A DNA stretch of 64,000 nucleotides from a virus. The translations under genes were made by a program, and so were the position numbers. Positions 1 to 64,000 of the stretch are shown here, one piece after another. Numbering within the stretch: the stretch's first letter is position 1; the number at the start of each line of letters is the position of its first letter. The stretch is from IMG/VR virus record IMGVR_UViG_3300032321_001536; one strand, written 5' to 3'. The notes under the pieces were generated by a model, which saw only the letters and a list, made by a program, of their open reading frames with translations, made no database searches and was not told the origin of the DNA.

Positions 1-46
1 ACCAACCATAATCTCTAAGTGAGTCTATAATAAATTTAAGTTCCAT
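1..46 (-). CDS. 5' end of a minus-strand ORF running out of the window (ATG at 46..44; MELKFIIDSLRDYGW...)
   Basis: ATG with open frame continuing to position 1; only 15 codons visible. Confidence 0.15.
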   Translation of the reverse strand, partial: MELKFIIDSLRDYGW

Positions 47-141
47 ATTGTATATATTTAAAAATGAAATTAAAAAATCTTTGTAACCTCTATATTGAGA
101 GAATTGCAATTTTAATATATAAAAAAAATTAAAAATTTCTT

Positions 142-462
142 ATGAGCTTAAAGACTAACGCAAATAAAATACATTCAGATTTAAATTCTCTTTACGAAGG
201 TGTTAAAATTGAAGAAAACTCTAATAGAGAATTAGGAAATTTTGTAGAATTCAGAGTTGTTGAAAATAACAAAGAACTTGTTTTGAGTATTAGAAAATAT
301 GAGTTGGAAAAAGATATATTCAACTGGTCTTATCTTTCAAATCCAGAAGATGCTAATAGTGTTGTAGAAAGAGTTTCAAATATTAATAACTTTTTATCAG
401 ACATTAAAGATATTTTTGAAAAGAATAGATTCGATCAAGACTATTTACAAAAATTAGACTAA
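142..462 (+). CDS. hypothetical protein (106 aa)
   Basis: ORF ending 4 nt before the next gene; no recognisable motif. Confidence 0.5.
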   Translation: MSLKTNANKIHSDLNSLYEGVKIEENSNRELGNFVEFRVVENNKELVLSIRKYELEKDIFNWSYLSNPEDANSVVERVSNINNFLSDIKDIFEKNRFDQDYLQKLD

Positions 463-466
463 TAAC

Positions 467-2257
467 ATGGCTCAATTTTCTGCAATAACATTTACTAACC
501 TTAAAACAGAAATCGAAAGATATCTAAAAGTTGAACACAATAAAGCTGGAATACTTTTCAGTTCTGCTTCTCCTTATGGTCAAATTCTAACTGTTGTGGA
601 AAATCTACATCAACTTTCTATATTATATCTCAAAAACGCAATTAGTCAATTTGACTTAGGTGATGCGAATTCAAATAATGAAAGAGTTATAAAAAATGCA
701 GCTATCTTGGCAGGTCATATTCCATTCAGGTCTATCAGTGCATCCGGAACTTTGAAACTGACTGTTAGAAGAGATGGTAAAGATATAGATACAATTTTAA
801 GATTTTTGAATAAAACAACTTTACAAAATAAAACAAATGGTTTAAAATACGCACTTGATTTAGGAAAGATATTAGAAAATATTCCAGTAAACACAAGATT
901 ACCAAACACATATTATATGAGAGTGATTCAGGGTAAATGGATAACAAGAACCTTTACTGGAAGTGGTGAACCAATGCAAACTTTTTCTATTCAAGATACA
1001 GATGGTAAAGATGTTGAGAACTTTAATTATGAAGTAAGTGTAAATGGTATTATATGGGCTGTTAAGAAACACATTTATGATTTATTACCAAATGAGTTTT
1101 CTTGTGTTGTTAGAACCGGTTTCAATGGTGGAGTTGATATTATTTTTGGAAATAGTGGATTCGGATATGTTCCTGAGTTATCATCAAGAATAACTGTTAG
1201 ATATTTACAATCAGATGGAAGTGCAGGTAACATTTACAGAAGAGATGTTAATGACTGGAAGTTTGAGGATGATGTATTTAATTCAAACAACGAAACAGTA
1301 AATCCTGAAGAGCTATTTGATATCGAGATATTCAATGATATAAATTTTGGATCAGATGCTGAAGATTATAGATTTACAAAAAGTCTTTTACCAATTGCAA
1401 CAAATAACTTTGTTTTAGCTCTTCCACAACATTACGCTTATGAGTTGAAAAAGTTAGGCATATTCACTCTTGTAAATGCTGAAGAGAAAAATGGAACAAT
1501 TTATATTTATGCGGTTCCAGATATCAGATTGTTTAAAAGAAAAACTGAAAATTACTTTACTATTCCACTTGTCAATTCTGTTCAAAATACTGCATTAGAT
1601 AGAAGAAAAAATGTTTCTCAGAAAGAATTAGAAAAGCTGGGAAAAAAGGCAGAAACTAATATCGCAAATACTGCTTTATCATCAGCTTTTGAACTTGATA
1701 GTTACGAAAGACAAAAAATCACCAATTATCTTAGATCATCCGGTGTTATTCAATTAACAAGAAAGTTTGTTATAAGAACACCAAATGTTTCAAGATATAT
1801 AATGGAAGTTCATGTTATTCGTTTTAAAGATGCTAAAGACTCGGCTGTTAAAAAACAGATAGTGTCTGTTATGTCTGATTATTTTCTTAATTTAACTCGT
1901 TTGGCTAGAATTCCTAAATCAGAAATTGTAAGATTGATTCAAAACTTACCTGATATTCACTCTGTTAATATTAATTTTATAAGTCAGAAAAATGAAGACT
2001 ACCACCAAAACTATAATCAATCTGGATATGATGTTAGATTGACACCTGGTTTGGATCCTGTTTTAGGTGATATACTTTTTACAGCAGATGAACTACCAGT
2101 TTTAAGAGGTGGGTGGAGAGATAGATTCGGTAACCTCTATGTTGATGAGGATCCATCATTAGAGTCTTCTACAAGAGGACCAGTAAGATATTTTGAAGTT
2201 GGAACAGTTGATAGAAAGGATACTAAAAGTCCGGACCCTAAAAAAATACAAGGATAA
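467..2257 (+). CDS. large structural-like protein (596 aa); N-terminal region weakly reminiscent of baseplate J (T4 gp6 / P2 gpJ) family
   Basis: long ORF; N-terminus (ITFTNLKTEIERYL...SSASPYGQIL) loosely resembles baseplate-J family openings; weak. Confidence 0.5.
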   Translation: MAQFSAITFTNLKTEIERYLKVEHNKAGILFSSASPYGQILTVVENLHQLSILYLKNAISQFDLGDANSNNERVIKNAAILAGHIPFRSISASGTLKLTVRRDGKDIDTILRFLNKTTLQNKTNGLKYALDLGKILENIPVNTRLPNTYYMRVIQGKWITRTFTGSGEPMQTFSIQDTDGKDVENFNYEVSVNGIIWAVKKHIYDLLPNEFSCVVRTGFNGGVDIIFGNSGFGYVPELSSRITVRYLQSDGSAGNIYRRDVNDWKFEDDVFNSNNETVNPEELFDIEIFNDINFGSDAEDYRFTKSLLPIATNNFVLALPQHYAYELKKLGIFTLVNAEEKNGTIYIYAVPDIRLFKRKTENYFTIPLVNSVQNTALDRRKNVSQKELEKLGKKAETNIANTALSSAFELDSYERQKITNYLRSSGVIQLTRKFVIRTPNVSRYIMEVHVIRFKDAKDSAVKKQIVSVMSDYFLNLTRLARIPKSEIVRLIQNLPDIHSVNINFISQKNEDYHQNYNQSGYDVRLTPGLDPVLGDILFTADELPVLRGGWRDRFGNLYVDEDPSLESSTRGPVRYFEVGTVDRKDTKSPDPKKIQG

Positions 2258-2511
2258 TGTTATACGATCAAAAACAATTACCAGAATTAAGATATATGAG
2301 ACAATTTCACGATGATATCTCACCAAATTTCAACTATGAGCAGGATATTTTGAATAAAAGTCTTTCTCCATATATGTTTCAAAATGTTAGAATGTATAGT
2401 TTCTTAGATAAACTCAGACCAATGATTGCTTTGTCCTTTGACCAAATGAATATAATAAAGAATTTTAAAAATTATATGGTAGATAAATATCATTATAAAC
2501 AAATAGGTTAA
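2257..2511 (+). CDS. hypothetical protein (84 aa), TAATG-coupled to upstream gene
   Basis: start overlaps stop of 467..2257. Confidence 0.45.
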   Translation: MLYDQKQLPELRYMRQFHDDISPNFNYEQDILNKSLSPYMFQNVRMYSFLDKLRPMIALSFDQMNIIKNFKNYMVDKYHYKQIG

Positions 2512-2560
2512 AAAACAATTTTTAGATTTTTATATATAAAGAATAAAATAAATTGTAAGA

Positions 2561-3205
2561 ATGGCTGATAATAAAAAAGTAGTTGGTTTTAAGAAGTTCT
2601 CTGAGATTAAAGGAAAGTCTAAGATTGAAGAGATTGATCCTTCTTTACCAGTGTCTCCAGAGACAGATGGTGATAGACCAATGAATCCAAATCTATCTAA
2701 AGATTCAAATAGAGTTGAGAGATTAGCTTCGAGAAAAAATATTATACCTGAGGACCAAAACTTAGAAGTTGATGTTGATAAAGATTCTTTTATCAATGAT
2801 ATTGATACTGACGAAAGAACTCATGAAAGTAATGTTGATTTCACTGGTAAAGTTGCTAAATTTCCCAAAAATACTAAAGCATCTAAAGCTTACAACTTCT
2901 TAGAAAATGTTAAAGTTTCTAAGAAATCAATCTGGTATATTATGGTTGAAAAAGATAACGAACTTCAAATGGTTAAGTATAACTATAAAGAAGGTGTTGA
3001 TTTAAATAAATTCGTTAATGAGTTAAAAACTTACTATATCTCTAAATTCAAAACAAATAAAAAGATATGTGAATCTATCTCTAATATTAACGTTGATGGT
3101 AATGATAAATATTCTATGGTTAGAAACATTCCTAATGTTAAGTTAGATGATAAGTTATTAATTACTAAAATCACTGAAGATTTAATTAGACTACTAAGTA
3201 AATAA
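2561..3205 (+). CDS. hypothetical acidic/lysine-rich protein (214 aa)
   Basis: ORF followed by strong terminator. Confidence 0.55.
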   Translation: MADNKKVVGFKKFSEIKGKSKIEEIDPSLPVSPETDGDRPMNPNLSKDSNRVERLASRKNIIPEDQNLEVDVDKDSFINDIDTDERTHESNVDFTGKVAKFPKNTKASKAYNFLENVKVSKKSIWYIMVEKDNELQMVKYNYKEGVDLNKFVNELKTYYISKFKTNKKICESISNINVDGNDKYSMVRNIPNVKLDDKLLITKITEDLIRLLSK

Positions 3206-3241
3206 TATTAAAATCTCCACTTATAAATAAATTTATAAGTC

Positions 3242-3272
3242 CCCTCTATTCTCCGGTTTAGAGGGTTTTTTG
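3242..3272 (+). terminator. rho-independent terminator (ccctcta...tagaggg + T7)
   Basis: 7-bp GC-containing stem, 10-nt loop, then TTTTTTG. Confidence 0.6.
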
Positions 3273-3316
3273 TTCTTATAATTTTTATATATAGTTTATA
3301 AAAATAAATTTATTTT

Positions 3317-3700
3317 ATGAAAAATATTAAAACATTTGAAGCGTTTACCTCTCCATTTGATGAAGATGATGAGAAGTTCCTGAATGAAAATGTGGGACAA
3401 AGAGATAATCCACTCTCAAGTTTATTAAATGTTTATGTAGAATATAAAAAAAATAATAATATTCACTTTACCCTTGGTTGGGATAAACATGAAAATTACT
3501 TTACAATTAGATTCCCAAACCTTAAAGCCGATTATGAAGAAATTGACGCTAATTATATTATGATATCTAAAGACATTGAAATGTCTCAAAGGGTTTTTGA
3601 CTATTTAAAGGATTATATTGAAGGTTCTGATAAAGTAAGAACCGACAAAGAAGTTTATTTTGCGGCTCAAAATGTGATAGATATTTATAGTAAGAAATAA
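3317..3700 (+). CDS. hypothetical protein (127 aa)
   Basis: ORF, AT-rich upstream region with TATATATA. Confidence 0.5.
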   Translation: MKNIKTFEAFTSPFDEDDEKFLNENVGQRDNPLSSLLNVYVEYKKNNNIHFTLGWDKHENYFTIRFPNLKADYEEIDANYIMISKDIEMSQRVFDYLKDYIEGSDKVRTDKEVYFAAQNVIDIYSKK

Positions 3701-3774
3701 TTTCTAAAAAAATAAAAAGACTGATAGATCAAAAGTACAGAGGGTAATAAAGTCCTATGTTTCTGTTCATATTT

Positions 3775-4347
3775 CTAAATAATATCTTTTAATATAAAAT
3801 CAACTCTTTTTTTCATATCTACATTAGATAAGTCAGTGTGATTTATATTTTCCAATTCTAAATAAGATTTAATCCATCTATCTAATCTAGTAATGTCATC
3901 ATCATTGTGATATCTTATTCCATCATTGGTATCAATATCTATCATAGGTGGGACATAAAAAACGTGGTCAATCGTATTAATGTGTTTAAGAATTTCTTTT
4001 TGTAAATGATTGATAGATGCAATATCTTTATTAGAAAGTTTCTCAGGAAATAATTGTCTGAAGTAAAAATAGTTTAATATAGAACTTGAGTCACAAATGA
4101 TAAACTCTTTTGAATCTAAGAACATTGTTTCTTTATTCAACTGCTTATAAAAGATAACAACTTGGTCAATTGGTGAATTAGGTATTCCATATTCTGCAAT
4201 AAAATCCGTAGCCACCTCTGATATGAAAATAGAATTTTTATTTCTCTTTTTTAATTCAGTATGAACCTCAGCAGCAAGAGTTGATTTACCACTTGCTGGA
4301 GCTCCAATTATCATTATAAGTTTTCCTTTAGAATTCAAATTTTTCAT
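3775..4347 (-). CDS. P-loop nucleotide/nucleoside kinase-like protein
   Basis: Walker A IIGAPASGKST near the N-terminus when started at ATG 4347 (MKNLNSKGK...); ORF-track start 4467 would overlap DHFR by 140 nt. Confidence 0.6.
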   Translation of the reverse strand: MKNLNSKGKLIMIIGAPASGKSTLAAEVHTELKKRNKNSIFISEVATDFIAEYGIPNSPIDQVVIFYKQLNKETMFLDSKEFIICDSSSILNYFYFRQLFPEKLSNKDIASINHLQKEILKHINTIDHVFYVPPMIDIDTNDGIRYHNDDDITRLDRWIKSYLELENINHTDLSNVDMKKRVDFILKDII

Positions 4348-4807
4348 AGAATATAAATGAGTAGTTGTAAGGATTTTTTTCGTCTGCTTCAAAATCTTCT
4401 TTCTTAGAAACATACCAAGAAGCAGGTAACTCTGGAAATGTTGTATCACCATCAAAATCTTCATCAACTTGAGTCAAATAAATTTGGTTAGCGATATGTA
4501 AAGTTTGTTTGTAAATCTCACCACCTCCAATAATAAAACAATCAGAGTTTGTTAAGAGAAGCGCTTCTTCGATAGAATTGACAACTTCACACCCATCAAC
4601 CTCATAATTTTCATCTTTTGTAATAATGATGTTTCTTCGATTAGGAAGAGGTCTTCCAATTGATTGATAGGTTTTCCTACCCATAACAATTGAATGACCT
4701 CCTGTAACTTCCTTGAATCGTTTTAAGTCAGCTGGTAGATGCCAAATTAGTTTATTTGAATCACCGATGACTCTGTTATTTGATATGGCTACAATAATTT
4801 TTATCAT
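4328..4807 (-). CDS. folA: dihydrofolate reductase
   Basis: MIKIIVAISNNRVIGDSNKLIWHLPADLKRFKEVTGGHSIVMGRKTYQSIG...IIGGGEIY: canonical DHFR motifs. Confidence 0.85.
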   Translation of the reverse strand: MIKIIVAISNNRVIGDSNKLIWHLPADLKRFKEVTGGHSIVMGRKTYQSIGRPLPNRRNIIITKDENYEVDGCEVVNSIEEALLLTNSDCFIIGGGEIYKQTLHIANQIYLTQVDEDFDGDTTFPELPASWYVSKKEDFEADEKNPYNYSFIFYEKFEF

Positions 4808-5982
4808 TTGTTAAAAAACTGACCATTCATCTGAACTTTTTTGATATCCTCTTCAGAGAAACACTGAGGATGTGTTTTCATAGCTTCTAAAATTTCTTTA
4901 TAGTTTGCTTTAGCTTCGTCCATTCTACCTGTGTAGAAAGAAGCAGCTGCGTGAGCTTCTGCGAATTTCCAAACATATAAAGCCTCATCAACGAAAAGAA
5001 GTCTTGTAGGGTATGGATTTTTTCCGTGATAATTTTCTTTAGCAAATTTTGTGTAAAGATAAGCCAAATGCCATTCGTTGTTTTGTAAGTAGTAATCAAT
5101 AATAGTTTTAATCGACTCACCTCTAACTGGATCCATAGCATATGCCTTTAGACACTCTTGCATTGTCAAGCTCCACGGCTCTTCCATAGCTCTCATAATA
5201 GTTCCAATTCGGTATTGAGAGTAGTAAATTTCTTCTGGATATCCGTCTAATCTTTGAGTTCTTTCTCTATAGTATTTCAAAGATCTTCTAAGTCTTTCTT
5301 CATTTTCTTCTCTATTTTCAGGCATCGAAGCTGAATCGTGATAAGACTGAGCTGTGTAGAAAATCCAACGTGGATCTTGTCTATTCTCATCAATATACTT
5401 TTCCAATACAAAAGCATGTGCTTTGTATTTTGCTGGAATTGAACCTTTCCAAGAATTACCAGTCATTTTAACATCGACGTGAATTCCTTCAGCTAAACCA
5501 GAAGTGATTTCTTTTTTATCACAGATAATGAACTCATGAACAGGGCCATACCACTTAAAAGGTAAAGATACTCTAAAGAAAGTGTTACGAGTATATTTCA
5601 TTTGACCGATATAAGTGTTAATCATATAAAGGTCATTTTTGAATTGATTCTTATTGAATTTTGGATCGATTACAACTGTTTCATCACAGTCACACCAGTA
5701 TCCATGAACATCATTTGAATTCCAATTTAATTCAGCAACTACATCTCTAAGTTTCTGCATTGCATGATTTCTCGATTTTTCAAAATCATCAAACGGTCTT
5801 TCAAATACATATGTTGGAATTCCATTTTTCTCTCCCCAGTTTTTGATTATATCTTGAGTTCCATCGGTTGAACCTGTATCGTTACATACGATTAGGTCAA
5901 CAATAGATTTGTTACTATCTAACATTTTTTCAATGACGTGTGATTCGTCTTTGCAAATAAAATTTAAGGCTAATTTTCCCAT
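4804..5982 (-). CDS. glycosyltransferase family 2 (GT-A, DxD)
   Basis: N-terminal GT-A region (LIVCNDTGSTDGT, CDCDE DxD motif), C-terminal extra domain; ATGA-coupled to folA. Confidence 0.75.
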   Translation of the reverse strand: MGKLALNFICKDESHVIEKMLDSNKSIVDLIVCNDTGSTDGTQDIIKNWGEKNGIPTYVFERPFDDFEKSRNHAMQKLRDVVAELNWNSNDVHGYWCDCDETVVIDPKFNKNQFKNDLYMINTYIGQMKYTRNTFFRVSLPFKWYGPVHEFIICDKKEITSGLAEGIHVDVKMTGNSWKGSIPAKYKAHAFVLEKYIDENRQDPRWIFYTAQSYHDSASMPENREENEERLRRSLKYYRERTQRLDGYPEEIYYSQYRIGTIMRAMEEPWSLTMQECLKAYAMDPVRGESIKTIIDYYLQNNEWHLAYLYTKFAKENYHGKNPYPTRLLFVDEALYVWKFAEAHAAASFYTGRMDEAKANYKEILEAMKTHPQCFSEEDIKKVQMNGQFFNK

Positions 5983-6018
5983 TTATTATTATTATTTTTA
6001 TTTTATATTTTAAATTCA

Positions 6019-6360
6019 CTAATTTGTTTCATTTAGTAGATTATTTAATTTTATATCTCTTAAGATATATTGTGGTATAATATAAGTTTTATGAACTCTT
6101 ATTTGTTGCATCCATCCTACACGATCTTTAGAACGTTTAGCTACATAAACGTGACCATCGATATCTATATTTTTTACAGTATAGATAATATCATCTTCAA
6201 TAGCGCGCGGGTGGCCATTTGCTTTTCTATCAAAACAAACAACCTCATCGCCTATTTCGATATTTATTAATCCCCTTTTGATTTTATCTTTTAATACCCA
6301 AGTATTCACTATTTCCAAAATATTTGTATCGCTAAAATAATAATTGATAGAAGCAAACAT
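6019..6360 (-). CDS. hypothetical protein (113 aa)
   Basis: ORF; overlaps 6309..6647 by 52 nt so true start uncertain. Confidence 0.4.
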   Translation of the reverse strand: MFASINYYFSDTNILEIVNTWVLKDKIKRGLINIEIGDEVVCFDRKANGHPRAIEDDIIYTVKNIDIDGHVYVAKRSKDRVGWMQQIRVHKTYIIPQYILRDIKLNNLLNETN

Positions 6361-6647
6361 ATACCAGTTTTTGTGCTTATTCCCTCACCAAATAAAATCA
6401 TTGACATCACGGTAAAAACAACTATACCAATTGAGAAACCTATAAGTCTACCCGGCCACAACTCACCGTTACTCCATTCATAAATATACTTTATTGATTC
6501 TATGAATAACCAAGTAATTGGTATTCCAGAAAGTAAAACCAACCATTTATAATCCTGTAATAATTGATACTTTAAACTTCCTTGAATTTGAAAAAAAACA
6601 AGTATCTGTCCAATTGTTCCAAATAGTATTCCTAAAAATAAATTCAT
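6309..6647 (-). CDS. small integral membrane protein (3-4 predicted TM helices)
   Basis: hydrophobic segments LFLGILFGTIGQILVFF, LVLLSGIPITWLF, GIVVFTVMSMILF. Confidence 0.45.
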   Translation of the reverse strand: MNLFLGILFGTIGQILVFFQIQGSLKYQLLQDYKWLVLLSGIPITWLFIESIKYIYEWSNGELWPGRLIGFSIGIVVFTVMSMILFGEGISTKTGICLLLSIIILAIQIFWK

Positions 6648-6651
6648 AATT

Positions 6652-6849
6652 TTATTTCTTAAATTTTATAATAATATCTTCTTTAGATTCGTAGTAAGAT
6701 AAAAATGTTGATAAAGATTTACCAATTAGATATTTATCTATATCACTAAATTCATCGTATTTATTTTGAACAGCATTTATCAATATATTCATAGATGTTT
6801 CAATATCTATTCTTTCAGAGTTTACTATTTCATTTATTCTATTATCCAT
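6652..6849 (-). CDS. small hypothetical protein (start moved to ATG 6849 to avoid divergent overlap with 6896 gene)
   Basis: ORF track start 6933 overlaps the 5' end of the + strand gene at 6896. Confidence 0.3.
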   Translation of the reverse strand: MDNRINEIVNSERIDIETSMNILINAVQNKYDEFSDIDKYLIGKSLSTFLSYYESKEDIIIKFKK

Positions 6850-6895
6850 AAAAGTTATATAAAAACTAATAGTGATTGTTTGTATATAATTTGAT

Positions 6896-7516
6896 ATGAA
6901 TATTGGTATTATACTGGCGGCTGGTAATAGCACACGTTTTGATAATGAAACACCTAAACAACTTTATTCAATAAATAATAAACCTATTATTAATCATTCA
7001 ATTGATATATTGAGTCAGAGTTTAGATGAGATAATTATAGTTACAAATACTTATTGTTCTGATAAAATAAAAACAAATCATACTATTTTAGTTAATGATA
7101 TTGATAATAGAATTGAATCTATTAAAGTAGCACTGGATTATATTGGTGATAAAAAATATAATAACATACTTATACATGATGCTGCTAGACCATTTATAAC
7201 ATTAGATATGATTAATGAATTATTGGAATCTTCTAATAATTATCAACACTCTCAATATTATTTAGAATTAATGAATGGATTAGTTAGAAAGAATGACTTT
7301 GGTTGGGAAGTTGCACCAAGAGAAGACTTTATAGAATTGTGTTCACCTCAAATAACAAACTTTGAGTTATTCAAAAGTATATTTACTGAATATATTCAAA
7401 CTAAAATAGATTGTGAGATACTACCAATTATTTGTAAGCTACAATATGATTATAATTTAATAAAAGGTAATAATAAATACCTTAGAAAAATAACAACTAC
7501 ACATGACATTTACTGA
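6896..7516 (+). CDS. sugar-phosphate/alcohol-phosphate nucleotidyltransferase (IspD/TarI/LicC-like, MobA-like NTP transferase fold)
   Basis: N-terminal GIILAAGNSTRF (G-x-G-x-R NTP-transferase motif), ~206 aa like cytidylyltransferases. Confidence 0.65.
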   Translation: MNIGIILAAGNSTRFDNETPKQLYSINNKPIINHSIDILSQSLDEIIIVTNTYCSDKIKTNHTILVNDIDNRIESIKVALDYIGDKKYNNILIHDAARPFITLDMINELLESSNNYQHSQYYLELMNGLVRKNDFGWEVAPREDFIELCSPQITNFELFKSIFTEYIQTKIDCEILPIICKLQYDYNLIKGNNKYLRKITTTHDIY

Positions 7517-8324
7517 AATTAAAAGACATGTATTAAATAAAATAAAAACTACGGAAGTAAATACTTATCCATTTTATAACCTTTATATTGAGGATATATT
7601 TCCTTATGATTTTTATCAAAGATTAAAAGATAAGATGTTGTATTATAAACACAACGAAGAATTACAAGACAGGAACTGGGACAATCCTAATTTTATGAAT
7701 AAAAAATTCGCTCTTAAAGATATTAATGATTATGAAATAAATATAATAAGAGAAATTTTTGGAAGTGATGACGTGAAGAAATCACTAATGAAAAAATTTT
7801 ACTATGGTGATTACTTAGATGAAATGGTTTTTAATCATGATTTACAATTTGTTTTTACCGATGGTGATAGATTTCAAAGAATACACACAGATATACCAGC
7901 TCAGTTTATATCAGTTAATTTTTACCTACCTGAAGATGAATTAACAGAGCAAGAGGAGTTAGATAACGGAACAATACTTTATGATAAAGATTTGAATCCG
8001 TGTAAAATTGTTAAATTTAAATCGAATAGCGTTTCTTTTTTTGCACCACATTTTTATAGTTATCACGGTTTTAATACAACAATCAAAAATAGAAATACTT
8101 TATTATTCTTTTATGCTCAAAAAGATCTTATAAAAAGATTTTATGATAATAGTAAAAATCAAAATGAAGAACAGAATCCTGATAAATTCAAAGATGTTGT
8201 TCAATGGAAACTTTCTAAATATAGATTAATCGAATATGGATCTGATGATTTAGAATTTTTAACTAAACTTATTGAAGAAAAATCAAATTGTAAAGTCAAT
8301 AGTCAAAACGGAAGGATTGAATAG
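7503..8324 (+). CDS. hypothetical protein, possible 2OG-Fe(II) oxygenase-like (HTD...H...R)
   Basis: RIHTDIPAQFISVNFYLP (HxD), later PHFYSYHG and RNT; weak. Confidence 0.45.
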   Translation: MTFTEIKRHVLNKIKTTEVNTYPFYNLYIEDIFPYDFYQRLKDKMLYYKHNEELQDRNWDNPNFMNKKFALKDINDYEINIIREIFGSDDVKKSLMKKFYYGDYLDEMVFNHDLQFVFTDGDRFQRIHTDIPAQFISVNFYLPEDELTEQEELDNGTILYDKDLNPCKIVKFKSNSVSFFAPHFYSYHGFNTTIKNRNTLLFFYAQKDLIKRFYDNSKNQNEEQNPDKFKDVVQWKLSKYRLIEYGSDDLEFLTKLIEEKSNCKVNSQNGRIE

Positions 8325-8357
8325 TTACAAATATATACTATAAATTAAGATTTTTAA

Positions 8358-8570
8358 ATGAGTAAAATATATATATTAGCAACTGGTGAAGTTTACCAAA
8401 AAGTAAAAGATAAAAATTTTATCTGTGAACAGTTGACAATTAAAGAAACAGAAACTTGGGCAATCGGTGGACCACTTGATGAATGTGCTAGAGACCGTTT
8501 TGAAAATAATACTGAATGGCGGTGTTTTGATACATTTCAAGAAGCTATAGACGCTGCGGTTAATCTTTAA
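8358..8570 (+). CDS. hypothetical protein (70 aa)
   Basis: ORF only. Confidence 0.35.
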   Translation: MSKIYILATGEVYQKVKDKNFICEQLTIKETETWAIGGPLDECARDRFENNTEWRCFDTFQEAIDAAVNL

Positions 8571-8592
8571 TGACTACTCTTATAAAGAATAG

Positions 8593-9285
8593 TTAAATTA
8601 TTTTACTAATTATATCTTTATATTCCGAATATTCACTTATTAATCTATCTTCTTTTATTTGTTTTCTATTAAGAAGTTCACACATAAATTTATTACGAAA
8701 ATCTTCTGACCTACTACATAGGTGAACAAAGACAGCATCTTGAACTTGGTGAAATTGTTCTATACAATTAAGTATATAAGGATCGTGTATTATTATTCTT
8801 TCTTTATATTGTGGTATAATCTTTTCAGATATAACTTTTTGTTCAAATGGAAATTTACTCCATCTTCTTTCATTTCTAAGATTCCATATGTCTGATTCAA
8901 TTTTAATAGCTTCTTTACTCACAAATTTAACTCCGGTATTAACTGGATATGACCAGGGTTTTTCATGAAATAAATGATAAAGTATATTTTCATCTGATAA
9001 ATCAATTACTGATTCTATTCTAATATCTGTTCTATTCACAAAGATATCTGTATCTAACCATAAAAACCATTTAGCATCAGGATATTCAATAGATGCTCTT
9101 TGTAAGATATTACATCTATTATAGTGTAGATGTCTGTGTTCTTTTTCAATTGGTGGTATTTCATCATAGTAAAAAGTATATCCGTGTATGTTACAATAGT
9201 TTTCAATAGTTTTTTTAGTATCTTTTGTGAATTTTATATTTGTTGGATAATGACCACTTACTATTATAATATCTGAATGTGTCAT
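8593..9285 (-). CDS. DXD-motif glycosyltransferase-like protein (GT32/GT34-like)
   Basis: KWFLWLDTDIF resembles the W-x-x-WLD-x-D motif of Mnn10/GT32/34 transferases. Confidence 0.45.
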   Translation of the reverse strand: MTHSDIIIVSGHYPTNIKFTKDTKKTIENYCNIHGYTFYYDEIPPIEKEHRHLHYNRCNILQRASIEYPDAKWFLWLDTDIFVNRTDIRIESVIDLSDENILYHLFHEKPWSYPVNTGVKFVSKEAIKIESDIWNLRNERRWSKFPFEQKVISEKIIPQYKERIIIHDPYILNCIEQFHQVQDAVFVHLCSRSEDFRNKFMCELLNRKQIKEDRLISEYSEYKDIISKII

Positions 9286-10097
9286 GAAAATTTACTTTTT
9301 ATTTTATTTAGTATATAGTTGGCATTTGCTTTTGCGCTTAGATAGTTATCATAATACTCAATACCTTTTATTCTAATTATATCTGGATTTTGTATATTGT
9401 CAATTAGGTTTTGGTTTAGTTCTGACCAATCATTTATAAATATTGCTGGACAGTTTTCATAATACCAAACATTTATTTTTTCTGTTGTGATAACTATACA
9501 ACCAGAGGCAAATGATTCTGAAAATCTAAATGTTTCTGGACTGACTCCTTTAGGAACTAAAGATATCTTACTATTGGATAATAAATTTGTATATTCTATA
9601 ATATTAATACCTTCTCTGAATCCAGATGTAAAATTCAATTCATTGTTACCTGATATTTTTTTAGAACTCTCATATAGTTCTTGTCTATTATTTATTTGAC
9701 CATAAAAAAATAAATCTATTTCTCTATCTGTTATTTTTTTATTTGGATTAAATTTTAATGATTCAAACCCAGATGAATTATAACCTATGTTTATAGGAAA
9801 TACTTTATTATAATCACATTGTTCACTTAGATAATATCTAAATATTATGTCTAATTTATCATAGTATTTATCATCAAAGGTGGTTTCATTACTTATATGA
9901 ATACCTATTCTTATTTTATTACTATTGGTATTGATATCTACATTAAAATCTCTATATATGATATATAATTCAAAATCATCATTTAATTGATTATTTAATA
10001 TTTTTAGTAATTCATTTAGATAAGAAACTTCAGAATAGTGCCTGGGTATTATTATGTTTTCATTATTGAATTTTCCTGGAAATTTCTTTATTATCAT
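9282..10097 (-). CDS. hypothetical protein in the glycan island (271 aa)
   Basis: ATGA-coupled to flanking genes. Confidence 0.5.
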   Translation of the reverse strand: MIIKKFPGKFNNENIIIPRHYSEVSYLNELLKILNNQLNDDFELYIIYRDFNVDINTNSNKIRIGIHISNETTFDDKYYDKLDIIFRYYLSEQCDYNKVFPINIGYNSSGFESLKFNPNKKITDREIDLFFYGQINNRQELYESSKKISGNNELNFTSGFREGINIIEYTNLLSNSKISLVPKGVSPETFRFSESFASGCIVITTEKINVWYYENCPAIFINDWSELNQNLIDNIQNPDIIRIKGIEYYDNYLSAKANANYILNKIKSKFS

Positions 10098-10109
10098 AAT
10101 TTATATATT

Positions 10110-10655
10110 CTAAGTGAAAAAACTTATCACTTTCTCATAAGGTGTATTTAAAAAAGATACACCGATTACAGATCTTGTTTTATTAGTGACAAGATTTACA
10201 GAATGTGGAATTGTTGTGTTGAGTATCCAACATTCATTATCCTTAGAACAAAATGAATCAATCTCTTTCATACCACCGGACTCATAATTATAATATTGTG
10301 TTGTTTCACCATTTGTATTGATATAATAATTTATAGTGCATATTCTAAAACTATCAATATGTGGTGGAATCATTGATTTAATATAATCACTACCAGTTAC
10401 TTCTAAATACCAAACATGTGGCATTTCTATGTTAAGTAATTCGGTTGGAATTGTGGATAATACATTTGACTTGGTTTGTTCAGATACTTCAAATGTATTA
10501 CCAATAACAGCATCATAATCTACATCTTTTTTAAGAGACAATCCATATTTCTGCCATTTAGAATGACTCATATGTAGACTAGATTTTAAATCTACAGATG
10601 AGTCATTCTTTATGATATTACTACTTACTTTTTTGAAACAATTACCCGCGTCCAT
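10110..10655 (-). CDS. hypothetical protein, possible 2OG-Fe(II) oxygenase (PhyH-like)
   Basis: PPHIDSF (HxD) ... IPHSVN ... RSVIGVSF (RxS) spacing typical of 2OG oxygenases; weak. Confidence 0.4.
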   Translation of the reverse strand: MDAGNCFKKVSSNIIKNDSSVDLKSSLHMSHSKWQKYGLSLKKDVDYDAVIGNTFEVSEQTKSNVLSTIPTELLNIEMPHVWYLEVTGSDYIKSMIPPHIDSFRICTINYYINTNGETTQYYNYESGGMKEIDSFCSKDNECWILNTTIPHSVNLVTNKTRSVIGVSFLNTPYEKVISFFT

Positions 10656-10657
10656 AA

Positions 10658-12361
10658 TTAAAGAACATTTTTTAGAAATGTTGAAATCAATCGATGTCTA
10701 GCGTCTAAATCAATAACATCCTTAAATTTATCTTCAAGTAAACTCAAATACTTAATAAACTTTTCAAGATTTTCTGTGTTATCACATTTGTCTTTAAACT
10801 CAGCCATGCCAAAATCCACAAAACTAATTTTACCATCTAAGACAAGTATATTGTGTAATCTAAACTCTGGATAAAATATACCGTTATCAGTTAACTCTGA
10901 AAATATATTTGTAATCTGTTCTTTCCAATCATTAGGTAAGTTAAAATCATTATAGATGGATTCACCACGATATTCCATTGTAATATCCGTTTCATTGTAA
11001 TCAATAACTTTTGGAGCCGACTTTACATTTTTTAACTTATCTAATAAATTTAATTCTTTATTCATAATCATTTTAGAATTGTCATGTCCTTCAGTTGCCC
11101 ATCTTAGTCGTTTGTTATATCTTTTGATGATTAAATCTTTTCCAATTTTGAATGTATGAGCGGTTGAACCAAATTCATAAGCCTTTATATCCTTATCAAC
11201 ATCGTGTAATGTATTAAATTTATTTAAAGTATATAAACAAACATTAACCAAATTATATCCAGCTACTTTTGGATCAATCCCTTTCTTAGAGCATTGTAGG
11301 AAGAATCCAACGAACTTCACTAACATTTTATACCTCCACTTTTCCTCATATGGATTATCAAAAATATAATCTTCAATGTCAGGAGATGGTTCATTATTAA
11401 CACCTTTGGTTAAAATGAAATTATAAAGAACATCATGCATTAGATGTTTAACAATTAATTTATTTCTTTCTACATTCTCTGGTAAGATAATATTGGCAAA
11501 ATGGTTTAGAAGTTCTTCTGACTTATTCAAAGCATTAGTTACTACATTATAATTAGGTGATGTGAAAATAATATCAAGATTATTCTGAGTATTTGTTTCT
11601 AAGTTCTTTTGATAAACCGTGTCAGGTATATTATAGATGTTTAGGTCTTTGTGCATATCAGAAAGAAGCACATCTACTTGGTCAGTCATAGGATACATTC
11701 CTTTAAATATTCTGGGTAAACATTTATTTTTTATAATATAGAAATGTCCTGAATGAAATTCATCAACAAATTTATAAAAAGGTTCTTCATATCTCACATT
11801 CTTACCTCTTGAGTTTAAACAAATAACATCCCAATCATTAGGAATTTTCGGTAGATATTTTTGGATATTTTCAGTATTAGTAATGGAAATATCATCTTCC
11901 ATGATGATAGTATAATCAGACTCACTTAAGTATCCATAAATCATTGCTCTTAAATGAGAACAATAACAACCTAATGGACCATCTTGAATATGAACACCTG
12001 TATTATTTATTTCTGAGAATTCATTGATTTTTATATCATTATCAATTACATCATTATTGTAATTTTTTATGAATCTTAATATACTAGTTAAATCCTCTTC
12101 TAATTGATTTTTATTTCTACCATCAGTTCCTTTCAAATGTTGAAAATTCTGAATAGATATCTTTTTCAATTGTTCAACAGATGTCTTGTATCTTTCAACA
12201 TGTCTTTCCATATTGAGAAGCATATATGTTTGAGTTCCACCTAAAAGTTTTGGAAAGTCAATTGTATCATCAGAAATGTTTGTGGCGTGTTCTTCATATT
12301 GCATAATCTTAGCATCAACCCCAGTTGCTAAGTGATTTTTAACTTCATCATATTCTATCAT
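10658..12361 (-). CDS. bifunctional protein: N-terminal glycosyltransferase family 25-like domain + C-terminal protein-kinase-like (PKL) fold domain
   Basis: GCYCSHLRAMIYGY...IIMEDDISI (GT25-like); C-terminus LHNILVLDGKISFVDFGMAEF (catalytic-loop/DFG-like). Confidence 0.55.
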   Translation of the reverse strand: MIEYDEVKNHLATGVDAKIMQYEEHATNISDDTIDFPKLLGGTQTYMLLNMERHVERYKTSVEQLKKISIQNFQHLKGTDGRNKNQLEEDLTSILRFIKNYNNDVIDNDIKINEFSEINNTGVHIQDGPLGCYCSHLRAMIYGYLSESDYTIIMEDDISITNTENIQKYLPKIPNDWDVICLNSRGKNVRYEEPFYKFVDEFHSGHFYIIKNKCLPRIFKGMYPMTDQVDVLLSDMHKDLNIYNIPDTVYQKNLETNTQNNLDIIFTSPNYNVVTNALNKSEELLNHFANIILPENVERNKLIVKHLMHDVLYNFILTKGVNNEPSPDIEDYIFDNPYEEKWRYKMLVKFVGFFLQCSKKGIDPKVAGYNLVNVCLYTLNKFNTLHDVDKDIKAYEFGSTAHTFKIGKDLIIKRYNKRLRWATEGHDNSKMIMNKELNLLDKLKNVKSAPKVIDYNETDITMEYRGESIYNDFNLPNDWKEQITNIFSELTDNGIFYPEFRLHNILVLDGKISFVDFGMAEFKDKCDNTENLEKFIKYLSLLEDKFKDVIDLDARHRLISTFLKNVL

Positions 12362-13068
12362 AATTCATTTTTATTTATTGTCTCAGTTTTGTGAGATATT
12401 TTTGATTCTACTTCTATCATATAATCATTTCCATAGTTTAACTTTAAAAAGTATTTAGGATTATTTGGAATATTTACTTCTAATCCTAAAAAATTAACTT
12501 TATTCAATGGAAAGAATTCAGTTAAATTCCACTCATTATGGAAAAATGATATTTTTTCTTTTCCAAAAAATCTAAAGTTGTTACTACAATTAGGGTGACC
12601 ACCAAATGGTTTAAATAATTTTGTTTGTTTTTCATTATCAATCAAAACATCTACATACTCACCGCAACTGTGTATACCAGCACCTACTTCATATGTGAAT
12701 AAGTCTATGAAAGGCCAACAATATTTATCACCTTTAATTGCTTTTTTTCTCCACTCTATTACGTTTTCGTTCTCTGGTATTTCCATTCCATCAGAAAAAC
12801 ATATTTTTACAGAGTCATATTTAGTTCCTTTAAATAAGTTTATATCTGAATATTTTTCAGATATAAATTCTAACTTATCTCTAAAAGTCTCATCTACTAA
12901 TAAATCGATATCATCATCCCACGGGATAAAATCACCATGTCTCACATAACCTAATAAAGTTCCACTTATTAGACAGTGATTAATATCAAACTCATTTAAT
13001 ATAGAAATAGTTTTCTTTAGTAGTTCTATTGCTACGTTTTTATACTGACCAAAACCTAAATCACTCAT
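12358..13068 (-). CDS. LicD-family phosphotransferase (phosphocholine/ribitol-phosphate transferase family, fukutin-like)
   Basis: LISGTLLGYVRHGDFIPWDDDIDLLVDE matches LicD signature. Confidence 0.75.
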   Translation of the reverse strand: MSDLGFGQYKNVAIELLKKTISILNEFDINHCLISGTLLGYVRHGDFIPWDDDIDLLVDETFRDKLEFISEKYSDINLFKGTKYDSVKICFSDGMEIPENENVIEWRKKAIKGDKYCWPFIDLFTYEVGAGIHSCGEYVDVLIDNEKQTKLFKPFGGHPNCSNNFRFFGKEKISFFHNEWNLTEFFPLNKVNFLGLEVNIPNNPKYFLKLNYGNDYMIEVESKISHKTETINKNEL

Positions 13069-13288
13069 AAAGTATTTTATTTAATTTACCTTCTCTTGTT
13101 TTATCTATTGATTCAAATCTTCCGTAGTAGTAGTTACCTTTTTTTCCTAAATCATTTGTAACTACATAAACACTATCCGTGTCTGAAACTCTTGTTGCAA
13201 TAGCTTGATATACTTTACCTATAGTTAGATTAACCTTTGAGTCCATCGCACCATTCATTTCACCATTATTAATACAAACTAATTTCAT
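13061..13288 (-). CDS. small protein, paralog family member 1 (75 aa)
   Basis: MKLVCINN...LTIGKVYQAIAT shares motif with 13552..13803. Confidence 0.45.
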   Translation of the reverse strand: MKLVCINNGEMNGAMDSKVNLTIGKVYQAIATRVSDTDSVYVVTNDLGKKGNYYYGRFESIDKTREGKLNKILYE

Positions 13289-13555
13289 CTATTCAATTTC
13301 TAATACTTTGTTTATTTTCAATTCTCTCCAAATATGAAGAGGTAGAAAGTAATAACCTTTTGGACTATAATAAGATGGTAGAGGTTGATGCCCTCTATCA
13401 CTTTCAATTGGTAAAAGTGAGCCATCATTAAATTTAGAATATAAAGTATATTGTTTACCATAGGTAAAATCTTGAAAATGTTCAGTTATACAAACAACAA
13501 TATCCCCTTTACTAAGAGGGTATTCTTGACCTTTTATTCTTGATGGATAAATCAT
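13289..13555 (-). CDS. small protein (88 aa), probable paralog family member
   Basis: abuts neighbours; weakly similar to the flanking genes. Confidence 0.4.
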   Translation of the reverse strand: MIYPSRIKGQEYPLSKGDIVVCITEHFQDFTYGKQYTLYSKFNDGSLLPIESDRGHQPLPSYYSPKGYYFLPLHIWRELKINKVLEIE

Positions 13556-13803
13556 ATTCCTAAATCTTCTAATTTTAATTCTCTAATCTCATCTAATGTA
13601 AGAGTTCTAACACACTCATCAGTATAACCAGAAACCTCGCCTTTATCATTAACTAATTTATAGAAAGGTCCTGTGTAATCATCATACCTTCTGGCATTGA
13701 AAGGAATATGAGTAATCTCTATCACATCATATACTTTATCCACAGTCAAAGGTAGTCTATCATATCGATTGTATTTACTTATATTCAAACACTTTACTTT
13801 CAT
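13552..13803 (-). CDS. small protein, paralog family member (83 aa)
   Basis: MKVKCLN...LTVDKVYDVIEIT motif; ATGA-coupled to folD. Confidence 0.45.
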   Translation of the reverse strand: MKVKCLNISKYNRYDRLPLTVDKVYDVIEITHIPFNARRYDDYTGPFYKLVNDKGEVSGYTDECVRTLTLDEIRELKLEDLGI

Positions 13804-14693
13804 TCTTCAATAAAGTTTTTCATCTTCCAAGCCTCATAAGTATTTAGAATCAATCCAGATATAGTCATAGGACCAACACCTCCTGGAACCGGTGTGATCC
13901 AAGAAGCCTTCTCAGATATAGCATCAAATTCACAATCACCAACTAACTTACCACTTTGTAATCTATTGATACCAACATCAATAACAACAACTCCTTCTTT
14001 AACCATATCTGAAGTTAATAATCCAGGTTTACCAACTGCGACAATAACAATATCAGCCTTTTTAGTTTCTTCAATTAGAAGCTCTTTGGGTGTGTTTATA
14101 TCACAAGAGGTAACAGTAGCTCGACCAATGTTAAAGTCATTACCTAACATAATAGAAATAGGTTTACCGACAATATTTGAGCGACCTATTACTACAACAT
14201 GTTTTCCTGTCGTATCAATTTGATAGTGTTCAATTAGTTTAAGAATACCATAAGCAGTTGCTGGTCTCATTGCTTTTTGACCTAAAGCCATCTTTCCAAA
14301 ATTAAGTGGATGAAACCCATCAATATCTTTGTAAGCACTTATCTCATTTATGATAGAATCCGCTTTTATATGATCAGGAAGGGGTAACTGGACAATAAAT
14401 CCATCGTAAGAAGATTTGTTTAATCTTTTTACTTCTTCTAATAATTCAAATGCTGTAATTGTTTCTGTAAATTTAATTACGCTATAATTTATACCAGCTT
14501 TCTCACAGGCTTTAGTTTTTCCTTTTACATAAGATTCCGATGCTGGATTATTTCCAACAAGAACGATAGCCATACTCGGTCTGGATATTTGATAACCTAA
14601 TCGAGACTCACTATTTTCAATTTGAATATCAATTTTATTCTTGACTTCATTAAGAATGTGATTAGATACTAATTTACCATCTAGAATGTTCAT
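13800..14693 (-). CDS. folD: bifunctional methylenetetrahydrofolate dehydrogenase/methenyl-THF cyclohydrolase
   Basis: full-length FolD-like sequence (VLVGNNPASESYVKGKTKAC..., GKHVVVIGRSNIVGKP, PVPGGVGPMT). Confidence 0.85.
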   Translation of the reverse strand: MNILDGKLVSNHILNEVKNKIDIQIENSESRLGYQISRPSMAIVLVGNNPASESYVKGKTKACEKAGINYSVIKFTETITAFELLEEVKRLNKSSYDGFIVQLPLPDHIKADSIINEISAYKDIDGFHPLNFGKMALGQKAMRPATAYGILKLIEHYQIDTTGKHVVVIGRSNIVGKPISIMLGNDFNIGRATVTSCDINTPKELLIEETKKADIVIVAVGKPGLLTSDMVKEGVVVIDVGINRLQSGKLVGDCEFDAISEKASWITPVPGGVGPMTISGLILNTYEAWKMKNFIEE

Positions 14694-17125
14694 ATTTTCT
14701 TTATTATACAGGTTATAGAGTCTTTTTGGGTTTTTATTATCTCAATTGTATCAATTATTTTACAGATGTTGTCAAATTCAATTTGATTAATAAAATAATT
14801 TTGACTTGACATTTTTTTATTTTTTAAATCTTCTAAGAGTTGTAAAGTTGTGTTATCACTGGTAGCTCCATATATTTGATTAGAAGTAGATGGATTATGA
14901 ACTAAATTTGAAGTGTGAACATCTTCTATCACTAAAAATCCTCCAGAATTAATTTTATTGATAAGATTTTTTATTGATAATTGTTGTTGCAACATTGTGT
15001 GACCACCATCTTCAATTATTATATCAAAGTCATTATCTAATTTTTTATAATCTTCTGAATTTTCTTGATTGAGTTGTGTGAATGTGAAATCATTGCTCCA
15101 ATTAACGACTAAGTTTAGGTTTTGACTTTCATTTATATTTTTGACGTGATTAATCATTTCAGATTCTGTAACTATATCTGCTCCGTGAATTTCAGCATTT
15201 CTGAAATAATCTACCCACATTCTTATAGAAGATCCTAACCAAAGACCTATTTCTAAAAATTTTATTTTTTCATTTCTTAGGTGTGAGAACTTAGAATCAT
15301 ATATTAAACTGAATAAATGTTCAGCTTTATCGGTTCCGGTTCTTTTTGCGATTTCGTGTAAAGATTCTTGATAAACATCAACTTTTTGTTTATCTGTTAC
15401 TTCCGGTTGTCCAAAGTGGCAGATATCATCAATACACTCATTGAATCTATATTCTCTATTAAAATAGTCAATTTGTTCTTGAGTTCTTTTAGTTATAATA
15501 ATACAATTTTGACCAAATAATATTGATGAGATATTAAGATGATTTCTAACACCAGTAAATTCCGAATTTATCATTTCTTGATATTTCTTAAAAGCATCAA
15601 TAAGATTAAAATAACCGGATTTGTAACCATACAATGTTGATTCTGGATTCCAATAACTAACTTCTATATCTTCAATTATATAAACACCACCTGGTTCTAA
15701 TAGGTTTTTGAACAAGTAATTGAATGTATCAAACTGATGCATTGGATTATGACTACCATCATCTAATATTAATTTGGCTTGAGTTATTAAGTCTATAATT
15801 CGGTCTAAATCTGATAGCTTAGATTGGTCACCTTTGATGACTCTACATCTATCAGACTCAATGTGTTGAACATTTATATCTAAGACTGTTATATCGGCTT
15901 GTGGAAAGTATTCAATCCAAGTTTTCATCGATGCTCCGTCACCGTATCCGATTTCAAGCATATTGAATTTTTGATATCTAAATTTCTCAAAGTATTGTGG
16001 ATAAAAATGGTGATAACCGTGATAATATACTTTGTCTGTTTGATTATTCAAACTTAGGTGATAAAAATCTTTCGGAGTATCTTGAACTATTTGTTCAACA
16101 ACGGTCAAGTTATTTGATTCATCATATCCAAAATTATCAAAATGTTTAACTACCACATAGTCGTGTATAGTGCAACTAGATAGTTTTTTCTGATTATTAA
16201 ATTTTTCTCTAACATTAAATTCTAAGACCTCAACATCAAAACCTGTATCAACTAAACTCTGATCTAATTCAATTATTATTGGATATCCGTTAATTTTAAT
16301 GTTATAAGTTTTATCAGCAAATCTAACAATCATATTTGTTTCAATATCTGATACAACAATAAGATATAGTTTGTTAGTATTTTGTTCTTTAGATAGATAT
16401 AAGTATAAATTAAATTCTTTGCCTTCTATTTTTTTCTGAGTTAAAAAATCAGAGGTTGCTATTAAATCTATTTTATTATTTTGTTTTATATTAACAAGAA
16501 GGTCTTTATCAATTCTAAGTTGTCTTTCCTTAAACCTTTTTAACATATACTCTTCAAGAATAGGATATCCTTGGTCACAGTAGTCACTTTTACTATTAAT
16601 ATGTGAAAAGGAATCCAACATTTGTTGAGTTTTGATAGAGAAAATTCCAGTGTTCATGTAATTTTCATTCTCTGTGTAGTAGTAGTAGAATAAATCGTTA
16701 TTATCAAGTGATTCAGACTGATTAGGTAATAGATTTCTATCTTGAATTATATAATCATAGTTTAAGTAGTGTAGTTTTGAAATTCCGTTAATTTTTGCAA
16801 TAGTCGCTGCATTTTTCATTAGTTTTAAAACAGCATAACTGTGATTCATGTCAACACTGTGTTGATTTTCAAAATGTGGAAAACTCAACCAAAAGAATAT
16901 AGCACCCCCAATCTTCTCAAGATCACTGCCTGTGATTACAGGATTTTCTTTATCAAAAATTGTATAATCACATAGCAATTGTATTTCATCCGGAACTTGA
17001 TATGAACTGGATAAAATTACTTTATAACCCTGATTTGTTGATGAAAGGATACATTCCTTTAGAATATCTAACTTCTCAGGTGTATTAGCATATGATAAAA
17101 TTACTATTGATTCGTTTGTTACCAT
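14690..17125 (-). CDS. 811-aa multidomain protein with two tandem class I SAM-dependent methyltransferase domains (CmcI/TylF/Methyltransf_24-like sugar O-methyltransferase type)
   Basis: two copies of the motif-I pattern LEIGYGDGASMKTW and LEIGLWLGSSIRMW each followed by D/E acidic loop. Confidence 0.65.
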   Translation of the reverse strand: MVTNESIVILSYANTPEKLDILKECILSSTNQGYKVILSSSYQVPDEIQLLCDYTIFDKENPVITGSDLEKIGGAIFFWLSFPHFENQHSVDMNHSYAVLKLMKNAATIAKINGISKLHYLNYDYIIQDRNLLPNQSESLDNNDLFYYYYTENENYMNTGIFSIKTQQMLDSFSHINSKSDYCDQGYPILEEYMLKRFKERQLRIDKDLLVNIKQNNKIDLIATSDFLTQKKIEGKEFNLYLYLSKEQNTNKLYLIVVSDIETNMIVRFADKTYNIKINGYPIIIELDQSLVDTGFDVEVLEFNVREKFNNQKKLSSCTIHDYVVVKHFDNFGYDESNNLTVVEQIVQDTPKDFYHLSLNNQTDKVYYHGYHHFYPQYFEKFRYQKFNMLEIGYGDGASMKTWIEYFPQADITVLDINVQHIESDRCRVIKGDQSKLSDLDRIIDLITQAKLILDDGSHNPMHQFDTFNYLFKNLLEPGGVYIIEDIEVSYWNPESTLYGYKSGYFNLIDAFKKYQEMINSEFTGVRNHLNISSILFGQNCIIITKRTQEQIDYFNREYRFNECIDDICHFGQPEVTDKQKVDVYQESLHEIAKRTGTDKAEHLFSLIYDSKFSHLRNEKIKFLEIGLWLGSSIRMWVDYFRNAEIHGADIVTESEMINHVKNINESQNLNLVVNWSNDFTFTQLNQENSEDYKKLDNDFDIIIEDGGHTMLQQQLSIKNLINKINSGGFLVIEDVHTSNLVHNPSTSNQIYGATSDNTTLQLLEDLKNKKMSSQNYFINQIEFDNICKIIDTIEIIKTQKDSITCIIKKI

Positions 17126-17237
17126 TTTACATATTATTTTCTATTAACGTAGTTCTTAATCATTTGATTAACATAAGGTGCAATCATAATTCCCATTACA
17201 ATACCACCTACTAAATATACAAGTTCATTCATATTTT

Positions 17238-17597
17238 TTACATTGTTTTTATTGTCGTTACTCTTTCTACAAGTGGTCCCCAAACCCCTTTATAAGTAAC
17301 ACCCATAACTTTTCTATTGTCTATCCAACAATAAACATCTTCATCATTTAAACATCTTGGTTTATTCATTATCAGACCATGATACTTAAATCCATTTTTA
17401 TCTAACCATTCAATAGTTACTTGTCGGTCTTTTGCTTCACGAGCAGTAAAGAAAGTAATATGATTACCTTCATCATACCACTTGTTAATTTGTTCAAGTG
17501 ATCCTTCAATCACTTTAGCTGTTGGGTATAAATGAGCATCTTCGTTCATTATATCATCACAACAAGTTCCGTCTATGTCTATTAAGAATATTTTCAT
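17238..17597 (-). CDS. small HAD-superfamily hydrolase-like protein
   Basis: N-terminal IDIDGT (DxDGT motif I), 119 aa. Confidence 0.5.
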   Translation of the reverse strand: MKIFLIDIDGTCCDDIMNEDAHLYPTAKVIEGSLEQINKWYDEGNHITFFTAREAKDRQVTIEWLDKNGFKYHGLIMNKPRCLNDEDVYCWIDNRKVMGVTYKGVWGPLVERVTTIKTM

Positions 17598-18613
17598 CAG
17601 ATTGCGTTTAATTCGTGAATACTTTGTCTATTAACTAATCCCCAGATAGACTTACCAATAATTCTATCACAAGAAATAACTTTCATTTTACCTGGTGTTG
17701 GTGGTCCTTGACGCAATCCTCTTCCATCATTACGAGAAGAATCTTTCTCATAAATAAGTGGAATACTATCAGATACTAACAACTCAGTGATTTTTGAGTT
17801 ATAAAGATTCTCAATTGCTTTACCACTTAGTATACCGTGAGTCGCAATACATCTAACAGACTTAGCACCTTTCTCAATAAGTAACTCAGCTGCTTTACAC
17901 ATTGTTCCTAATGTATCAGCCATATCATCAACAATAACAACATTACGACCATTAACATCACCAACAAGTTCCATTGAATGAATCTCATTTGGTTTAATTC
18001 TTTTCTTATTAATCATTGCGAATGTTGAGTCAGGAAAAGCCTTACAGAAATCTGAGGCTCTTTTAACAGCACCCTGGTCAGGAGCCACTATGGTCAAATC
18101 TTCGATGTGATTTTCTTTAATGTAATCAATAAAGATTTTGTTACCATTTAAGTGAATAACAGGAACATTATAAAAACCTTGAATAGCAGAAGCGTGAAAG
18201 TCAATTGTGATAATTCGATTCATTCCAGCAGTTGTCAAAATATCCGCTAGAACTTTAGAACCAATTGATGAACGAAGATGGTCTGTTTTGTCTTGTCTTG
18301 AGTAACCTTGAAATGGAGAAACTAATGTAAATGATTTACAACCCGCTCGTTTTGCGGCATCAATTACTAAAAGTGTTTCCATTATATTATCAGAGGAATT
18401 AGTTGTCTGAACAAAAAACACATCGTGATCTCTGACTGATTCTTGAAACAGTGGTAAAATCTCACCATCTGAGAATTTATCAATTTTTAATTTACCTGGA
18501 GTAATTTCCTCATCAACCATAACGGTTGAAGAGTATTTAAGTTGTTGTTTTTTTAAAATTTCACATATACTTTTCGTTAGTTCTTTACTTCCTGTTCCGC
18601 TAAAAATTTTCAT
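17597..18613 (-). CDS. prs: ribose-phosphate pyrophosphokinase (PRPP synthetase)
   Basis: PRPP-binding VVIVDDMADTLGTM, N-terminal MKIFSGTGS...FSDGE. Confidence 0.85.
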   Translation of the reverse strand: MKIFSGTGSKELTKSICEILKKQQLKYSSTVMVDEEITPGKLKIDKFSDGEILPLFQESVRDHDVFFVQTTNSSDNIMETLLVIDAAKRAGCKSFTLVSPFQGYSRQDKTDHLRSSIGSKVLADILTTAGMNRIITIDFHASAIQGFYNVPVIHLNGNKIFIDYIKENHIEDLTIVAPDQGAVKRASDFCKAFPDSTFAMINKKRIKPNEIHSMELVGDVNGRNVVIVDDMADTLGTMCKAAELLIEKGAKSVRCIATHGILSGKAIENLYNSKITELLVSDSIPLIYEKDSSRNDGRGLRQGPPTPGKMKVISCDRIIGKSIWGLVNRQSIHELNAI

Positions 18614-18629
18614 ATCTATATTTTATAAT

Positions 18630-18986
18630 TTAATCCAAAAGGTGTTTAAGTTGAGATTCCCTCATTTTTGATATACTCACACTAAAGAAAGGTTTTATGT
18701 TTTTAAGAAAATATTTGAAATTTGATGGATAATTTATCACCTCAATTTCTTTTCTTATAACTTGGTATTTACCGTTATTGTATCCACTTATACGTCTGTA
18801 AACAGTTTTCTTTTCCGGTTTGATAAGTTTATTATTATTTTTTTCTTTTTTCCATCTGAAAAGAAGATCATATTGTTGTGTTTTATTTAAAGCATCAAAC
18901 CAAATAGTGTTTCTACCCATCTTATTTCTAAGTGAGTTTAGTTCTTTTTCGTGTTGTCTGCGTTTTTTCTCTTTATTTGATAACAT
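18630..18986 (-). CDS. basic K/R-rich hypothetical protein (start at ATG 18986)
   Basis: track start 19094 overlaps the dehydrogenase gene by 83 nt; internal ATG removes overlap. Confidence 0.4.
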   Translation of the reverse strand: MLSNKEKKRRQHEKELNSLRNKMGRNTIWFDALNKTQQYDLLFRWKKEKNNNKLIKPEKKTVYRRISGYNNGKYQVIRKEIEVINYPSNFKYFLKNIKPFFSVSISKMRESQLKHLLD

Positions 18987-19011
18987 AAAGCAAATATAAT
19001 AAAAAAAAAAA

Positions 19012-19857
19012 TTAATCTTCAGATACTGCTCGACCAATTTGTTTTTCCCAATCTTTATCTGTTCTAACTTCTTTATTTTTTTCAATAGCCGCATCTAACA
19101 TAGTAGTTTTTACTCCTAACTCAGTAGCTACATATCTAAGACCTGACATATCCTTTGGAAAACAATGACCACCATAACCAAAGTCACCATCAGGTCCTGG
19201 AACAGACCAGTGAGATGTAGCAAGTCTTTCATCATATTTAGAGTATTCCATTACTTTATCATAATCGATATCAAGACCTTCGCAAATTTGATACATTTCA
19301 TTAGCAAAAGACACTTTAGTTGCTAAGAAAGTATTAGTCACATATTTAATCATTTCAGCAATTGTAGAACTAGTTTTTATAATTGGAACTTTAGGAAATG
19401 CTTTTTCAAAAACTGTTTTAACTTTTGAAGTCCAAGGTCTATCACCGCCAATTATAATTCTATTTTGGTTTTTATAGTCTTCAACAGCATTTGCTTCTGT
19501 TAAAAATTCTGGATTAAATACAATCTTTAAATTCAAATTTTCTTTATTTAATACTTCAGTTGTTCCTGGTGGAATTGTTGATTTTATAACAACTATAAAG
19601 TCTTTTTTATCTAATGACTTAACAATCATATCTACTTGTGAAAGACAGTTTTTAACAATTGAAAGATCACATTCACCTGATTTTCTCATCGGTGTTGGTA
19701 GACATAAAAATATCATATCGGACTTTTCAATTAAATTAAAAAGTGAACTTTCTGTGCAATTACCATTTATATCAAATGTAAATGTTTCAAAGTAATTTTT
19801 CATACCTTCATAAACGGATCCACCAACGAATCCTTGTCCTATAACTCCTAATTTCAT
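19012..19857 (-). CDS. UDP-glucose/GDP-mannose dehydrogenase-family protein (short form)
   Basis: MKLGVIGQGFVGGS Rossmann start, catalytic GGHCFPKD; only 281 aa so C-terminal UDP-binding domain reduced. Confidence 0.6.
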   Translation of the reverse strand: MKLGVIGQGFVGGSVYEGMKNYFETFTFDINGNCTESSLFNLIEKSDMIFLCLPTPMRKSGECDLSIVKNCLSQVDMIVKSLDKKDFIVVIKSTIPPGTTEVLNKENLNLKIVFNPEFLTEANAVEDYKNQNRIIIGGDRPWTSKVKTVFEKAFPKVPIIKTSSTIAEMIKYVTNTFLATKVSFANEMYQICEGLDIDYDKVMEYSKYDERLATSHWSVPGPDGDFGYGGHCFPKDMSGLRYVATELGVKTTMLDAAIEKNKEVRTDKDWEKQIGRAVSED

Positions 19858-20087
19858 CTTAATATTTTATTTATTTTTTTATTTATCCATTCTTCTTTTG
19901 TAAAGAAGATAGTTCCAAAATCCACATAATGTATTCTAAAAATACGATTTTGTTTATTTACAGTGTATAACCTGTAGGAATAGTGTGAGTAAACAGTTAC
20001 TAAATCTCCTTCTTCAAAGAAGTCTTTTACTTTCTTACAGTAGTATTTTCCGTAAAATTTAGAATTCAGTTTTAGTAATTCATCCAC
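19854..20087 (-). CDS. hypothetical protein (77 aa, GTG start)
   Basis: ORF between galE and dehydrogenase. Confidence 0.4.
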   Translation of the reverse strand: MDELLKLNSKFYGKYYCKKVKDFFEEGDLVTVYSHYSYRLYTVNKQNRIFRIHYVDFGTIFFTKEEWINKKINKILR

Positions 20088-20089
20088 TT

Positions 20090-21085
20090 TTAGAATTTAT
20101 TTTTATGCCATTTCCATGCTGATGTCACCATATCTTTTACAGTTCTTGTTGGTGACCAATTGAGTATATTTCTAACCTTTGAAGAGTCTGAATATATCTC
20201 CACGACATCACCTTCTCTTCTTTCAACTATTTTGTAATTTATTTTTAAACGATTTTCTTTTTCAAATGAGTCTAAAATTTCTAAAACAGAAATACCCCAC
20301 CCTGATCCTAAATTAAAAACATCATAGTTTTTATTAGTTTCAAGAGAGTGCTCAAAAGCTAAAACGTGAGCGTCTGAGATATCGGAAACATGAATGTAAT
20401 CTCTAATACAAGTTCCATCTCTTGTTGGATAATCACCACCAAAAACATTCATTGTAGTATCTGATTCTATAGAATCACAAATAACAGGTATAATATTATT
20501 AGGTTTATTTAAAGGTGATTCTCCTATTAAACCAGACTGATGAGCACCAACCGGATTAAAGTATCTAAGTGAGATAATTTTCATATCACTTATCTTAGAG
20601 AAATCTTTGAGTATTCTTTCACCTACCAATTTAGTATAAGCGTATGGTGATTCTGGATCAGACATCGGTGAATCCTCTTTTGCTGGTAACTCTCTGAGGT
20701 TTCCATATAACGAACAAGAAGAAGAAAATACAAATGATTTGACATCAAATTTTTCAGCCGTCTCTAAAACATTTATTAAAGAATCAATGTTATTTTTATA
20801 GTATGTAAGAGGTTTTTCTACGGACTCACCAACAGCTTTAAGAGCTGCAAAATGAATAACAGAATCTATTTTATGATTTGTAAAAATATCAGATAAATCA
20901 TCTCTACAATCACAATTGACTGTGATTAATTCTTTACCAGTTATTTCTGAAATTCTATTAATAATTTCAAATCTTGAATTAGAAAAGTTATCTACTATCA
21001 CAACCTCATGTCCCTTATTTAATAATTCAACCACTGTATGTGATCCAATGTATCCAGCACCTCCTGTTACTAATATTCTTTTCAT
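20090..21085 (-). CDS. galE: UDP-glucose 4-epimerase (NAD-dependent epimerase/dehydratase)
   Basis: VTGGAGYIGSHTVVELL, YAYTK (YxxxK), 331 aa. Confidence 0.8.
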   Translation of the reverse strand: MKRILVTGGAGYIGSHTVVELLNKGHEVVIVDNFSNSRFEIINRISEITGKELITVNCDCRDDLSDIFTNHKIDSVIHFAALKAVGESVEKPLTYYKNNIDSLINVLETAEKFDVKSFVFSSSCSLYGNLRELPAKEDSPMSDPESPYAYTKLVGERILKDFSKISDMKIISLRYFNPVGAHQSGLIGESPLNKPNNIIPVICDSIESDTTMNVFGGDYPTRDGTCIRDYIHVSDISDAHVLAFEHSLETNKNYDVFNLGSGWGISVLEILDSFEKENRLKINYKIVERREGDVVEIYSDSSKVRNILNWSPTRTVKDMVTSAWKWHKNKF

Positions 21086-21540
21086 AATTTAGTTATGATA
21101 TCAGACAGATATTCACCTTTATTCAACTCAACTTTATTACAACCTGATTGATTTTCTAATTCATTCATCCAATTATCCCAATTACTTTTGAGTAATTCTA
21201 CAAACTTACCATCATTACCTCTATCAATATATCTTTGGATATATTCATCTTTGATATCTTTTTTAGGATAAACTAATGTAAAATTAATACCTTGATTTTG
21301 TAAAGCATCTCTTACTTCTTTGTGAGAAGAAACTAAAATAATATCAGCGTCTCCAATGTTGGATTTGATGTGATTTATATAGTTTTCTGGAAACTGAGAC
21401 TTATCAAATGTTGAAGAGTCACTGTCTAATATTTTTTTATCACCTTTATTTCTAAATAGGTGTGATTTTCCACAACCAGGAAAAGCAGATACAACTAAAG
21501 TATCAACTGCAGAATGTTCATTAAACTTCTTGACTTTCAT
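21082..21540 (-). CDS. small P-loop NTPase/kinase-like protein
   Basis: Walker A SAFPGCGKSH; start taken at ATG 21540. Confidence 0.5.
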   Translation of the reverse strand: MKVKKFNEHSAVDTLVVSAFPGCGKSHLFRNKGDKKILDSDSSTFDKSQFPENYINHIKSNIGDADIILVSSHKEVRDALQNQGINFTLVYPKKDIKDEYIQRYIDRGNDGKFVELLKSNWDNWMNELENQSGCNKVELNKGEYLSDIITKL

Positions 21541-22024
21541 TTTCAATTATTTTTTTTAAATCAGTTGGAGAATAGTTTACAGACTTTAGAACCTTATTAT
21601 CAGATAATCGGTATACTACAAATTTATTATCAACTTTTTTGTAAACACTTTCAAAACCTTGTGTTTTTTTGTAATGTGAAATAGTTTCGATGGCTTCTTG
21701 CATAGTTTCACATGCTTTAGACATATTACTTCTTTGAACATCATCAAATAGTTGGTCAAATTTTTCACTTAAACCAAATTCTAAAACAGATCCTGATAAC
21801 ACATATTGTAAATCACAAAGTGCATCTGCTATCTCAACCAAGTCTTTATTTTTTATTGCTTCACTTAATTCATTTAATTCTTCTTGTAAAAGATTTACTC
21901 TTAGTTGACATCTTTCTTCAGATGGAATTTCAGGTTTATCTAAAACAGGAACATTAAATGTTTTGTGAAAGTCAGAAACTTTAGATAAATAACTCATAAT
22001 TATTTTTTTATTTTTTATATTCAA
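21521..22024 (-). CDS. MazG-like nucleoside triphosphate pyrophosphohydrolase
   Basis: EERCQLRVNLLQEELNELSEA...EIADALCDLQYVL pattern of phage MazG. Confidence 0.6.
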   Translation of the reverse strand: MNIKNKKIIMSYLSKVSDFHKTFNVPVLDKPEIPSEERCQLRVNLLQEELNELSEAIKNKDLVEIADALCDLQYVLSGSVLEFGLSEKFDQLFDDVQRSNMSKACETMQEAIETISHYKKTQGFESVYKKVDNKFVVYRLSDNKVLKSVNYSPTDLKKIIENESQEV

Positions 22025-22037
22025 AAGTTAATATATA
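22024..22037. promoter_or_regulatory. AAAGTTAATATATA motif in divergent intergenic region (promoter-like)
   Basis: identical 14-mer recurs at 41756..41769; related TTAATATATA at several other gene starts. Confidence 0.3.
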
Positions 22038-22060
22038 GTTTGTAAAAACAATTTATTTAT

Positions 22061-23257
22061 ATGAAACATTTAAGAGGATATGAGAAATTCAAAGAGAGTA
22101 GGAAAATATCCGAAAACTTAAATCCAGTTAACGAAGAAATCCTCGGTTTAAAATTATTCGGGGGATTGAAGGAATTATTCGGTAAGATTTGGGACCAAGC
22201 AGTTGCTGGTATGAAGAAGCAATTAGGTAAGAATCCAGAACCAGAGAAAATAAAAGTATATCTTGACCAAAATATTTTAGACCCAAATAAACCAACTTTC
22301 ATATTCAAAAAGTTAATAGAAGACTTTAAAAATAAAGTAGAAACAAAGGAAGACGGACAAAAAACACCAGACCAGAAATGTTTAGAATTGGTTGGGAAAA
22401 TATTAGACCCAGTATCTGGTGCTTTAGGAAGTGGTCCAAAATCAAGTCTTCAACAATTATATGATGACTTATTGAAAAACTTTGGTAAAGAAACACCAAC
22501 TTTGGATATAGTAAAATACTATTTAGAGACTATAAGAAATAGAGCAATTAAGGATTATAAATATGCAAAAGGACCTGATTTAAAAGTCGGAAAACCAGTG
22601 GTAATAAATCCAAAAGATATAAACTTTACCGTAGCAGATTTGAATCACTTACCTGATTTAAAAAAGATATTGTCTCCACAAAAAGATGAAGTAGCTAAAA
22701 GAAAAGTTACATATGAGTGGGTAACTAAAACATTTTTAGTTAGATTAGACAAATATCTTTCTGAAATCAAAAACGAAGATGTTGATAAGTATATCGAATC
22801 TGTTGGTAAAGAAGTTCCAGAAGCCGGTCCAGAAGGTGGATATAAAGCAGGTGATTCAGTAATGTATAAAAGAGATAACTGGGAAAAAAATAAAGCTCAA
22901 GATATTTGGGATAAGTTGACAGACGACGAGAAAAAGAAACCTAACGAAGGAAAACTTAAAGAATTGATAGATAACGAATCAATTGGTATTAAAGTCATTA
23001 AAACTGTTGAGAAAGATTTTGTTAGATTTACTGATGTTGATTGGGTAAAAGATAACGAAGAAATTCTTGGTAAAGTAGAAGCTAAGGTAGAAGGACAAGA
23101 TGATTTAGTAACTACACTTAAAGATGTTAAAACTAAAAATCCAGAAGCAATTAAAAAACTTGATAATATTGCTAAAATTTATCAAGAGCCAGATAAGAAC
23201 AAAGATAAAATTGCCGAGATTGATAAATTAATCGGTGGAGAAGAAGAAGGTAAGTAA
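22061..23257 (+). CDS. K/E-rich hypothetical protein (398 aa)
   Basis: long ORF. Confidence 0.55.
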   Translation: MKHLRGYEKFKESRKISENLNPVNEEILGLKLFGGLKELFGKIWDQAVAGMKKQLGKNPEPEKIKVYLDQNILDPNKPTFIFKKLIEDFKNKVETKEDGQKTPDQKCLELVGKILDPVSGALGSGPKSSLQQLYDDLLKNFGKETPTLDIVKYYLETIRNRAIKDYKYAKGPDLKVGKPVVINPKDINFTVADLNHLPDLKKILSPQKDEVAKRKVTYEWVTKTFLVRLDKYLSEIKNEDVDKYIESVGKEVPEAGPEGGYKAGDSVMYKRDNWEKNKAQDIWDKLTDDEKKKPNEGKLKELIDNESIGIKVIKTVEKDFVRFTDVDWVKDNEEILGKVEAKVEGQDDLVTTLKDVKTKNPEAIKKLDNIAKIYQEPDKNKDKIAEIDKLIGGEEEGK

Positions 23258-23301
23258 GACAATTTGATATTTAATATATATCAAAAATACCTCAAATCAA
23301 T

Positions 23302-24795
23302 ATGTTTAATAATTGGTATCGTACAAGAAAGGCTCCAGGGCCAAGTGCTAGTTTCTATGAAAGACAACTTGCTAAATTAAATTTGAGGATTGAAAAAATC
23401 ACACTCAAGGGTAGAGACAATTATTTAGACTTTTCAAAGTTAATTGATGAAATGGTTGAAAAAGGCCAATGGTCTTTATTTGAACAATGTGTTTATTACT
23501 ATTATGGAATCTCACTTCAAAATATTCAATCTATAGACTCTGTAAAGAAATCTACTTGGAGAGAAATCTGTTTTCAAACTAATACTTCTTTTTTAGTTAA
23601 ACTAAAAAAACTATACGATAATAATGATGTTTATCAAATCGGATATGATATCTATTCTAATAAAAAAGACTTTTTACAATTAGATTTGTCAAACCCACTT
23701 TCTGTTACTTATTCAGTAACTAATTATTCCAGTTCTTTTGATATATCAAGAGTTGGTGATGTTATATACATGAATCTGATTGAAAAAAATGTTAATTATG
23801 TTAGTATAGAAAGAGCAGATTGGGTTTTAAGTGATGGTGTTGAAATTCCAATTAATAAATCTTTTCTACAAGACTTTTTTATTGGAACACAATCTAATCA
23901 GATAAACCCAAACACATCAATAAAATTAGAAATTCCAACTGATGTGGTCCGAGACTATGTTATCTATACAGAAGAAAGACAAAATCTTTTAAGAGATTTT
24001 ATTGATAATACAGCTACTGGTTCATTTATATCAAGTCCATTAGGAGTTGGTTCTGCTTCTTGGGCAAGTATGTCACAAGCAAGAAATTACATTATTGATG
24101 TTTCAACTTTTAGTAGTTTTGAGTCAGTAATACCAGGATATGGAACAGTTAGTTTAGGAAACGATTCTTCATTTACCTATATCAATGGTTTATCAGCGTC
24201 AACATTATATAATTGGAGGGTAAGAACACAGTTTTCATATCTCGAGACATTTACTTCAAGTGTTTCTGGATCCGGAACAGCATCTTGGGCAGTTGATCCT
24301 ACTGTAAGTTCATACATCGTTGATGTTTCAACATATAGTTCACTTGAAAGTTTTCTTCCAGATTTTCAAAATATTATATTAGGAACAACAACAGAAGAAC
24401 CATCTTATATTATATCAGGAAGTGGATCTACGTTTACAGCGTCTTTTGGTCTAAGTGGATTATCAGCTTCAACTAAATTTTATGTTAGGATTCAAAAACT
24501 TGTAGGTAAATTCGCATATCTAAATTATAAATTAGACTTATTTAAAGACCCTTATTTAGGTAAAATTATTGAAAGAGAAGTTTTTACAGAAGACTCAAGA
24601 TATTTGGTTCAGAATAAAAGATTTTCAAGTTTAGTAGGAGCCAGAAAAACCTATTTAGAAGTTCATAAAAAGAACATATTAATGCCTTCAGGTTATGCAA
24701 CTGCTTCAATCTTTGCTTATGACGACTTATTTTTTACAGAAGATTCGAATCTACTAACAAGATACACACAAGCTATAAATTATTTAAACTCTTAG
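23302..24795 (+). CDS. S/T-rich protein with two tandem fibronectin type III-like repeats (structural/decoration-like)
   Basis: repeats SASWASMSQARNYIIDVSTFSSFES...GLSASTLYNWRVRTQ and TASWAVDPTVSSYIVDVSTYSSLES...GLSASTKFYVRIQ. Confidence 0.55.
   Translation: MFNNWYRTRKAPGPSASFYERQLAKLNLRIEKITLKGRDNYLDFSKLIDEMVEKGQWSLFEQCVYYYYGISLQNIQSIDSVKKSTWREICFQTNTSFLVKLKKLYDNNDVYQIGYDIYSNKKDFLQLDLSNPLSVTYSVTNYSSSFDISRVGDVIYMNLIEKNVNYVSIERADWVLSDGVEIPINKSFLQDFFIGTQSNQINPNTSIKLEIPTDVVRDYVIYTEERQNLLRDFIDNTATGSFISSPLGVGSASWASMSQARNYIIDVSTFSSFESVIPGYGTVSLGNDSSFTYINGLSASTLYNWRVRTQFSYLETFTSSVSGSGTASWAVDPTVSSYIVDVSTYSSLESFLPDFQNIILGTTTEEPSYIISGSGSTFTASFGLSGLSASTKFYVRIQKLVGKFAYLNYKLDLFKDPYLGKIIEREVFTEDSRYLVQNKRFSSLVGARKTYLEVHKKNILMPSGYATASIFAYDDLFFTEDSNLLTRYTQAINYLNS
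24028..24495 (+). repeat. intragenic tandem duplication encoding two FN3-like modules (~75 aa each)
   Basis: protein-level repeat seen in translation. Confidence 0.4.
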
Positions 24796-24829
24796 TTATT
24801 TTCTTATATAATAAGAAAAAGTTAATCAA

Positions 24830-25318
24830 ATGGAATTAAGAATCGTAGATTTTGAAAAATTATCTGTTCACTACAAAAAGTATAGAGATGGTTTAAATAT
24901 ACTTGAGTTTACCAAAGACGAATATTTAAAACAAATTGAACCACTTAAAAAAGAAATGAATGCTATTATTGCTTCAATGCAAAGTGGTTTAGTTATGGAC
25001 AATAGAACTCAAAAAGAAAAAGCTGAGAGATTCCAATCTCTACAGGAGCAAGTAGCTTCAATTGATAAAGATGCTACAACTCAACTCTCTAAATTTAGAG
25101 ACAAAATGACAAAAGAAGTTTATGCTGAAATGGAAGAGATTATTACCGATTGGTCTAAGTCAAACAATATAGATTTAGTTATGGGTAAAATTGAATCTGT
25201 TTATGTCAAAGAAGAATTTGAAATCACCGATTCTATTGTAGAAGTTTTTAAATCTAAAGGACTCTATGTAGAACTAATCGAGGAACAATTATTGGAAGAA
25301 AATGAAAAAGAGAGTTAA
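24830..25318 (+). CDS. hypothetical protein (162 aa)
   Basis: ORF; terminator overlaps stop. Confidence 0.5.
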   Translation: MELRIVDFEKLSVHYKKYRDGLNILEFTKDEYLKQIEPLKKEMNAIIASMQSGLVMDNRTQKEKAERFQSLQEQVASIDKDATTQLSKFRDKMTKEVYAEMEEIITDWSKSNNIDLVMGKIESVYVKEEFEITDSIVEVFKSKGLYVELIEEQLLEENEKES

Positions 25319-25336
25319 AAACTCTCTTTTTTTTTA
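25309..25336. terminator. bidirectional rho-independent terminator (agagagtt aaa aactctct + T9, A-run upstream)
   Basis: 8-bp perfect stem, T-run on + and A-run giving T-run on -. Confidence 0.65.
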
Positions 25337-26107
25337 TTAAACATTTTCAGACTCTAAAGCTATTTTTAATTTATCTCTCATATCAACAACTTTAAATAAC
25401 TCAGCTTCTTCATCACCAGGTCCAATGTGTACTAAGTAAGCACCACCAACTTCAAATCCCCACTCTTCTAATATAAGTGCATATAAAGACAACTGTATTG
25501 AATATTCATTAAGATGGTTTTTCCAATGGTCGTCAAAAGGTTCCAATAACTTTTCATATCTTCCTTTTTCGTGATCGTCAAATGTGAATTGTTTATTAGT
25601 TTTCCAATCAAGTATAAATATTTTACCTTTGTAGAAAAACAAAGAGTCTATCATTCCAGCAATTTTCCATTTTTTTGAAAAAACTCTAACTTCAAATTTT
25701 ACCGGTTCTAATCTATGTAAGTGTTTAGCAAATACTTTATTGAATTTGTTTATACGGTGAATTAAATCTAAGTTAGATGGAATTGGATTCCAGATTTGAT
25801 TAAAATAATCTTCTATCCATTGGTGAGTATCTGTTCCTACCTCGTTAGCGTAATCGTTTAGTTTTTTCCAATCATTGAGTATTTCTTCTTGTGAAACACC
25901 TGCTTGTTCAGCCTTTTTCTTTGACCAGAAATCTGTTTCGAATGGTTTGTGAAACTTCTGAATAAACTTAGTTACCGAAATAAACTGTTCACCGTGGTAA
26001 GTATATTTGTGAAATTTAGGATCGAATTTGAACTCAGTGTCGTTAAAACAATCTAGTTGTTGTAAAATTAATTCTTTCATATCTTTTTTATATATAGAAA
26101 AAAACAT
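25337..26107 (-). CDS. PD-(D/E)XK nuclease, RecB/Cas4-like fold without Cas4 cysteine cluster
   Basis: GMIDSLFF...ILDWKT (D...D-x-K), QLSLYALIL (QxxxY); ATG at 26107 preferred over TTG 26116. Confidence 0.65.
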   Translation of the reverse strand: MFFSIYKKDMKELILQQLDCFNDTEFKFDPKFHKYTYHGEQFISVTKFIQKFHKPFETDFWSKKKAEQAGVSQEEILNDWKKLNDYANEVGTDTHQWIEDYFNQIWNPIPSNLDLIHRINKFNKVFAKHLHRLEPVKFEVRVFSKKWKIAGMIDSLFFYKGKIFILDWKTNKQFTFDDHEKGRYEKLLEPFDDHWKNHLNEYSIQLSLYALILEEWGFEVGGAYLVHIGPGDEEAELFKVVDMRDKLKIALESENV

Positions 26108-26151
26108 TTGTTTCAATGTATTTTACTTAAAAGATGATTATACTATAAATC

Positions 26152-26181
26152 AAAAAAGAGACCTAAGGTCTCTTTTTTTTT
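26152..26181. terminator. bidirectional terminator (agagacc taa ggtctct flanked by A6 and T9)
   Basis: 7-bp GC-rich stem with 3-nt loop. Confidence 0.7.
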
Positions 26182-27472
26182 ATTCTTCAGTTGTTGTTTC
26201 TTGTGAAATGTAATCATTGCTGATTTGACTTAGAATTCTTTCATATACTCGGTGAATATCATCTCCAGTAGATCGTTCAAATAAACTTGTTAATTCACTA
26301 ATTGACCTATTTGGTTGTCTACGACGAGTTTCTCTTTCTTCAATTTCTTTAACTCTATTTTGAATTCTATCATTATCATTTAGATGAGCTTTGTCTCCAC
26401 CAAAAACGTAATCTCTGATATCTTCTCTCCACTCAGCATGTTCTGATAAAATATATTGGTCAAGAATATCTGAGTAATTACATCTATCTGGATGAGCTGT
26501 CATATCAAGATACTCCAGTCTGACTGTTTCTCCTCTGTGTCGATATACTTTATCATAATCATCAAAAACTAAGTAGTTCCAATCATATTTACTACCATCC
26601 GAAGAACAAAGTGTATAATGGTCTCTGCCTTCTGGTCTAAAGTTAGAAAGAACACCAGTGTCAGGGTTAAAGAATTTAAAAGTATCCATATAAGGATAGT
26701 GTCTAAAATCAGAGTTTTCTAACTTAATCTCAAGTCTTAGGACTTTTTTATCTGAGCCTAACTTTTCAAATTGAATAGAGTTATACCAGTTTTGTTGACA
26801 TTTGAATAGGTATCCGTTTTCAGTTGCCCACTTTTTAAAGTAAAAAGGTAACTGTTCATCATTAATAGTATAGATTCTATCCATAATTTTATTACCGTCA
26901 AAGTTCCAAAGAAGTGCTCGACCCATAATATTACCTGATGTATTCAACATAGCAATCATTGAAATTTTATCTGGATTTTCAACATATAGATTAAACATCT
27001 TTTGACAACTTTCGTATCGCATACATGAAACACCAAGACTACCATAGTCACTTGCATGATATTCGTAATAGTAATATCGTCTGATATCTTCACCTTTCAT
27101 AATTTGAAAAGTGAATTGTGGTTTCTTAGACTCAGCTCTAAACAAGTTTGAGAAAACTTCAATGTCCTTTGCTGACATATTTTTGAATATCTTTGTAACG
27201 AAACCACCTGGTTTTACATGAAATCTTCGACCAGATGTCCAGTAGGTATCCTGTTCGATTTGTCCCATACGCTCACTAGTGAGATAAGAGATACGGCCAG
27301 AATCTTGTGAGGAAACTGAAATGAAATTTACAGGGTCGTCTGCTAAATCTTCTTTAGAATGTCGTCTTCTCAAAAGTAAATCAGCTACAACCGATTCATC
27401 TTTTATTTGTTCAAGAATATCTCTAAGTTCATCAGAGATAAATAAATCGTAGGTCTTTCTTTCGTATGGCAT
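26180..27472 (-). CDS. hypothetical protein (430 aa)
   Basis: long ORF. Confidence 0.55.
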   Translation of the reverse strand: MPYERKTYDLFISDELRDILEQIKDESVVADLLLRRRHSKEDLADDPVNFISVSSQDSGRISYLTSERMGQIEQDTYWTSGRRFHVKPGGFVTKIFKNMSAKDIEVFSNLFRAESKKPQFTFQIMKGEDIRRYYYYEYHASDYGSLGVSCMRYESCQKMFNLYVENPDKISMIAMLNTSGNIMGRALLWNFDGNKIMDRIYTINDEQLPFYFKKWATENGYLFKCQQNWYNSIQFEKLGSDKKVLRLEIKLENSDFRHYPYMDTFKFFNPDTGVLSNFRPEGRDHYTLCSSDGSKYDWNYLVFDDYDKVYRHRGETVRLEYLDMTAHPDRCNYSDILDQYILSEHAEWREDIRDYVFGGDKAHLNDNDRIQNRVKEIEERETRRRQPNRSISELTSLFERSTGDDIHRVYERILSQISNDYISQETTTEE

Positions 27473-27522
27473 AAAATTTTGTTTTGTTTTACAAATATAA
27501 CGATAAATATCTGAAATAAAAA

Positions 27523-28005
27523 TTAAATATTGTTAAATGTTAAAATTCTGACTTCTTTATTGTTGTGTAGTTTTTTTATTGAGTAGTAGAGTTTTTGACC
27601 TTCGTGTGTTAAATCACGAAAAGAACAAACCCATTGAACTCCGTCTTTGAATTCATAAGAGTTTTCATTCCAACCTAAACAAATACAAGTAGTTAGTGGA
27701 ATAGATTGCTGAATATCTGATATTGAGTTAGGAAAATATCTCATTTCAAATTCGTTATTGTCGATTTGTTCGGATATTAATTCATCAATTGAAATAGTTT
27801 GAAAGTTCTTTCTTATTGAAACATCATCTGAAACTAAATTTCCTTGTAGATTTAATCTACAATTAGAAAGCAAGTAAGGCTTATTTGCCAAATCTTGAAC
27901 ATCAAAAGCTACTAAATAGATGAATGTCTTATCACCATCAATTCTATCAATAAATTTACCAGGTATTGGAAAGTTAACAAATCCGGTGTTATCTTCTCTT
28001 AACAT
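27523..28005 (-). CDS. hypothetical protein (160 aa)
   Basis: ORF. Confidence 0.5.
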   Translation of the reverse strand: MLREDNTGFVNFPIPGKFIDRIDGDKTFIYLVAFDVQDLANKPYLLSNCRLNLQGNLVSDDVSIRKNFQTISIDELISEQIDNNEFEMRYFPNSISDIQQSIPLTTCICLGWNENSYEFKDGVQWVCSFRDLTHEGQKLYYSIKKLHNNKEVRILTFNNI

Positions 28006-28856
28006 ATTCCAAGTGCCTCCAACACATTATTACGGACAGCCCATTGTGTAATCTTCATAATACGGTCTGTTTCATTTTTAATAACATGTGAGTCTTGTCG
28101 ATTAAACAATCTCATATAACAACCAAATACCCAGAAAGCATCTAAGTAAAAGTCTTCTTTAACTTCTTTCATTCTTTCAGAGTCAGTATATAATTGAGAA
28201 CGTTGTTCTTTAGTAAGTTTGATAAGACCATCACTATCAGCGTAACGAATAGAGTTCTTAAACGCGTCAAACTTACGGTGATTAACTTGTGGAACTTCTT
28301 CTTTGTCTCCTAAAATTACCTGACGGATTTTAGAGAACTGAATACGGTGACCAATTAAGTTTGTAAGAGCTTCAATTTGCTCATCAAATGTTTCACCAGT
28401 AAGACCTTTGGAAGCATCTTCTGCTGCAACATTAACACCAGTTAAGTGTTTCTTAGACAAACCAACATTGTTGGCTCCAATGTAATAATAGTTTTGAGAA
28501 TGAAGACCAGCATAAAAACTAAGTCTTCGAGATTTGTCAGTTGAATTAAGAATGTAAAAGGATTTGTAGAAATCAACTCCACCAATATTTACCTTATCTG
28601 AAATAAGTTGAAGTGATTGCTGACCTTTTCTAATAGTGAGTTGATATTTAGAAATGGTAAAGTTTTGCTCAATGAGTTCAATCTTTTCTTTTAAGTATTT
28701 GGCAATATCAAATACTTCGTATCTATTCGATACGTTTGCTACTTGAGTTACTTTACCACCATACTTGGTGATAACTTGGCCATTAACTTTTTCTACTTCG
28801 ATTTTGTCAATGTAATTAAACAGTTCTTCTTTGTTGTATATTCTAAATCCTCTCAT
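27999..28856 (-). CDS. hypothetical protein (285 aa)
   Basis: ORF, 7-nt overlap with downstream gene. Confidence 0.5.
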   Translation of the reverse strand: MRGFRIYNKEELFNYIDKIEVEKVNGQVITKYGGKVTQVANVSNRYEVFDIAKYLKEKIELIEQNFTISKYQLTIRKGQQSLQLISDKVNIGGVDFYKSFYILNSTDKSRRLSFYAGLHSQNYYYIGANNVGLSKKHLTGVNVAAEDASKGLTGETFDEQIEALTNLIGHRIQFSKIRQVILGDKEEVPQVNHRKFDAFKNSIRYADSDGLIKLTKEQRSQLYTDSERMKEVKEDFYLDAFWVFGCYMRLFNRQDSHVIKNETDRIMKITQWAVRNNVLEALGIC

Positions 28857-28897
28857 AAGACAAATATAATAATCTTTTTTAATATATACAATTGGAT

Positions 28898-30241
28898 ATG
28901 AGATTTATTAAAGAATATAATCAATTTATTTTAGAAGAGGTATCTAAGAACGAACCTATTCCAGAACTTATTGGAACTGATAGAGGTCTTGCTATTTTCT
29001 TAATTGGAGCTCCTGGTATCGGAAAGTCTTATTTTGTTAAAAATCATATACATTCTAAAAATCCTAACATAAAGGATTTCTCAACAGATGATGTTTCTCT
29101 TCTTTATACAAAAGACCCTAACATATATTATAAAGGTAAAGAACTACCTGAAGGTGGTAGAACTAAAAACGCATCAGAGTTGAACTTAAACAGAATGGAA
29201 AAGTTTATGGAAACTGGTCAGAACTTTATCTATGATACAACCGGCGCTGGAAAAGAATTTACTGACCGTGGATTTGAACACGTCAAAGAAATCTTTGACA
29301 GTGCAAAAATTAATGAATATAAAATAGTATTCATTCATCTTCTTTCAACTTTACAAACATCAATCGAACAAGATAAGTTGAGAGACCGACACGTTGATCC
29401 ACATTATATTCAATGGGCTTATGCTAAACAACAAGGTGGTGAAATCGATGGAGTGAAAGTAGAAGGTAACATTCAAAGGTATAAAGCACTTAATCCAGAT
29501 GCTTATTATTTAGTAACATCAATAGACCAGAAATATAAGTTTTATAAATTCATTGATGGTAAATTGGCAGTTAGAAAGAATGACAGATATGTCATTAAAG
29601 AAAGTGTTGATAATAAAAATTCTACAGACCAAATAGTTGAAACTATGTTAGATTTTATTGAAGATGGATATGATGTAAAATTTATATCACACAGTGGAAG
29701 TATGACTTATCAACAATATTTAGATGGTATTCTAATGCAATCACAATTAAAATTGAGTAGTGGTGTTTTAGTTTCTCAATTTACTATTAAATTTATAAAA
29801 AATGAGAAATTTAATAACTATGAAGATTTTGTTAGAATTTGTGATGAAATGCAAGTGACAATTGCTAGACTTTCGGATATAGGTTGGTCTTTTGCAAAAT
29901 TTAATGTCAATGGTTTTGAAGGTTATGCTAATGATGAATCACCGGAGGCTAAATTCAACGAAATAGAATTCAAGTTCAAAAAGAAAGATGAAAAATCAGG
30001 TGAAAAGAAATTTGACGTTGAGGAATTTAAGAAACATTTCTCAGATAAGACTAGTTTGTATGTTAAAGATGTAACAGAGTATGATGATAATGTTTATGTT
30101 GAGTTTGACTCAATTGACTTTGATGGTGAGCTTCCAAGAAATACTGATGATAGATTAGAAAGAGTAAAAGAGTTATATGGATTTGCAACTTATGATTACA
30201 GATGGCCAGAAAAACATGTATATTTTTTCTGGGAAGACTAA
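28898..30241 (+). CDS. P-loop NTPase (polynucleotide-kinase/zeta-like N-terminal domain) with large C-terminal extension
   Basis: Walker A LIGAPGIGKSYFVK; ATG 28898 rather than TTG 28892. Confidence 0.55.
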   Translation: MRFIKEYNQFILEEVSKNEPIPELIGTDRGLAIFLIGAPGIGKSYFVKNHIHSKNPNIKDFSTDDVSLLYTKDPNIYYKGKELPEGGRTKNASELNLNRMEKFMETGQNFIYDTTGAGKEFTDRGFEHVKEIFDSAKINEYKIVFIHLLSTLQTSIEQDKLRDRHVDPHYIQWAYAKQQGGEIDGVKVEGNIQRYKALNPDAYYLVTSIDQKYKFYKFIDGKLAVRKNDRYVIKESVDNKNSTDQIVETMLDFIEDGYDVKFISHSGSMTYQQYLDGILMQSQLKLSSGVLVSQFTIKFIKNEKFNNYEDFVRICDEMQVTIARLSDIGWSFAKFNVNGFEGYANDESPEAKFNEIEFKFKKKDEKSGEKKFDVEEFKKHFSDKTSLYVKDVTEYDDNVYVEFDSIDFDGELPRNTDDRLERVKELYGFATYDYRWPEKHVYFFWED

Positions 30242-30453
30242 CCTAAAATCTTATCAATTTGTTGATTCCTCCAATCACCTTTACTACTAAAATCAGCCGA
30301 ATAACATTGAATGGTTCTCCATCCAACTGCGTTAGAATCATCAATAATTTTTACCCAAGCGAATTTAGGACCACTTTCGTGTTCAAATAATTCATAGTTT
30401 TTACCTATTTCAAGGTCTTCTCTTTTGCTTGTATTACTAACACAGATATACAT
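30238..30453 (-). CDS. hypothetical protein (71 aa) downstream of cyclase
   Basis: ORF 24 nt after cyclase gene. Confidence 0.4.
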   Translation of the reverse strand: MYICVSNTSKREDLEIGKNYELFEHESGPKFAWVKIIDDSNAVGWRTIQCYSADFSSKGDWRNQQIDKILG

Positions 30454-30477
30454 AATAACAAATATAAGAAAAAAAGT

Positions 30478-31143
30478 TTATTTAACCTTCATTTTATAAG
30501 CTTTTTCTACAGTTGCTCCTCTTAAATCATATTTAGACAAATCAACTTTTACTATCTTACCTAAAATTTGAATTTTACTCATTTTAGCCTCAAGTGGTTT
30601 AGTTGAACAGAAAGCAATAGTTCCGCCAACTTCTGATACTTTTGATTCCATTCTGGATGCTGTGTTTACTGCATTTCCGAAAAAATCTTTTAATTCTACT
30701 TTTTGAATTTTATATGTTTTTTGATCCATATGACCTTGGCAAACACCAATTCTTAAGTTGTAAGCCTTTTCACTTAGTATAACTTCTTTGGCAAACTTCA
30801 TAGCATTAAACAAAGAATCTTCAGATGTTTCAAAATAAACCATAAAAGCATCTCCAATTGTTTTGACAATCCATCCTTTGTTTTTCTCAGAAACAGAATG
30901 TATTAACTTGTGATGGCCTTCAAGTTGTTTTGACATAGTTATAGGGTCATCTGACCACATCTTTGAAGATCCAACAACATCAGTAAAAACCATCGCGGGC
31001 ATTGGTCCAGATTTTTCTTTAACTTCTTCACTATCTTTAGACTCTTTTTGAGCTTGAGTTAAAAGTCTTTCTGATCTTTTTGGATCTTCTTTAGAAACTT
31101 CATCAGCCTCGTTTATTTGATTCCAGTTATTTAGGTATTTCAT
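30478..31143 (-). CDS. class III nucleotidyl cyclase (adenylate/guanylate cyclase catalytic domain), minimal 221-aa form
   Basis: AMVFTDVVGSS (metal Asp), KTIGDAFMVYFE (second Asp), DFFGNAVNTASRMES (transition-state N/R motif). Confidence 0.8.
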   Translation of the reverse strand: MKYLNNWNQINEADEVSKEDPKRSERLLTQAQKESKDSEEVKEKSGPMPAMVFTDVVGSSKMWSDDPITMSKQLEGHHKLIHSVSEKNKGWIVKTIGDAFMVYFETSEDSLFNAMKFAKEVILSEKAYNLRIGVCQGHMDQKTYKIQKVELKDFFGNAVNTASRMESKVSEVGGTIAFCSTKPLEAKMSKIQILGKIVKVDLSKYDLRGATVEKAYKMKVK

Positions 31144-31158
31144 ATATTATATATTAAT

Positions 31159-31503
31159 TTACAGGTATAAAAAATTTTGATATTTTTCTTCATTTCTCAA
31201 ATCAACTTCAATAGTTGTTTCTTTTAAAGGTGTTGTGAATTTTACTGTTACTGTTGTCAAATAATCAGACTCAACTCCTTCTAAAATTTCTTTTAATACA
31301 ATTTCTCTTTCTTCGTCTTTTGACATTTGAATACCGGTATCAATAAACAAATTGATTTGCCAGGGTAATCTTTTTTTAGTAAATGAATAAACAGACTGTT
31401 TGAAAACACCTGGTTGTCTTAGAAGTCCTTTATAAGTGAATAGTGAGAATATTATAACTCTTACAATATAATTGTGATAGACCTCATTAATATCCAGTTT
31501 CAT
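31159..31503 (-). CDS. hypothetical protein (114 aa) immediately upstream of cyclase
   Basis: 15-nt spacing suggests co-transcription. Confidence 0.45.
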   Translation of the reverse strand: MKLDINEVYHNYIVRVIIFSLFTYKGLLRQPGVFKQSVYSFTKKRLPWQINLFIDTGIQMSKDEEREIVLKEILEGVESDYLTTVTVKFTTPLKETTIEVDLRNEEKYQNFLYL

Positions 31504-31520
31504 ATTTAATATATATTATT

Positions 31521-32018
31521 ATGATTAAAGACTGGTCAAAATTTAATGAAAGTAACTCAACTGATTCATTTAAAAGTGAGGTAAATAAGATTAGACAATA
31601 CTTTTTAGAGTATGAAGATGACGATATTATCTCATATGAGATTTTAGTTTGCGGGTTTGGTGGAGTAAGAGAGCGTGATATACTTTGGTCTGTAAATCCA
31701 AATAATGGAAATTTTGAAAGATGGGTTGATTCTCAAACACAAGAAGCTAATAGATATCTTGATAATGAGTCTTATCGTCAATTATTTTTACGCACAACTG
31801 ATTTAGATAAATATCCTTTTGTTTTTTGTGCTAACATAAAGATAAAATCAGAAAATAGTGTTTTAGATGATTTCGGAGTTGATAAACTAAAAGATGTTTT
31901 AGTTACTTGGGATAGACTTAAAGATGATTATGATAAAGTTCTAATTGATTTGAATTCACAACATAAAGATTACAAACCAATGATGATAAAGATTTATTTT
32001 AACCCAATAGTTGATTAA
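31521..32018 (+). CDS. hypothetical protein (165 aa)
   Basis: ORF. Confidence 0.5.
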   Translation: MIKDWSKFNESNSTDSFKSEVNKIRQYFLEYEDDDIISYEILVCGFGGVRERDILWSVNPNNGNFERWVDSQTQEANRYLDNESYRQLFLRTTDLDKYPFVFCANIKIKSENSVLDDFGVDKLKDVLVTWDRLKDDYDKVLIDLNSQHKDYKPMMIKIYFNPIVD

Positions 32019-32220
32019 TCTTATCCTCTCTTTCTTCTGTTTTTAAGAGTCTTTTCCATTCGGTGATTGTTACTATCTCATCTTCGTTGAATACTGATTC
32101 ATTACAAGAACTCTCAACAAACCAAAGACACTTATAAACTCCATCGGATATCTTATCAAAGATTGTCATTTTATTTCCACCTGTGGTTTTTATGACTATA
32201 TCACCGGGTTTATACTTCAT
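31999..32220 (-). CDS. small DUF2158/YodC-like protein
   Basis: MKYKPGDIVIKTTGGNKMTI resembles the (F/Y)KxGDxVxLKSGGPxMTV signature. Confidence 0.45.
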   Translation of the reverse strand: MKYKPGDIVIKTTGGNKMTIFDKISDGVYKCLWFVESSCNESVFNEDEIVTITEWKRLLKTEEREDKINQLLG

Positions 32221-32268
32221 AAAAAGATATAAATTTTTATATCTTATTTATAATTTTTTTTGTTCTTC

Positions 32269-32940
32269 CTAATTTAAAATATAGATTTTACCATCTAATT
32301 TATTTGGATTATCTAATAGAGTTTTTAAATCAGTTTGAACCATAACCGCCTTTTTATTCTTTGATAAAACTGTCAAACTATTATCAAATTTAGTAACCTC
32401 TTTGTCAAACCTAGTTATAGAAGTATACTTTGCTGATCTAAGTTCTTCATCTTTTACATACTTTGATTTATAGAGTTGTGTATTAATAAACTCAGGAATA
32501 TCTCTTACTAAACAATTACCGGAAATTGAAATCCAATCGGACTCTGGATTTATATTTAAACCAGAGTCCATCGAGTTTAGGGACACTTTGAAAGCTGTTT
32601 GTAGATTATGTAAATTATCAAAATCACAGTTGAATTTAAAAATAAAATCTTCCCAATTAGATTCTATTTTTACATTAGATATACCAGGCTGAGAAGACAT
32701 TATCTTTTCAAACTGTGTAATCTTTTGTTTCAATTCTGGAATCTTAGGAACTTTATATCCATCTAAAGAATCAAGTGAAATTATAGAGTTGACTTCTACT
32801 TTTGATGAGCTTAGATTGATTGAGTATTTAAACTTACCAGAACCATCGGAATTTATTGTTATATCATCAATCAATTCAATACAAGATGTCAAACTAATTA
32901 GACATAATAGAAAACAAAATATTTTTACAAGTTTAAACAT
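32269..32940 (-). CDS. lipoprotein (signal peptide + lipobox LTSC)
   Basis: MFKLVKIFCFLLCLISLTSC when started at ATG 32940. Confidence 0.55.
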   Translation of the reverse strand: MFKLVKIFCFLLCLISLTSCIELIDDITINSDGSGKFKYSINLSSSKVEVNSIISLDSLDGYKVPKIPELKQKITQFEKIMSSQPGISNVKIESNWEDFIFKFNCDFDNLHNLQTAFKVSLNSMDSGLNINPESDWISISGNCLVRDIPEFINTQLYKSKYVKDEELRSAKYTSITRFDKEVTKFDNSLTVLSKNKKAVMVQTDLKTLLDNPNKLDGKIYILN

Positions 32941-32941
32941 A

Positions 32942-33844
32942 CTAAATACTGAAGTCAAAATCTAAATCATCTTCTGAACTACTTTGTTCCTGTTCCACCT
33001 CAATCATTTTAACCGGTGAATTCTTTTGATAATTCATAATCAAAAGTTCAACTCCTTTAGTTTGTGATTTACCGGATTTTGCCATAGCCGCCTTAGAAAA
33101 CTCTTTAGACTCCCATATATATTCATTTTTCGGAAACCACTCGTCTAACTTTTCAAAGTGATAATAACTTAAAGAAAATTTTCCTTTAATAGATTTAAGT
33201 GTTTCTGCTAATCTCTGGTGAGTAGAAATGCCAAAATCGTGATTCGCGTAATAGTTTTCTGTTTTAAAATATGGTGGATCACAATAAAAATAAGTTTTAG
33301 GTGAGTCATATTTTTTAATCACATCTTCAAAATCAGATGATTCGCAAAATGTAATTTTATCAAAGTGTTTCTGCCATTTTTTATCAACTAACTTAGATTT
33401 GAAAGAGTCAAATTTACTTCTGTATTTTCCTTTTAAATCAATGAACTTACCTTTTTCTGGATTTGTTCCAGACCAAACTTGACTTAAAATATAAGCATAC
33501 TTTGCTGCTGTTTGATAATCAGGAGTTGATAAGTCAACTTTGAAATCAGAACTAAAAATCTCACTTTGAAACTTATCAAATAAATCTTTATTCTGAGATT
33601 TATAATCTTTAATCACTTCATAAAAATCCTCATAGTTTCTTACACAGTTAAAGAGATTAACATTTAGTGGATTAAAGTCGTTATAAACAACTGTTTTTAA
33701 ATTTGGATAATTTGATAATTCCAATCTAAAGAAAACCCAAAACATACCAGAAAAGGGTTCGACAAAGGTTTCAATATCATTTGGAATATAATTTCTAATC
33801 CAAGTTCCGATTCTTGATTTACCACCTATATAAGATAAAGCCAT
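32942..33844 (-). CDS. dam: DNA adenine methyltransferase (Dam/D12 class N6-adenine MTase)
   Basis: FVEPFSGMFWVF (motif I) and YFYCDPPYF (DPPY motif IV). Confidence 0.8.
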   Translation of the reverse strand: MALSYIGGKSRIGTWIRNYIPNDIETFVEPFSGMFWVFFRLELSNYPNLKTVVYNDFNPLNVNLFNCVRNYEDFYEVIKDYKSQNKDLFDKFQSEIFSSDFKVDLSTPDYQTAAKYAYILSQVWSGTNPEKGKFIDLKGKYRSKFDSFKSKLVDKKWQKHFDKITFCESSDFEDVIKKYDSPKTYFYCDPPYFKTENYYANHDFGISTHQRLAETLKSIKGKFSLSYYHFEKLDEWFPKNEYIWESKEFSKAAMAKSGKSQTKGVELLIMNYQKNSPVKMIEVEQEQSSSEDDLDFDFSI

Positions 33845-33901
33845 TTAAAATTTGATTTTTTTATTATATGAAAAAAGACAACAGAAGTTGCCTTTTTTAT
33901 T

Positions 33902-34333
33902 TTACATTCTTACTTCCCAAGTGTCTTCTGACATTGTCCAGTCTTTGAAAACTTCATGACCTCCTCTGATTTTCCAATCAGAATCAATTGTTAGTTTTGA
34001 ACTAATTCCACCTCTTGGATTACAAACCATAACAATTCTAAGTCTTGATGGTTCGTAAACTTTCATTAAATCATCATAAACTATATTAATCAATCTCTCA
34101 TATGAAACAACAATATCTCTTAGTTGATAGATATAGTGTTTTAGTGATTTAAGTTCAACAATTTTCTTATCTGCGTAAAAGGTCAAATAAAAGGTTGCAA
34201 AATCAGGTTGTTCTTGAACACCCAAAAATGTACATTCTGGAATTTTAATCTTAGCCTCGTAAGCTTCTGGACTTGGATTTGGTAGTGATTTTAGTAAAGA
34301 ACTATCTATTTTATCGTATAGTTTTTTTTCCAT
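33902..34333 (-). CDS. queF: QueF-like NADPH-dependent 7-cyano-7-deazaguanine (preQ0) reductase, unimodular T-fold
   Basis: ECTFLGVQEQPDFATF (Cys + QPDFA) and ELKSLKHYIYQ (E-x-K-S-x-K motif). Confidence 0.6.
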   Translation of the reverse strand: MEKKLYDKIDSSLLKSLPNPSPEAYEAKIKIPECTFLGVQEQPDFATFYLTFYADKKIVELKSLKHYIYQLRDIVVSYERLINIVYDDLMKVYEPSRLRIVMVCNPRGGISSKLTIDSDWKIRGGHEVFKDWTMSEDTWEVRM

Positions 34334-34342
34334 ATTTAATTG

Positions 34343-34954
34343 TTATTTTTTTAATGTTTGAATTCTATCTCGTATTTCAGCAGCTATTTCATACTCTTCA
34401 TTTTCAATTGCATTTTGCATAAGTATTTCTAAGTCTTCTACTGAGACAACTCTTTCTTCTTTTCTGTTATCAATGTAAGAATCAAAGTCGTCCTCAAAAT
34501 CATCTTCATCTTCAAAATCATCTGTTTCTGGTTCAGTACCATTATCATTCAATTGAATTCCAATTTGATTGAGTATTTCTAAAGTAGTGTAAATTGGACA
34601 TTTGAAAAGTGTAGAGATTGCAATACCATCACCTATAGGTGTTTCAACTTCCATTTCGTAAAGACCGTTTGATACAACAATCTTTGTGTAGAATATTCCC
34701 TCAAGTAGAGCATAGATATAAACCTCTTGAACATCTAACTCAAATGAATCACAGATTCCTCTAAAAATATCATGTGTTAGAACTTTAGAAGATTTAATTC
34801 CTTCTATTTCGATTGCTATTCTTTGAGCTTCTGGTGTTTTAATTATGATAGGCATTTTTCTTCCACCTCTTTTTTCTGATAGAACACAGACATAAGAACC
34901 AACTTGAGTTTGGCTATAGGATAAACCTAAAATTTTTAATTCTTTTCTTTTCAT
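34343..34954 (-). CDS. bifunctional nuclease family protein (DUF151/BFN) with C-terminal UVR domain
   Basis: RKMPIIIKTPEAQRIAIEIEGIKSSKVLTHDIF matches DUF151 core; C-terminal LEILMQNAIENEEYEIAAEIRDRIQTLK is UvrB/C-like. Confidence 0.7.
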   Translation of the reverse strand: MKRKELKILGLSYSQTQVGSYVCVLSEKRGGRKMPIIIKTPEAQRIAIEIEGIKSSKVLTHDIFRGICDSFELDVQEVYIYALLEGIFYTKIVVSNGLYEMEVETPIGDGIAISTLFKCPIYTTLEILNQIGIQLNDNGTEPETDDFEDEDDFEDDFDSYIDNRKEERVVSVEDLEILMQNAIENEEYEIAAEIRDRIQTLKK

Positions 34955-35328
34955 TTTAATATTTTATTTAATCTAAAGTGTCTTTCGTAATTTGAGTTAC
35001 AGGCCTCATTTTTAATAATCAATTTAAATAGTTCTTCATTAGAGTTAAACTCTTCAATAGTAAAAAGAATATCATCATATGTTTGATTGACTATTATGAA
35101 CTTATATCGGTTTTTTGAACTTTGTTTTTCTTCTTTAGATAATTCTTTTATCACGTAAAATTCATTTCTATTTTCAAACTCTATAAAGTATCTTACATCT
35201 TCATCACCTTCGAAAAGATTGTAAGATTTTTTCTTATTCGATATAACTCTGTTGTGATAAAGACCACGGGTGGATGAATATTCAACCCACCCCATCTTTT
35301 GAATTATATATGAATTTAGTTCAAACAT
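34951..35328 (-). CDS. hypothetical protein (125 aa; ATG 35328 shares a nucleotide with upstream stop)
   Basis: TAATG junction. Confidence 0.45.
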   Translation of the reverse strand: MFELNSYIIQKMGWVEYSSTRGLYHNRVISNKKKSYNLFEGDEDVRYFIEFENRNEFYVIKELSKEEKQSSKNRYKFIIVNQTYDDILFTIEEFNSNEELFKLIIKNEACNSNYERHFRLNKILK

Positions 35329-35978
35329 TAGTCTTGTAGAAGTAAGTCGGCCGCTGATGTTGCAGCAAAAGCCATCGGTTTTGCCCAAGTTCTAAAACCC
35401 ATGCCTCTCAACCAAGGTGCATAACTTTTATAAGCAGGATATGATTTATTTTTCATTATTCCTTTTTCATTTAAAGAGCCTTGAAATGGATTAAAATCAA
35501 CATGAACATCAATTGTTCTGAATTCCATCATGTCAGCCGGCGTTAAGAATAAAGCATTCATAACAGCTTCTTCTTGGTGAAGAGGAACGTGAGAAAACTC
35601 ACCAGCACATTTTAATAAATGATACTTATATCTTTTTCTTTCTTTATCACAAAGATCTTTTCTTTGATAGAATTGAGATAACTCATCATCAAGATAAACA
35701 CCTAAATCATGTAGATACTGAGCTTCTTTAAAAAGTCGTTCATTATTTTCTCTAATCTTAGAACAACTTTCTCTGAAGAAAACAACGTGAGCTCCGTGTC
35801 TAAGATCGCCATTATACATCATAATAGTGATTGCATAAACAGTTCTTCGTCTCTTTTGTATAGAGTCACAACCAATTGATATAGTAACACTGGGGTCTTT
35901 TTCAATATAGTCCCTAAGATATTCTATGATATCTGGAATATAATCACCACCAAATTTTTTAAATCTATTTTTAAACAT
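35328..35978 (-). CDS. DUF458/YkuK-like RNase H-fold protein
   Basis: ISIGCDSIQ...TVYAITIMMYNGDLRHGAHVVFF resembles IGxDSQ...GHGA pattern. Confidence 0.45.
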   Translation of the reverse strand: MFKNRFKKFGGDYIPDIIEYLRDYIEKDPSVTISIGCDSIQKRRRTVYAITIMMYNGDLRHGAHVVFFRESCSKIRENNERLFKEAQYLHDLGVYLDDELSQFYQRKDLCDKERKRYKYHLLKCAGEFSHVPLHQEEAVMNALFLTPADMMEFRTIDVHVDFNPFQGSLNEKGIMKNKSYPAYKSYAPWLRGMGFRTWAKPMAFAATSAADLLLQD

Positions 35979-36204
35979 AATCTAATTCTTCATTTATTTT
36001 TACTACTTTGAGTATTGACTCTTTTACAATATCAGGTGGGAAAACAACAAAAGTTCCGTCTTCTAAAGTTAGTTCGAAACCATCATTCATGTAAAAAGTC
36101 TTTACCATTGCTAGTAAATCATTATAGTTTTGTGTGCTGAGTTGTGCTGTTCCACCTACAAACTCACCATACTTATTAATCAAAACAAGTCTTATAGTAA
36201 CCAT
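35971..36204 (-). CDS. hypothetical protein (77 aa)
   Basis: ORF. Confidence 0.4.
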   Translation of the reverse strand: MVTIRLVLINKYGEFVGGTAQLSTQNYNDLLAMVKTFYMNDGFELTLEDGTFVVFPPDIVKESILKVVKINEELDYV

Positions 36205-36233
36205 GTCGTATATATCTTTTTTATCTTATTAAC

Positions 36234-36261
36234 CAAAAAAAGGGGAACCAACCGTTCCCCT
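36234..36261 (-). terminator. rho-independent terminator for the minus-strand block (ggggaac caac gttcccc + T-run on minus)
   Basis: 7-bp G/C stem, A7 on + strand. Confidence 0.6.
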
Positions 36262-36274
36262 TTTTCGACCTAAA

Positions 36275-37396
36275 TTACTTACCAGGTTTGTTGATTTTCT
36301 TAATGGTTCTCAACAAGTCTTCAAATTGAAGAAGGAACTTTTTCAATTTTGGATTAGTAACATCTGCGATGTTGTCCAAAATGAAGAGTAGGTAAGCTGT
36401 CTTTTCATCATCACCAACGTTATTCAAGAACTTAACGCAGTTTTCTAACTGTTTTTCAGACAACTTAGTGATATCAATCTCTTTCAATGACTGAATCAAT
36501 TCAGAGTTCTTATCACGGTTGTATTTCTCAAGGTCTTTCTTAATACGGTCGTAGTCATTAAGAACATCTTGGATTGAGATATTCAACATATCTTCACAGT
36601 ATTGGATGAACTTCATTGCTGAGTTTCCAACGTATCCAGATGCGACCTCTTTCAAAAGTGGAAGGAAATCTCGTGGAGATGCGTCCATTCCCCAGTTTTC
36701 AGTGATGAACTTAGACAACATAGTCCAAGAACGTGGAGTTGCGTAACCCTTAGTGTTATCACTCGTCTTATACATTTGCTCTGGGTGAGCTTTGATGAAA
36801 GAAGTGATAAGTTTGTGACATCCTTCAGTCGCGAAGTCACCAAGCCACTCTTCAACAGAAAGTGAATGAGAAATGTGAATTAGACGGTTGTTAAGAGCCG
36901 AGTCGAATTCTTCAACATCCGTTCCATCTTCGTCACCTAAGTTACCTGATGCCATCATAATAACGTTAGAGTTGAATTTGAACTCACCAATCTCACGCTC
37001 AAGTAAGATTTGAAGAGCCGCGTTACGCACGAACTGAGGTGCTCGGTTCAACTCTTCAAAGTGAATTAGAGTTGGTCGTTGGTTAGCCTCATAAGCCCAC
37101 TTTGGAACTGCATATCCAGAGACTTTGATTGGTTTACCATCGAACATACCATCCTCAAGGTAAGGGTATTTAAAGTCTGATTCATCAGACATTGAGAGAC
37201 GCATATCTAAATAAGCGAATCCCATCTTTTCAGCGATTGAGCGACCGATTGCTGACTTAGCAACTCCTGGCTTAGATGATATAAAAAGAACACCATATTT
37301 CGCCCACATAATAGCAAAATACTTTCTTTCTTTCTCAGTTAGATTTCCAAGAGTCTCTAACATTTCTTTTGACATTCCATTAGGTTTCATTGACAT
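36275..37396 (-). CDS. MoxR-like AAA+ ATPase (AAA_5 family)
   Basis: Walker A SKPGVAKSAIG, Walker B/sensor IHFEELNRAPQFVRNAALQILLEREIG. Confidence 0.7.
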   Translation of the reverse strand: MSMKPNGMSKEMLETLGNLTEKERKYFAIMWAKYGVLFISSKPGVAKSAIGRSIAEKMGFAYLDMRLSMSDESDFKYPYLEDGMFDGKPIKVSGYAVPKWAYEANQRPTLIHFEELNRAPQFVRNAALQILLEREIGEFKFNSNVIMMASGNLGDEDGTDVEEFDSALNNRLIHISHSLSVEEWLGDFATEGCHKLITSFIKAHPEQMYKTSDNTKGYATPRSWTMLSKFITENWGMDASPRDFLPLLKEVASGYVGNSAMKFIQYCEDMLNISIQDVLNDYDRIKKDLEKYNRDKNSELIQSLKEIDITKLSEKQLENCVKFLNNVGDDEKTAYLLFILDNIADVTNPKLKKFLLQFEDLLRTIKKINKPGK

Positions 37397-37450
37397 ATAT
37401 TTTTCGTTTTTATTTTTAACAAAGTTAGTTATTAATTTTAATTTACCAAA

Positions 37451-37660
37451 TTATTTTGAAAAATTAATTATACATTTTCTAATTTCAGAACCTAATTCTC
37501 TATCATTAGGTAGTGATTTGACTAAACTATCAAATCTAAATAAGTTTCGTGTGTTTTTTCCCAAATCACCATCATTTGGGTAGCTCTTTACTAGTGACTT
37601 TAACACTATTAGGTTTTCTTCATTGAAGATGTTTGTTGTGAGTATATTCATATCTTTCAT
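37451..37660 (-). CDS. hypothetical protein (69 aa) with internal repeat (LVKSYPNDGDLGKNTRN / LVKSLPNDRELGSEIRK)
   Basis: two ~20-aa repeats in translation. Confidence 0.4.
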   Translation of the reverse strand: MKDMNILTTNIFNEENLIVLKSLVKSYPNDGDLGKNTRNLFRFDSLVKSLPNDRELGSEIRKCIINFSK

Positions 37661-37662
37661 AA

Positions 37663-38118
37663 TTATACAAATCTAATAAAATAATCTGAAAACTCAACAT
37701 TATTTGAAAAAATATTTTTTCTTTTTAATGTTCCAATTCCATCATCAACTACAATATAATAAATAGGTTTAATCGAATCTATCATATTTTGAATAATTGA
37801 ATTTGTTTCACCAATACCGGTCATTTTGTAAAAATCTTTTGGATCATCTACTTTAACATAGTAGTTGTGACCGGATTGATAACTATCAATTGATTTGACA
37901 CAACTAAACAAAGTATATTTACCATCCTCTATTTCTAAAGAAATTTTTACATTCGCTTCATTCGCTTCATTTTCAATGATGTCATTTATCTGAGATTGTA
38001 GTTCTTTAATATCTTCTTCTGAAATCTGATTATCTGAAATCAATTTCTCTAAAATTATTCTTTTTTCTTCCACGGTCTGTGCGAAGTTGAATTCACCAAT
38101 ATTTTCTATTTCTTGCAT
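37663..38118 (-). CDS. hypothetical protein (151 aa)
   Basis: ORF. Confidence 0.45.
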   Translation of the reverse strand: MQEIENIGEFNFAQTVEEKRIILEKLISDNQISEEDIKELQSQINDIIENEANEANVKISLEIEDGKYTLFSCVKSIDSYQSGHNYYVKVDDPKDFYKMTGIGETNSIIQNMIDSIKPIYYIVVDDGIGTLKRKNIFSNNVEFSDYFIRFV

Positions 38119-38120
38119 AA

Positions 38121-38333
38121 TTACATTAATTCTTGTTTATCACAAAGACTGATTTCAAGTCTTTTTATTAATTCACAGAGCATTTTATAATGCTCGTCCT
38201 CTTTTCCTTCTTTAAGAAGAACTCCCATTTCATCTTGACACTCATAAAGTTTAGTTAATAATATTTGTTCACGAGTTTTAGTTGACATAATTTTATATTT
38301 CCACAAATATAATACTTTTATTATAAATATCAA
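38121..38333 (-). CDS. hypothetical protein (70 aa)
   Basis: ORF. Confidence 0.4.
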   Translation of the reverse strand: MIFIIKVLYLWKYKIMSTKTREQILLTKLYECQDEMGVLLKEGKEDEHYKMLCELIKRLEISLCDKQELM

Positions 38334-38379
38334 ACATTTTAAAATTTATTTGACACTTAACTAAATAAATATATACTGT

Positions 38380-39459
38380 ATGGCATCAAGATTATTTTGT
38401 TACAACCCATCACCGAATCCTTTAATATCAGGAACCGACCAAGTCGGAAGTATAGCAGCCGTTACAGGAGTTGTAGTTCCTGATACAAGTTTAGAGTGGT
38501 GGAATGGACCAGATGAGGATCCTGGATATATTATTGCCTATAGCGAACTAACTGGAAACAGACCAAATGCGCCTGAAAGAATTTTATCAGTTAACTACAT
38601 TTGTCATATAGGATTTTTTAGAACACCGGTCAAAACTGACCAAAGTTTTATTGATTTAACTCAAATAGTTACTGGAAACTATTCTTTAACATCGGCTACT
38701 CAATCTAAAGAGTATTTAAATAACAATGGATATTGGACATCATATACAGCTTCTGTCGCACCTCCTTCGATAGTCGGAAATCAATTTACATTCTTCGATA
38801 TTACCAATCCAATCAGTTATTCAGGTGGTGATTACTGGTTAGATTTAAGTGATAATGGGCTTCAAGCATATCTTAATGGTGGAACAACTTATTCAGCAAC
38901 CAATGGTGGATTATTTGATTTTGATGGAATTGATGATACTATGAGTATTAATGACTATACGAATTTTATTTTTCAATTACAAACCGATGATTATAGAACT
39001 TTTCAAATTTGGGCTAAACTAGATACACTGCCTGTATCTGGATTTATGCCAATTTTTGGAAAGCTCTCAAGTTCTTATGGATTCGATGGTTATTTTTTAG
39101 CAGTAAATAGTAATGGAACAGTTCGTTGTGTCACAAATGGAACATCAATAAACAGAATTAGCACTTCAACTGCAACTGTATCTGCTGGAGCTTGGTATTT
39201 CTATACATTTACAACCGTGATTTCAGCAACAGCTGGTTCTACTCAAGTTTGGTTAAACACTACTCAGATAATTTCTGCTACTCACGGAACCGATACTTAT
39301 AATGAGTCTAATCCATTCTATTTTGGATATATTGGATCAGGTGTGAGTTCGCAATATTTAAATGGAAAAATTGGAGATTTCTATGTTTATGGTGAACAAT
39401 TCACACAATCACAGATTCAAAATAATTTTGATGCTACAAAAACACGATTCGGACTCTAA
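38380..39459 (+). CDS. fibre/receptor-binding-like protein, paralog A, with C-terminal concanavalin-A/LamG-like domain
   Basis: N-terminal 125 aa ~65% identical to next gene; C-terminus FQIWAKLD...AWYFYTFTT...TQVWLNTTQI LamG-like. Confidence 0.6.
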   Translation: MASRLFCYNPSPNPLISGTDQVGSIAAVTGVVVPDTSLEWWNGPDEDPGYIIAYSELTGNRPNAPERILSVNYICHIGFFRTPVKTDQSFIDLTQIVTGNYSLTSATQSKEYLNNNGYWTSYTASVAPPSIVGNQFTFFDITNPISYSGGDYWLDLSDNGLQAYLNGGTTYSATNGGLFDFDGIDDTMSINDYTNFIFQLQTDDYRTFQIWAKLDTLPVSGFMPIFGKLSSSYGFDGYFLAVNSNGTVRCVTNGTSINRISTSTATVSAGAWYFYTFTTVISATAGSTQVWLNTTQIISATHGTDTYNESNPFYFGYIGSGVSSQYLNGKIGDFYVYGEQFTQSQIQNNFDATKTRFGL

Positions 39460-39477
39460 ATAATTAATAGATAGTAA

Positions 39478-40593
39478 ATGGCAACCTCAAGAGCATTTTG
39501 TTATAACCCATCACCAAATCCACCAATATCGGGAACTGAACAGATTGGAAGTATCGCAGCAGTAACCGGTAATGTCTCAATAGATGGAAGTCTACAATGG
39601 TGGAACGGACCAGATGAAGATTTAGGATATATTATAGCGTATGTAGATCCATCTGGTGATAGACCAAATGCGCCTGAGAGAACCTTTTTAACTAACTATG
39701 TTTGTAATATTGGTTTCTTTAGGTCAGCTGCAAAAACAGAACAAAGTTTTGTTGATTTAGTTCAAATTATTTCAGCAAGCACCTCTCTTATATTAGCTTC
39801 ACAATCTAAAACTTGGTTAAATAATAACGGATATTGGACATCATATTCAACTGTCTCTACATTAGGAACTATTGGTAATCCAGCAGTAAGTGCTCAAGCA
39901 ATTTATAATTCCGGACAAACAACAAGTGGTTGGTATTATATACAAACATCTAATATGACATCTGCTAAACAGATATATTGTAATATGACCGATGAAGGTG
40001 GTGGTTGGATGTTAATGAGTTATAGTCCAAATAATATTGCTGGGGTTCCTTTGGGTGCTCCACTGGGAATTCCTTATCCAAACCAATGGTTAGGTGGAAC
40101 TGGTTCACTTACTTCTATAGTTTCAATTGATGCTAGAGAAGTTTGGTATCATAATGGATTAGCTCAGTGTTCACAAGTTATGAAAATAGCATCAACGACC
40201 GCGTCATTAGTTCCTTTGGTATCTAATGTTCAGATTGCTAATAAAGTTATTTATAGTAATCCAAATAACTTAAGATTAAGTGCCACCTTCTCTACCACAC
40301 TGAATAATAACACACCTATGACAGGAACTTGGTCAGGTATTAAAGGACACACTTTAATGAATACTAGTTTAGCGGTAAATGCACCAGGTGATTGGATTTA
40401 TGCTGTTAATACTTGGTGGACAGTTTGTGGCCCATCTACTCAGTTATCTGCGGATGGTCGAAGTGGTAATGCTCAAGGATCAGGATCATGGACAAATATT
40501 TCAAATAGTAATATTTATGGTATGGCAGATGTTGCTGCTACCACTAGTTCATTTAGGTCAGATATTAAAACATATGCTGTTTATATTAAATAA
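39478..40593 (+). CDS. fibre/receptor-binding-like protein, paralog B, with different C-terminal domain
   Basis: shared N-terminal module (FCYNPSPNP...WWNGPDED...RPNAPER...NNNGYWTSY) then unrelated C-terminus. Confidence 0.6.
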   Translation: MATSRAFCYNPSPNPPISGTEQIGSIAAVTGNVSIDGSLQWWNGPDEDLGYIIAYVDPSGDRPNAPERTFLTNYVCNIGFFRSAAKTEQSFVDLVQIISASTSLILASQSKTWLNNNGYWTSYSTVSTLGTIGNPAVSAQAIYNSGQTTSGWYYIQTSNMTSAKQIYCNMTDEGGGWMLMSYSPNNIAGVPLGAPLGIPYPNQWLGGTGSLTSIVSIDAREVWYHNGLAQCSQVMKIASTTASLVPLVSNVQIANKVIYSNPNNLRLSATFSTTLNNNTPMTGTWSGIKGHTLMNTSLAVNAPGDWIYAVNTWWTVCGPSTQLSADGRSGNAQGSGSWTNISNSNIYGMADVAATTSSFRSDIKTYAVYIK

Positions 40594-40601
40594 AATTAAT
40601 T

Positions 40602-40799
40602 ATGGAAAATCTAAGACAAATAAATGATATAAATTATATACCAAATAAGGGTGATAGTGTTTATTTAGATAACAGATATGGTTGTTTATTAGATGATGAA
40701 TTTACTCAAATTCTCTGGACTGATAATAACGAAACAATTGAGTGGATAGGTGGATGGGAAACATTTATTCAATCAGGTGGATTTGTTTTAATAATATAG
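40602..40799 (+). CDS. small hypothetical protein (65 aa)
   Basis: ORF 8 nt after paralog B. Confidence 0.3.
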   Translation: MENLRQINDINYIPNKGDSVYLDNRYGCLLDDEFTQILWTDNNETIEWIGGWETFIQSGGFVLII

Positions 40800-40862
40800 T
40801 TTCTAATTCCAATATTCCGTAAATTCGAACCCAAATACGTGATTATGGAAATAATTACTGGA

Positions 40863-41582
40863 TTAATTTGTTATTTCAATTAACTTCTTAACAACTTCTA
40901 TTCCTTCTTTGTTAAATGGTATTGGATAGAATTTAGGTGTTACTTTATCAACTCTGGTTTTCCATTCACCTTGTTTATGAATTAAATTCCAATCAACATA
41001 ATAATCTAAATACTTATTAAAAAATTCCTTATATCTAGAATATTTATCTATAATTTTGTATTTTTTATTTTCTCTTTCTTCTTCAGTGTCTCTACTATCT
41101 TGACCATAATCTATATAAAATCCTTCATAATTATCTGGACAAGAATCTAACCAATTGTGTTTACCAAAAACCTCTATTCTAAAATCATCTGAATATATAC
41201 CATCTATACCTAAAACATTTTCACAATATAATTTAAATTCTTTCCACGTTTTTATATCATCAGTTTTTGGAGTTGAACCGATTAATCTATACTTAAGATC
41301 TATTCTGGAGGTTTTATCATCAAACATACCACCTAAAAGAATATATTTTGAACTAACATATTCTAAGCCAATATCATCCATTCTTTTATCAGCAGTAAAC
41401 AATTCTCTAATACACTCCATATTATCAATTTTATCATCACTTGTTAGACTAATTGAAAAGTGTGATTCGATTCCTTCTATTTTAAAAGTAAATCCCATGT
41501 CTTTAAACTCTATGAATATATCTTCAATAGACTTTGAAATATCAGAATCTTTGGATTCTACTATTTTAGAAAATTTCCTCAT
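40863..41582 (-). CDS. hypothetical protein (239 aa)
   Basis: ORF. Confidence 0.5.
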   Translation of the reverse strand: MRKFSKIVESKDSDISKSIEDIFIEFKDMGFTFKIEGIESHFSISLTSDDKIDNMECIRELFTADKRMDDIGLEYVSSKYILLGGMFDDKTSRIDLKYRLIGSTPKTDDIKTWKEFKLYCENVLGIDGIYSDDFRIEVFGKHNWLDSCPDNYEGFYIDYGQDSRDTEEERENKKYKIIDKYSRYKEFFNKYLDYYVDWNLIHKQGEWKTRVDKVTPKFYPIPFNKEGIEVVKKLIEITN

Positions 41583-41755
41583 TTTATTATATATTAAATA
41601 AATATAATAACTAACTGATTCTTAATTTTTTTACACATGTGAGAAAAAAATTCACATTTAAAAATATTTTATAAAAAATTATATTTCTCTGTATCTATTG
41701 ATAATATTATAGTTTTCAATCAAATAAACTGTGCATGCATAATTTTTTTTGTTTC

Positions 41756-41769
41756 AAAGTTAATATATA
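41756..41769. promoter_or_regulatory. AAAGTTAATATATA motif, second exact copy, ~45 nt upstream of the T9SS cargo gene
   Basis: identical to 22024..22037. Confidence 0.3.
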
Positions 41770-41813
41770 CCTATGTTGACTTTAGGGTCAAATAAAAAAA
41801 ATTAACCACTACT

Positions 41814-43718
41814 ATGAAAATTTTTAAAATTATTAGCAGCTTGCTGTTACTAATGGCCTTTGCTACGTCAGTAAAGGCACAAAACGGTCCACCATCACCA
41901 TCTAATGGAATCTGGGGAATCATCGACACCAACTATCAAGTTGGAACAAGTGTTCAGGGTCACACAACCGCAAAATTGACTTTACAGAACACTACTTTTA
42001 ATAAAATAACTGGAGTTCAGTTTAGAGTATTTTATGATAAAAATGCTTTTTCTTCCGTAGCTGTATCTCTTGTAAATCCAGGAGCAAACCTTTATGTTCA
42101 GAGTTTAGATAACAATGTTAATGGGTATGTTACAATCACTTTAGTTTATACTGGATCAAGTTCTACTTATACACTTCCAAATGGTGAAACGTTCTTGTTA
42201 GACTTCACACATATTATACCAAGTTCATCTTTTCAAGCTTTAGCGGCAATTGGTAACTTGACTTGGACCGGTGTAAATGCTTATCCACAAGTTGCGGCAG
42301 AACAACCAGGAAATGATATAGCTCTTTCGTTACATAACTACGGAGGTAACTTTATCAGACCTACATTAGACTATCACGGAACATTTACTAATGTTACTGG
42401 CTCAGCTGCTAAAAACCTATCATTGGCTTTAGAGAAAAAACCTAAGACATCAAACGTTTGGGCACAACACTCAACTTATATGACAGATATCAACGGTGAC
42501 TTTCAATTAAGTGAAACTATTGATACAACATTCTGGGATGTAAGATTAGCAATTCAAGGAGATACAATGGCGGTTGGAAACGTAATCTCTGTAGCAGATG
42601 CTCAACAAATAAATCAATGGATTTTAGGTTCTTCTAACCCACAATCTTGGGATTATTATCACTCTGATGTTAACGCTGATAACAACTTAACTATATCAGA
42701 TGCTTGGGGTGTGTTTGGTAGAATCTCTGGAAGATTTGCGGTATGGCCAAACAACGTAAAAGATGTTAAGTTCTTTAGTGTGTCTGAATATAACACAATC
42801 ACAGGAACACCAGCGACTAACTACACAACAACAATCACTGGTCAAACAAACTTCTATTTCAATATCTTACCTAATCAACCTGACTCTGTAACTTTCTATG
42901 TTTTAGTTCCGGGAGATGCTAACAACACAGGATATCACATGGCACGTTTAGTTCCAATTGAAATTGAAAACCCTGCTAATGCACCTACACACTTAATTGA
43001 TGAGTCTGTTATTTATGACTTCAATGTTTCATCTGTTGAAGTAAACGTTCCATCTCTTTCAGTTGAAGAAGGAAACTTAGTGAAACTTCCGGTTAAATTA
43101 TTTACTGGTGGTAAAAGTGTTGGAGCTTTACAACTATCATTAAAATATGATGAAGAGTTGTTAGAGTTTATTGAATTAAATAATAGTGAAAAATCTATGA
43201 ACTGGATGAGTTTTATTAATCCTATGGACGGAATCGTTGAGTGGGGTGGATATGACGCTTCATTAAATGAAAATCTTTTCGTAGACGGTGAGACAGTTTT
43301 CACACTTAACTTTTTAGCTAAAAAACCACAAGGTGAGTGGGCTGTAAGTCCTCTTTATACAACAAGAAAATTTGTTGGTGATGAGTCAGCTACTGATATG
43401 GAAGTTACACCAACTAACGGAGTTTATGAAGTTAAATCTCTTAATGGTGTTGAATTAAAAGATAACGAAATTCTTGTTTATCCTAACCCAACTACTGGAG
43501 AAGTTATTATCAAATTTAATGTATCAATTGATGGTAATGTAAGTTTAGCTTTTGTAGACGGAAATGGTAAAAGAGCAATTACAGTATTTGAACAATATAT
43601 GCCGAGTGGGAATTATGCTTACTCAGCTACTTTAGAAAGTCTAAGACCAGGAACTTATTACACTACACTTACTACTCAAGCGGGTATATCTGTGAATAAA
43701 ACTATTTTGGCGAAATAA
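41814..43718 (+). CDS. secreted multidomain protein with type IX secretion system C-terminal sorting domain (T9SS CTD, Por_Secre_tail type), two cohesin-like modules and dockerin-type calcium loops
   Basis: signal peptide ...ATSVKAQ; C-terminus ILVYPNPTTGEVIIKF...GNYAYSATLESLRPGTYYTTLTT...KTILAK; cohesin-like GNLVKLPVKL...LSLKYDEELLEF. Confidence 0.8.
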   Translation: MKIFKIISSLLLLMAFATSVKAQNGPPSPSNGIWGIIDTNYQVGTSVQGHTTAKLTLQNTTFNKITGVQFRVFYDKNAFSSVAVSLVNPGANLYVQSLDNNVNGYVTITLVYTGSSSTYTLPNGETFLLDFTHIIPSSSFQALAAIGNLTWTGVNAYPQVAAEQPGNDIALSLHNYGGNFIRPTLDYHGTFTNVTGSAAKNLSLALEKKPKTSNVWAQHSTYMTDINGDFQLSETIDTTFWDVRLAIQGDTMAVGNVISVADAQQINQWILGSSNPQSWDYYHSDVNADNNLTISDAWGVFGRISGRFAVWPNNVKDVKFFSVSEYNTITGTPATNYTTTITGQTNFYFNILPNQPDSVTFYVLVPGDANNTGYHMARLVPIEIENPANAPTHLIDESVIYDFNVSSVEVNVPSLSVEEGNLVKLPVKLFTGGKSVGALQLSLKYDEELLEFIELNNSEKSMNWMSFINPMDGIVEWGGYDASLNENLFVDGETVFTLNFLAKKPQGEWAVSPLYTTRKFVGDESATDMEVTPTNGVYEVKSLNGVELKDNEILVYPNPTTGEVIIKFNVSIDGNVSLAFVDGNGKRAITVFEQYMPSGNYAYSATLESLRPGTYYTTLTTQAGISVNKTILAK

Positions 43719-43784
43719 TAAATATAATTAACCACTGGGGAACTGGTGGTTGATTATCTAAAAAATAAAAAAAAAAAGTAAACT

Positions 43785-44132
43785 ATGGCAAGAAAGAAAG
43801 CAGAAGAACAAGAACCAGAAGAAAACTCTTGGTCTGGACTTAGGAAAACAATCATCGGTACTTTAACAACTGTTATCGCAGGTGGAGGAGTTTGGTTATC
43901 AACAATATTATTCGGTGGTGGTAGTGAAGAACCTAAAGAAGAAGTAAAAACTGAGCAAACAGCACCTGCTGGTCAAGCTCCAGTTATTGTAAATGTTCAA
44001 CAAAATCAGGAGAACAAACAAAAAGTTGAAAACGGTGGCAATACCGTTATCAGAGAAAGAGTGATTGAGAAATCACCTACACCAACTCAAGAACAACCAA
44101 AACCAAAGAAAGAAGAAGAAGATTCTTGGTAA
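43785..44132 (+). CDS. single-pass membrane protein, E/K/Q/P-rich tail
   Basis: TM segment IIGTLTTVIAGGGVWLSTILFGGG. Confidence 0.5.
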   Translation: MARKKAEEQEPEENSWSGLRKTIIGTLTTVIAGGGVWLSTILFGGGSEEPKEEVKTEQTAPAGQAPVIVNVQQNQENKQKVENGGNTVIRERVIEKSPTPTQEQPKPKKEEEDSW

Positions 44133-44162
44133 ATAAAATTATAACAAAAAAAAAATTAGAAT

Positions 44163-44765
44163 ATGATAAAAAACTTTTTTAGCAGTAAAACAGATTATGT
44201 TAAAGTAGAAGACAAAAACCGTTTCTACTACATGCTTCAACAAATGCAAGCAAATAGATGGAGAATCACCGCAATAGTATTGGGTATTTTTGTTCTTATA
44301 ATTTTAGGAATAAATGCAGGTGTATTTTTCGGAGCATCAATTGGTGAAGATTGGAAAGAAATGTTACTTATCCTTTTAGGTGCCTTTGTTGGTAACTTAA
44401 ATAAAGTAGTTGATTACTGGTTTAATTCAGAAGATAGAGACAAAATGTTAATTCAAAAGGTTGATGAAGAAGACGGTGTTGTTTTATCTAACGTAGCAGA
44501 GTATCCAGATGATAAAAAAAAAAGTAGTATCGTAACTGAAGAAGTAGTTGCTGAAGAAGTAGTTGCTGAAGAACCAGTTTTTGAAAAAGTTGAAGTTGAT
44601 GAAGATGGAGATGGAGTAAATGATGGATATGATACTGACGGTGATGGTGATATTGACGAATACTTTGAACACAGAAATTGTGAACACGTTTGGGGAGATG
44701 CCGATGGAGATGGTTATGAAGAATGTCAAATTTGTGGACTTCTTAGAAACCAAACTGAGGAATAA
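44163..44765 (+). CDS. membrane protein with EEVVA repeats, Asp-rich calcium-binding-like region and C-terminal Cys cluster
   Basis: TM ITAIVLGIFVLIILGINAGVFF; EEVVAEEVVAEE; DEDGDGVNDGYDTDGDGDIDE; CEHVW...CQICG. Confidence 0.55.
   Translation: MIKNFFSSKTDYVKVEDKNRFYYMLQQMQANRWRITAIVLGIFVLIILGINAGVFFGASIGEDWKEMLLILLGAFVGNLNKVVDYWFNSEDRDKMLIQKVDEEDGVVLSNVAEYPDDKKKSSIVTEEVVAEEVVAEEPVFEKVEVDEDGDGVNDGYDTDGDGDIDEYFEHRNCEHVWGDADGDGYEECQICGLLRNQTEE
44538..44573 (+). repeat. 15-nt direct tandem repeat gaagaagtagttgct x2 (+partial)
   Basis: seen directly; encodes EEVVA x2. Confidence 0.7.
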
Positions 44766-44788
44766 ACCAAATAAAAAAATAAAACATT

Positions 44789-45517
44789 ATGAAACCACTA
44801 CGATTACTTTTAATAATGACATCTATGCTACTTGGCTTTACCCAAGTAGCATTTAGTCAGATTGGTTCTGTGAAAACAGAATCATATCAAGCATCTTTTG
44901 AGAAAACACAATCAATTGATAGTGTATCTAATTACACAGATACAATACAAATTCCTATTCAACTACTTAAAATTGGCATCAATGCTGAACTTTATGAACT
45001 TTATCCTGAATTAAAGGATAAGAGAGTTGGTTTGGGTGTCACTAATATCGTAATTGAATATTTAGAAATGACCGGTAGATTTGTTTTTACCGAAGAGAAA
45101 GAAGAAATCAAACAAAGGATGATTGCACAAGATAAAGCATCAGACAAAGGTGTTTCTTCAAATAAGATTGAAGTAAAAGGAAACGTTGTTTTAGCAAAAT
45201 ACTTTGTTTATATCGAAGTTTATGATTTCTCTGTATCAGAAGATGAAGTAGTTAAAGTAAATGGCGAACAAAAAACAACTCAAACTACAAGATTAGGATT
45301 ACAAATCAAATTTGTAGATGCTGAAACTAGTGAAGTATTAGTAGGATCTGGTTTAGGAGAAGCTTCAACGATTAAAACCGAATCTATTTTAGATGGTGTT
45401 GAAGACGGTGTTAAATTTAACCAATCAACAATTGGTATAACAACTAAAAAAGCATTAGAAACATCTTCTTCAAGAGTTGTTACAAGAATGATTAAAAAAG
45501 GAATATTTAAAAGCTAA
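44789..45517 (+). CDS. CsgG/TolB-N-like periplasmic/outer-membrane lipoprotein-like protein
   Basis: signal peptide ...VAFSQ; KDKRVGLGVTNIVIEYLEMTGRFVFTEEKEEIKQ resembles CsgG core (R-V-A-V...TGRF-V-ER). Confidence 0.45.
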   Translation: MKPLRLLLIMTSMLLGFTQVAFSQIGSVKTESYQASFEKTQSIDSVSNYTDTIQIPIQLLKIGINAELYELYPELKDKRVGLGVTNIVIEYLEMTGRFVFTEEKEEIKQRMIAQDKASDKGVSSNKIEVKGNVVLAKYFVYIEVYDFSVSEDEVVKVNGEQKTTQTTRLGLQIKFVDAETSEVLVGSGLGEASTIKTESILDGVEDGVKFNQSTIGITTKKALETSSSRVVTRMIKKGIFKS

Positions 45518-47473
45518 ATGAAAATTTATAAATTTTTAATTGCTTTTATTTTTTTATTATTATCAACGATTGAATTAAAAGCACAAACATTTCTTTATTC
45601 TTATACAGACCCATGCACTGGTTTGTTAAAAAGTTTAACAGTTCCTACTAATGGGGTTACTGTGACTTATTTTGGTCAAATACAAACTTTTAATCCGTCT
45701 GATTTTCAAAACGGTGTTTTCGATCAGTGGGCTAATGGAGTATTAAGCACTTACGGAAACGAAAATCCCTGTGGATCTGTTATTGGTGTTGGAACCAGTG
45801 TTGATATAGCTCAAGGTTCCGCTATCAACTTTATATCGATCATAAATAATATATCAGCATTAAGTGAACTTCAAAGTGCCATGGGTGGAGGATCACTTAA
45901 TACAATGAGTGTGATAGAAAGTACTAAGTCTGCATCTGGTAAGAAAGATAAAAAAGATAAGAATAACACAACCAACGGAACTAATCAAACTGTAACAAAT
46001 TCAAATATTGAATCGGGAAATAATTCTAATCAATCAAATGAAAATGGTCAAAGTGGAAATAGTGGTTCTAACACTTCACAAAATAGTAACGGACAAAATG
46101 GCGGTGAATCTGGAACTTCCGGTCAAAATTCATCTAATCAAAGTGGAGGATCTAATAATCAAAATAGTGAATCTTCTAACAACAATTCCGAAACAACAAA
46201 TGGTGAGAATAATCAAAGTAGTAACTCTCAAAGTAGTAACTCTCAAAATACTAACGGTGGATCAAATTCAAATAATTCATCCAACTCGAATCAAAATGGT
46301 GAGAGTAATCAGACAACATCAAATGGTCAATCACAAAGTAACTCAAATGAAAATGGCAATTTATCAACTCAATCAGGAGAAGGTGGTCAAAATCAAGGAG
46401 GTGAAAATGGAGGTTCAATTAATTCAACCGGTCAATTAAATCAAACTTTATCAGGATCGACACAAAATGGTCAGAATGAAGGTGGTAACAATTCACAAAA
46501 TAATCAATCATCTCAAAATTCTACAACTGAGAACACTCAAAACGAAAATGGTCAGTCCGGTCAAAACAACCAGAATTCAAACTCTACTAGTTCTGAACAA
46601 CAGTCTGGTCAAAATTTAAATAACTCTGAAAACACATCTCAGAATTCTTCAGAATCGTCCAATACACAAACTGGTTCTCAAACTTCTAATGGTTCTAATG
46701 GTAGTTCAGGATCTAGTCAAGAATCTAGTGGTAATCCACCAAATGGTTCTGAAAGTGCAACAGAAACCACAGAAGAAAAAAAGATTAACTCTTTAGGTGG
46801 AACTGTAAACTCAACTCAAAGATCTACTGAAAGTAATAAACCACAAATTGTTTTGAGTTCTGATTTTGCTGGATTTAACTTTAGAGATAAAGAAGTAAGT
46901 TTTGGTGGTAAAGGAACCGCTGGATACACTTCTATGAGATGGGATGGTAAAAGAAGTTATGGAGTTCTTTTAGATTACACATCTATTATTAGAGGACCAA
47001 ATGTAACAGGATTCTGGGCTAATATGGCAAAAAGAAGAATCGATTTAATTTCTGTAACCGCTACTATTAGTTTTTACGGTAGAGGTTCTCAATACGGAAC
47101 ATTAGCTTTAGGTCAAATGTGGAGTTTTCCTAAAGTTAAAAATTTAAAAGCTATCTATTTAGCAACTGGTTCATTTGGAAATGTTTATGGTGAAACATTT
47201 TTAGGAACAGCAGCAATTGCTGGTGGAATGTATGACTGGAAAGTTTCTAAAAGAATTGATGTTAAACTAATGAATCTATTTATATACGCTCCTTATGTGA
47301 GTTACTATAATGATATTTTACTTAAATCTCCTTATGTTATTATGCCAATTATCGGGACTAATATCGGAATAACAAAGAAATTCAAATTCAATGTTAATTT
47401 CGGAGGAGCTTATGCGATAAATGAAAACGTAATGAACTTCACTTTGATGTTTGGAACAAGATTAGCAATATGA
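45518..47473 (+). CDS. secreted protein: signal peptide, ~275-aa S/N/Q/G-rich low-complexity region, C-terminal beta-barrel-like domain (possibly PorP/SprF-like outer-membrane protein)
   Basis: signal ...IELKAQ; alternating hydrophobic beta-strand pattern in last ~210 aa; PorP/SprF assignment is tentative. Confidence 0.55.
   Translation: MKIYKFLIAFIFLLLSTIELKAQTFLYSYTDPCTGLLKSLTVPTNGVTVTYFGQIQTFNPSDFQNGVFDQWANGVLSTYGNENPCGSVIGVGTSVDIAQGSAINFISIINNISALSELQSAMGGGSLNTMSVIESTKSASGKKDKKDKNNTTNGTNQTVTNSNIESGNNSNQSNENGQSGNSGSNTSQNSNGQNGGESGTSGQNSSNQSGGSNNQNSESSNNNSETTNGENNQSSNSQSSNSQNTNGGSNSNNSSNSNQNGESNQTTSNGQSQSNSNENGNLSTQSGEGGQNQGGENGGSINSTGQLNQTLSGSTQNGQNEGGNNSQNNQSSQNSTTENTQNENGQSGQNNQNSNSTSSEQQSGQNLNNSENTSQNSSESSNTQTGSQTSNGSNGSSGSSQESSGNPPNGSESATETTEEKKINSLGGTVNSTQRSTESNKPQIVLSSDFAGFNFRDKEVSFGGKGTAGYTSMRWDGKRSYGVLLDYTSIIRGPNVTGFWANMAKRRIDLISVTATISFYGRGSQYGTLALGQMWSFPKVKNLKAIYLATGSFGNVYGETFLGTAAIAGGMYDWKVSKRIDVKLMNLFIYAPYVSYYNDILLKSPYVIMPIIGTNIGITKKFKFNVNFGGAYAINENVMNFTLMFGTRLAI
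45950..46780 (+). repeat. coding low-complexity/degenerate repeat region (NS/NQ/GS-rich)
   Basis: reiterated aat/agt/caa/ggt codons; alt-frame ORF 46008..46439 is an artefact of this. Confidence 0.6.
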
Positions 47474-48642
47474 GAAACTTAATTATAACACTTTTAGTAA
47501 TTTTCAATATCTTTGCAATAGACGCTCAACCATTTACTTACTCTGGTTGGGTAAAGGGAGCAAATGAACAAGGACTTTCTAATGTTCCCGTAACTCTTTG
47601 GGGTAGGAGAACTGATCCATATGATATCACTTATCCAGCTTACTCAACTGCTGCTTCTTACACAACAGGAACTGTTATACCATCATCGGATGATGTAACA
47701 CACGGTCCATTTAATATAGGATTTACTTTTAATTTCTTTGGTAATAACTACACACAGTTTTATGTAGGATCAAACGGTTGGATTGGATTTAGTCCAGGAC
47801 AAACTACCGGATATGTAGCTCAGTATATTCCAAATGCTTCTTCTCCTATGAATACTATATTAGCAGACTGGGAAGATCTTTTTCCGGGAGCATCAAATAT
47901 AAGATACACAACTATCGGAGTAGCACCTAATAGACAATTAGTAGTTTCTTTTAACGCTGTTCCACACTATGGATGTAACACAAATTTACACACTTTTCAA
48001 TTTGTTCTAAAAGAAACATCTGGTATAATTGATATTAACTATCAATCTAAACCTCAATGTGGTGCTAACAATGCTACTGCTGGTTTAGTTAACTCTAATA
48101 ATACTAATGTCGTTCCAGTTGGTGGTAAAAACGCTTCTCAATGGAATGTCACAAATTATTCTGTTAGATTTACACCATCGGCGGCTGAAACAACATTTTC
48201 TTTAAAAGGAACTTATTTGACAAACGCATCTGGTTATTTTACAATGGTTCCTAATTTAGATGCTCAATCTTATCAATTTGAAGTTAGATTGGAAAGTTTG
48301 ACAATGCCAAATTTTACACCAACTGAAACAAACTATCCAAATCAATTAAGTCATTCTGGAACAACTTTAAATTCAAAGTTATTTTATCAAATGGATATTA
48401 ATAATGATGGTAGAGTCAATGTAGCAGATTCTTGGTGTATTTATGGTAAAGCATCAGGTGTATTTCCTACTTGGTTAAATTCACCAAATTATAGAATATT
48501 TAACCAAACTCAATGGAATGTTATTAAGGTTGGAACAACTAATCTTAAATCAACATACCCAGGTGTTCAATCAATGATAATAACGCCAGTCAATGGTGGG
48601 TCAACTACATTCTATTTAGTTAGAACTGGATTCACAAATTAA
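47470..48642 (+). CDS. secreted protein with dockerin-type calcium-binding loop
   Basis: signal ...FAIDAQ; DINNDGRVNVADSWCIYGKASGVFPTWLN mirrors DVNADNNLTISDAWGVFGRISGRFAVWPN in 41814 gene. Confidence 0.55.
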   Translation: MRNLIITLLVIFNIFAIDAQPFTYSGWVKGANEQGLSNVPVTLWGRRTDPYDITYPAYSTAASYTTGTVIPSSDDVTHGPFNIGFTFNFFGNNYTQFYVGSNGWIGFSPGQTTGYVAQYIPNASSPMNTILADWEDLFPGASNIRYTTIGVAPNRQLVVSFNAVPHYGCNTNLHTFQFVLKETSGIIDINYQSKPQCGANNATAGLVNSNNTNVVPVGGKNASQWNVTNYSVRFTPSAAETTFSLKGTYLTNASGYFTMVPNLDAQSYQFEVRLESLTMPNFTPTETNYPNQLSHSGTTLNSKLFYQMDINNDGRVNVADSWCIYGKASGVFPTWLNSPNYRIFNQTQWNVIKVGTTNLKSTYPGVQSMIITPVNGGSTTFYLVRTGFTN

Positions 48643-48659
48643 AAAATAAAACAACCACT

Positions 48660-49112
48660 ATGAAAACACTTTTAATTTCAATTTTAATCTTCTTACCAAC
48701 ATTATTATTTGGCCAAAATTGCGTAACTGTGGATTCAGTTTACTCTACTTGTAAAGCAAAAGAAATAAATAGAAGAGATATTAGATTCGGTCTAAAGCAA
48801 ATAGCAGAAGATGAACTATCTAACAAATATTGTTTATCAGATGACGGTGATGATATAGATTTAGAAGTTTACTATTTCGGAACTCCTAAAACCACAATTA
48901 GAATATTGGGTGTTGAGAAAACAGATATGAAAACTCAAGTCGGTGTCAAAATGTATTATAAAGGTGTGACTTATGAAAGTATTGGTGAGTCAGAAGTAGA
49001 AGTAAGAGCAGTTATGATAGAACTTGTCGAAGGTTCAATTCCATTTAATCAAACAGTTCTTTCTTCGGCTATAAAAAAGGCTATCATCGAATGTATTTCA
49101 AAAATGCCATAA
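48660..49112 (+). CDS. small secreted protein (150 aa)
   Basis: signal peptide MKTLLISILIFLPTLLFGQ. Confidence 0.45.
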   Translation: MKTLLISILIFLPTLLFGQNCVTVDSVYSTCKAKEINRRDIRFGLKQIAEDELSNKYCLSDDGDDIDLEVYYFGTPKTTIRILGVEKTDMKTQVGVKMYYKGVTYESIGESEVEVRAVMIELVEGSIPFNQTVLSSAIKKAIIECISKMP

Positions 49113-49549
49113 TTTTTGTTTTTCTACTGTTAACAACTAATTTATTCTCACAAATATTGGTTGATGATGTTGGTGATGGTTGGAAATCTCAAGTTGACTC
49201 TGCTCTTTTATTAATTAAAAAAACCAGTCCAGAACATTGGACTGAAGTAGAAAATTATTGCACTCACATCACATTTTGGTTAGGTAATTTTTCTACAACA
49301 ACAGATTCATCAACAGTTATGATATCAACAAAAGATATTAGATTGAATTCAATTAATAATTTAGCTTGTATAATTATACACGAAACTCACCATCTTTACA
49401 TACTGAATAAAGGTATTAAATTGACTGAACCTAAAGAAGAGTTAGAATGTTATTTATATGAACTAAAATTTGTAAATAAGTTAAAAGACTGTGAATTTTG
49501 GTTAAAAGCACATGTAATTAAGTGTATAAATCACTATTCTGAAGAATAA
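49091..49549 (+). CDS. small secreted HExxH zinc-metallopeptidase-like protein
   Basis: signal ...NLFSQ; IIHETHHLYIL (HExxH). Confidence 0.5.
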   Translation: MYFKNAIIFVFLLLTTNLFSQILVDDVGDGWKSQVDSALLLIKKTSPEHWTEVENYCTHITFWLGNFSTTTDSSTVMISTKDIRLNSINNLACIIIHETHHLYILNKGIKLTEPKEELECYLYELKFVNKLKDCEFWLKAHVIKCINHYSEE

Positions 49550-50266
49550 TTACTTCCAGTAACCTTGGTCAGAAGTAAAGTAGTCTTTGTTATTCTTATT
49601 AAAGAATGATGATAACATTAGTTGTAACATATACCAGACACCTTTGTTTTCAAATCTTCTAGGCGGTGTATAAACAATGTTATTGATTCTTCCGAACTTT
49701 TTTGGCTTTATCTGTTTTGAAAACATATAGTCTTCTGCTACTTTTATTTCTTCATCAAAACCACCAATCACTTTAAAAGTTTCTGATCTAACTAACATAT
49801 AACCACCTAAACAGAATGGAGTCGACCACTTTGAAAGCATTTGAATAAAATCAAAAACTTTATAAACATAATTATATCTACCGTTGTCTGATCGAAACTT
49901 AACAGTAACTAAATCTAAATTATATTTTTTAATCTTAAGTATTGATCTTAAAAGAACCTTAGGATCTAATAAGAAAACATCAGCATCCATAAAAAGAACA
50001 TAAGGAGTTTTTACTAATTTAAAACCATTGTTTCTAGCAACTGATGGCAGACCACCGTCCATTAGATATAAATCAAAATAATCTGAATTCATTTCTAATC
50101 TATTAATTAAGTCTGGTTTTGTAACACCATCATTTGATGCGTCACAAACTATAACTTTTACTCTCCAAATATCTTTCTGATAATTCAGTAAGTCTAAAGT
50201 TTTTAAAATGATTTCTTTTTCATTTTTACAAGGTATTACTATAGTAACAAGTTCTTCTAATTTCAT
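49550..50266 (-). CDS. glycosyltransferase family 2
   Basis: VTIVIPCKNE, DAD motif (FMDADVF). Confidence 0.7.
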   Translation of the reverse strand: MKLEELVTIVIPCKNEKEIILKTLDLLNYQKDIWRVKVIVCDASNDGVTKPDLINRLEMNSDYFDLYLMDGGLPSVARNNGFKLVKTPYVLFMDADVFLLDPKVLLRSILKIKKYNLDLVTVKFRSDNGRYNYVYKVFDFIQMLSKWSTPFCLGGYMLVRSETFKVIGGFDEEIKVAEDYMFSKQIKPKKFGRINNIVYTPPRRFENKGVWYMLQLMLSSFFNKNNKDYFTSDQGYWK

Positions 50267-50285
50267 ACTCTTATTTATTAGATTA

Positions 50286-50969
50286 CTAATCTAAATATTT
50301 TCTTAAAATATCTAAATTAGGGTGTTTTTTGAGTTTTGCCTCTGCTTTTTTTACAATTTGTCTTGCTCTTTCATTAGAAACATTAAGATGTTTAGCAACA
50401 TCATCCATTGGCCAAGCATATTCATATCCAAAGCCATAAAATTTAGTAATAGAATCATACTCAATTTCAGTAAGTGAATTAAGTATCATTTTTAACTCAA
50501 TCATTAAATCAGATTTATCAAAACGGTCAACATCATTTGATGTGATGTCGTGTTCTAAACCATGACAACTGAAATCTTCATCACTTGAGTTTGGAATTCT
50601 AACAGTTGTTGATAACTCATTTAAAGATGCTGTAATTTCAGCCTTAACATACCAAATAGCAAATGTGATAAATTTAAATCCTCTATCTGGATCGAACTTC
50701 TTTACTGCTTTATATAAACCTAAGTTTCCAAAAGAAATTAAGTCTTCAAATGTTAATCCTAAATTCTGATATTTCTTAGCAATATGAACAACAAATCTAA
50801 GATTGTGTTTAACTAACTTTGTAATGGATTCTTCATCACCACTCTTAATTCTTTGACAAATCTCAAATTCTTGTTCTTTAGTAAGAACCGGTATATTTTT
50901 AATCTCATTAATGTATTTGATTATAGATTCAACTTCTGTTACAATTATACCTTTGTTTAAACTTATCAT
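50286..50969 (-). CDS. sigma-70 family RNA polymerase sigma factor (regions 1.2, 2, 4)
   Basis: IKYINEIKNIPVLTKEQEFEICQRIKSGDE; HNLRFVVHIAKKYQNLGLTFEDLISFGNLGLYKAVKKFDPDRGFKFITFAIWYVK; C-terminal HTH; ATG 50969 preferred over TTG 50996. Confidence 0.8.
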   Translation of the reverse strand: MISLNKGIIVTEVESIIKYINEIKNIPVLTKEQEFEICQRIKSGDEESITKLVKHNLRFVVHIAKKYQNLGLTFEDLISFGNLGLYKAVKKFDPDRGFKFITFAIWYVKAEITASLNELSTTVRIPNSSDEDFSCHGLEHDITSNDVDRFDKSDLMIELKMILNSLTEIEYDSITKFYGFGYEYAWPMDDVAKHLNVSNERARQIVKKAEAKLKKHPNLDILRKYLD

Positions 50970-50973
50970 TTGT

Positions 50974-51183
50974 TTATTTACCTCCGAACTTTGCAATATC
51001 CTTATATTTACTCTTTATACTATTAATAGTTTTCATAGCTTCAGAATACTTTTCTTTAATCTCATCATTAACACTGAAATCTAAAATAACACCACAACCA
51101 GGACAAACACACATAGGATTTTTAATAATAAATTGTAAATCTAAACCTAAGTTTGTTTTACAAGAAGGACAAGGCATTGGCAT
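50974..51183 (-). CDS. small zinc-ribbon protein (CPSC...CVCPGC), candidate sigma-factor partner
   Basis: two CxxC pairs; 4 nt upstream of sigma gene. Confidence 0.5.
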   Translation of the reverse strand: MPMPCPSCKTNLGLDLQFIIKNPMCVCPGCGVILDFSVNDEIKEKYSEAMKTINSIKSKYKDIAKFGGK

Positions 51184-51186
51184 ATA

Positions 51187-51681
51187 TTAGATTTTATTTG
51201 TTGATGTTTCTTCTAATCTTTGAATATATGAATCAATTAATCTTGATATCATTTCAGGTTTTGTATCTGATTTAAACTTGACTTTGATTTTTGCCATACC
51301 GGAACCATCTTCAGATTTACCCGAATCAACTTCAATTGATTTGATATTGTGATGGTCGTCTTTACTGACTTTACCGTCTTTATTTTTGAATATACCCAAT
51401 AAACTTCTTTTAAGATCTGATGCTTTACTATCACCAAAAACAAGTCTTGCTTCAAATTCAATATCTAATTCATCTAATCCAATTGATGAGTGGTCAGCTA
51501 AAATAAATAACGGAACTTGCATGTCTTTATCACCTATTTTAAATATTTGAGTTTTAGGTGTTCCGTCAGCATTAAAGTAGTTAACGATGTTACTGATATG
51601 TTGTCTTTCAGAGATTCTTTGAGCAACCATTCCGGCTTCTAAAAGACCACTAACAAGTTCTTCTACATTTAATTTTGACAT
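51187..51681 (-). CDS. hypothetical protein, paralog of 51778..52380
   Basis: shared N-terminal pattern EELVSGLLEAGMVAQ / EDLIVSPLVGMAKGQ and VPL...DIEFE. Confidence 0.5.
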   Translation of the reverse strand: MSKLNVEELVSGLLEAGMVAQRISERQHISNIVNYFNADGTPKTQIFKIGDKDMQVPLFILADHSSIGLDELDIEFEARLVFGDSKASDLKRSLLGIFKNKDGKVSKDDHHNIKSIEVDSGKSEDGSGMAKIKVKFKSDTKPEMISRLIDSYIQRLEETSTNKI

Positions 51682-51730
51682 TATTTATCTTTTATCTTTT
51701 TAATTATAATGAAAACCAGACTAAAGTTTA

Positions 51731-51760
51731 AAAAAAAAGGAGACCGAAGTCTCCTTTTTT
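51731..51760. terminator. bidirectional terminator (ggagac cgaa gtctcc, A8 upstream, T6 downstream)
   Basis: 6-bp GC stem with tetraloop. Confidence 0.7.
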
Positions 51761-51777
51761 AAATTATTACTTTATTA

Positions 51778-52380
51778 TTACTTACTTTGTGGATCTTCAG
51801 TTAATGGAATTAAAGACGGCTCTAACATTTGTGTTAAATAGTCAGATAATCTCAACATACCTTCAGTAGCTGGTAATTGTTCAGCGTGAACTTTTACATT
51901 ATACTTAGCAGAATTGTCAGTTGATCTTGTATTCTCTTTGTGAGTAGCAACTTTACCTGCCATAGAAACAGAATATTTCATACCCCAGAATCCACCAGAA
52001 GCAGAAGCTTGAAAAGAACCTTCTGTATCTGTAGAAGATTTATCAACTTCAGAAGTTTTAACTTCCATTGTAAACTCGATATCAGCAGATGTGATAGCCA
52101 ATGAAGGAAGTGGAACTAAAGGTAACATAGGAACTTGAGTATAAATCTTTTGTAAAGTTTGTTTACCATCCGTTGGATCAGTCATAACTCTGTTCATCTC
52201 TACATCTAAAGAGCGAGCGCTTGTCTTACCTGTTTTTTCGTCTTTTACAAATGCTACTTCAGAGATATATCTCCAAGTTACATCATTAAGTTGTGCTTGT
52301 CCTTTTGCCATTCCAACTAAAGGAGAAACTATTAGGTCTTCAATTGGAAGCCCAGAAAATTGTGATGTGATATCAGCCAT
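51778..52380 (-). CDS. hypothetical protein (200 aa), paralog of 51187..51681; strongly terminated
   Basis: see paralog; terminator directly after stop. Confidence 0.5.
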   Translation of the reverse strand: MADITSQFSGLPIEDLIVSPLVGMAKGQAQLNDVTWRYISEVAFVKDEKTGKTSARSLDVEMNRVMTDPTDGKQTLQKIYTQVPMLPLVPLPSLAITSADIEFTMEVKTSEVDKSSTDTEGSFQASASGGFWGMKYSVSMAGKVATHKENTRSTDNSAKYNVKVHAEQLPATEGMLRLSDYLTQMLEPSLIPLTEDPQSK

Positions 52381-52526
52381 ATTAATAATTTATTTTTTTA
52401 TTATATATCTGAGTTCCAATATCAAAAAAATGTTATTTTTAGTCAAATTTCGATACATCCTTTACCCAGCAAGGCTGAATTTATTTTCAAAAATTTTAAT
52501 GATTTGTTATTTTTATATATAAAACT

Positions 52527-52979
52527 ATGAAATGGATTAAATCATACAAACTATTTGAAAATTCAGAATTCGAAACCGAAAAATTCATTGAAGAAATACT
52601 TTTTGATATTACCGATAATGATATTCCAATTGATATATCTTGTTTCGAAGACAAGAAATCAGGAGTTTGGATAGATAGATGTTTAATTCTTATTGGCGAT
52701 GAAGATAATCCAATAGCAAAAGATATACCTCTACACCTTTATATAGATAATCTAATAAGTCTAAATAATTATATGACAGAAGACGAAGGTTGGGAACTAA
52801 GAAATATAGCTTGTTGGATTAAACCAGCTAATGTTCCAACCACAGGAGTAAGACCAATTACCGCTAGAACCTTCAATGTATTTTTAGAAAAGATAGAAGA
52901 AGTTAAAACATGGAATGAAAAACACCCACCAATCGAATGGAAAACATTTAAACTGGTAGATATCTGTTATGAGAAATAA
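52527..52979 (+). CDS. hypothetical protein (150 aa)
   Basis: ORF. Confidence 0.5.
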   Translation: MKWIKSYKLFENSEFETEKFIEEILFDITDNDIPIDISCFEDKKSGVWIDRCLILIGDEDNPIAKDIPLHLYIDNLISLNNYMTEDEGWELRNIACWIKPANVPTTGVRPITARTFNVFLEKIEEVKTWNEKHPPIEWKTFKLVDICYEK

Positions 52980-53036
52980 ATAATCTCATTTGAAAATATA
53001 AAGCTTAGACCTTTTTTTCATTTATAACCACCAAAG

Positions 53037-53288
53037 TTATAAATTCTTTTGTAATGAATCAAGAAACTCATTGAAGTCTACTTTATATGGCGGTCTTCCA
53101 TCAATATCACAACAAGTATTGTAATAATTTCTGATTTTGTCAATTACTTCCTTCATTTTAGTTTCTTTAGTTGTTTCTTGCCAATCATTAAGCCCATCCA
53201 TTAATGTGTTGTCCCATAATTTCATTTCGTCGTCTTCCATATAAAAATCTCCATCGGGTCCTGCGTAAGGTATTTTGTTTTCGCTCAT
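53037..53288 (-). CDS. hypothetical protein (83 aa)
   Basis: ORF. Confidence 0.45.
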   Translation of the reverse strand: MSENKIPYAGPDGDFYMEDDEMKLWDNTLMDGLNDWQETTKETKMKEVIDKIRNYYNTCCDIDGRPPYKVDFNEFLDSLQKNL

Positions 53289-53297
53289 AATATTTAG

Positions 53298-53573
53298 TTA
53301 GTCAAAGTAAAATTCTGAATCCTCATTTGTGATTTTATCACGAACTACATCTTTTTGAATTAACTCATGATATAAAGAATCAGAATATTCATCATTAGAT
53401 TTCATATCACCTGAATTACATTGTATATAATCTTGAATTTCTTCCCCATTCATACCTTCCAATTCTGGATAATCTTCAATGTTTAATTCAATCGATTCAC
53501 GAACTATCCAAGTAGAGTAAGATTCTGTAATTCCAACTGAAATTGTTTTTGGTGTTGTTTTTTGTTCAGCCAT
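53298..53573 (-). CDS. hypothetical acidic protein (91 aa)
   Basis: ORF. Confidence 0.45.
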   Translation of the reverse strand: MAEQKTTPKTISVGITESYSTWIVRESIELNIEDYPELEGMNGEEIQDYIQCNSGDMKSNDEYSDSLYHELIQKDVVRDKITNEDSEFYFD

Positions 53574-53654
53574 CTATTTTTATTTAATTATTATATTATT
53601 AATATGTTTATAGTTTAATATATATAGCTAAGTGGATAAAAATTAAACTAAGCT

Positions 53655-54194
53655 ATGGAAAAAGAATTATTAGAAAGTTATTTAACTGAGGGACATTCCC
53701 TAAATCAAATCTCAAAAATTACAGGCAAATCATTAACTAGTATCAGATATTGGAAAGATAAGTATTCTTTGAAATCATCTTTCACATCAATTAAATATAA
53801 AGTTATCGAAGATTATGGTGAATACAGGTTTTGTCCAAGATGCAAAACGGATGTTAAAACTGACCAATTTTATAAAAGAAGGGGTAAAGATAACAGCTCG
53901 GTATATTGTAAAAGTTGCACATCAAACCAGACTTTAGAGAGAGTGAGAAGTCTTAAATTACAGATGATTGAATATAAAGGTGGATGCTGCGTAAGATGTG
54001 GATATGATAAATATCAAGGAGCATTGGAGTTTCATCATATTAACCCAAAGGAAAAGGATTTTAATCCATCACGATTAAAGAGTTATTCTTTTGATGATAG
54101 AGTAAAGTCTGAGTTAGATAAATGTATTTTAGTATGTGCTAATTGTCATCGAGAAGTTCATAATGAATTAAAACAAAAAGAGACCCAAATATGA
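53655..54194 (+). CDS. free-standing HNH endonuclease (homing-endonuclease-like)
   Basis: C-terminal ...CILVCANCHREVHNE (HNH core) with upstream Cys pairs (CPRC, CKSC). Confidence 0.75.
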   Translation: MEKELLESYLTEGHSLNQISKITGKSLTSIRYWKDKYSLKSSFTSIKYKVIEDYGEYRFCPRCKTDVKTDQFYKRRGKDNSSVYCKSCTSNQTLERVRSLKLQMIEYKGGCCVRCGYDKYQGALEFHHINPKEKDFNPSRLKSYSFDDRVKSELDKCILVCANCHREVHNELKQKETQI

Positions 54195-54207
54195 GTCTCT
54201 TTTTTTT
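54179..54207 (+). terminator. terminator overlapping HNH stop (agagac...gtctct + T7)
   Basis: 6-bp stem, 10-nt loop, T-run. Confidence 0.6.
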
Positions 54208-54208
54208 G

Positions 54209-54282
54209 TGATCCGGCCAGGATTCAAACCTGGGGCCTATTCATTAGAAGTGAATTGCTCTATTCAGCTGAGCTACCGGACC
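54209..54282 (-). tRNA. tRNA-Arg (anticodon TCT)
   Basis: manual fold: acceptor GGTCCGG/CCGGATC, D-stem GCTC/GAGC, anticodon stem ATTCA/TGAAT with loop CTTCTAA, T-arm CCAGG TTTGAAT CCTGG; CCA not encoded. Confidence 0.8.
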
Positions 54283-54318
54283 CTTTATTTATAAGGCTTT
54301 CCGAAGATTACCTTTTTG

Positions 54319-54402
54319 TAGTCGAGGCGGGAGTCGAACCCGCACGGGCAAATGCCCACAGGATTTTAAGTCCGGCGTGTCTACCTATTCCACCACTCGA
54401 CC
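54319..54402 (-). tRNA. tRNA-Leu (anticodon TAA), type II with long variable arm
   Basis: acceptor GGTCGAG/CTCGACT, T-arm GCGGG TTCGACT CCCGC, variable stem GGGCA/TGCCC, anticodon loop CTTAAAA; one C-U mismatch in anticodon stem. Confidence 0.6.
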
Positions 54403-54457
54403 TTATAGATCCATTATATTGTATGTATTAACTTAATGAAGTTGTGAAACAAAGATA

Positions 54458-55039
54458 CTAAATTCTCACTAAACTATCTAAATTTTTTCCAATTATTTTA
54501 TAAATTGGTTTTCTTCCGTGTGGTTCAATCTTTCCAATTGGTGGTTCAACCACTTGAACTCCTAATTCACCAAACTTCAAATAGTAATCTCTTACTTGTT
54601 TTTCGGTTTTATTTGACACACCGCCCCATCCCCAAGAACCTTGAACTACATAGAATTTTGAGTTAGGGAATTTTAATTTACATTCAGTTACCAGTTCAGA
54701 TATCTTATCAGATTTATTAAAACCACCATTAGTTCCAACAACGATTGCTACACCGGTAACTGTAGTATCACCGGGGTAAACTTTAACAGCTTCTAACAAC
54801 CAACCTAAGGTCTTTCCACCTAACCAAAGAGAACTTTGACCACCGACAGTTGAAATCAAATTGAAGTCGGCACTTCCCCAATCGACAAATGGTGATTGAG
54901 AGTCACCGATGATGATGTTTTTTTGAGGCAAAACTTTTTTAACTTCTTTTTTAACTTCACTTTTTTTAACTTCAACTAATTTACTATCGTGAGTTGGTGA
55001 ATAAAAAAGCAGTGATATTAAAAGTGTTACTATTCTCAT
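54458..55039 (-). CDS. secreted SGNH/GDSL-family hydrolase
   Basis: signal peptide MRIVTLLISLLF (start at ATG 55039), IIIGDSQSPF (GDS block), VVGTNGG. Confidence 0.6.
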   Translation of the reverse strand: MRIVTLLISLLFYSPTHDSKLVEVKKSEVKKEVKKVLPQKNIIIGDSQSPFVDWGSADFNLISTVGGQSSLWLGGKTLGWLLEAVKVYPGDTTVTGVAIVVGTNGGFNKSDKISELVTECKLKFPNSKFYVVQGSWGWGGVSNKTEKQVRDYYLKFGELGVQVVEPPIGKIEPHGRKPIYKIIGKNLDSLVRI

Positions 55040-55164
55040 AGGAAGAAAATTGATGTTACGGCAATTACAGCAAAAAGAATTAGGCAATAAAATACAACTT
55101 TTGCTGAGTATTCATATTGGTCTTTACGGCGACCTTGCCAGTCATTAGGATTCCAATTTTCCAT
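55036..55164 (-). CDS. unannotated 42-aa membrane micro-protein (MENWNPNDWQGRRKDQYEYSAKVVFYCLILFAVIAVTSIFFL)
   Basis: ATG 2 nt after PspC-like stop, TGA overlapping SGNH start (ATGA); C-terminal TM helix; below ORF-track size cut-off. Confidence 0.35.
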   Translation of the reverse strand: MENWNPNDWQGRRKDQYEYSAKVVFYCLILFAVIAVTSIFFL

Positions 55165-55166
55165 AA

Positions 55167-55328
55167 TTAAAATTCTTCTTCAATAAATACCCACATTAAA
55201 AGGTAAATCCAAAATCCACCACCTAATATTAAAAATAATATTCTAAACAACCACGGATTAATTCCGGTGGCTTTACCAATGCCACCACAGACACCAGCGA
55301 TTACTTTATCAGTTCTACTTCTTTTCAT
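55167..55328 (-). CDS. unannotated 53-aa PspC-domain membrane protein
   Basis: MKRSRTDKVIAGVCGGIGKATGINPWLFRILFLILGGGFWIYLLMWVFIEEEF matches PspC domain (DK-x-I-x-GVCGG...). Confidence 0.6.
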   Translation of the reverse strand: MKRSRTDKVIAGVCGGIGKATGINPWLFRILFLILGGGFWIYLLMWVFIEEEF

Positions 55329-55590
55329 AGTGAATATTATTTTTACAGTTACCTTTATGAGAACCCCATCTTGAGTTTCCGTATCCTACTACAATATATT
55401 CACAACCTTCAAGTGTATACACTTTATAGTTTTGGTCATAGTATTGTGAGTTTTTATCTAACTCCATACGTTTTGTTTCTGGGGCTCTTACTCCTCTGTC
55501 TTCACAAGAAGTAAAGAACATTGTAAATAGTAGAATAAGTCCTGAGATTATAACTACTTCAATTAGTTTAATTTTGTCTTTTGCGCTCAT
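55315..55590 (-). CDS. small lipoprotein (lipobox FFTSC), paralog of 58098..58445
   Basis: shared RAPETKRMELDKNSQYYDQNYK / KAPQSKRMELDSTSRYSDQNYK. Confidence 0.55.
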   Translation of the reverse strand: MSAKDKIKLIEVVIISGLILLFTMFFTSCEDRGVRAPETKRMELDKNSQYYDQNYKVYTLEGCEYIVVGYGNSRWGSHKGNCKNNIHYEKK

Positions 55591-55599
55591 ATGTTTTTT

Positions 55600-55800
55600 T
55601 TATTTTAAAAATATATATACAGTATCAGAAACAACATTACTGACCGTAATAGATTCGTGACATTTTCCATCATAATTAACATGCTCAGTCACAACAGTAA
55701 CGGTGTCTTTTTCAACAAATGATGAATAACATCCGTAATCTTTAGTTGATTTACAACTAAATAGAATGAGTGATAGGAGTATTAGTAATTTAGTTTTCAT
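55600..55800 (-). CDS. small lipoprotein (LILFSC)
   Basis: signal peptide + Cys lipobox. Confidence 0.45.
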   Translation of the reverse strand: MKTKLLILLSLILFSCKSTKDYGCYSSFVEKDTVTVVTEHVNYDGKCHESITVSNVVSDTVYIFLK

Positions 55801-56012
55801 ATATAAATTGGATTATCGTTTAAGTAAATTAAAAAAATAAGCAACATCATGGTGATATACCCCATTACAAACCATCGAGTTTTTGGAGCAAATCCTTCAG
55901 ATATTTCAATACCTAAAAATTTTCGCTTATCAACCCACACTTCTTCATAAGAAGCCTTTGTGATTAAGGCTGATATAACAAAAAGTATAAAAACAATTAG
56001 TTTTAGTTCCAT
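55797..56012 (-). CDS. small membrane protein (71 aa, 2 TM)
   Basis: hydrophobic segments; ATGA-coupled. Confidence 0.4.
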   Translation of the reverse strand: MELKLIVFILFVISALITKASYEEVWVDKRKFLGIEISEGFAPKTRWFVMGYITMMLLIFLIYLNDNPIYI

Positions 56013-56058
56013 TTTTAATTTAATAAGGGTGGTGAATTATCACCACCCGATTTTCATA

Positions 56059-57009
56059 TTATTGTTTAATATTTAAAAACATTCCTGAACCACCAGCAAC
56101 TGTTGTTGGAAGTTTTCCATCCCAAGCGTTAGCTTTCAAATACTCAATATAAAGTGGAGATAGTTCACTTTGTTTAATCTTAATAGCTTTTGCTGCTGCG
56201 TTTGCGTTAATCACAGTTTCTGCAGAATCTGCTCTTGCTACAGCTACCTTACGTCTTCCTTCAGAGATTGCAGCAATCGCTTGTTGTTCAGACGCTTCAG
56301 CTTGTTGAATTGCTTTTGTTTTTGCAATAATTGATTCTTGTAAAGCTTCTGGTGGTGTAATATTAGTTCGTAATTGAGATACATTAAACCATTTAGATAA
56401 TCTAACATTACATTCTGCAACAATCGCTGATTCAAAAGCTTGTCGGTGATTAAAAATACTATCAACTTCCCAAGTATTTGCAACGTCATTAACGGCTCCG
56501 ATAATTGCATTTTTCAACCATCCTCTTTCTACTTCACTGATAGGAAGTCTTAAGTTAACAAACATATCACCAATAGCATCTTCTCTCAAAGAATAGTTGA
56601 ATGTTGGTTTAATAGTTGCTGAGAAACCACCTTTAAGGATCACACCTTGGTCTTCATACTCAATGTGTTGTTGGTATGTTGGAAACTCCAATACTTGTTC
56701 AGTCCAAGTGTTATACAATACCCAACCTGTTTTGTATTGGTAAGAAGATACACCACGTTGGTCACCTACTAAATTGATTTTTAATCCTTTGTGTCCGGCA
56801 TCAACTTTTTCAATTGCGAATGGTTGAAACATTGAGATTAAAATACCGGCTACAAAAATAACAATTGGTTTAATTAGCCACGATGCGCTAAATTTTTCAA
56901 CTTGATTTCCATAACTATTTGTGCCTTTCACAAACATACTACCTCTTGTTTTTAGTGCGGTGAGGACTGCCGCAATTAAACATACTACAAAAATTACTGT
57001 GCTAATCAT
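56059..57009 (-). CDS. SPFH/band-7/prohibitin-domain membrane protein
   Basis: N-terminal TM, SPFH core, C-terminal Ala/Gln/Glu-rich coiled coil (AIQQAEASEQQAIAAISEGRRKVAVARADSAETV). Confidence 0.75.
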   Translation of the reverse strand: MISTVIFVVCLIAAVLTALKTRGSMFVKGTNSYGNQVEKFSASWLIKPIVIFVAGILISMFQPFAIEKVDAGHKGLKINLVGDQRGVSSYQYKTGWVLYNTWTEQVLEFPTYQQHIEYEDQGVILKGGFSATIKPTFNYSLREDAIGDMFVNLRLPISEVERGWLKNAIIGAVNDVANTWEVDSIFNHRQAFESAIVAECNVRLSKWFNVSQLRTNITPPEALQESIIAKTKAIQQAEASEQQAIAAISEGRRKVAVARADSAETVINANAAAKAIKIKQSELSPLYIEYLKANAWDGKLPTTVAGGSGMFLNIKQ

Positions 57010-57015
57010 TTTTCT

Positions 57016-57204
57016 TTATTTTTTATTTATAACTTTAATGGTTTCGTTTACTACTAACGCTACGAGTCCAACCATTCCAACGAAACCTACAAGTTGGATG
57101 AACCCGTTTACTTCTCTACTTACGACATACTCGCCGTAATATGTGGATGTAGCAATAAGTGCTACCCACATCAAGAATACTTTAAAATACTTCATTTTTA
57201 TCAT
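57016..57204 (-). CDS. small two-TM membrane protein immediately upstream of SPFH gene (NfeD-like partner candidate)
   Basis: MIKMKYFKVFLMWVALIATS...LVGFVGMVGLVALVV. Confidence 0.45.
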   Translation of the reverse strand: MIKMKYFKVFLMWVALIATSTYYGEYVVSREVNGFIQLVGFVGMVGLVALVVNETIKVINKK

Positions 57205-57214
57205 TTATCATTTA

Positions 57215-57436
57215 TCATTTAATTTCCAATACATTTTCAATCTTTGCTTCTCTTATATCCGCTAGTTCTACATAATAGATAATAGCAGTATATCTGTAAG
57301 CACTACTAGTAGCCGCAGTTGAATAATCAGTTTTAATTATCTGTCTTACATCAATTGTCTGTAGAAATTCACTCATTTCACCTTCGAGACGAGTTGAATA
57401 TTCACTATAAAATATCTTTACTTTAGCGTTTATCAT
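57215..57436 (-). CDS. hypothetical protein (73 aa)
   Basis: ORF. Confidence 0.4.
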   Translation of the reverse strand: MINAKVKIFYSEYSTRLEGEMSEFLQTIDVRQIIKTDYSTAATSSAYRYTAIIYYVELADIREAKIENVLEIK

Positions 57437-57453
57437 TTACGGTTAGTTTGTTA

Positions 57454-58101
57454 TTATTTCATTTCATTTAATTCTTCAATAATCTTTTCTTTATTATTCT
57501 TTAGTAACTCATTACAATAATCTGTATTGAATTTAACAGTATCTAAGAATTTGATTTGTGTTGGAATGAATTCTTCTAGAGACTTATTATACTCACTAGC
57601 TAAATTAGTAACAACAGATTTCCACCCTTCGATGATACCACCCATCGTATCAGCGTCTCTGATGATTTTTTGTAGGATATCTAAATCGATATCCAAGTGT
57701 GGGAACTCAGTTGCGATTATAATGTTCTCGATTTGAGAATATAAGTCGGACTTATTAGTGAACTTCGTGAACTCAGTAATAGTATCTAAAAACTCTTTTA
57801 AGGATACTAAGGCAAGTTCGATATTTTCACTATCTTTTAATTTACCACCAGAGTGATTAAAGTCGTGAAACAGTGCTGCTAAACCTAAACAAAGTTTATT
57901 ATATGGTGTTAGTTCATATTCATCTTTGTAATGATTAAAAAGTATCATAGCATTGTTGAAAACATTTACCATATGTTCATTGTTATGGTAATCGTTCTCT
58001 ACTAGATTGTTTTCTAAGATATAAACCTTAGCATTGTAAAGGATATTATCGATATTTGAATCATCAATATGTGGGAAGTCATTAAATGTTTTTAGTCTCA
58101 T
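57454..58101 (-). CDS. HD-domain phosphohydrolase-like protein
   Basis: NNEHMVNV ... AALFHDFNHSG (H...HD motif). Confidence 0.5.
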   Translation of the reverse strand: MRLKTFNDFPHIDDSNIDNILYNAKVYILENNLVENDYHNNEHMVNVFNNAMILFNHYKDEYELTPYNKLCLGLAALFHDFNHSGGKLKDSENIELALVSLKEFLDTITEFTKFTNKSDLYSQIENIIIATEFPHLDIDLDILQKIIRDADTMGGIIEGWKSVVTNLASEYNKSLEEFIPTQIKFLDTVKFNTDYCNELLKNNKEKIIEELNEMK

Positions 58102-58445
58102 ATGCCTAATTCTTTTAGTTTCTTATTTCTTAATTGTTCAGTACTTAATTCGGATGTTGACCAATCAGATTCACGACCAGTAAAATGTTCTCTTACTTGT
58201 TTATACTGACATCTTTCACATATTCTAAATTCGGTATCAACCATCGTAGTAAATGAACCATAACTAAAAAGTGAAGAAACAGTATGTTCAACTTCTTCTT
58301 TATAGTTTTGGTCAGAGTATCGTGAGGTAGAGTCTAATTCCATTCGTTTGGATTGAGGAGCTTTTTGTCTATTATCCTCATTACAAGCAGAGAAACCCAA
58401 AGTTAGGAAAAAGATAAATAGTGAAAGGTAAGCGATTGTTTTCAT
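58098..58445 (-). CDS. lipoprotein (GFSAC), paralog of 55315..55590
   Basis: conserved KRMELD...DQNYK block after lipobox. Confidence 0.5.
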   Translation of the reverse strand: MKTIAYLSLFIFFLTLGFSACNEDNRQKAPQSKRMELDSTSRYSDQNYKEEVEHTVSSLFSYGSFTTMVDTEFRICERCQYKQVREHFTGRESDWSTSELSTEQLRNKKLKELGI

Positions 58446-58476
58446 AGTTTTTTTATTTAATGATTTTTATAAGTTT

Positions 58477-58803
58477 TTAGAAAAATAAAGAAATCCATTG
58501 AGCAGTTTTATATCCTGCAAAAGCTCCGAGCGCAGCACTTCCAGGAAGTATAATGAATCTACCAAGTCTTGTTGTGTATTTAGCTCTGTTAACAATATAA
58601 GACATTAGGCTATAGTAGACCAAAAAATTAATAAACACCATTGCATCTAATTCTTTGGAGATAAAAAGAACAATAGAGTTACCAACAAAACCCCACAAAA
58701 AATTAGTGATGGTTTCACGTATTAATTCACCAGGTGTTGTAATTGCTCCATAGATATTAATTTTTTTTTCAAATAAATTTTTTCCGTCTTTATTTTTCGT
58801 CAT
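58477..58803 (-). CDS. integral membrane protein (108 aa)
   Basis: 3 hydrophobic segments. Confidence 0.45.
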   Translation of the reverse strand: MTKNKDGKNLFEKKINIYGAITTPGELIRETITNFLWGFVGNSIVLFISKELDAMVFINFLVYYSLMSYIVNRAKYTTRLGRFIILPGSAALGAFAGYKTAQWISLFF

Positions 58804-59164
58804 AATCTGTTTTTTGATTGTGCTTTACCACTTTGAAAAGTGCCTTTTCGATATTGTAGCCATTATTGATAAAATACTTCAAACTATCAACATTACAGTG
58901 CGCATAAATTGTTTTATCAGAGTCCCAAATTTTTGATTCTCGGTAATTCCAAAGAAGTTTATAAATACCGCGACCTCTCCAATTATCATCGACATAAGAG
59001 TGGCAAAGATAGATACAGTGTTCATGTTCAACATAAGAAACCACACCAACAAGTTTGTCTTTGATAAGACATCCGAAATAAGTAGCCGAAGAATCTAATA
59101 AATCTGGTTTTACTTTGCCAAATTTTTCCTCTACTTGTTCGTAACTAACCTTTGTGATTTCCAT
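58790..59164 (-). CDS. GNAT-family N-acetyltransferase
   Basis: VDDNWRGRGIYKLL (motif A R-x-x-G-x-G/A). Confidence 0.6.
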   Translation of the reverse strand: MEITKVSYEQVEEKFGKVKPDLLDSSATYFGCLIKDKLVGVVSYVEHEHCIYLCHSYVDDNWRGRGIYKLLWNYRESKIWDSDKTIYAHCNVDSLKYFINNGYNIEKALFKVVKHNQKTDYDEK

Positions 59165-59330
59165 ATCTTTTATAAACAGATTATAGTTTTTGTTTTATTA
59201 AATAATGGTTAATTCTCATTATATATTTAAGGACATATTTGTTGCTACTTCAATTAGAAACAACATAAGCGCTGTTAAACTCACGGTAAAGAAAACTAGA
59301 ATTAGTAAATTTCTCATAGTTAAAATTTAT

Positions 59331-59365
59331 ATAAAAAAAATTATCAAAGGATTACCCTTTGATAA
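59331..59365 (-). terminator. terminator for 59352..59975: perfect 10-bp inverted repeat ttatcaaagg/cctttgataa overlapping the stop codon, followed (minus strand) by T8
   Basis: seen directly. Confidence 0.65.
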
Positions 59366-59975
59366 CTTCAACGTTTTTAAGTGCTACAACTGGTTTCACA
59401 GCTTCCATAACTTCTTGAACATCACCATATTGGTTCAATTTGTCGATAGTTCCTTTAGCAACAGAGTATTTAGTAGTTGCTTTGATGATTTTCTCTTTGT
59501 CAGCGTCTGTGATATCTGAACAGTTCTCAATCAACATAGAAAGAACCTCTCCGTATTTTTCGATCATTGCTGAGTCGAATGCGAAAGTAGTGTCTTCTTC
59601 AACGATTTCTTCACCGTAAGTCTCACGTAACTCTTCGGCACGAGCCTCAGTAACTGTGATATACTTGTCAGTCGGTATAAACATAACTTGTGCAGTATCT
59701 CCGGATACTTCCTGAACAATCATAACAGACTCAGGGTTTTTACCAGTTTGAGAGTAGTAATCAACCCACTCAGATTTAGCCAAGTCTTTGATTTCGTCAG
59801 AAATCATGTCAGCTTGAGCTTTAGCTGACTTGAGTGTATCATTAAGTTGCTCTAATTTTTCAACTTTAGAGAAGAAGTTAGGATCAGTTACCTGAAGACG
59901 GATTTTTTTGTCTTTTGATGCTGTAGTCTTAGCGGGTGCTGCTTTCTTTGCCTTTTGAAATAAGTTAGTTGCCAT
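59352..59975 (-). CDS. hypothetical protein (207 aa), Ala/Lys-rich N-terminus, relatively GC-rich codons; candidate abundant protein
   Basis: own terminator, long upstream leader. Confidence 0.6.
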   Translation of the reverse strand: MATNLFQKAKKAAPAKTTASKDKKIRLQVTDPNFFSKVEKLEQLNDTLKSAKAQADMISDEIKDLAKSEWVDYYSQTGKNPESVMIVQEVSGDTAQVMFIPTDKYITVTEARAEELRETYGEEIVEEDTTFAFDSAMIEKYGEVLSMLIENCSDITDADKEKIIKATTKYSVAKGTIDKLNQYGDVQEVMEAVKPVVALKNVEVIKG

Positions 59976-60121
59976 AATTTTTTCTTTTTTTATTTGTAGT
60001 GATTAATTTTCTTTTACAAAGATAAGGAGTTTCTCTGATATCACCAAATAATTTCTTATCTTTTTTTCTGATTGTTGTATCTAAATCGTTGCCTCAATCA
60101 GACAATACAAATATACGGAAA

Positions 60122-60829
60122 TTATTTTAATTTCAAAGCTAAACCTGCTTGTTTTTGATTATTATTAGATGAAATTTGTAGAGATAGTGTAGCTACTGCA
60201 GTTCCTCCTAAAAGAACATAACCAAATACTGGTGTTTGACCATTTTTGATATTATTAGTTATTACTGCTGTTGATACTATACTACCTAATATACCGATTA
60301 CCAGTGAGTAATTTCTTTGATTAGCTGACTTTATTGTGTAATAAGAAGACAGACTTAATCTTTCCTGTAATTCATTCATTTGTAATGAATAGTTTAGTGA
60401 TACACCATCACCTATTCCATCTATATTTACAGGTAGGTTAAATTCGGAATAATTTCCAGAGGCAGAAAGTTTTGATGTATCACTATTAAAAATAAAATTA
60501 CAATTACAATTCTGATTAAAAATAATTTCATTGATATTTTTTTTATCATCATTACTAATTGGTTTGTTAATAACAATATCAGCATCTACTTTATTTAGAA
60601 AACTTAACATATCTAAGTTAGTGAGTATATATTTAGTTGAATCTGTAAAGTTACCCGTTATACCGTTGCGTGTATTTACCTGTTTATTTTTAGATAAATC
60701 AGATTTAATTGATTTAATTACTCCAATGGTATCACCATTTTTAGTTATAAATTCGTTTTTTCGACCATAACTTTGTGAGAATATTGATGTAGATACTAAC
60801 AAGAAGATAATTGAGATTAAGTTTTTCAT
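60122..60829 (-). CDS. secreted protein with hydrophobic C-terminal region (235 aa)
   Basis: signal peptide MKNLISIIFLLVSTSIFSQ. Confidence 0.5.
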   Translation of the reverse strand: MKNLISIIFLLVSTSIFSQSYGRKNEFITKNGDTIGVIKSIKSDLSKNKQVNTRNGITGNFTDSTKYILTNLDMLSFLNKVDADIVINKPISNDDKKNINEIIFNQNCNCNFIFNSDTSKLSASGNYSEFNLPVNIDGIGDGVSLNYSLQMNELQERLSLSSYYTIKSANQRNYSLVIGILGSIVSTAVITNNIKNGQTPVFGYVLLGGTAVATLSLQISSNNNQKQAGLALKLK

Positions 60830-60941
60830 AAAATTTGTTTTTAGTGGTTAATAATTATAATACAAATATAAGGAAATTATTTAAATATTTCTAAAATATT
60901 TTTGGATTTATTTTAATTACAAAATATTAATATATAATCTT

Positions 60942-61286
60942 ATGAAAATTATTCTGAATTATAAATTGTTTTGTGAAAGTTTATCTGAAGATGAAGAAAG
61001 AGATTATTATAACTCATTTTCTGAAGATATACATGCATTACTATTTTATTATGTTGAAAAGTATAATTTAACAACTGAAGAAGCAAAAGAGATGTTTAAA
61101 CCAGGAACTAACTTTTTTGTAAATTTTATTTATACTTTAGAAGATTATCATTGGTTTGATTACTCAAAACTCAACTACTTCTTAAAAGAATGGAATATAT
61201 TATTAGATTCTATTGATGATATGAGAGAAGAGGGTATGTTCGATAATGAAGACGAATATGAAGATGATGAAAGAGAAGAGTATTAA
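60942..61286 (+). CDS. acidic hypothetical protein (114 aa)
   Basis: ORF. Confidence 0.45.
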   Translation: MKIILNYKLFCESLSEDEERDYYNSFSEDIHALLFYYVEKYNLTTEEAKEMFKPGTNFFVNFIYTLEDYHWFDYSKLNYFLKEWNILLDSIDDMREEGMFDNEDEYEDDEREEY

Positions 61287-61593
61287 AATGAAATACTTAA
61301 AATCATTTAACGAAAGCGTGATTGGTTTCAATCCATCAGAGGCTGATAAAATTAAATTTCTACCAGGATTTGAGTTTTACAGAATATGGTCTGACTTATA
61401 CGGTTATACAGTTTCGGGTAAGAGAATGAATTTACCAATGGAGAGAATCACCGTCTATAAACGAGATGATAAATTCTTTGTTGAAATTATTACGATGCCT
61501 AAGTACTCAGTAGACACACAAGAGTTTAATGATATAGAGTCTGTAAAGAACTACTTAATTAACTATCAATGGTATGATACTCAAACAGGTTAG
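61246..61593 (+). CDS. hypothetical protein (115 aa); true start may be ATG 61288
   Basis: 41-nt overlap with upstream gene as listed. Confidence 0.4.
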   Translation: MKTNMKMMKEKSIKMKYLKSFNESVIGFNPSEADKIKFLPGFEFYRIWSDLYGYTVSGKRMNLPMERITVYKRDDKFFVEIITMPKYSVDTQEFNDIESVKNYLINYQWYDTQTG

Positions 61594-61601
61594 TGTAAAA
61601 C

Positions 61602-61631
61602 AAAAAAAGAGACCGATTGGTCTCTTTTTTT
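61602..61631. terminator. bidirectional terminator (agagacc gatt ggtctct between A7 and T7)
   Basis: same stem sequence as terminator at 26157. Confidence 0.7.
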
Positions 61632-61869
61632 ATTCAATACCGTCTTCGAATTCTTTCTCTGCAAGAATACTACCTAAAAACTGTGTTTCATTTTCTAAGA
61701 AAATAATATAATTGTTTAATAGATTAATAGAATCTTTTTTATTTTGAACTTCGGTTTCAAGAGAGTCTGTTTTTGTTTTTAATAATTGTGAGTAAGCGTC
61801 ACAATTAGAATTTGTCTTACATGAAGTTATAATAAATAATAAACATATAATAGATAATAAGTTTTTCAT
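61630..61869 (-). CDS. small lipoprotein (MKNLLSIICLLFIITSCK)
   Basis: signal peptide + lipobox; N-terminus duplicated in next gene. Confidence 0.5.
   Translation of the reverse strand: MKNLLSIICLLFIITSCKTNSNCDAYSQLLKTKTDSLETEVQNKKDSINLLNNYIIFLENETQFLGSILAEKEFEDGIE
61841..61869. repeat. 29-nt direct repeat copy 1 (aaacatataatagataataagtttttcat) = signal-peptide start cassette
   Basis: identical to 62224..62252. Confidence 0.8.
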
Positions 61870-61880
61870 AATTTAATCGT

Positions 61881-62252
61881 TTAATTTTTTATTGTTTTAA
61901 CTGCTCTAGCATTAATATGTCCTTCTTTTAAGGTTATTGCTATAAGTTTGTGTGTAAAAACTTGCATCCAAGCATAATCAGAATTATGTTCTGTAGAACT
62001 CCAGTAATTAGTGTTAACAAAATTACCTATAAGATCCTTATTGTTATACATTTCTTCTAATTCGTTTTTAGTTGGTAATCTCCAACCTTTACCCAATTCT
62101 TTACACTCTCTTTTAGCGTTATACCAAGTGACTTCAGTCGGTAAATCATATTGAGCAATTTCTATACTATCAAGTTTATATGTTGTTCCTATTATCTGTG
62201 ATACAGATGTGAGTGTAAAAAACAAACATATAATAGATAATAAGTTTTTCAT
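61881..62252 (-). CDS. secreted DUF1566 (Lcl C-terminal domain)-like protein; start at ATG 62252
   Basis: WYNAKRECKELGKGWRLPTKNELEEMYN...NYWSST; same MKNLLSIICL signal start as upstream lipoprotein. Confidence 0.5.
   Translation of the reverse strand: MKNLLSIICLFFTLTSVSQIIGTTYKLDSIEIAQYDLPTEVTWYNAKRECKELGKGWRLPTKNELEEMYNNKDLIGNFVNTNYWSSTEHNSDYAWMQVFTHKLIAITLKEGHINARAVKTIKN
62224..62252. repeat. 29-nt direct repeat copy 2
   Basis: identical to 61841..61869. Confidence 0.8.
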
Positions 62253-62256
62253 ATCT

Positions 62257-63138
62257 CTACTTATTAACAAAGTTATAAGCCGCGGTAGATCCAGACATTG
62301 TAAAGGTGTAGTATTCAGTATCACAATAACTTTCATTAGCTCGGATTTTTACTTTAGAAGCCGCTAAGAAATCAGACTTAAAATCTTTATCTGAAAATAA
62401 ATCATCTTCAAAGAAAATCATTGTATTATCAGATGATTTCATACCTTCAACTACATATTTTTTATCAACACCACCAACAGTAAATACAAAATCACAACTA
62501 ATCACGTCGTCACAAAAGTAAGAACCGTTTAAGTATAAAAAAGGATATTTAACTGTTTTTTCAACTGCGTAATTCATATAGTTTTTCAACTCTATAATTA
62601 ATCCAGTATTTTGTTCAGACCAACCAGAACCCATATAAGTTACCTCATATGAACGTGGAAATCCAGTGGTATAATATTCAGTATCACCAATGTAGTAGGT
62701 TCCTGATGTAGTTACAATTTTATATGTAGGTTCTTTTTGTTGAAGTTCATAAGAAAGTAAATAAGAATTAGGATTTCTATATGTAGTCAGAGAGATAACA
62801 AAATCGTTAATAATATTTTTTGAGCTATCAGATACTTTATTGATGTAAGCTGTTTTACTTTGATAAGCAATGATATCAGTTTTCACATAAGGAATTGATG
62901 TGATTCTATCTCCTATTAATAAAACATCAGTGATAGACAACATTTTTTTGGTAATTGAATCTGGATATTCAATAACTATTTGAGGGTCACCTGTTTCCAT
63001 AGCTAGCCATCCAGTGTTATTTGTTGCAGTAAATGCTTTCTTAAAAGGATCGTCAAATCCGTTAGAGATTGTTTTGTAAGTCCATTGACCAAAGGTTGTA
63101 AATGTCGTAAAGAGTAAAATTGTTAGGAGTGTTTTCAT
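62257..63138 (-). CDS. secreted hypothetical protein (293 aa)
   Basis: signal peptide MKTLLTILLFTTFTTFGQ. Confidence 0.5.
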   Translation of the reverse strand: MKTLLTILLFTTFTTFGQWTYKTISNGFDDPFKKAFTATNNTGWLAMETGDPQIVIEYPDSITKKMLSITDVLLIGDRITSIPYVKTDIIAYQSKTAYINKVSDSSKNIINDFVISLTTYRNPNSYLLSYELQQKEPTYKIVTTSGTYYIGDTEYYTTGFPRSYEVTYMGSGWSEQNTGLIIELKNYMNYAVEKTVKYPFLYLNGSYFCDDVISCDFVFTVGGVDKKYVVEGMKSSDNTMIFFEDDLFSDKDFKSDFLAASKVKIRANESYCDTEYYTFTMSGSTAAYNFVNK

Positions 63139-63266
63139 GTAAGTAATTAGTTAAGTTAAGTTAATTCTATTAAAAACTTCTTTAAAGTTGGTAAAATACT
63201 TAAAATATATTTAATTTTCTCTAATCACCATATACAACTAAACAATTTGTCTACCATATAATAATT

Positions 63267-63422
63267 ATGAAAAATCTAATAATATTATCACATCCAAACG
63301 AAAAGAGCTTTAACGCTTCTATCGCCAAGATTATTCAAGAAACTCTACAAACAAATAACGAAGAAGTGAAAGTTATCGACTTATATAAAGAAGAATATAA
63401 CGTAATTAAAGACGTAGAATAA
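63267..63422 (+). pseudogene. 51-codon fragment matching the N-terminus of flavodoxin-like NAD(P)H:quinone oxidoreductases (truncated remnant)
   Basis: MKNLIILSHPNEKSFNASIAKIIQETLQTNNEEVKVIDLYKEEYNVIKDVE* resembles MKKILVLNGHP...SFN..LA....L...G.EV..IDLY then stops. Confidence 0.4.
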
Positions 63423-63460
63423 TAGAGATAAAAACATTAGTAAAATAATATAAAATTAAA

Positions 63461-63496
63461 TGACTCCAAACCAAAACGTGAGGAGTCATTTTATTT
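63461..63496 (+). terminator. weak terminator-like hairpin (tgactcc ... ggagtca + T-rich)
   Basis: 7-bp stem but 14-nt loop. Confidence 0.3.
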
Positions 63497-63511
63497 ATTT
63501 ACAAAACCTAA

Positions 63512-64000
63512 TCATTTATTTAATATCTGTTTACTTGGTGCTGTTACTGTTAAACATTTTAATGTATTAGATGTTGTTTGACCATACTGCATAAAACCAA
63601 CCGGTAGTAATGAAGTTGAAGATAGTGTTTCGAAATTTATGTAACCAACAACTCCACCTGTTGTCATTTCCCATACAAAACCAAAATCAGTATTTGGATT
63701 CCATGTTGTTGATGTAGAAATTCTAAAAGTTCCAACTACTACTCCTGTCTCAGTTGGTATAATAGGAGCAGTTTCGTTAGTAAAGATATTTGTTGCTGAT
63801 GAGAAATTTAATTTTCTTTGTGATGAAATATAAGGTAAGTTAGTTGTTACTTTAGGCCAACCTAACCATGACGGATCAGTATTGTCATTTAATGCCCTCC
63901 ATGTTATAGTTCCTGTTGTTAATTTTGGAGAATGTACTCCACGAATAATCAAAGCATTTAATTTAATTACTGATGTACCAGTGCTTGTTAAACGAATTTG
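63512..64000 (-). CDS. S/T-rich structural-like protein, 5'-partial (reading frame stays open to the window end)
   Basis: listed start 63952 is a TTG; upstream codons to 64000 contain no stop. Confidence 0.5.
   Translation of the reverse strand, partial: QIRLTSTGTSVIKLNALIIRGVHSPKLTTGTITWRALNDNTDPSWLGWPKVTTNLPYISSQRKLNFSSATNIFTNETAPIIPTETGVVVGTFRISTSTTWNPNTDFGFVWEMTTGGVVGYINFETLSSTSLLPVGFMQYGQTTSNTLKCLTVTAPSKQILNK

Follow-up and report, generated by a model that had tools for sequence, protein, structure and literature searches.

Class III adenylate cyclase domains are the closest described relatives of the enzyme considered here, the nearest solved examples being those of T. brucei GRESAG4.1 and GRESAG4.3 (PDB 1FX2 and 1FX4), with Rv1625c, CyaC and CyaB as further members of the same fold and the same catalytic set. 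Unregulated cyclases that a parasite delivers or expresses to swamp host signalling are familiar from the class II toxins CyaA, EF and ExoY. These belong to an unrelated fold and class, act against eukaryotic cells and need calmodulin or actin, both eukaryotic proteins, as activators, and the analogy with them is one of function only.

In the conflict between phages and bacteria, small class III-fold cyclases, some of them single-domain, are represented by the PycC enzymes of Pycsar (PMC11224242). PycC is encoded by a bacterial gene beside a cNMP-binding TIR or TM effector. On the phage side, the curli/T8SS gene clusters of pelagiphages contain an annotated adenylate cyclase that has been proposed to make cAMP in infection (PMC9599517). 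Phrase searches of the literature on phage- or virus-encoded adenylate or adenylyl cyclases returned no paper. Bacterial immune nucleotides are known targets of phages, which destroy or sequester them, while the making of a classical second messenger is noted in the literature searched only as an annotation. Proteins can also travel with the phage: the T4 internal proteins and Alt, though unrelated, share an amphipathic N-terminus of ∼10 residues that ends hydrophobic-x-Glu and is followed by a small residue, and the T4 capsid-targeting sequence (CTS) MKTYQEFIAE, which is cut once, is enough to package foreign proteins (PMC8442874).

The window, the whole 64-kb stretch of viral DNA analysed here, encodes a 221-aa single-domain class III cyclase with the full catalytic set. 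In contrast to its cellular counterparts, it is a bare catalytic domain that lacks a sensor or membrane anchor and is encoded by a virus. The best explanation, to which we assign a probability of roughly one half, is that it is an active, sensor-less adenylate cyclase of a Mahaphage-type Bacteroidota phage that raises cAMP in the infected cell. The viral origin, merely assumed in the original prediction, is borne out by a baseplate wedge protein with 49% identity to 634- and 642-kb huge phages, for which Bacteroidetes hosts have been predicted (PMC7162821). Another protein of the window bears a T9SS sorting domain. Judged from these proteins, the window is part of a Mahaphage-type huge phage of Bacteroidota.

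Table 1. Features of the cyclase locus, with positions in the window.
Feature	Position	Strand	Evidence
Class III nucleotidyl (adenylate-type) cyclase gene, 221 aa	30478..31143, stop codon included	(-)	ORF, Pfam, PDB, AF2, Foldseek, dN/dS
Cyclase catalytic core, residues 49-221	30481..30999	(-)	Alignments and AF2 pLDDT >90
Clade-specific leader motif RSERLLTQAQ of the cyclase (residues 23-32)	31048..31077	(-)	Family counts
N-terminal 12-residue signal-like peptide MKYLNNWNQINE, amphipathic, ending I-x-E then Ala	31108..31143	(-)	Family N-termini, window enrichment
p71, 71-aa clade-specific companion gene	30238..30453	(-)	Synteny, dN/dS
p114, 114-aa upstream gene without recognisable domain, synteny-limited	31159..31503	(-)	Homologs at related loci, dN/dS
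15-nt spacer with TTAATATATAAT, immediately 5' of the cyclase ATG; promoter-like or initiation element	31144..31158	(-)	Sequence

Three minus-strand ORFs, of 71, 221 and 114 aa, lie where they had been placed (Table 1), and the gaps of 24 nt (71-aa gene) and 15 nt (114-aa gene) agree with the predicted spacing of 15-24 nt. Compared with related loci, their dN/dS ranges from 0.06 to 0.55 (cyclase 0.13-0.25, p71 0.22-0.55, p114 0.06-0.23); since all three are under purifying selection, they are real genes. The 221-aa protein matches Pfam PF00211 (Guanylate_cyc) with E=8e-19 and 68.4 bits (cut-off 21.9), far beyond chance, and a Pfam scan of the whole protein found no second domain. Its sequence relatives in the PDB are the T. 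brucei GRESAG4 adenylate cyclases (E∼1e-10), and the motifs of euglenozoan cyclases are close to its own (FTD..S, VKT.GD.FM). The AF2 model (pLDDT 85, pTM 0.78, core >90) finds its best Foldseek matches among guanylate and adenylate cyclase catalytic domains, at probability 1.00 and TM 0.77.

The motifs quoted in the original prediction are all present, FTDVVGSS at residues 53-60, IGDAFMVYF at 96-104 and DFFGNAVNTASRMES at 153-167, and the essential residues D55, D98, K94, D153, N160 and R164 survive alignment. Conservation was read from alignments of 20 and 67 sequences, with mean column identities of 49% and 30%. Among the 67 sequences the metal-binding D55 and D98, which align to those of solved cyclases, are invariant; so is R164 of the transition-state pair, whose partner N160, in the motif NTASRME, is kept in at least 90%. 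A phosphate-loop arginine, R208, lies within L-R-G and is likewise invariant or close to it. The base-specifying pair K94/D153, each kept in at least 90% of the 67 sequences, aligns to the Lys/Asp of the T. brucei adenylate cyclases; guanylate cyclase 3et6 has Glu (in 'VETIGD') and Cys (in 'FCLFGD') at these positions. The specificity positions, which had been left to a careful alignment, therefore read as the adenine (ATP) type. The uridylate cyclase AnPycC also has a lysine, K104, at the position four residues before the metal-binding Asp (PMC11224242), so the Lys/Asp pair is no proof of ATP specificity; we infer cAMP as the probable product.

These residues also bear on whether the locus is a phage-borne Pycsar-like module for defence or superinfection exclusion, in which p71 or p114 would be the effector. 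A small single-domain cyclase tightly linked to small genes has the outward form of such a module, and the PADLOC PycC model does match it (E=0.003), but at 14.6 bits over only 60 residues, where the general cyclase model scores 68.4 bits. No PycC chain appears among its PDB sequence matches at E≤0.01, and its canonical adenine pair differs from the base-contacting residues reported in PycC clades B, D and E (PMC11224242). As had been predicted, TIR and TM effectors are absent from the adjacent genes, and so are cNMP-binding ones; p71 and p114 themselves have no cNMP-binding, TIR or multi-TM architecture, and across the family they do not consistently accompany the cyclase. Membership in Pycsar was rejected on the marginal PADLOC matches, the lack of an adjacent effector and the position of the gene on a huge-phage genome. 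The module reading is largely refuted by synteny and is very improbable.

For the preferred reading, an adenylate cyclase that raises cAMP, the activity, dimeric state, target, delivery mode and benefit to the phage that we infer would be as follows. By analogy with other single-chain class III enzymes that have all catalytic residues, the protein would form a homodimer, its two chains arranged head to tail and its two active sites symmetric, and convert ATP into 3',5'-cAMP and pyrophosphate with two divalent metals. Because it has no regulatory domain, it would probably be constitutively active once in the cell, although it could need a partner or processing for activity. Cyclic-nucleotide levels in the infected cell would then rise independently of host control, and receptors for cyclic nucleotides, either the host's or the phage's, would pick up the signal, which would reprogramme host physiology in the phage's favour. 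The leader (the signal-like peptide and RSERLLTQAQ) and, in the closest clade, p71 may modulate localisation, dimerisation or activity. A catalytically complete, sensor-less enzyme of a large family found here only in viruses suggests that phages themselves make a host signalling molecule. The clade has clear hallmarks, and a single small soluble protein is enough to test directly whether phages take over host cAMP signalling through synthesis; a compact, possibly constitutive cyclase of ∼175 residues could serve as a tool.

Bacteroidota genomes have multi-domain class III cyclases of their own, found at six loci, and cyclic-nucleotide signalling therefore exists in the host phylum; documentation of cAMP signalling in Bacteroidota is sparse in the literature. 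The relatives of the phage enzyme are 45 IMG/VR loci with 33-72% identity on contigs of up to 483 kb, and it is carried by LR745206. Across 185,579 species genomes of cellular organisms the best identity is ≤32%, apart from a single outlier at 54%. This outlier sits on a Patescibacteria MAG contig that was judged phage-like on inspection. A profile search with one of the alignments (A1) recovered the close cyclase family again and gained no distant members. In the searches made here, the enzyme thus falls in a large sensor-less class III clade found only in viruses, namely huge phages and T4-like aquatic phages. Enzymes of this kind are known; the viral clade, with its motifs, seems not to have been described before.

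A gene so distributed could also serve counter-defence, the cyclase flooding the cell with a cyclic mononucleotide that disturbs Pycsar-like immunity or shuts off cAMP-regulated defence genes. The seemingly virus-restricted, patchy family, which only one huge phage of the reference set matched, carries signs of mosaic exchange: at locus L013 the flanks are 70-80% identical and the cyclase just 56%. This pattern is typical of conflict genes, and immune signalling by cyclic mononucleotides does exist (PMC11224242); a cGMP-based variant is also on record. However, known phage countermeasures destroy or sequester the signal (PMC9117128), making an activating nucleotide would trigger abortive infection, and the residues of the cyclase are adenine-type, unlike those of any characterised PycC. 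Counter-defence is on balance quite improbable.

No effector or receptor gene adjoins the cyclase. Both small proteins lack a recognisable domain, as first reported, with no match in Pfam, PHROGs or PADLOC, and the cyclase itself also has no PHROGs family. p114 has homologs upstream of the cyclase at loci L001, L002, L013 and L014, and an unrelated family of ∼110 aa takes its place at L005, L007 and L009. Within the close clade, p71 directly follows the cyclase at each full-length locus, across two different wider contexts, but the Mahaphage-like relatives L001, L014 and L034 lack it, as do all viral loci further removed. The 'three-gene unit' of the original prediction is consequently not general, the 114-aa gene being swapped in a sister lineage and the 71-aa gene limited to the closest clade. 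As p114 is replaceable and p71 so confined, neither is an obligatory regulator or effector, the role that had been suggested for them. No neighbour gene is universal across at least six syntenic contexts, which is consistent with an enzyme acting through factors encoded elsewhere. Profile-profile comparison of the neighbour families between syntenic groups gave no relationship at ≥50% probability, and there is therefore no hidden universal partner. The curli secretion cluster with histidine kinase and FecR, in which the pelagiphage enzyme sits, also has no counterpart at the window locus; the two cyclases are alike in being phage-encoded, the pelagiphage one being known by annotation and compared here by description only.

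p71 is a rare protein, with relatives in just 20 clusters among 5.8 billion proteins. Five beta-strands and a C-terminal helix are predicted for it, C4, H25 and C50 are invariant, and its AF2 model is poor (pLDDT 60). Its stop codon overlaps by 4 nt the stop of a convergent gene encoding a 449-aa P-loop protein.

Ahead of the catalytic core the cyclase carries a leader of ∼48 aa. The original prediction was right about its presence and nearly so about its length (∼45 aa), but what it described as an acidic, Lys-rich stretch is more than filler: two conserved motifs lie within it, and an omega of 0.20-0.42 places it under purifying selection. AF2 models it as disordered, and a PDB search with the leader alone found no cyclase, its sole match, to protein A, being helical and spurious. 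One of the motifs, RSERLLTQAQ, is N-terminal in all 15 leader-type cyclases; in ∼33 of 52 leaderless ones it is C-terminal, within an insertion. Among 120 short representatives it is N-terminal in 14, C-terminal in 61 and absent from 45, and none of the 1,424 ORFs that accompany the cyclases at these loci contains it. Conservation of this kind argues that the leader is functional, and its clade motif may be movable between N- and C-terminal positions.

The motif was compared with the cyclase transducer element, the helix that precedes class IIIa/b catalytic domains, defined here as [KR][ST]E.LLLNILP..IA..LK about 37 residues before the first metal-binding Asp. The element is at -37 in 28 of 66 cellular cyclases. 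The window leader has KRSERLL at -32, and the hydrophobic LNILP..IA half is replaced. Against a profile of 27 cellular elements the leader scored a marginal 3.3 bits, a value reached by 3 of 200 shuffles; for 5 of 15 family members the score was not significant, and the result was inconsistent across the family. In comparison with cellular class III cyclases, both RS.RLLT and the N-terminal signal-like peptide are features of the phage clade.

That peptide, which ends I10-N11-E12 before Ala13, raises the possibility that the cyclase is virion cargo. A CTS-type N-terminus would direct it into the prohead, the prohead protease would clip it after I-N-E12, and the mature enzyme would be injected with the DNA, so that cAMP would rise at the first moment of infection, ahead of phage gene expression. 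This is a mode of delivery and is compatible with the adenylate cyclase reading. Family N-termini resemble the T4 CTS, as in MKTFIEFINE followed by S (L031), MKIINKFNIFE followed by A (L015) and MKHLKVYKIYE followed by A, and of the 15 leader-bearing cyclases 14 have a hydrophobic-x-Glu site among their first 14 residues, as do most of those whose extension is short. Similar N-termini occur on unrelated proteins of these phages (a P-loop protein, an HD hydrolase, and MIKNFEDFLNE and MGHIKSFDEFLNE on neighbours at L054), and they are enriched in the window: 15 of 93 proteins exceed the 95th percentile where 4.65 are expected, and the 99th percentile of the background is exceeded by 6 of 92, where 0.92 would be expected. 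The cyclase of other lineages stands among late or structural genes, beside those for a gp55-like sigma factor and gp4-like head closure protein, or two genes past the major head protein. The window peptide, however, is two residues longer than the T4 CTS and only loosely similar, scoring -1 when aligned to it without a gap. T4 specificity is Leu/Ile-x-Glu, yet many sites here have Phe; AT-rich genomes favour N-termini rich in K, N, F, Y and I anyway; and an N-terminal extension is missing altogether from many distant family members. The window has no T4 gp21-type prohead protease. Known T4 cargo consists of DNA-binding or ADP-ribosylating proteins, whereas the putative cargo here is a cyclase.

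Delivery as cargo is thus possible though unlikely, and we give slightly less credence still to the fuller proposal of a packaged, injected effector whose first 12 residues are removed and whose RS.RLLT serves as a docking or activation element. If true, a ready-made unregulated adenylate cyclase would be delivered, much as bacteria deliver their cyclase toxins, and the ∼10 further window proteins that share this N-terminus would make up a set of injected effectors in huge phages. The short peptide may mark packaged proteins in the largest known phages.

The HD hydrolase bears on a different proposal, a phage-internal circuit in which phage receptors would read the cyclic nucleotide and a phage phosphodiesterase would remove it, timing the phage programme and not acting on host regulators. 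This 215-aa window protein has the class-I-PDE-like motifs YHNNEH and HDFNHSG, passes the Pfam PDEase_I cut-off (26.9 bits against 24.8), and has only 3',5'-cNMP phosphodiesterases as PDB matches; its N-terminal motif is similar to that of the cyclase, and huge phages have their own sigma factor and much regulatory machinery. Yet the match covers 48 of 238 profile positions, with PDB E-values of ∼0.01 or worse, and no cNMP-binding protein or domain is among the Pfam families listed for the window, which tells against the adenylate cyclase reading too. The HD protein was rejected as an obligate partner, since many jumbo phages without a cyclase have homologs of it and none was found in the cyclase-bearing LR745206. 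The circuit is improbable.

Expression of the locus was considered from the surrounding DNA. No intrinsic terminator was found within positions 29800-32400, and a scan for sigma-70 promoters gave fewer sites than in shuffles, the sigma-70 model being uninformative for a Bacteroidota phage. Of the 93 window genes, 13, p114 and the cyclase among them, have AATATATA in the 45 nt preceding them, where 0.6 would be expected. No significant association was seen between the upstream TTAATATATA element and the N-terminal peptide (Fisher p=0.087).

The cyclase is real, and its assignment as an enzyme is sound. Three minus-strand ORFs lie where the original prediction placed them (Table), separated by the spacers of 24 and 15 nt that it gave, and the catalytic motifs it quoted occur at residues 53-60, 96-104, and 153-167 of the 221-aa protein. 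This protein matches the Pfam adenylate/guanylate cyclase catalytic domain (PF00211) at E = 8e-19, scoring 68.4 bits where the curated cut-off is 21.9. The 71-aa and 114-aa proteins, initially described as having no recognisable domains, indeed have no match in Pfam, PHROGs, or PADLOC. Purifying selection acts on each of the three genes: measured against related loci, the cyclase has a dN/dS of 0.13-0.25, the 71-aa gene one of 0.22-0.55, and the 114-aa gene one of 0.06-0.23.

Among solved structures, the trypanosomal receptor-type adenylate cyclases GRESAG4.3 (E = 5e-10) and GRESAG4.1 (E = 1e-9) come closest in sequence, ahead of cyclase domains from bacteria and algae. Modelled with AlphaFold from an alignment of 67 sequences (mean pLDDT 85, pTM 0.78), the protein exceeds pLDDT 90 at residues ~45-221 and stays below 55 at residues 1-40; Foldseek matches the model to guanylate/adenylate cyclase catalytic domains with probability 1.00 and a target-normalised TM of 0.77. 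In family alignments of 20 and 67 members (mean column identity 49% and 30%), D55, D98, and R164 are invariant, and conservation is complete or at least 90% at K94, D153, N160, and the L207-x-G209 phosphate loop. The positions of K94 and D153 carry Glu and Cys in the Chlamydomonas guanylate cyclase 3et6, and Lys and Asp in the trypanosomal adenylate cyclases, so that the specificity residues, which the original prediction had singled out for checking, are of the ATP type. Because a Lys at the first position also occurs in the clade-D uridylate cyclase AnPycC (K104; PMC11224242), cAMP is a likely product, but not a certain one.

On this evidence, the clade appears to be restricted to viruses. 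A word-indexed search returned 401 clusters, the best 120 of which are all 217-228 aa long, at least 70% identical, and located on contigs of up to 493 kb, while a profile search recovered 1,300 proteins at E≤1e-10. At the same threshold, a 50%-identity representative library yielded 247 matches, and the best 150 of these include 127 short single-domain proteins and 22 of more than 1,000 aa; those of the long ones that were checked come from the euglenozoan Diplonema and contain several cyclase domains each. IMG/VR holds 45 cyclase loci (33-72% identity, contigs up to 483 kb). Across the genomes of 185,579 bacterial and archaeal species representatives, identity reaches at most 32%, save for one 54% match on a 12.5-kb contig assigned to a Patescibacteria bin. 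This contig is phage-like: it has 27.9% GC and 76% nucleotide identity to a 462-kb huge phage, and the neighbours of its cyclase bear phage-typical N-termini. Among reference phage genomes, LR745206 (634 kb) alone matched, at 58% identity; the distribution is patchy, as the equally related 642-kb phage gave no match.

Ranked directly after the viral clade are euglenozoan multi-cyclase proteins, which outscore any bacterial homologue and hint at an evolutionary link between viral and euglenozoan cyclases. Five of them (P0128, P0130, P0132, P0143, and P0147, from Diplonema and similar organisms) are 1,500-4,800 aa long and contain three or four cyclase domains. Two IMG/VR GVMAG contigs, labelled as giant-virus MAGs (L047 and L048), carry leaderless clade members at 39-43% identity, and one was recovered from the lake sample that also yielded the 302-kb phage contig.

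The viral cyclase loci form at least six syntenic groups. In that of the window, the order is a 73-aa (DUF2158) gene, the 114-aa gene, the cyclase, the 71-aa gene, and a convergent P-loop gene. A sister group keeps the cyclase with a 71/74-aa gene, its upstream gene encoding an unrelated ~110-aa protein and SpoVR, DUF444, and PrkA following downstream of the pair. The Mahaphage-like loci L001, L014, and L034 have the 114-aa gene and lack the 71-aa gene, neither is present in any of the more distant groups, and profile comparisons of the neighbour families found no hidden relationship. Since the small genes are not kept across groups, the three-gene unit first proposed stands as a lineage-specific arrangement and falls as a general unit. 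The 71-aa gene, which forms only 20 clusters in a 5.8-billion-protein collection and whose weak model (pLDDT 60) comprises five strands and a C-terminal helix, is plausibly a clade-specific companion of the cyclase; the 114-aa gene is a mere neighbour. In the related locus L013, the flanking genes share 70-80% identity with those of the window and the cyclase between them only 56%, a pattern that indicates mosaic exchange at this point of the genome and suggests that recombination swapped the cyclase allele.

Several further observations concern these neighbours. In L005 and L007, the cyclase pair adjoins a SpoVR-DUF444-PrkA operon (yeaG/yeaH/ycgB-type stress kinase), and the L005 SpoVR gene is split by an intein with a LAGLIDADG endonuclease. 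The 73-aa gene lies immediately upstream of the 114-aa gene in L002; its product and the 71-aa companion have similar tails (...REDKINQLLG and ...RNQQIDKILG), and no homology was detectable between the two proteins. The stop of the convergent 449-aa P-loop gene overlaps that of the 71-aa gene by 4 nt, and its 233-aa homologue in the 634-kb phage (L001) has no P-loop domain.

The leader, ~48 residues preceding the catalytic core (residues 49-221), has an omega of 0.20-0.42 against 0.12-0.22 for the core, which indicates that it is translated and constrained. Its motif RSERLLTQAQ (residues 23-32) is N-terminal in all 15 leader-type members examined, and a near-identical [KR]RS.RLLT occupies an insertion preceding the last strand in ~33 of 52 leaderless relatives; among 120 short representatives, RS.RLLT is N-terminal in 14, C-terminal in 61, and missing from 45. 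The motif is intrinsic to the cyclase clade, being found at either end of its members and absent from 1,424 further ORFs (~200,000 residues) at these loci. Its two alternative positions suggest a short docking element. RSERLL also resembles the start of the transducer element present in 28 of 66 cellular class III cyclases (e.g., AKSERLLLNILPEAVADELKEKG), where it sits 37 residues before the first metal Asp. The transducer profile scores a marginal 3.3 bits against the viral leaders, with 3 of 200 shuffles reaching that score and 5 of 15 members not significant, and the leader alone retrieved no cyclase from the PDB.

Residues 1-12, MKYLNNWNQINE, make up an amphipathic peptide that terminates in I-N-E, with Ala as the next residue. 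Among leader-type cyclases, 14 of 15 have a hydrophobic-x-Glu site within residues 1-14, as do most of the cyclases with short extensions; related cyclases begin with MKTFIEFINE (then S) and MKIINKFNIFE (then A). These resemble the capsid-targeting sequence (CTS) of T4, MKTYQEFIAE, which undergoes a single cleavage and is by itself enough for the packaging of foreign proteins (PMC8442874); that the cyclase is packaged likewise is a proposal. CTS-like N-termini recur on unrelated proteins of the window and related contigs: 15 of 93 window proteins exceed the 95th percentile of an internal-sequence background (4.65 expected), and 6 of 92 exceed the 99th (0.92 expected) when the peptide is defined solely from cyclases at other loci. 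In T4-like lineages the cyclase adjoins a late sigma factor gene of the gp55 type and a head-closure gene of the gp4 type, and in another lineage it lies two genes past the major head protein. Together, this supports, but does not establish, that the cyclase is packaged into the virion and injected. Some ten unrelated window proteins begin with a peptide of the type M-K-x-[LI]-K-x-[FY]-x-x-[FI]-x-E, in most cases with Ser or Ala next, and the peptide also occurs on proteins in L001, L005, L007, L031, L049, and L054.

The window has ~29% GC, a coding density of 93%, and two tRNAs. Its baseplate wedge protein is 49% identical to homologues in 642-kb and 634-kb uncultured phages, with more distant kin in 636-/735-kb phages, Lak phages, and phages of Flavobacterium, Tenacibaculum, and Chryseobacterium. 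The largest of these genomes constitute the Mahaphage clade, predicted to replicate in Bacteroidetes, in a paper that mentions neither a cyclase nor cyclic nucleotides (PMC7162821). A secreted protein with a T9SS sorting domain and signal peptides ending in ...FSQ or ...KAQ on many window proteins fit a Bacteroidota host, and many phage proteins seem to be directed to the host envelope or surface. Other genes encode FolD, PRPP synthetase, sugar-nucleotide enzymes, a sigma-70 factor, Dam methylase, and a QueF-like protein. Two tandem paralogs, both starting MA(S/T)(S)R(L/A)FCYNPSPNP, are candidate receptor-binding or fibre proteins; a Laminin_G_3 (concanavalin-like lectin) domain is present in one, and the other has a short fibrinogen-C-like match.

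We infer the product, receptors, and delivery route of the cyclase; the most likely mechanism would be unregulated cAMP synthesis in an infected Bacteroidota cell. Of the Pfam families listed for the other 92 proteins of the window, a listing that covers all but 18 weak families in the first third, none is cNMP-binding. A 215-aa HD hydrolase with a cyclase-like start (MRLKTFNDF) scores 26.9 bits against PDEase_I (cut-off 24.8) over just 48 of 238 profile positions, and its PDB matches, all weak (E ~0.01 or worse), are without exception 3',5'-cyclic nucleotide phosphodiesterases. Its homologues occur in numerous jumbo phages that do not have the cyclase, and the cyclase carrier LR745206 yielded none; the hydrolase is a lead and not a partner.

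Class III cyclases are a known kind of enzyme, and an annotated adenylate cyclase has been noted in pelagiphage curli clusters (PMC9599517); a literature search for phage- or virus-encoded adenylate/adenylyl cyclases found no paper. The virus-restricted, sensor-less clade, the movable RS.RLLT motif, and the capsid-targeting-like N-terminus appear to be undescribed.

Features of the window and of related loci (locus named where not the window)
Feature	Coordinates	Strand	Remarks
Baseplate wedge protein	467-2257		
CTS-like N-terminus	3317-3700	+	
CTS-like N-terminus	21082-21540	-	
CTS-like N-terminus	22061-23257	+	
TTAATATATA(A/T) element	28860-28890		
449-aa convergent gene	28892-30241	+	N-terminal P-loop kinase-like domain (AAA_33, zeta-toxin/polynucleotide-kinase-like; weak); CTS-like N-terminus (ORF at 28898-30241)
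Cyclase region	30238-31503	-	compared with L013 4641-5925
71-aa gene	30238-30453	-	
Cyclase	30478-31143	-	221 aa
TTAATATATA(A/T) element	31146-31157		
114-aa gene	31159-31503	-	
TTAATATATA(A/T) element	31504-31520		
CTS-like N-terminus	31521-32018	+	
73-aa DUF2158 gene	31999-32220	-	
Paralog	38380-39459	+	
Paralog	39478-40593	+	
CTS-like N-terminus	40863-41582	-	
Secreted protein	41814-43718	+	cohesin domain, full-length T9SS C-terminal sorting domain
Bacteroidota-style signal/lipoprotein peptides	44789-49549	+	
CTS-like N-terminus	52527-52979	+	
tRNA-Arg(TCT), tRNA-Leu(TAA)	54208-54402	-	both read A/T-rich codons
Bacteroidota-style signal/lipoprotein peptide	55600-55800	-	
HD hydrolase	57454-58101	-	class-I phosphodiesterase-like motifs YHNNEH, HDFNHSG; CTS-like N-terminus
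Bacteroidota-style signal/lipoprotein peptide	58098-58445	-	
Bacteroidota-style signal/lipoprotein peptide	60122-60829	-	
CTS-like N-terminus	60942-61286	+	
CTS-like N-terminus	~61300-61593	+	
Bacteroidota-style signal/lipoprotein peptide	61630-61869	-	
Bacteroidota-style signal/lipoprotein peptide	62257-63138	-	
449-aa gene homologue	L001 6684-7385	-	
Cyclase pair and operon	L005 6958-9654	-	
Cyclase pair and operon	L007 2642-7450	-	

A DNA element, TTAATATATA(A/T), is ~21-fold enriched upstream of window start codons, and AATATATA occurs in 13 of 93 upstream regions (0.6 expected). Its association with the CTS-like peptide class is not significant (p=0.087). Located within 45 nt upstream of 13-19 window genes, often just 12-18 nt from the ATG, the element is a possible phage promoter or might serve short-leader initiation.

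What the first reader, a model, noticed from the sequence alone, without database searches (positions are those of the whole stretch)
41814..49549. Phage-borne secreted/surface module built around a type IX secretion (T9SS) cargo protein
Eight co-oriented + strand genes, all with Bacteroidota-type signal peptides or TM anchors, form one contiguous block. The members are: (a) a 634-aa protein ending in a textbook T9SS C-terminal sorting domain (VYPNPTTGEVIIKF...K-T-I-L-A-K); (b, c) two membrane proteins; (d) a CsgG/TolB-N-like lipoprotein; (e) a 651-aa protein fusing a long S/N/Q-rich disordered region to a beta-barrel-like domain that may be PorP/SprF-like; (f) a dockerin-loop protein; (g) a small secreted protein; (h) a secreted HExxH mini-peptidase. 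The surrounding gene content is phage-like: HNH, Dam, MazG, sigma factor, tRNAs and dense overlapping genes. A virus-encoded set of proteins designed to be exported and anchored by the host T9SS would be an unusual way of remodelling the host cell surface (superinfection exclusion, adhesion or biofilm manipulation) or of building an extracellular assembly. I am not aware of such a module being described in a phage.
Basis: partly seen in the sequence, partly recalled or inferred. Interest (0 to 1): 0.8.

Follow-up and report, generated by a model that had tools for sequence, protein, structure and literature searches.

The report
Phage cassette remodelling host cell envelope
A large phage of Flavobacterium-like bacteria carries a conserved eight-gene cassette of exported proteins: one is shipped by the host's type IX secretion system and built to dock sugar-binding partners, and others form an outer-membrane complex borrowed from bacteria, so the cassette probably re-dresses the envelope of the infected cell, though its role is untested.

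Summary
The eight co-oriented genes are real, and the window is phage DNA. It has a baseplate gene closest to 634–735 kb megaphages.

- **(a):** passes the Pfam Cohesin and T9SS sorting-domain thresholds and also carries a dockerin-like module.
- **(f):** shares that module. In most relatives it is fused to a C-type lectin.
- **(d):** has a CsgG/PelC/LptE-type fold, but this copy has lost the lipobox that most relatives keep.
- **(g):** a trimmed paralog of (d).
- **(e):** a small Cys-pair domain, a 311-aa S/N/Q/G linker and a 12-stranded barrel. The barrel is autotransporter/FapF-like, not PorP/SprF-like.
- **(h):** has an invariant HExxH but belongs to no recognised peptidase family.

The cassette is syntenic in about 80 viral contigs and in the cultured Flavobacterium phage immuto. 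Its flanks differ between contigs. The d–e(–g) core has uncharacterised bacterial counterparts in FCB phyla and Spirochaetia.

Only one of the eight proteins is a T9SS cargo. Phage-encoded T9SS cargo was already reported in 2019–2020. The cohesin/dockerin-lectin plus CsgG-like/barrel cassette appears undescribed.

Most likely it remodels the infected cell's envelope. I favour receptor-glycan masking or superinfection exclusion, and that step is inferred. It is a new variant of a known kind, of moderate to high interest.

The parts
41814..43718 (+). Gene a (634 aa). Signal peptide aa 1-22 with Gln23 at +1. N-domain aa 24-178, with only a sub-threshold Cohesin match. Beta-sandwich plus dockerin-like plus beta module aa 179-378. 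Conserved linker. Cohesin aa 408-537. T9SS type-A-like CTD aa 555-631.
   Evidence: In phage immuto it is split into two genes, im14 and im15.
42549..42743 (+). Dockerin-like segment of a (aa 246-310): a degenerate first loop-helix and a canonical second Ca-loop, DVNADNNLTISD, followed by a helix.
   Evidence: The family profile matches the ScaB dockerin 4uyp_B at E 0.003 across both segments. Pfam Dockerin_1 scores 12.6-16 bits, below the cut-off.
43035..43424 (+). Cohesin domain of a (aa 408-537).
   Evidence: PF00963 at 46.3 bits against a cut-off of 24.1. Immuto im15 scores 36.7 bits.
43476..43706 (+). T9SS C-terminal sorting domain of a (aa 555-631).
   Evidence: PF18962 at 32.6 bits against 27. 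TIGR04183 at 22.0 against 23. The PNP, G.Y.Y, G.Y and terminal K positions are kept in at least 80% of family members.
43785..44132 (+). Gene b (115 aa). Charged N-terminus, one Gly/Thr-rich probable membrane anchor (aa 20-44), a low-complexity tail and a conserved C-terminal 'SW'.
   Evidence: Found in 76 of 81 loci. 57% identical to immuto im16.
44163..44765 (+). Gene c (200 aa). Conserved N-terminal half with two hydrophobic segments (aa 33-82). Variable acidic, Asp/Gly-rich C-terminal half with a Cys/His cluster.
   Evidence: Found in 37 loci, either before or after d. In 18 other loci an unrelated small two-TM protein occupies the slot.
44789..45517 (+). Gene d (242 aa). Secreted protein with a CsgG/PelC/LptE/TolB-N-type fold. 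It is the most conserved member of the cassette. It has an SPase-I signal (…AFS|Q) and no lipobox in this copy.
45518..47473 (+). Gene e (651 aa). Signal peptide. N-domain aa 23-125 with two conserved Cys. A 311-aa S/N/G/Q/T linker (aa 126-436). A 12-stranded outer-membrane beta-barrel (aa 443-651).
47470..48642 (+). Gene f (390 aa). Signal peptide, a short conserved N-segment, a variable middle domain (aa ~50-230, unassigned here) and a C-terminal dockerin-type module (aa 227-390) paralogous to a aa ~200-370.
   Evidence: hhalign probability 99.8%, E 4e-28. Most relatives carry a C-type lectin domain with EPN/WND motifs in the middle position, and one carries Lectin_C plus a ConA-like domain.
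48660..49112 (+). Gene g (150 aa). Small secreted protein, a trimmed paralog of d.
   Evidence: hhalign g against d: probability 93%, E 3e-7. It cross-hits bacterial d/g-like lipoproteins. No PDB relative by sequence.
49091..49549 (+). Gene h (152 aa). Small secreted protein with invariant H97-E98-x-x-H101 and invariant E116, E117, Y121 and E124.
   Evidence: No peptidase family or PDB match.

Best explanation
This is a conserved accessory cassette, exchangeable between phages, whose products are all sent to the envelope of the infected Bacteroidota (Flavobacterium-type) cell.

Shown:
- Six products have Q-rule Sec signal peptides and two are probable membrane proteins.
- (a) is a T9SS type-A-like cargo with a cohesin just before its sorting domain and a dockerin-like module upstream.
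- (f) carries the same dockerin-type module. In most relatives it is joined to a Ca-dependent C-type lectin, and the lectin position is swapped between lineages.
- (d) and (g) have the fold of ring- or plug-forming OM-proximal proteins (CsgG, PelC, LptE, TraT).
- (e) is a 12-stranded OM barrel with an N-domain on a long flexible linker.
- The d-e(-g) core has bacterial counterparts.

Inferred mechanism:
- The host Sec system exports all products.
- T9SS/PorV carries (a) to the cell surface.
- The cohesin of (a) captures the dockerin-type modules of (a) and (f), so that lectin heads are displayed on the infected cell.
- BAM inserts (e) into the outer membrane.
- (d) and (g) assemble beneath (e), with (b) and (c) as inner-membrane partners.
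- (h), and the Endonuclease_NS nuclease present in many relatives, act in the periplasm or outside the cell.

Inferred role, which I commit to only weakly: the cassette coats or masks host surface glycans and reinforces the envelope. This would stop further phages, and the phage's own progeny, from productively adsorbing to or injecting into the infected cell and its debris. In other words, it would act in superinfection exclusion or receptor masking.
For: - **Gene set and packing:**
- **Domain calls for (a):**. CTD motif conservation is shown.
- **Q-rule signal peptides across families:**, with PMC5837995 and PMC10653852.
- **(f) and (a) share a dockerin-type module:**
- **Lectin domains in the (f) family:** C-type lectin at E 5e-19 with EPN/WND motifs in the consensus, and a Lectin_C plus ConA-like variant.
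- **Fusion and fission:** (a) equals immuto im14 plus im15, which argues that the dockerin-bearing half and the cohesin-CTD half work together.
- **Fold of (d):**. Transitive CsgG membership is shown.
- **(g) is a paralog of (d):**
- **Barrel of (e):**
- **Conservation and synteny:** about 80 viral loci with non-conserved flanks.
- **Cultured-phage example:** host Flavobacterium sp. LMO8.
- **Bacterial d-e(-g) cassettes:**
- **Optional periplasmic or secreted nuclease:** 25 loci.
- **A GH19 endolysin lies next to the cassette in 52 of 81 loci**, which is compatible with late expression.
- **Flavobacterial phage susceptibility depends on gliding and T9SS-linked surface functions:** PMC9804748.
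- **Type-A CTDs are sufficient for T9SS export and are handled by PorV:** PMC12618676.
Against: - No expression, localisation or binding data exist.
- Dockerin HMM scores are below threshold, and the first Ca-loop is degenerate.
- (f), (g), (h) and the nuclease have no CTD, so it is unexplained how (f) would reach a surface-exposed cohesin.
- The window's own (f) has an unassigned middle domain rather than a recognisable lectin.
- PADLOC finds no defence or exclusion family.
- The topology of (e) is undetermined: its N-domain could be inside or outside.
- In Flavobacterium many type-A cargos are released rather than anchored (my own knowledge), so (a) may be soluble.
- The link between T9SS cargo and d-e in bacteria rests on one locus, L083.
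- Adjacency to the endolysin could reflect shared ancestry only, and it is absent in the window and in immuto.
Confidence: 0.45

Rival explanations
1. Adhesion or aggregation device. The T9SS-delivered cohesin scaffold with docked lectins makes the infected cell stick to polysaccharide particles, algae or neighbouring host cells, much like the host's own mobile surface lectin RemA. That would keep the infected cell in a nutrient-rich spot or bring fresh hosts close before burst.
For: - The (f) family carries lectin domains whose type is swapped between lineages.
- The cohesin, dockerin and CTD parts are as in the best explanation.
- RemA is a T9SS-dependent surface lectin, and its overexpression causes autoaggregation through EPS on neighbouring cells (PMC8481357).
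Against: - It does not account for the inner-membrane proteins, the d/e/g complex, (h) or the optional nuclease.
- It faces the same unsolved problem of how the CTD-less (f) crosses the outer membrane.
- No data exist.
Confidence: 0.2
2. Lysis- or egress-coupled trans-envelope device. (c), or the alternative small two-TM protein, acts as a holin or antiholin. (b) in the inner membrane, with (d), (g) and (e) at the outer membrane, forms a periplasm-spanning link that helps breach the Bacteroidota outer membrane after the endolysin has acted. The lectin and nuclease would then be accessories for release from debris or eDNA.
For: - A GH19 endolysin (PG_binding_1 plus Glyco_hydro_19) lies within 1-2 kb of the cassette in 52 of 81 loci.
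- Nearly every locus has a small two-TM protein inside the cassette. A relative of the alternative two-TM protein sits beside an endolysin-like gene in L091.
- (d) is an OM lipoprotein in most relatives.
- (b) is a bitopic protein with a periplasmic tail.
Against: - There is no endolysin near the cassette in the window, and in immuto it is about 8 kb away.
- The periplasmic part of (b) is low-complexity rather than coiled-coil. (d) is a 240-aa globular, highly conserved protein, unlike o-spanins (my own knowledge of spanins).
- d-e pairs exist in bacterial chromosomes without lysis genes.
- The cohesin/CTD/lectin parts are unexplained.
Confidence: 0.12
3. Self-contained export and display apparatus. 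The d/g ring and the barrel of (e) form a dedicated phage-encoded outer-membrane conduit, analogous to CsgG or FapF. It exports the CTD-less dockerin-tagged proteins, and perhaps (h) and the nuclease, which then assemble on the T9SS-delivered cohesin anchor.
For: - d and e are translationally coupled.
- (f) lacks any known OM-crossing signal.
Against: - A 12-stranded barrel passes only unfolded chains.
- The long hairpin of (d) is polar rather than a CsgG-type amphipathic TM hairpin.
- Bacterial d-e pairs have no obvious cargo genes.
- No HMM places d or e in CsgG, FapF or autotransporter families directly.
Confidence: 0.1
4. Virion-associated proteins, such as tail-fibre accessories or decoration proteins that use Ig-like, cohesin or lectin folds. 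On this reading the CTD is just an Ig-like domain.
For: - Tail-fibre-like genes lie just upstream: 38380-39459 hits the virion structural family phrog_8510, and 39478-40593 has a fibrinogen-like domain.
- The CTD fold is Ig-like (PMC12618676).
Against: - Six of the eight proteins have cleavable Q-rule signal peptides conserved across families.
- (e) is an integral OM barrel, and (b) and (c) are membrane proteins.
- No PHROG structural family matches.
- The upstream tail-fibre-like genes are not conserved next to the cassette.
Confidence: 0.03
5. An ordinary host chromosomal locus: the window is bacterial DNA or a degraded prophage region.
For: - Three MAG contigs carry the cassette.
- Distant d-e pairs are bacterial.
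Against: - The window has a baseplate wedge gene closest to megaphages, plus other phage families and dense small genes.
- The cassette is in a cultured virulent-type myophage genome and in at least 128 viral contigs.
- The first genome scan found none in 185,579 species genomes.
Confidence: 0.02

Closest known systems
Phage-encoded T9SS type-A cargo of 'Cryophage' (Bellas et al. 2020, PMC7468147), and T9SS sorting-domain proteins in crAss-BACON gut phages (PMC6949934)
   Same: A Bacteroidota phage encodes proteins with a Sec signal and a type-A C-terminal sorting domain. These are presumed to hijack the host T9SS and were proposed to act in competition or superinfection exclusion.
   Different: In those phages the cargos are single, variable enzyme or PA14 genes in a 76-kb phage. 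Here one cohesin-bearing cargo is embedded in a conserved 8-gene cassette with dockerin-type lectin partners, a CsgG-like/barrel OM complex, inner-membrane proteins and an HExxH protein. The cassette is shared by 150-430 kb phages.
Cellulosome-type cohesin-dockerin scaffolding (anchoring and adaptor scaffoldins)
   Same: It has a cohesin above the Pfam threshold next to a cell-surface anchoring signal. Partner proteins carry a two-segment EF-hand dockerin-like module. An adaptor-like protein (a_N, or immuto im14) carries a dockerin plus a possible second cohesin.
   Different: - The anchor is a T9SS CTD rather than an SLH domain or sortase signal.
- The docked heads are lectins rather than glycoside hydrolases.
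- The dockerin is below the HMM threshold, and its first Ca-loop is degenerate.
- Binding is untested, and the system is encoded by a virus.
Flavobacterium johnsoniae RemA (T9SS-secreted mobile surface lectin)
   Same: It is a lectin delivered to the flavobacterial surface in a T9SS-dependent way that binds polysaccharide on neighbouring cells (PMC8481357).
   Different: RemA is a single large host adhesin moved by the gliding motor. Here the lectin and the CTD are on separate polypeptides, presumably joined by a cohesin-dockerin contact. No sequence relationship was tested or seen.
CsgG / PelC / LptE / TraT / TolB-N fold of OM-proximal ring or plug proteins
   Different: (d) itself gives no CsgG HMM hit. 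Its hairpin is polar, and this copy has no lipid anchor. The partner barrel has 12 strands, against 16 for PelB and 26 for LptD (figures from my own knowledge). The oligomeric state is unknown.
Type Va autotransporter translocator domains and FapF
   Different: There is no PF03797 hit, no predicted pore helix and no beta-helical passenger. Instead it has a ~100-aa Cys-pair domain on a 115-396-aa S/N/Q/G/T linker, and it is paired with a CsgG-like partner.
Phage superinfection-exclusion envelope proteins (T5 Llp, T4 Imm/Sp, lambda-type Cor; plasmid TraT). Cited from my own knowledge, except for the fold match to TraT.
   Same: These are envelope-located phage or plasmid products. OM lipoproteins mask receptors and inner-membrane proteins block injection. 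They are accessory genes with a patchy distribution.
   Different: There is no sequence or family membership (PADLOC and Pfam negative). The known systems have one or two genes, not eight, and none uses T9SS, cohesin-dockerin or lectins.

Membership tests
T9SS type-A CTD cargo | N-terminal Sec signal peptide | tested here: met
   Hydrophobic N-terminus with …VKA|Q cleavage context. The Q-rule is kept in 58 of 60 family members.
T9SS type-A CTD cargo | C-terminal ~75-aa sorting domain matching the PF18962 / TIGR04183 models at the extreme C-terminus | tested here: met
   PF18962 scores 32.6 bits against a cut-off of 27, covering aa 555-631 of 634. TIGR04183 scores 22.0 against 23, marginally below. 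Immuto im15 scores 34.6 bits. The PNP, GxY and terminal K positions are conserved.
T9SS type-A CTD cargo | Secretion depends on the host T9SS (PorV/SprA), with CTD cleavage | not testable with these tools
   The host of the cultured relative is Flavobacterium, a genus with T9SS (PMC12618676).
Cohesin (PF00963) | HMM match above the gathering threshold | tested here: met
   46.3 bits against 24.1 for aa 408-537. The N-terminal domain scores only 16.1 bits, below threshold, and shows no hhalign relation to the C-terminal cohesin.
Cohesin (PF00963) | Ca-dependent binding of a cognate dockerin | not testable with these tools
Dockerin type I (PF00404) | HMM match above the gathering threshold | tested here: not met
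   12.6 bits for full-length (a) and 16.0 bits for the isolated module, against a cut-off of 22.9. (f) gives only an EF-hand_5 hit at 12.9 bits.
Dockerin type I (PF00404) | Two tandem ~22-aa segments, each a Ca-binding loop plus a helix | tested here: inconclusive
   The second segment is canonical: DVNADNNLTISD plus helix in (a), and DINNDGRVNVAD plus helix in (f). The first keeps the helix but has a degenerate loop. The family profile aligns to both segments of the ScaB dockerin 4uyp_B at E 0.003.
CsgG family (PF03783) | HMM match | tested here: not met
   (d) has no CsgG hit at E <= 1. Homologs at 28-35% identity (P0158, P0201, P0224, P0243, P0265) score 27-46 bits against a cut-off of 20.8, so the relationship is transitive.
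CsgG family (PF03783) | CsgG-type alpha/beta fold | tested here: met
CsgG family (PF03783) | N-terminal lipidation (lipobox Cys) | tested here: not met
   The window copy has no Cys in its N-terminus, and neither does immuto's copy. 41 of 61 phage relatives and the bacterial homologs do have a lipobox.
CsgG family (PF03783) | Amphipathic TM hairpins forming an oligomeric OM pore | tested here: inconclusive
   The long hairpin aa 138-177 is polar, with a mean Kyte-Doolittle value of -0.93 at the tip and no clear alternation. The oligomeric state could not be tested.
PorP/SprF T9SS shuttle (TIGR03519) | HMM match, or a PorV/PorP-like barrel fold | tested here: not met
Type Va autotransporter | C-terminal 12-stranded beta-barrel | tested here: met
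Type Va autotransporter | Autotransporter beta-domain HMM, a pore-filling linker helix and a secreted passenger | tested here: not met
   There is no PF03797 hit and no helix predicted before strand 1. The N-terminal part is a ~100-aa domain plus a disordered linker rather than a beta-helix. The topology is untested.
Gluzincin-type (HExxH…E) metallopeptidase | Invariant HExxH plus a downstream Glu as third zinc ligand | tested here: met
   H97, E98 and H101 are invariant in 48 of 48 homologs. E116, E117 and E124 are also invariant, lying 15-23 residues downstream.
Gluzincin-type (HExxH…E) metallopeptidase | Membership of a recognised peptidase family, or a solved relative | tested here: not met
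   Pfam and NCBIfam give only noise: TIGR04267 at 12.1 bits against 40. phrog_1365 has unknown function and E 0.002. The profile search of the PDB finds nothing. Activity is not testable here.
C-type lectin domain (PF00059), for gene f | CTLD HMM or profile match with EPN/WND Ca- and sugar-binding motifs | tested here: not met
   The window's (f) has no CTLD. Its aa ~50-230 are unassigned. Most relatives, including immuto im13, do have one: the profile reaches E 5e-19 against mannose-receptor CTLDs, with 'GEPNN' and 'WNDLP' in the consensus.
Holin/spanin lysis cassette | Adjacent endolysin, an i-spanin with a periplasmic coiled coil and a short o-spanin lipoprotein | tested here: not met
   There is no endolysin homolog in the window. 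A GH19 endolysin is adjacent in 52 of 81 relatives. The tail of (b) is low-complexity, and (d) is a 240-aa globular protein.

The most novel reading that the evidence does not exclude
The cassette is a virus-encoded, largely self-sufficient surface-assembly machine. A previously unrecognised two- or three-component outer-membrane conduit would export CTD-less, dockerin-tagged lectins. That conduit consists of a CsgG-fold ring of (d) and (g) beneath the 12-stranded barrel of (e), and bacterial versions exist in FCB phyla and Spirochaetia. The exported lectins would snap onto a T9SS-delivered cohesin anchor, forming a phage-built 'lectinosome' on the infected cell. This would reveal both a new bacterial OM export or anchoring system and the first non-cellulolytic, viral use of cohesin-dockerin assembly.
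Probability: 0.1. Interest if true: 0.9.

Novelty: new variant of a known kind. Interest (0 to 1): 0.62.

Why it matters
Phages are known to carry single 'moron' genes that alter the host surface, and isolated T9SS cargo genes have been spotted in Bacteroidota phages. This case is different. It is a conserved, multi-component cassette shared by many large aquatic phages, and a cultured Flavobacterium phage carries it, so it can be studied experimentally.

The cassette combines host T9SS hijacking, a cohesin-dockerin assembly principle otherwise known from cellulosomes, swappable lectin heads, and an outer-membrane complex of unknown function that also exists in uncultured bacterial phyla.

If the display or masking model is right, it would show how infected Bacteroidota cells rebuild their surface. 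That has consequences for phage-host dynamics on particles and in blooms. It would also give T9SS researchers a compact natural cargo and anchor system, and it would point to an uncharacterised bacterial envelope module (d-e-g).

Tried and rejected
- **PorP/SprF identity for (e):** rejected. No HMM hit, and the fold is an autotransporter/FapF-type 12-stranded barrel.
- **(d) as a lipoprotein in this window:** rejected, no Cys.
- **Host-chromosome origin:** rejected.
- **Known defence or exclusion families:** PADLOC was negative for all eight proteins.
- **A second cohesin in the N-domain of (a):** only 16 bits, and no hhalign relation to the C-terminal cohesin. Left open.
- **PDB sequence and profile searches:** full-length (a) and the profiles for (h), (g) and e_N gave nothing significant.
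- **Sigma-70 promoter and terminator scan:** no enrichment over shuffles, so uninformative for a Bacteroidota host.
- **Conserved promoter upstream of (a):** a recurrent ATATTTAT-like motif appears in many loci but not in the window, so expression timing could not be inferred.
- **Sigma-factor adjacency as a regulator clue:** only L044 and L045 have one, it is unrelated to the window's sigma factor, and the lead was dropped.
- **Other CTD cargo in the window or related loci:** none found with the family CTD profile.
- **Other window proteins with cohesin or dockerin modules:** none.
- **AFDB fold search:** the library was unavailable.
- **Homolog search with the bacterial (e)-like partner:** only 6 unannotated hits.
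- **Bacteroidota O-glycosylation sequons:** none in the linker of (e).

Full report
**1. What is at 41814-49549**

- They are packed like an operon. The gaps are 66, 30, 23 and 17 nt. The stop of d directly abuts the start of e. The e/f pair overlaps by 4 nt and the g/h pair by 22 nt.
- Six products (a, d, e, f, g, h) start with a hydrophobic signal sequence followed by Gln (…KA|Q, …FS|Q, …DA|Q, …FG|Q). This holds for nearly all homologs in each family.
- Gln at +1 is the Bacteroidota 'Q-rule' for signal peptidase I substrates (PMC5837995, PMC10653852). It was noted before for P. gingivalis phage proteins (PMC10367356).
- (c) has a strong hydrophobic segment and a weaker second one.
- (b) has a charged N-terminus and a Gly/Thr-rich, only moderately hydrophobic anchor.

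**2. The window is phage DNA**

- ORF 467-2257 matches the baseplate wedge family phrog_219.
- Other ORFs match a virion structural family, a Dam-type methyltransferase, ATPases and a set of sugar-nucleotide and glycosyltransferase genes.
- There are two tRNAs.
- By tblastn the baseplate protein is closest, at about 49% identity, to uncultured megaphages of 634-735 kb. It is more distantly related to Lak phages.
- Window positions 13810-18987 are 79% identical in DNA to one of those megaphages.

**3. The block is a conserved cassette**

- DNA search found homology between gene d and Flavobacterium phage vB_FspM_immuto (160 kb, host Flavobacterium sp. LMO8).
- Protein comparison shows the whole module there:
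  - im13 (C-type lectin) matches f.
  - im14 matches the N-terminal 370 aa of a.
  - im15 (cohesin plus CTD) matches the C-terminal part of a.
  - im16 matches b at 57% identity.
  - im17 matches d at 66%.
  - im18 matches e.
  - im19 matches g.
- A scan of IMG/VR with d found 128 contigs, and 80 were fetched. Contig sizes range from a few kb to 434 kb.
- Across these 81 loci, a, b, d, e, g and h are present and syntenic in 65-81 loci, and f is present in about 67.
- The window's flanking genes recur only in the closest relative, L002.
- Immuto-type flanks (RecA, DnaB, NrdAB) accompany the cassette in only a handful of loci.
- Among 50,697 deposited phage genomes only the immuto isolates have d, and the megaphages closest to the window's baseplate gene lack it.
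- The cassette is therefore a discrete unit found in different phage neighbourhoods and genome size classes.
- d is by far the most conserved member, at 69-95% identity where a, e, f, g and h are 25-65%.

**4. Distribution in bacterial genomes**

- A first scan of 185,579 species-representative genomes found no close relative of d.
- A second scan with a small alignment found ten loci.
- Three of these sit in MAG bins (L090, L091, L092) and carry the phage-type cassette with phage-like neighbours. L090's contig is 254,203 bp, almost the length of viral contig L045 at 254,393 bp.
- The others are genuinely bacterial (see section 9).

**5. Protein a**

- Pfam gives Cohesin at 46.3 bits (cut-off 24.1, aa 408-537) and Por_Secre_tail at 32.6 bits (cut-off 27, aa 555-631). 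NCBIfam TIGR04183 scores 22.0 against a cut-off of 23.
- The hallmark CTD positions (PNP, G.Y.Y, G.Y, terminal K) are kept in at least 80% of the family.
- Immuto im15 independently passes both Pfam thresholds.
- A profile of the N-terminal 400 aa matches a solved cellulosomal dockerin (ScaB, 4uyp_B) at E 0.003 across both dockerin segments (aa 246-310). It also weakly matches transthyretin-like sandwiches just upstream.
- Pfam Dockerin_1 itself stays below threshold at 12.6-16 bits.
- The N-terminal domain has only a sub-threshold Cohesin score of 16 bits.
- (a) exists as one polypeptide here and as two genes in immuto. This fusion/fission pattern suggests the dockerin-bearing half and the cohesin-CTD half work together.

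**6. Protein f**

- Its C-terminal 165 aa are homologous to aa ~200-370 of (a), with hhalign probability 99.8% and E 4e-28. The region includes a canonical loop, DINNDGRVNVAD, plus a helix.
- In most relatives the middle of f is a C-type lectin domain. The profile reaches E 5e-19 against mannose-receptor CTDs, and the consensus contains the EPN and WND Ca- and sugar-binding motifs.
- One variant has Lectin_C plus a ConA-like domain.
- The window's f, with L002, L015, L020 and L030, has a different middle domain that no family matches.
- f is therefore a dockerin-type adaptor with a swappable binding head, usually a lectin.
- No other protein in the window carries this module, a cohesin or a CTD. 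No other CTD was found in the related loci.

**7. Proteins d and g**

- d has no Pfam hit.
- An exhaustive search found 231 representatives at 50% identity clustering. Members at 28-35% identity pass the Pfam CsgG threshold, and some are fused to Ser/Thr kinases or caspases.
- Its long hairpin is polar, so a CsgG-like transmembrane pore is not indicated.
- 41 of 61 phage homologs, and the bacterial ones, have a lipobox. The window's copy and immuto's copy have replaced it with an SPase-I/Q site.
- g is a shortened paralog of d, with hhalign probability 93% and E 3e-7.

**8. Protein e**

- The C-terminal 231 aa were modelled with 31 homologs, giving pLDDT 78 and pTM 0.74. The model is a barrel of 12 long strands.
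- No PorP/SprF, autotransporter or other HMM matches.
- The N-domain has two conserved cysteines.
- The S/N/G/Q/T linker is universal in the phage family, ranging from 115 to 396 aa, and is 311 aa here.
- It is not known whether the N-terminal part is periplasmic (FapF-like) or threaded to the surface (autotransporter-like).
- Phage-encoded OM barrels, including 'autotransporter beta-domain' proteins, exist among uncultured Caudovirales, but they match only moderately at TM 0.5-0.63.

**9. Bacterial counterparts of d-e(-g)**

- These occur in Cloacimonadota, KSB1, Rhodothermales, Ignavibacteriales and Spirochaetia MAGs.
- There a d-like lipoprotein is followed by a 347-414-aa protein with the same plan as e: a signal peptide, a ~130-aa N-domain, a charged linker, and a beta-rich C-terminal region ending in …YRF.
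- The Spirochaetia N-domain matches the e_N profile at E 5e-7.
- A further d/g-like lipoprotein often follows.
- These proteins are unannotated and rare in the databases.
- In the Cloacimonadota locus two T9SS-CTD cargo genes lie just upstream. This is a single case and only a lead.

**10. Protein h and optional members**

- h keeps HExxH in 48 of 48 homologs, together with invariant E116, E117, Y121 and E124. This is a minimal gluzincin-like signature, but h matches no peptidase family or solved structure.
- Extra genes occur inside the cassette in relatives:
  - a secreted Endonuclease_NS nuclease, at 70 bits, in 25 loci, which corresponds to immuto im12;
  - an alternative small two-TM protein in place of c, in 18 loci;
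  - extra OMP-like barrels, in about 6 loci.
- A GH19 endolysin (PG_binding_1 plus Glyco_hydro_19) lies within 1-2 kb of the cassette in 52 of 81 loci. It is not present in the window, and in immuto it is about 8 kb away.

**11. How it most likely works**

Shown:
- All products are envelope-targeted.
- One is a T9SS type-A-like cargo with a cohesin.
- Two carry a dockerin-type module.
- The adaptor usually bears a lectin.
- d, g and e look like an OM complex of bacterial ancestry.

Established knowledge: type-A CTDs are sufficient for T9SS export, are collected by PorV, and can be cleaved and anchored by the PorU complex (PMC12618676).

Inferred:
- (a) reaches the surface through the host T9SS.
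- Its cohesin binds the dockerin-type modules of (a) and (f), displaying lectin heads.
- (e) is inserted by BAM, with d and g beneath it and b and c in the inner membrane.

For the biological role I favour receptor-glycan masking or superinfection exclusion, for four reasons:
- It is the only single role that uses components in every envelope layer.
- The lectin head varies the way receptor-binding proteins do.
- A periplasmic nuclease is a frequent add-on.
- Flavobacterial phage susceptibility depends on gliding and T9SS-linked surface functions (PMC9804748).

That step is inference. PADLOC finds nothing.

The main rivals are a RemA-like adhesion or aggregation device (PMC8481357), a lysis-coupled trans-envelope device (supported by the endolysin adjacency), and a dedicated export conduit for the CTD-less dockerin proteins.

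The largest gap in every surface model is how f crosses the outer membrane.

**12. Comparison with what is known, and novelty**

- Phage-encoded T9SS cargo is not new. Bellas et al. 2020 described three variable type-A CTD genes in the 76-kb 'Cryophage' and proposed T9SS hijacking and superinfection exclusion. de Jonge et al. 2019 noted T9SS sorting-domain proteins in gut phages.
- I found no description of a phage cassette that combines a cohesin-CTD scaffold, dockerin-type lectin adaptors, a CsgG-fold/12-stranded-barrel pair, inner-membrane partners and an HExxH protein. I also found no description of the bacterial d-e-g cassette.
- I therefore rate it a new variant of a known kind, namely phage accessory genes that exploit host secretion to alter the envelope.
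- It has a cultured model system (immuto and Flavobacterium sp. LMO8) that makes it directly testable.
- Interest is 0.62. The cassette is well supported as a real, conserved and unusual unit, but its mechanism and role are inferred, and part of the original novelty claim is pre-empted.

Noticed in passing
window 467-2257 (+) and 13810-18987: The baseplate wedge protein is about 49% identical to those of uncultured 634-735 kb megaphages (LR745206, LR756502, LR756501). It is distantly related to Lak phages. A 5-kb stretch is 79% identical in DNA to LR745206. The window may therefore come from a very large phage.
   Followed up: partly
window 4804-5982(-), 10658-12361(-), 19012-19857(-), 20090-21085(-), 49550-50266(-): The phage carries a set of glycosyltransferases, a UDP-glucose dehydrogenase and a nucleotide-sugar epimerase. 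It also has PRPP synthase at 17597-18613 and FolD at 13800-14693. It may modify host or its own glycans, which could connect to the lectin theme.
   Followed up: no
window 32269-32940(-), 55315-55800(-), 58098-58445(-), 60122-60829(-), 61630-61869(-), 62257-63138(-): At least seven further small proteins have lipobox or Q-rule signal peptides, so this phage invests unusually heavily in exported proteins beyond the cassette.
   Followed up: no
window 38380-39459 (+) and 39478-40593 (+): Directly upstream of the cassette lie a virion-structural-like protein (phrog_8510) and a protein with a fibrinogen-like GGGWT domain and no signal peptide. These are probably tail-fibre or receptor-binding genes. 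They are conserved next to the cassette only in L002.
   Followed up: partly
L083-L088 (Cloacimonadota, KSB1, Rhodothermales, Ignavibacteriales, Spirochaetia MAGs): These loci hold an uncharacterised bacterial cassette: a CsgG-like lipoprotein, then a protein with an N-domain, a charged linker and an OM barrel ending in …YRF, and often a second small d/g-like lipoprotein. In L083 it follows two T9SS-CTD cargo genes and a GLUG-repeat protein.
   Followed up: partly
L090 (CAIWBA010000291, 254,203 bp), L091 (Sediminibacterium MAG, 112 kb contig), L092 (Flavobacterium MAG): Contigs binned as bacterial MAGs carry the phage-type cassette with phage neighbours such as tail-collar-like and endolysin-like genes. 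They are probably jumbo-phage contigs mis-binned into MAGs. L091 has a divergent cassette version, hinting at Chitinophagaceae hosts too.
   Followed up: partly
L003-L081, 1-2 kb from gene a; e.g. L069:6262-7083: A GH19 endolysin (PG_binding_1 plus Glyco_hydro_19) flanks the cassette in 52 of 81 loci, and a recurrent unassigned 199-aa protein flanks it in 32. Neither has a homolog in the window.
   Followed up: partly
public protein clusters P0272-P0336 (homologs of e): Many database gene calls for e are truncated to 168-181 aa that start inside the barrel. The low-complexity linker apparently breaks gene callers or assemblies, so this family is under-annotated.
   Followed up: no
window 43721-43760, between a and b: An imperfect inverted repeat (AACCACTGGGGAACTGGTGGTT) followed by an A-rich run lies just after the stop of a. 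AACCACTA-like strings also precede the start codons of a and g. Their meaning is unknown.
   Followed up: no
upstream of gene a in many loci (e.g. L049, L056, L060, L061, L076): A recurrent ATATTTAT(A/T) motif lies 25-45 nt before the start codon, but it is absent in the window. It may be a phage promoter element.
   Followed up: partly
window 42915-42965 (a aa ~367-383): The linker GDANxTGYxMARxxPIE is strongly conserved. It lies exactly at the point where immuto splits the protein into two genes, so it may be a processing site.
   Followed up: no
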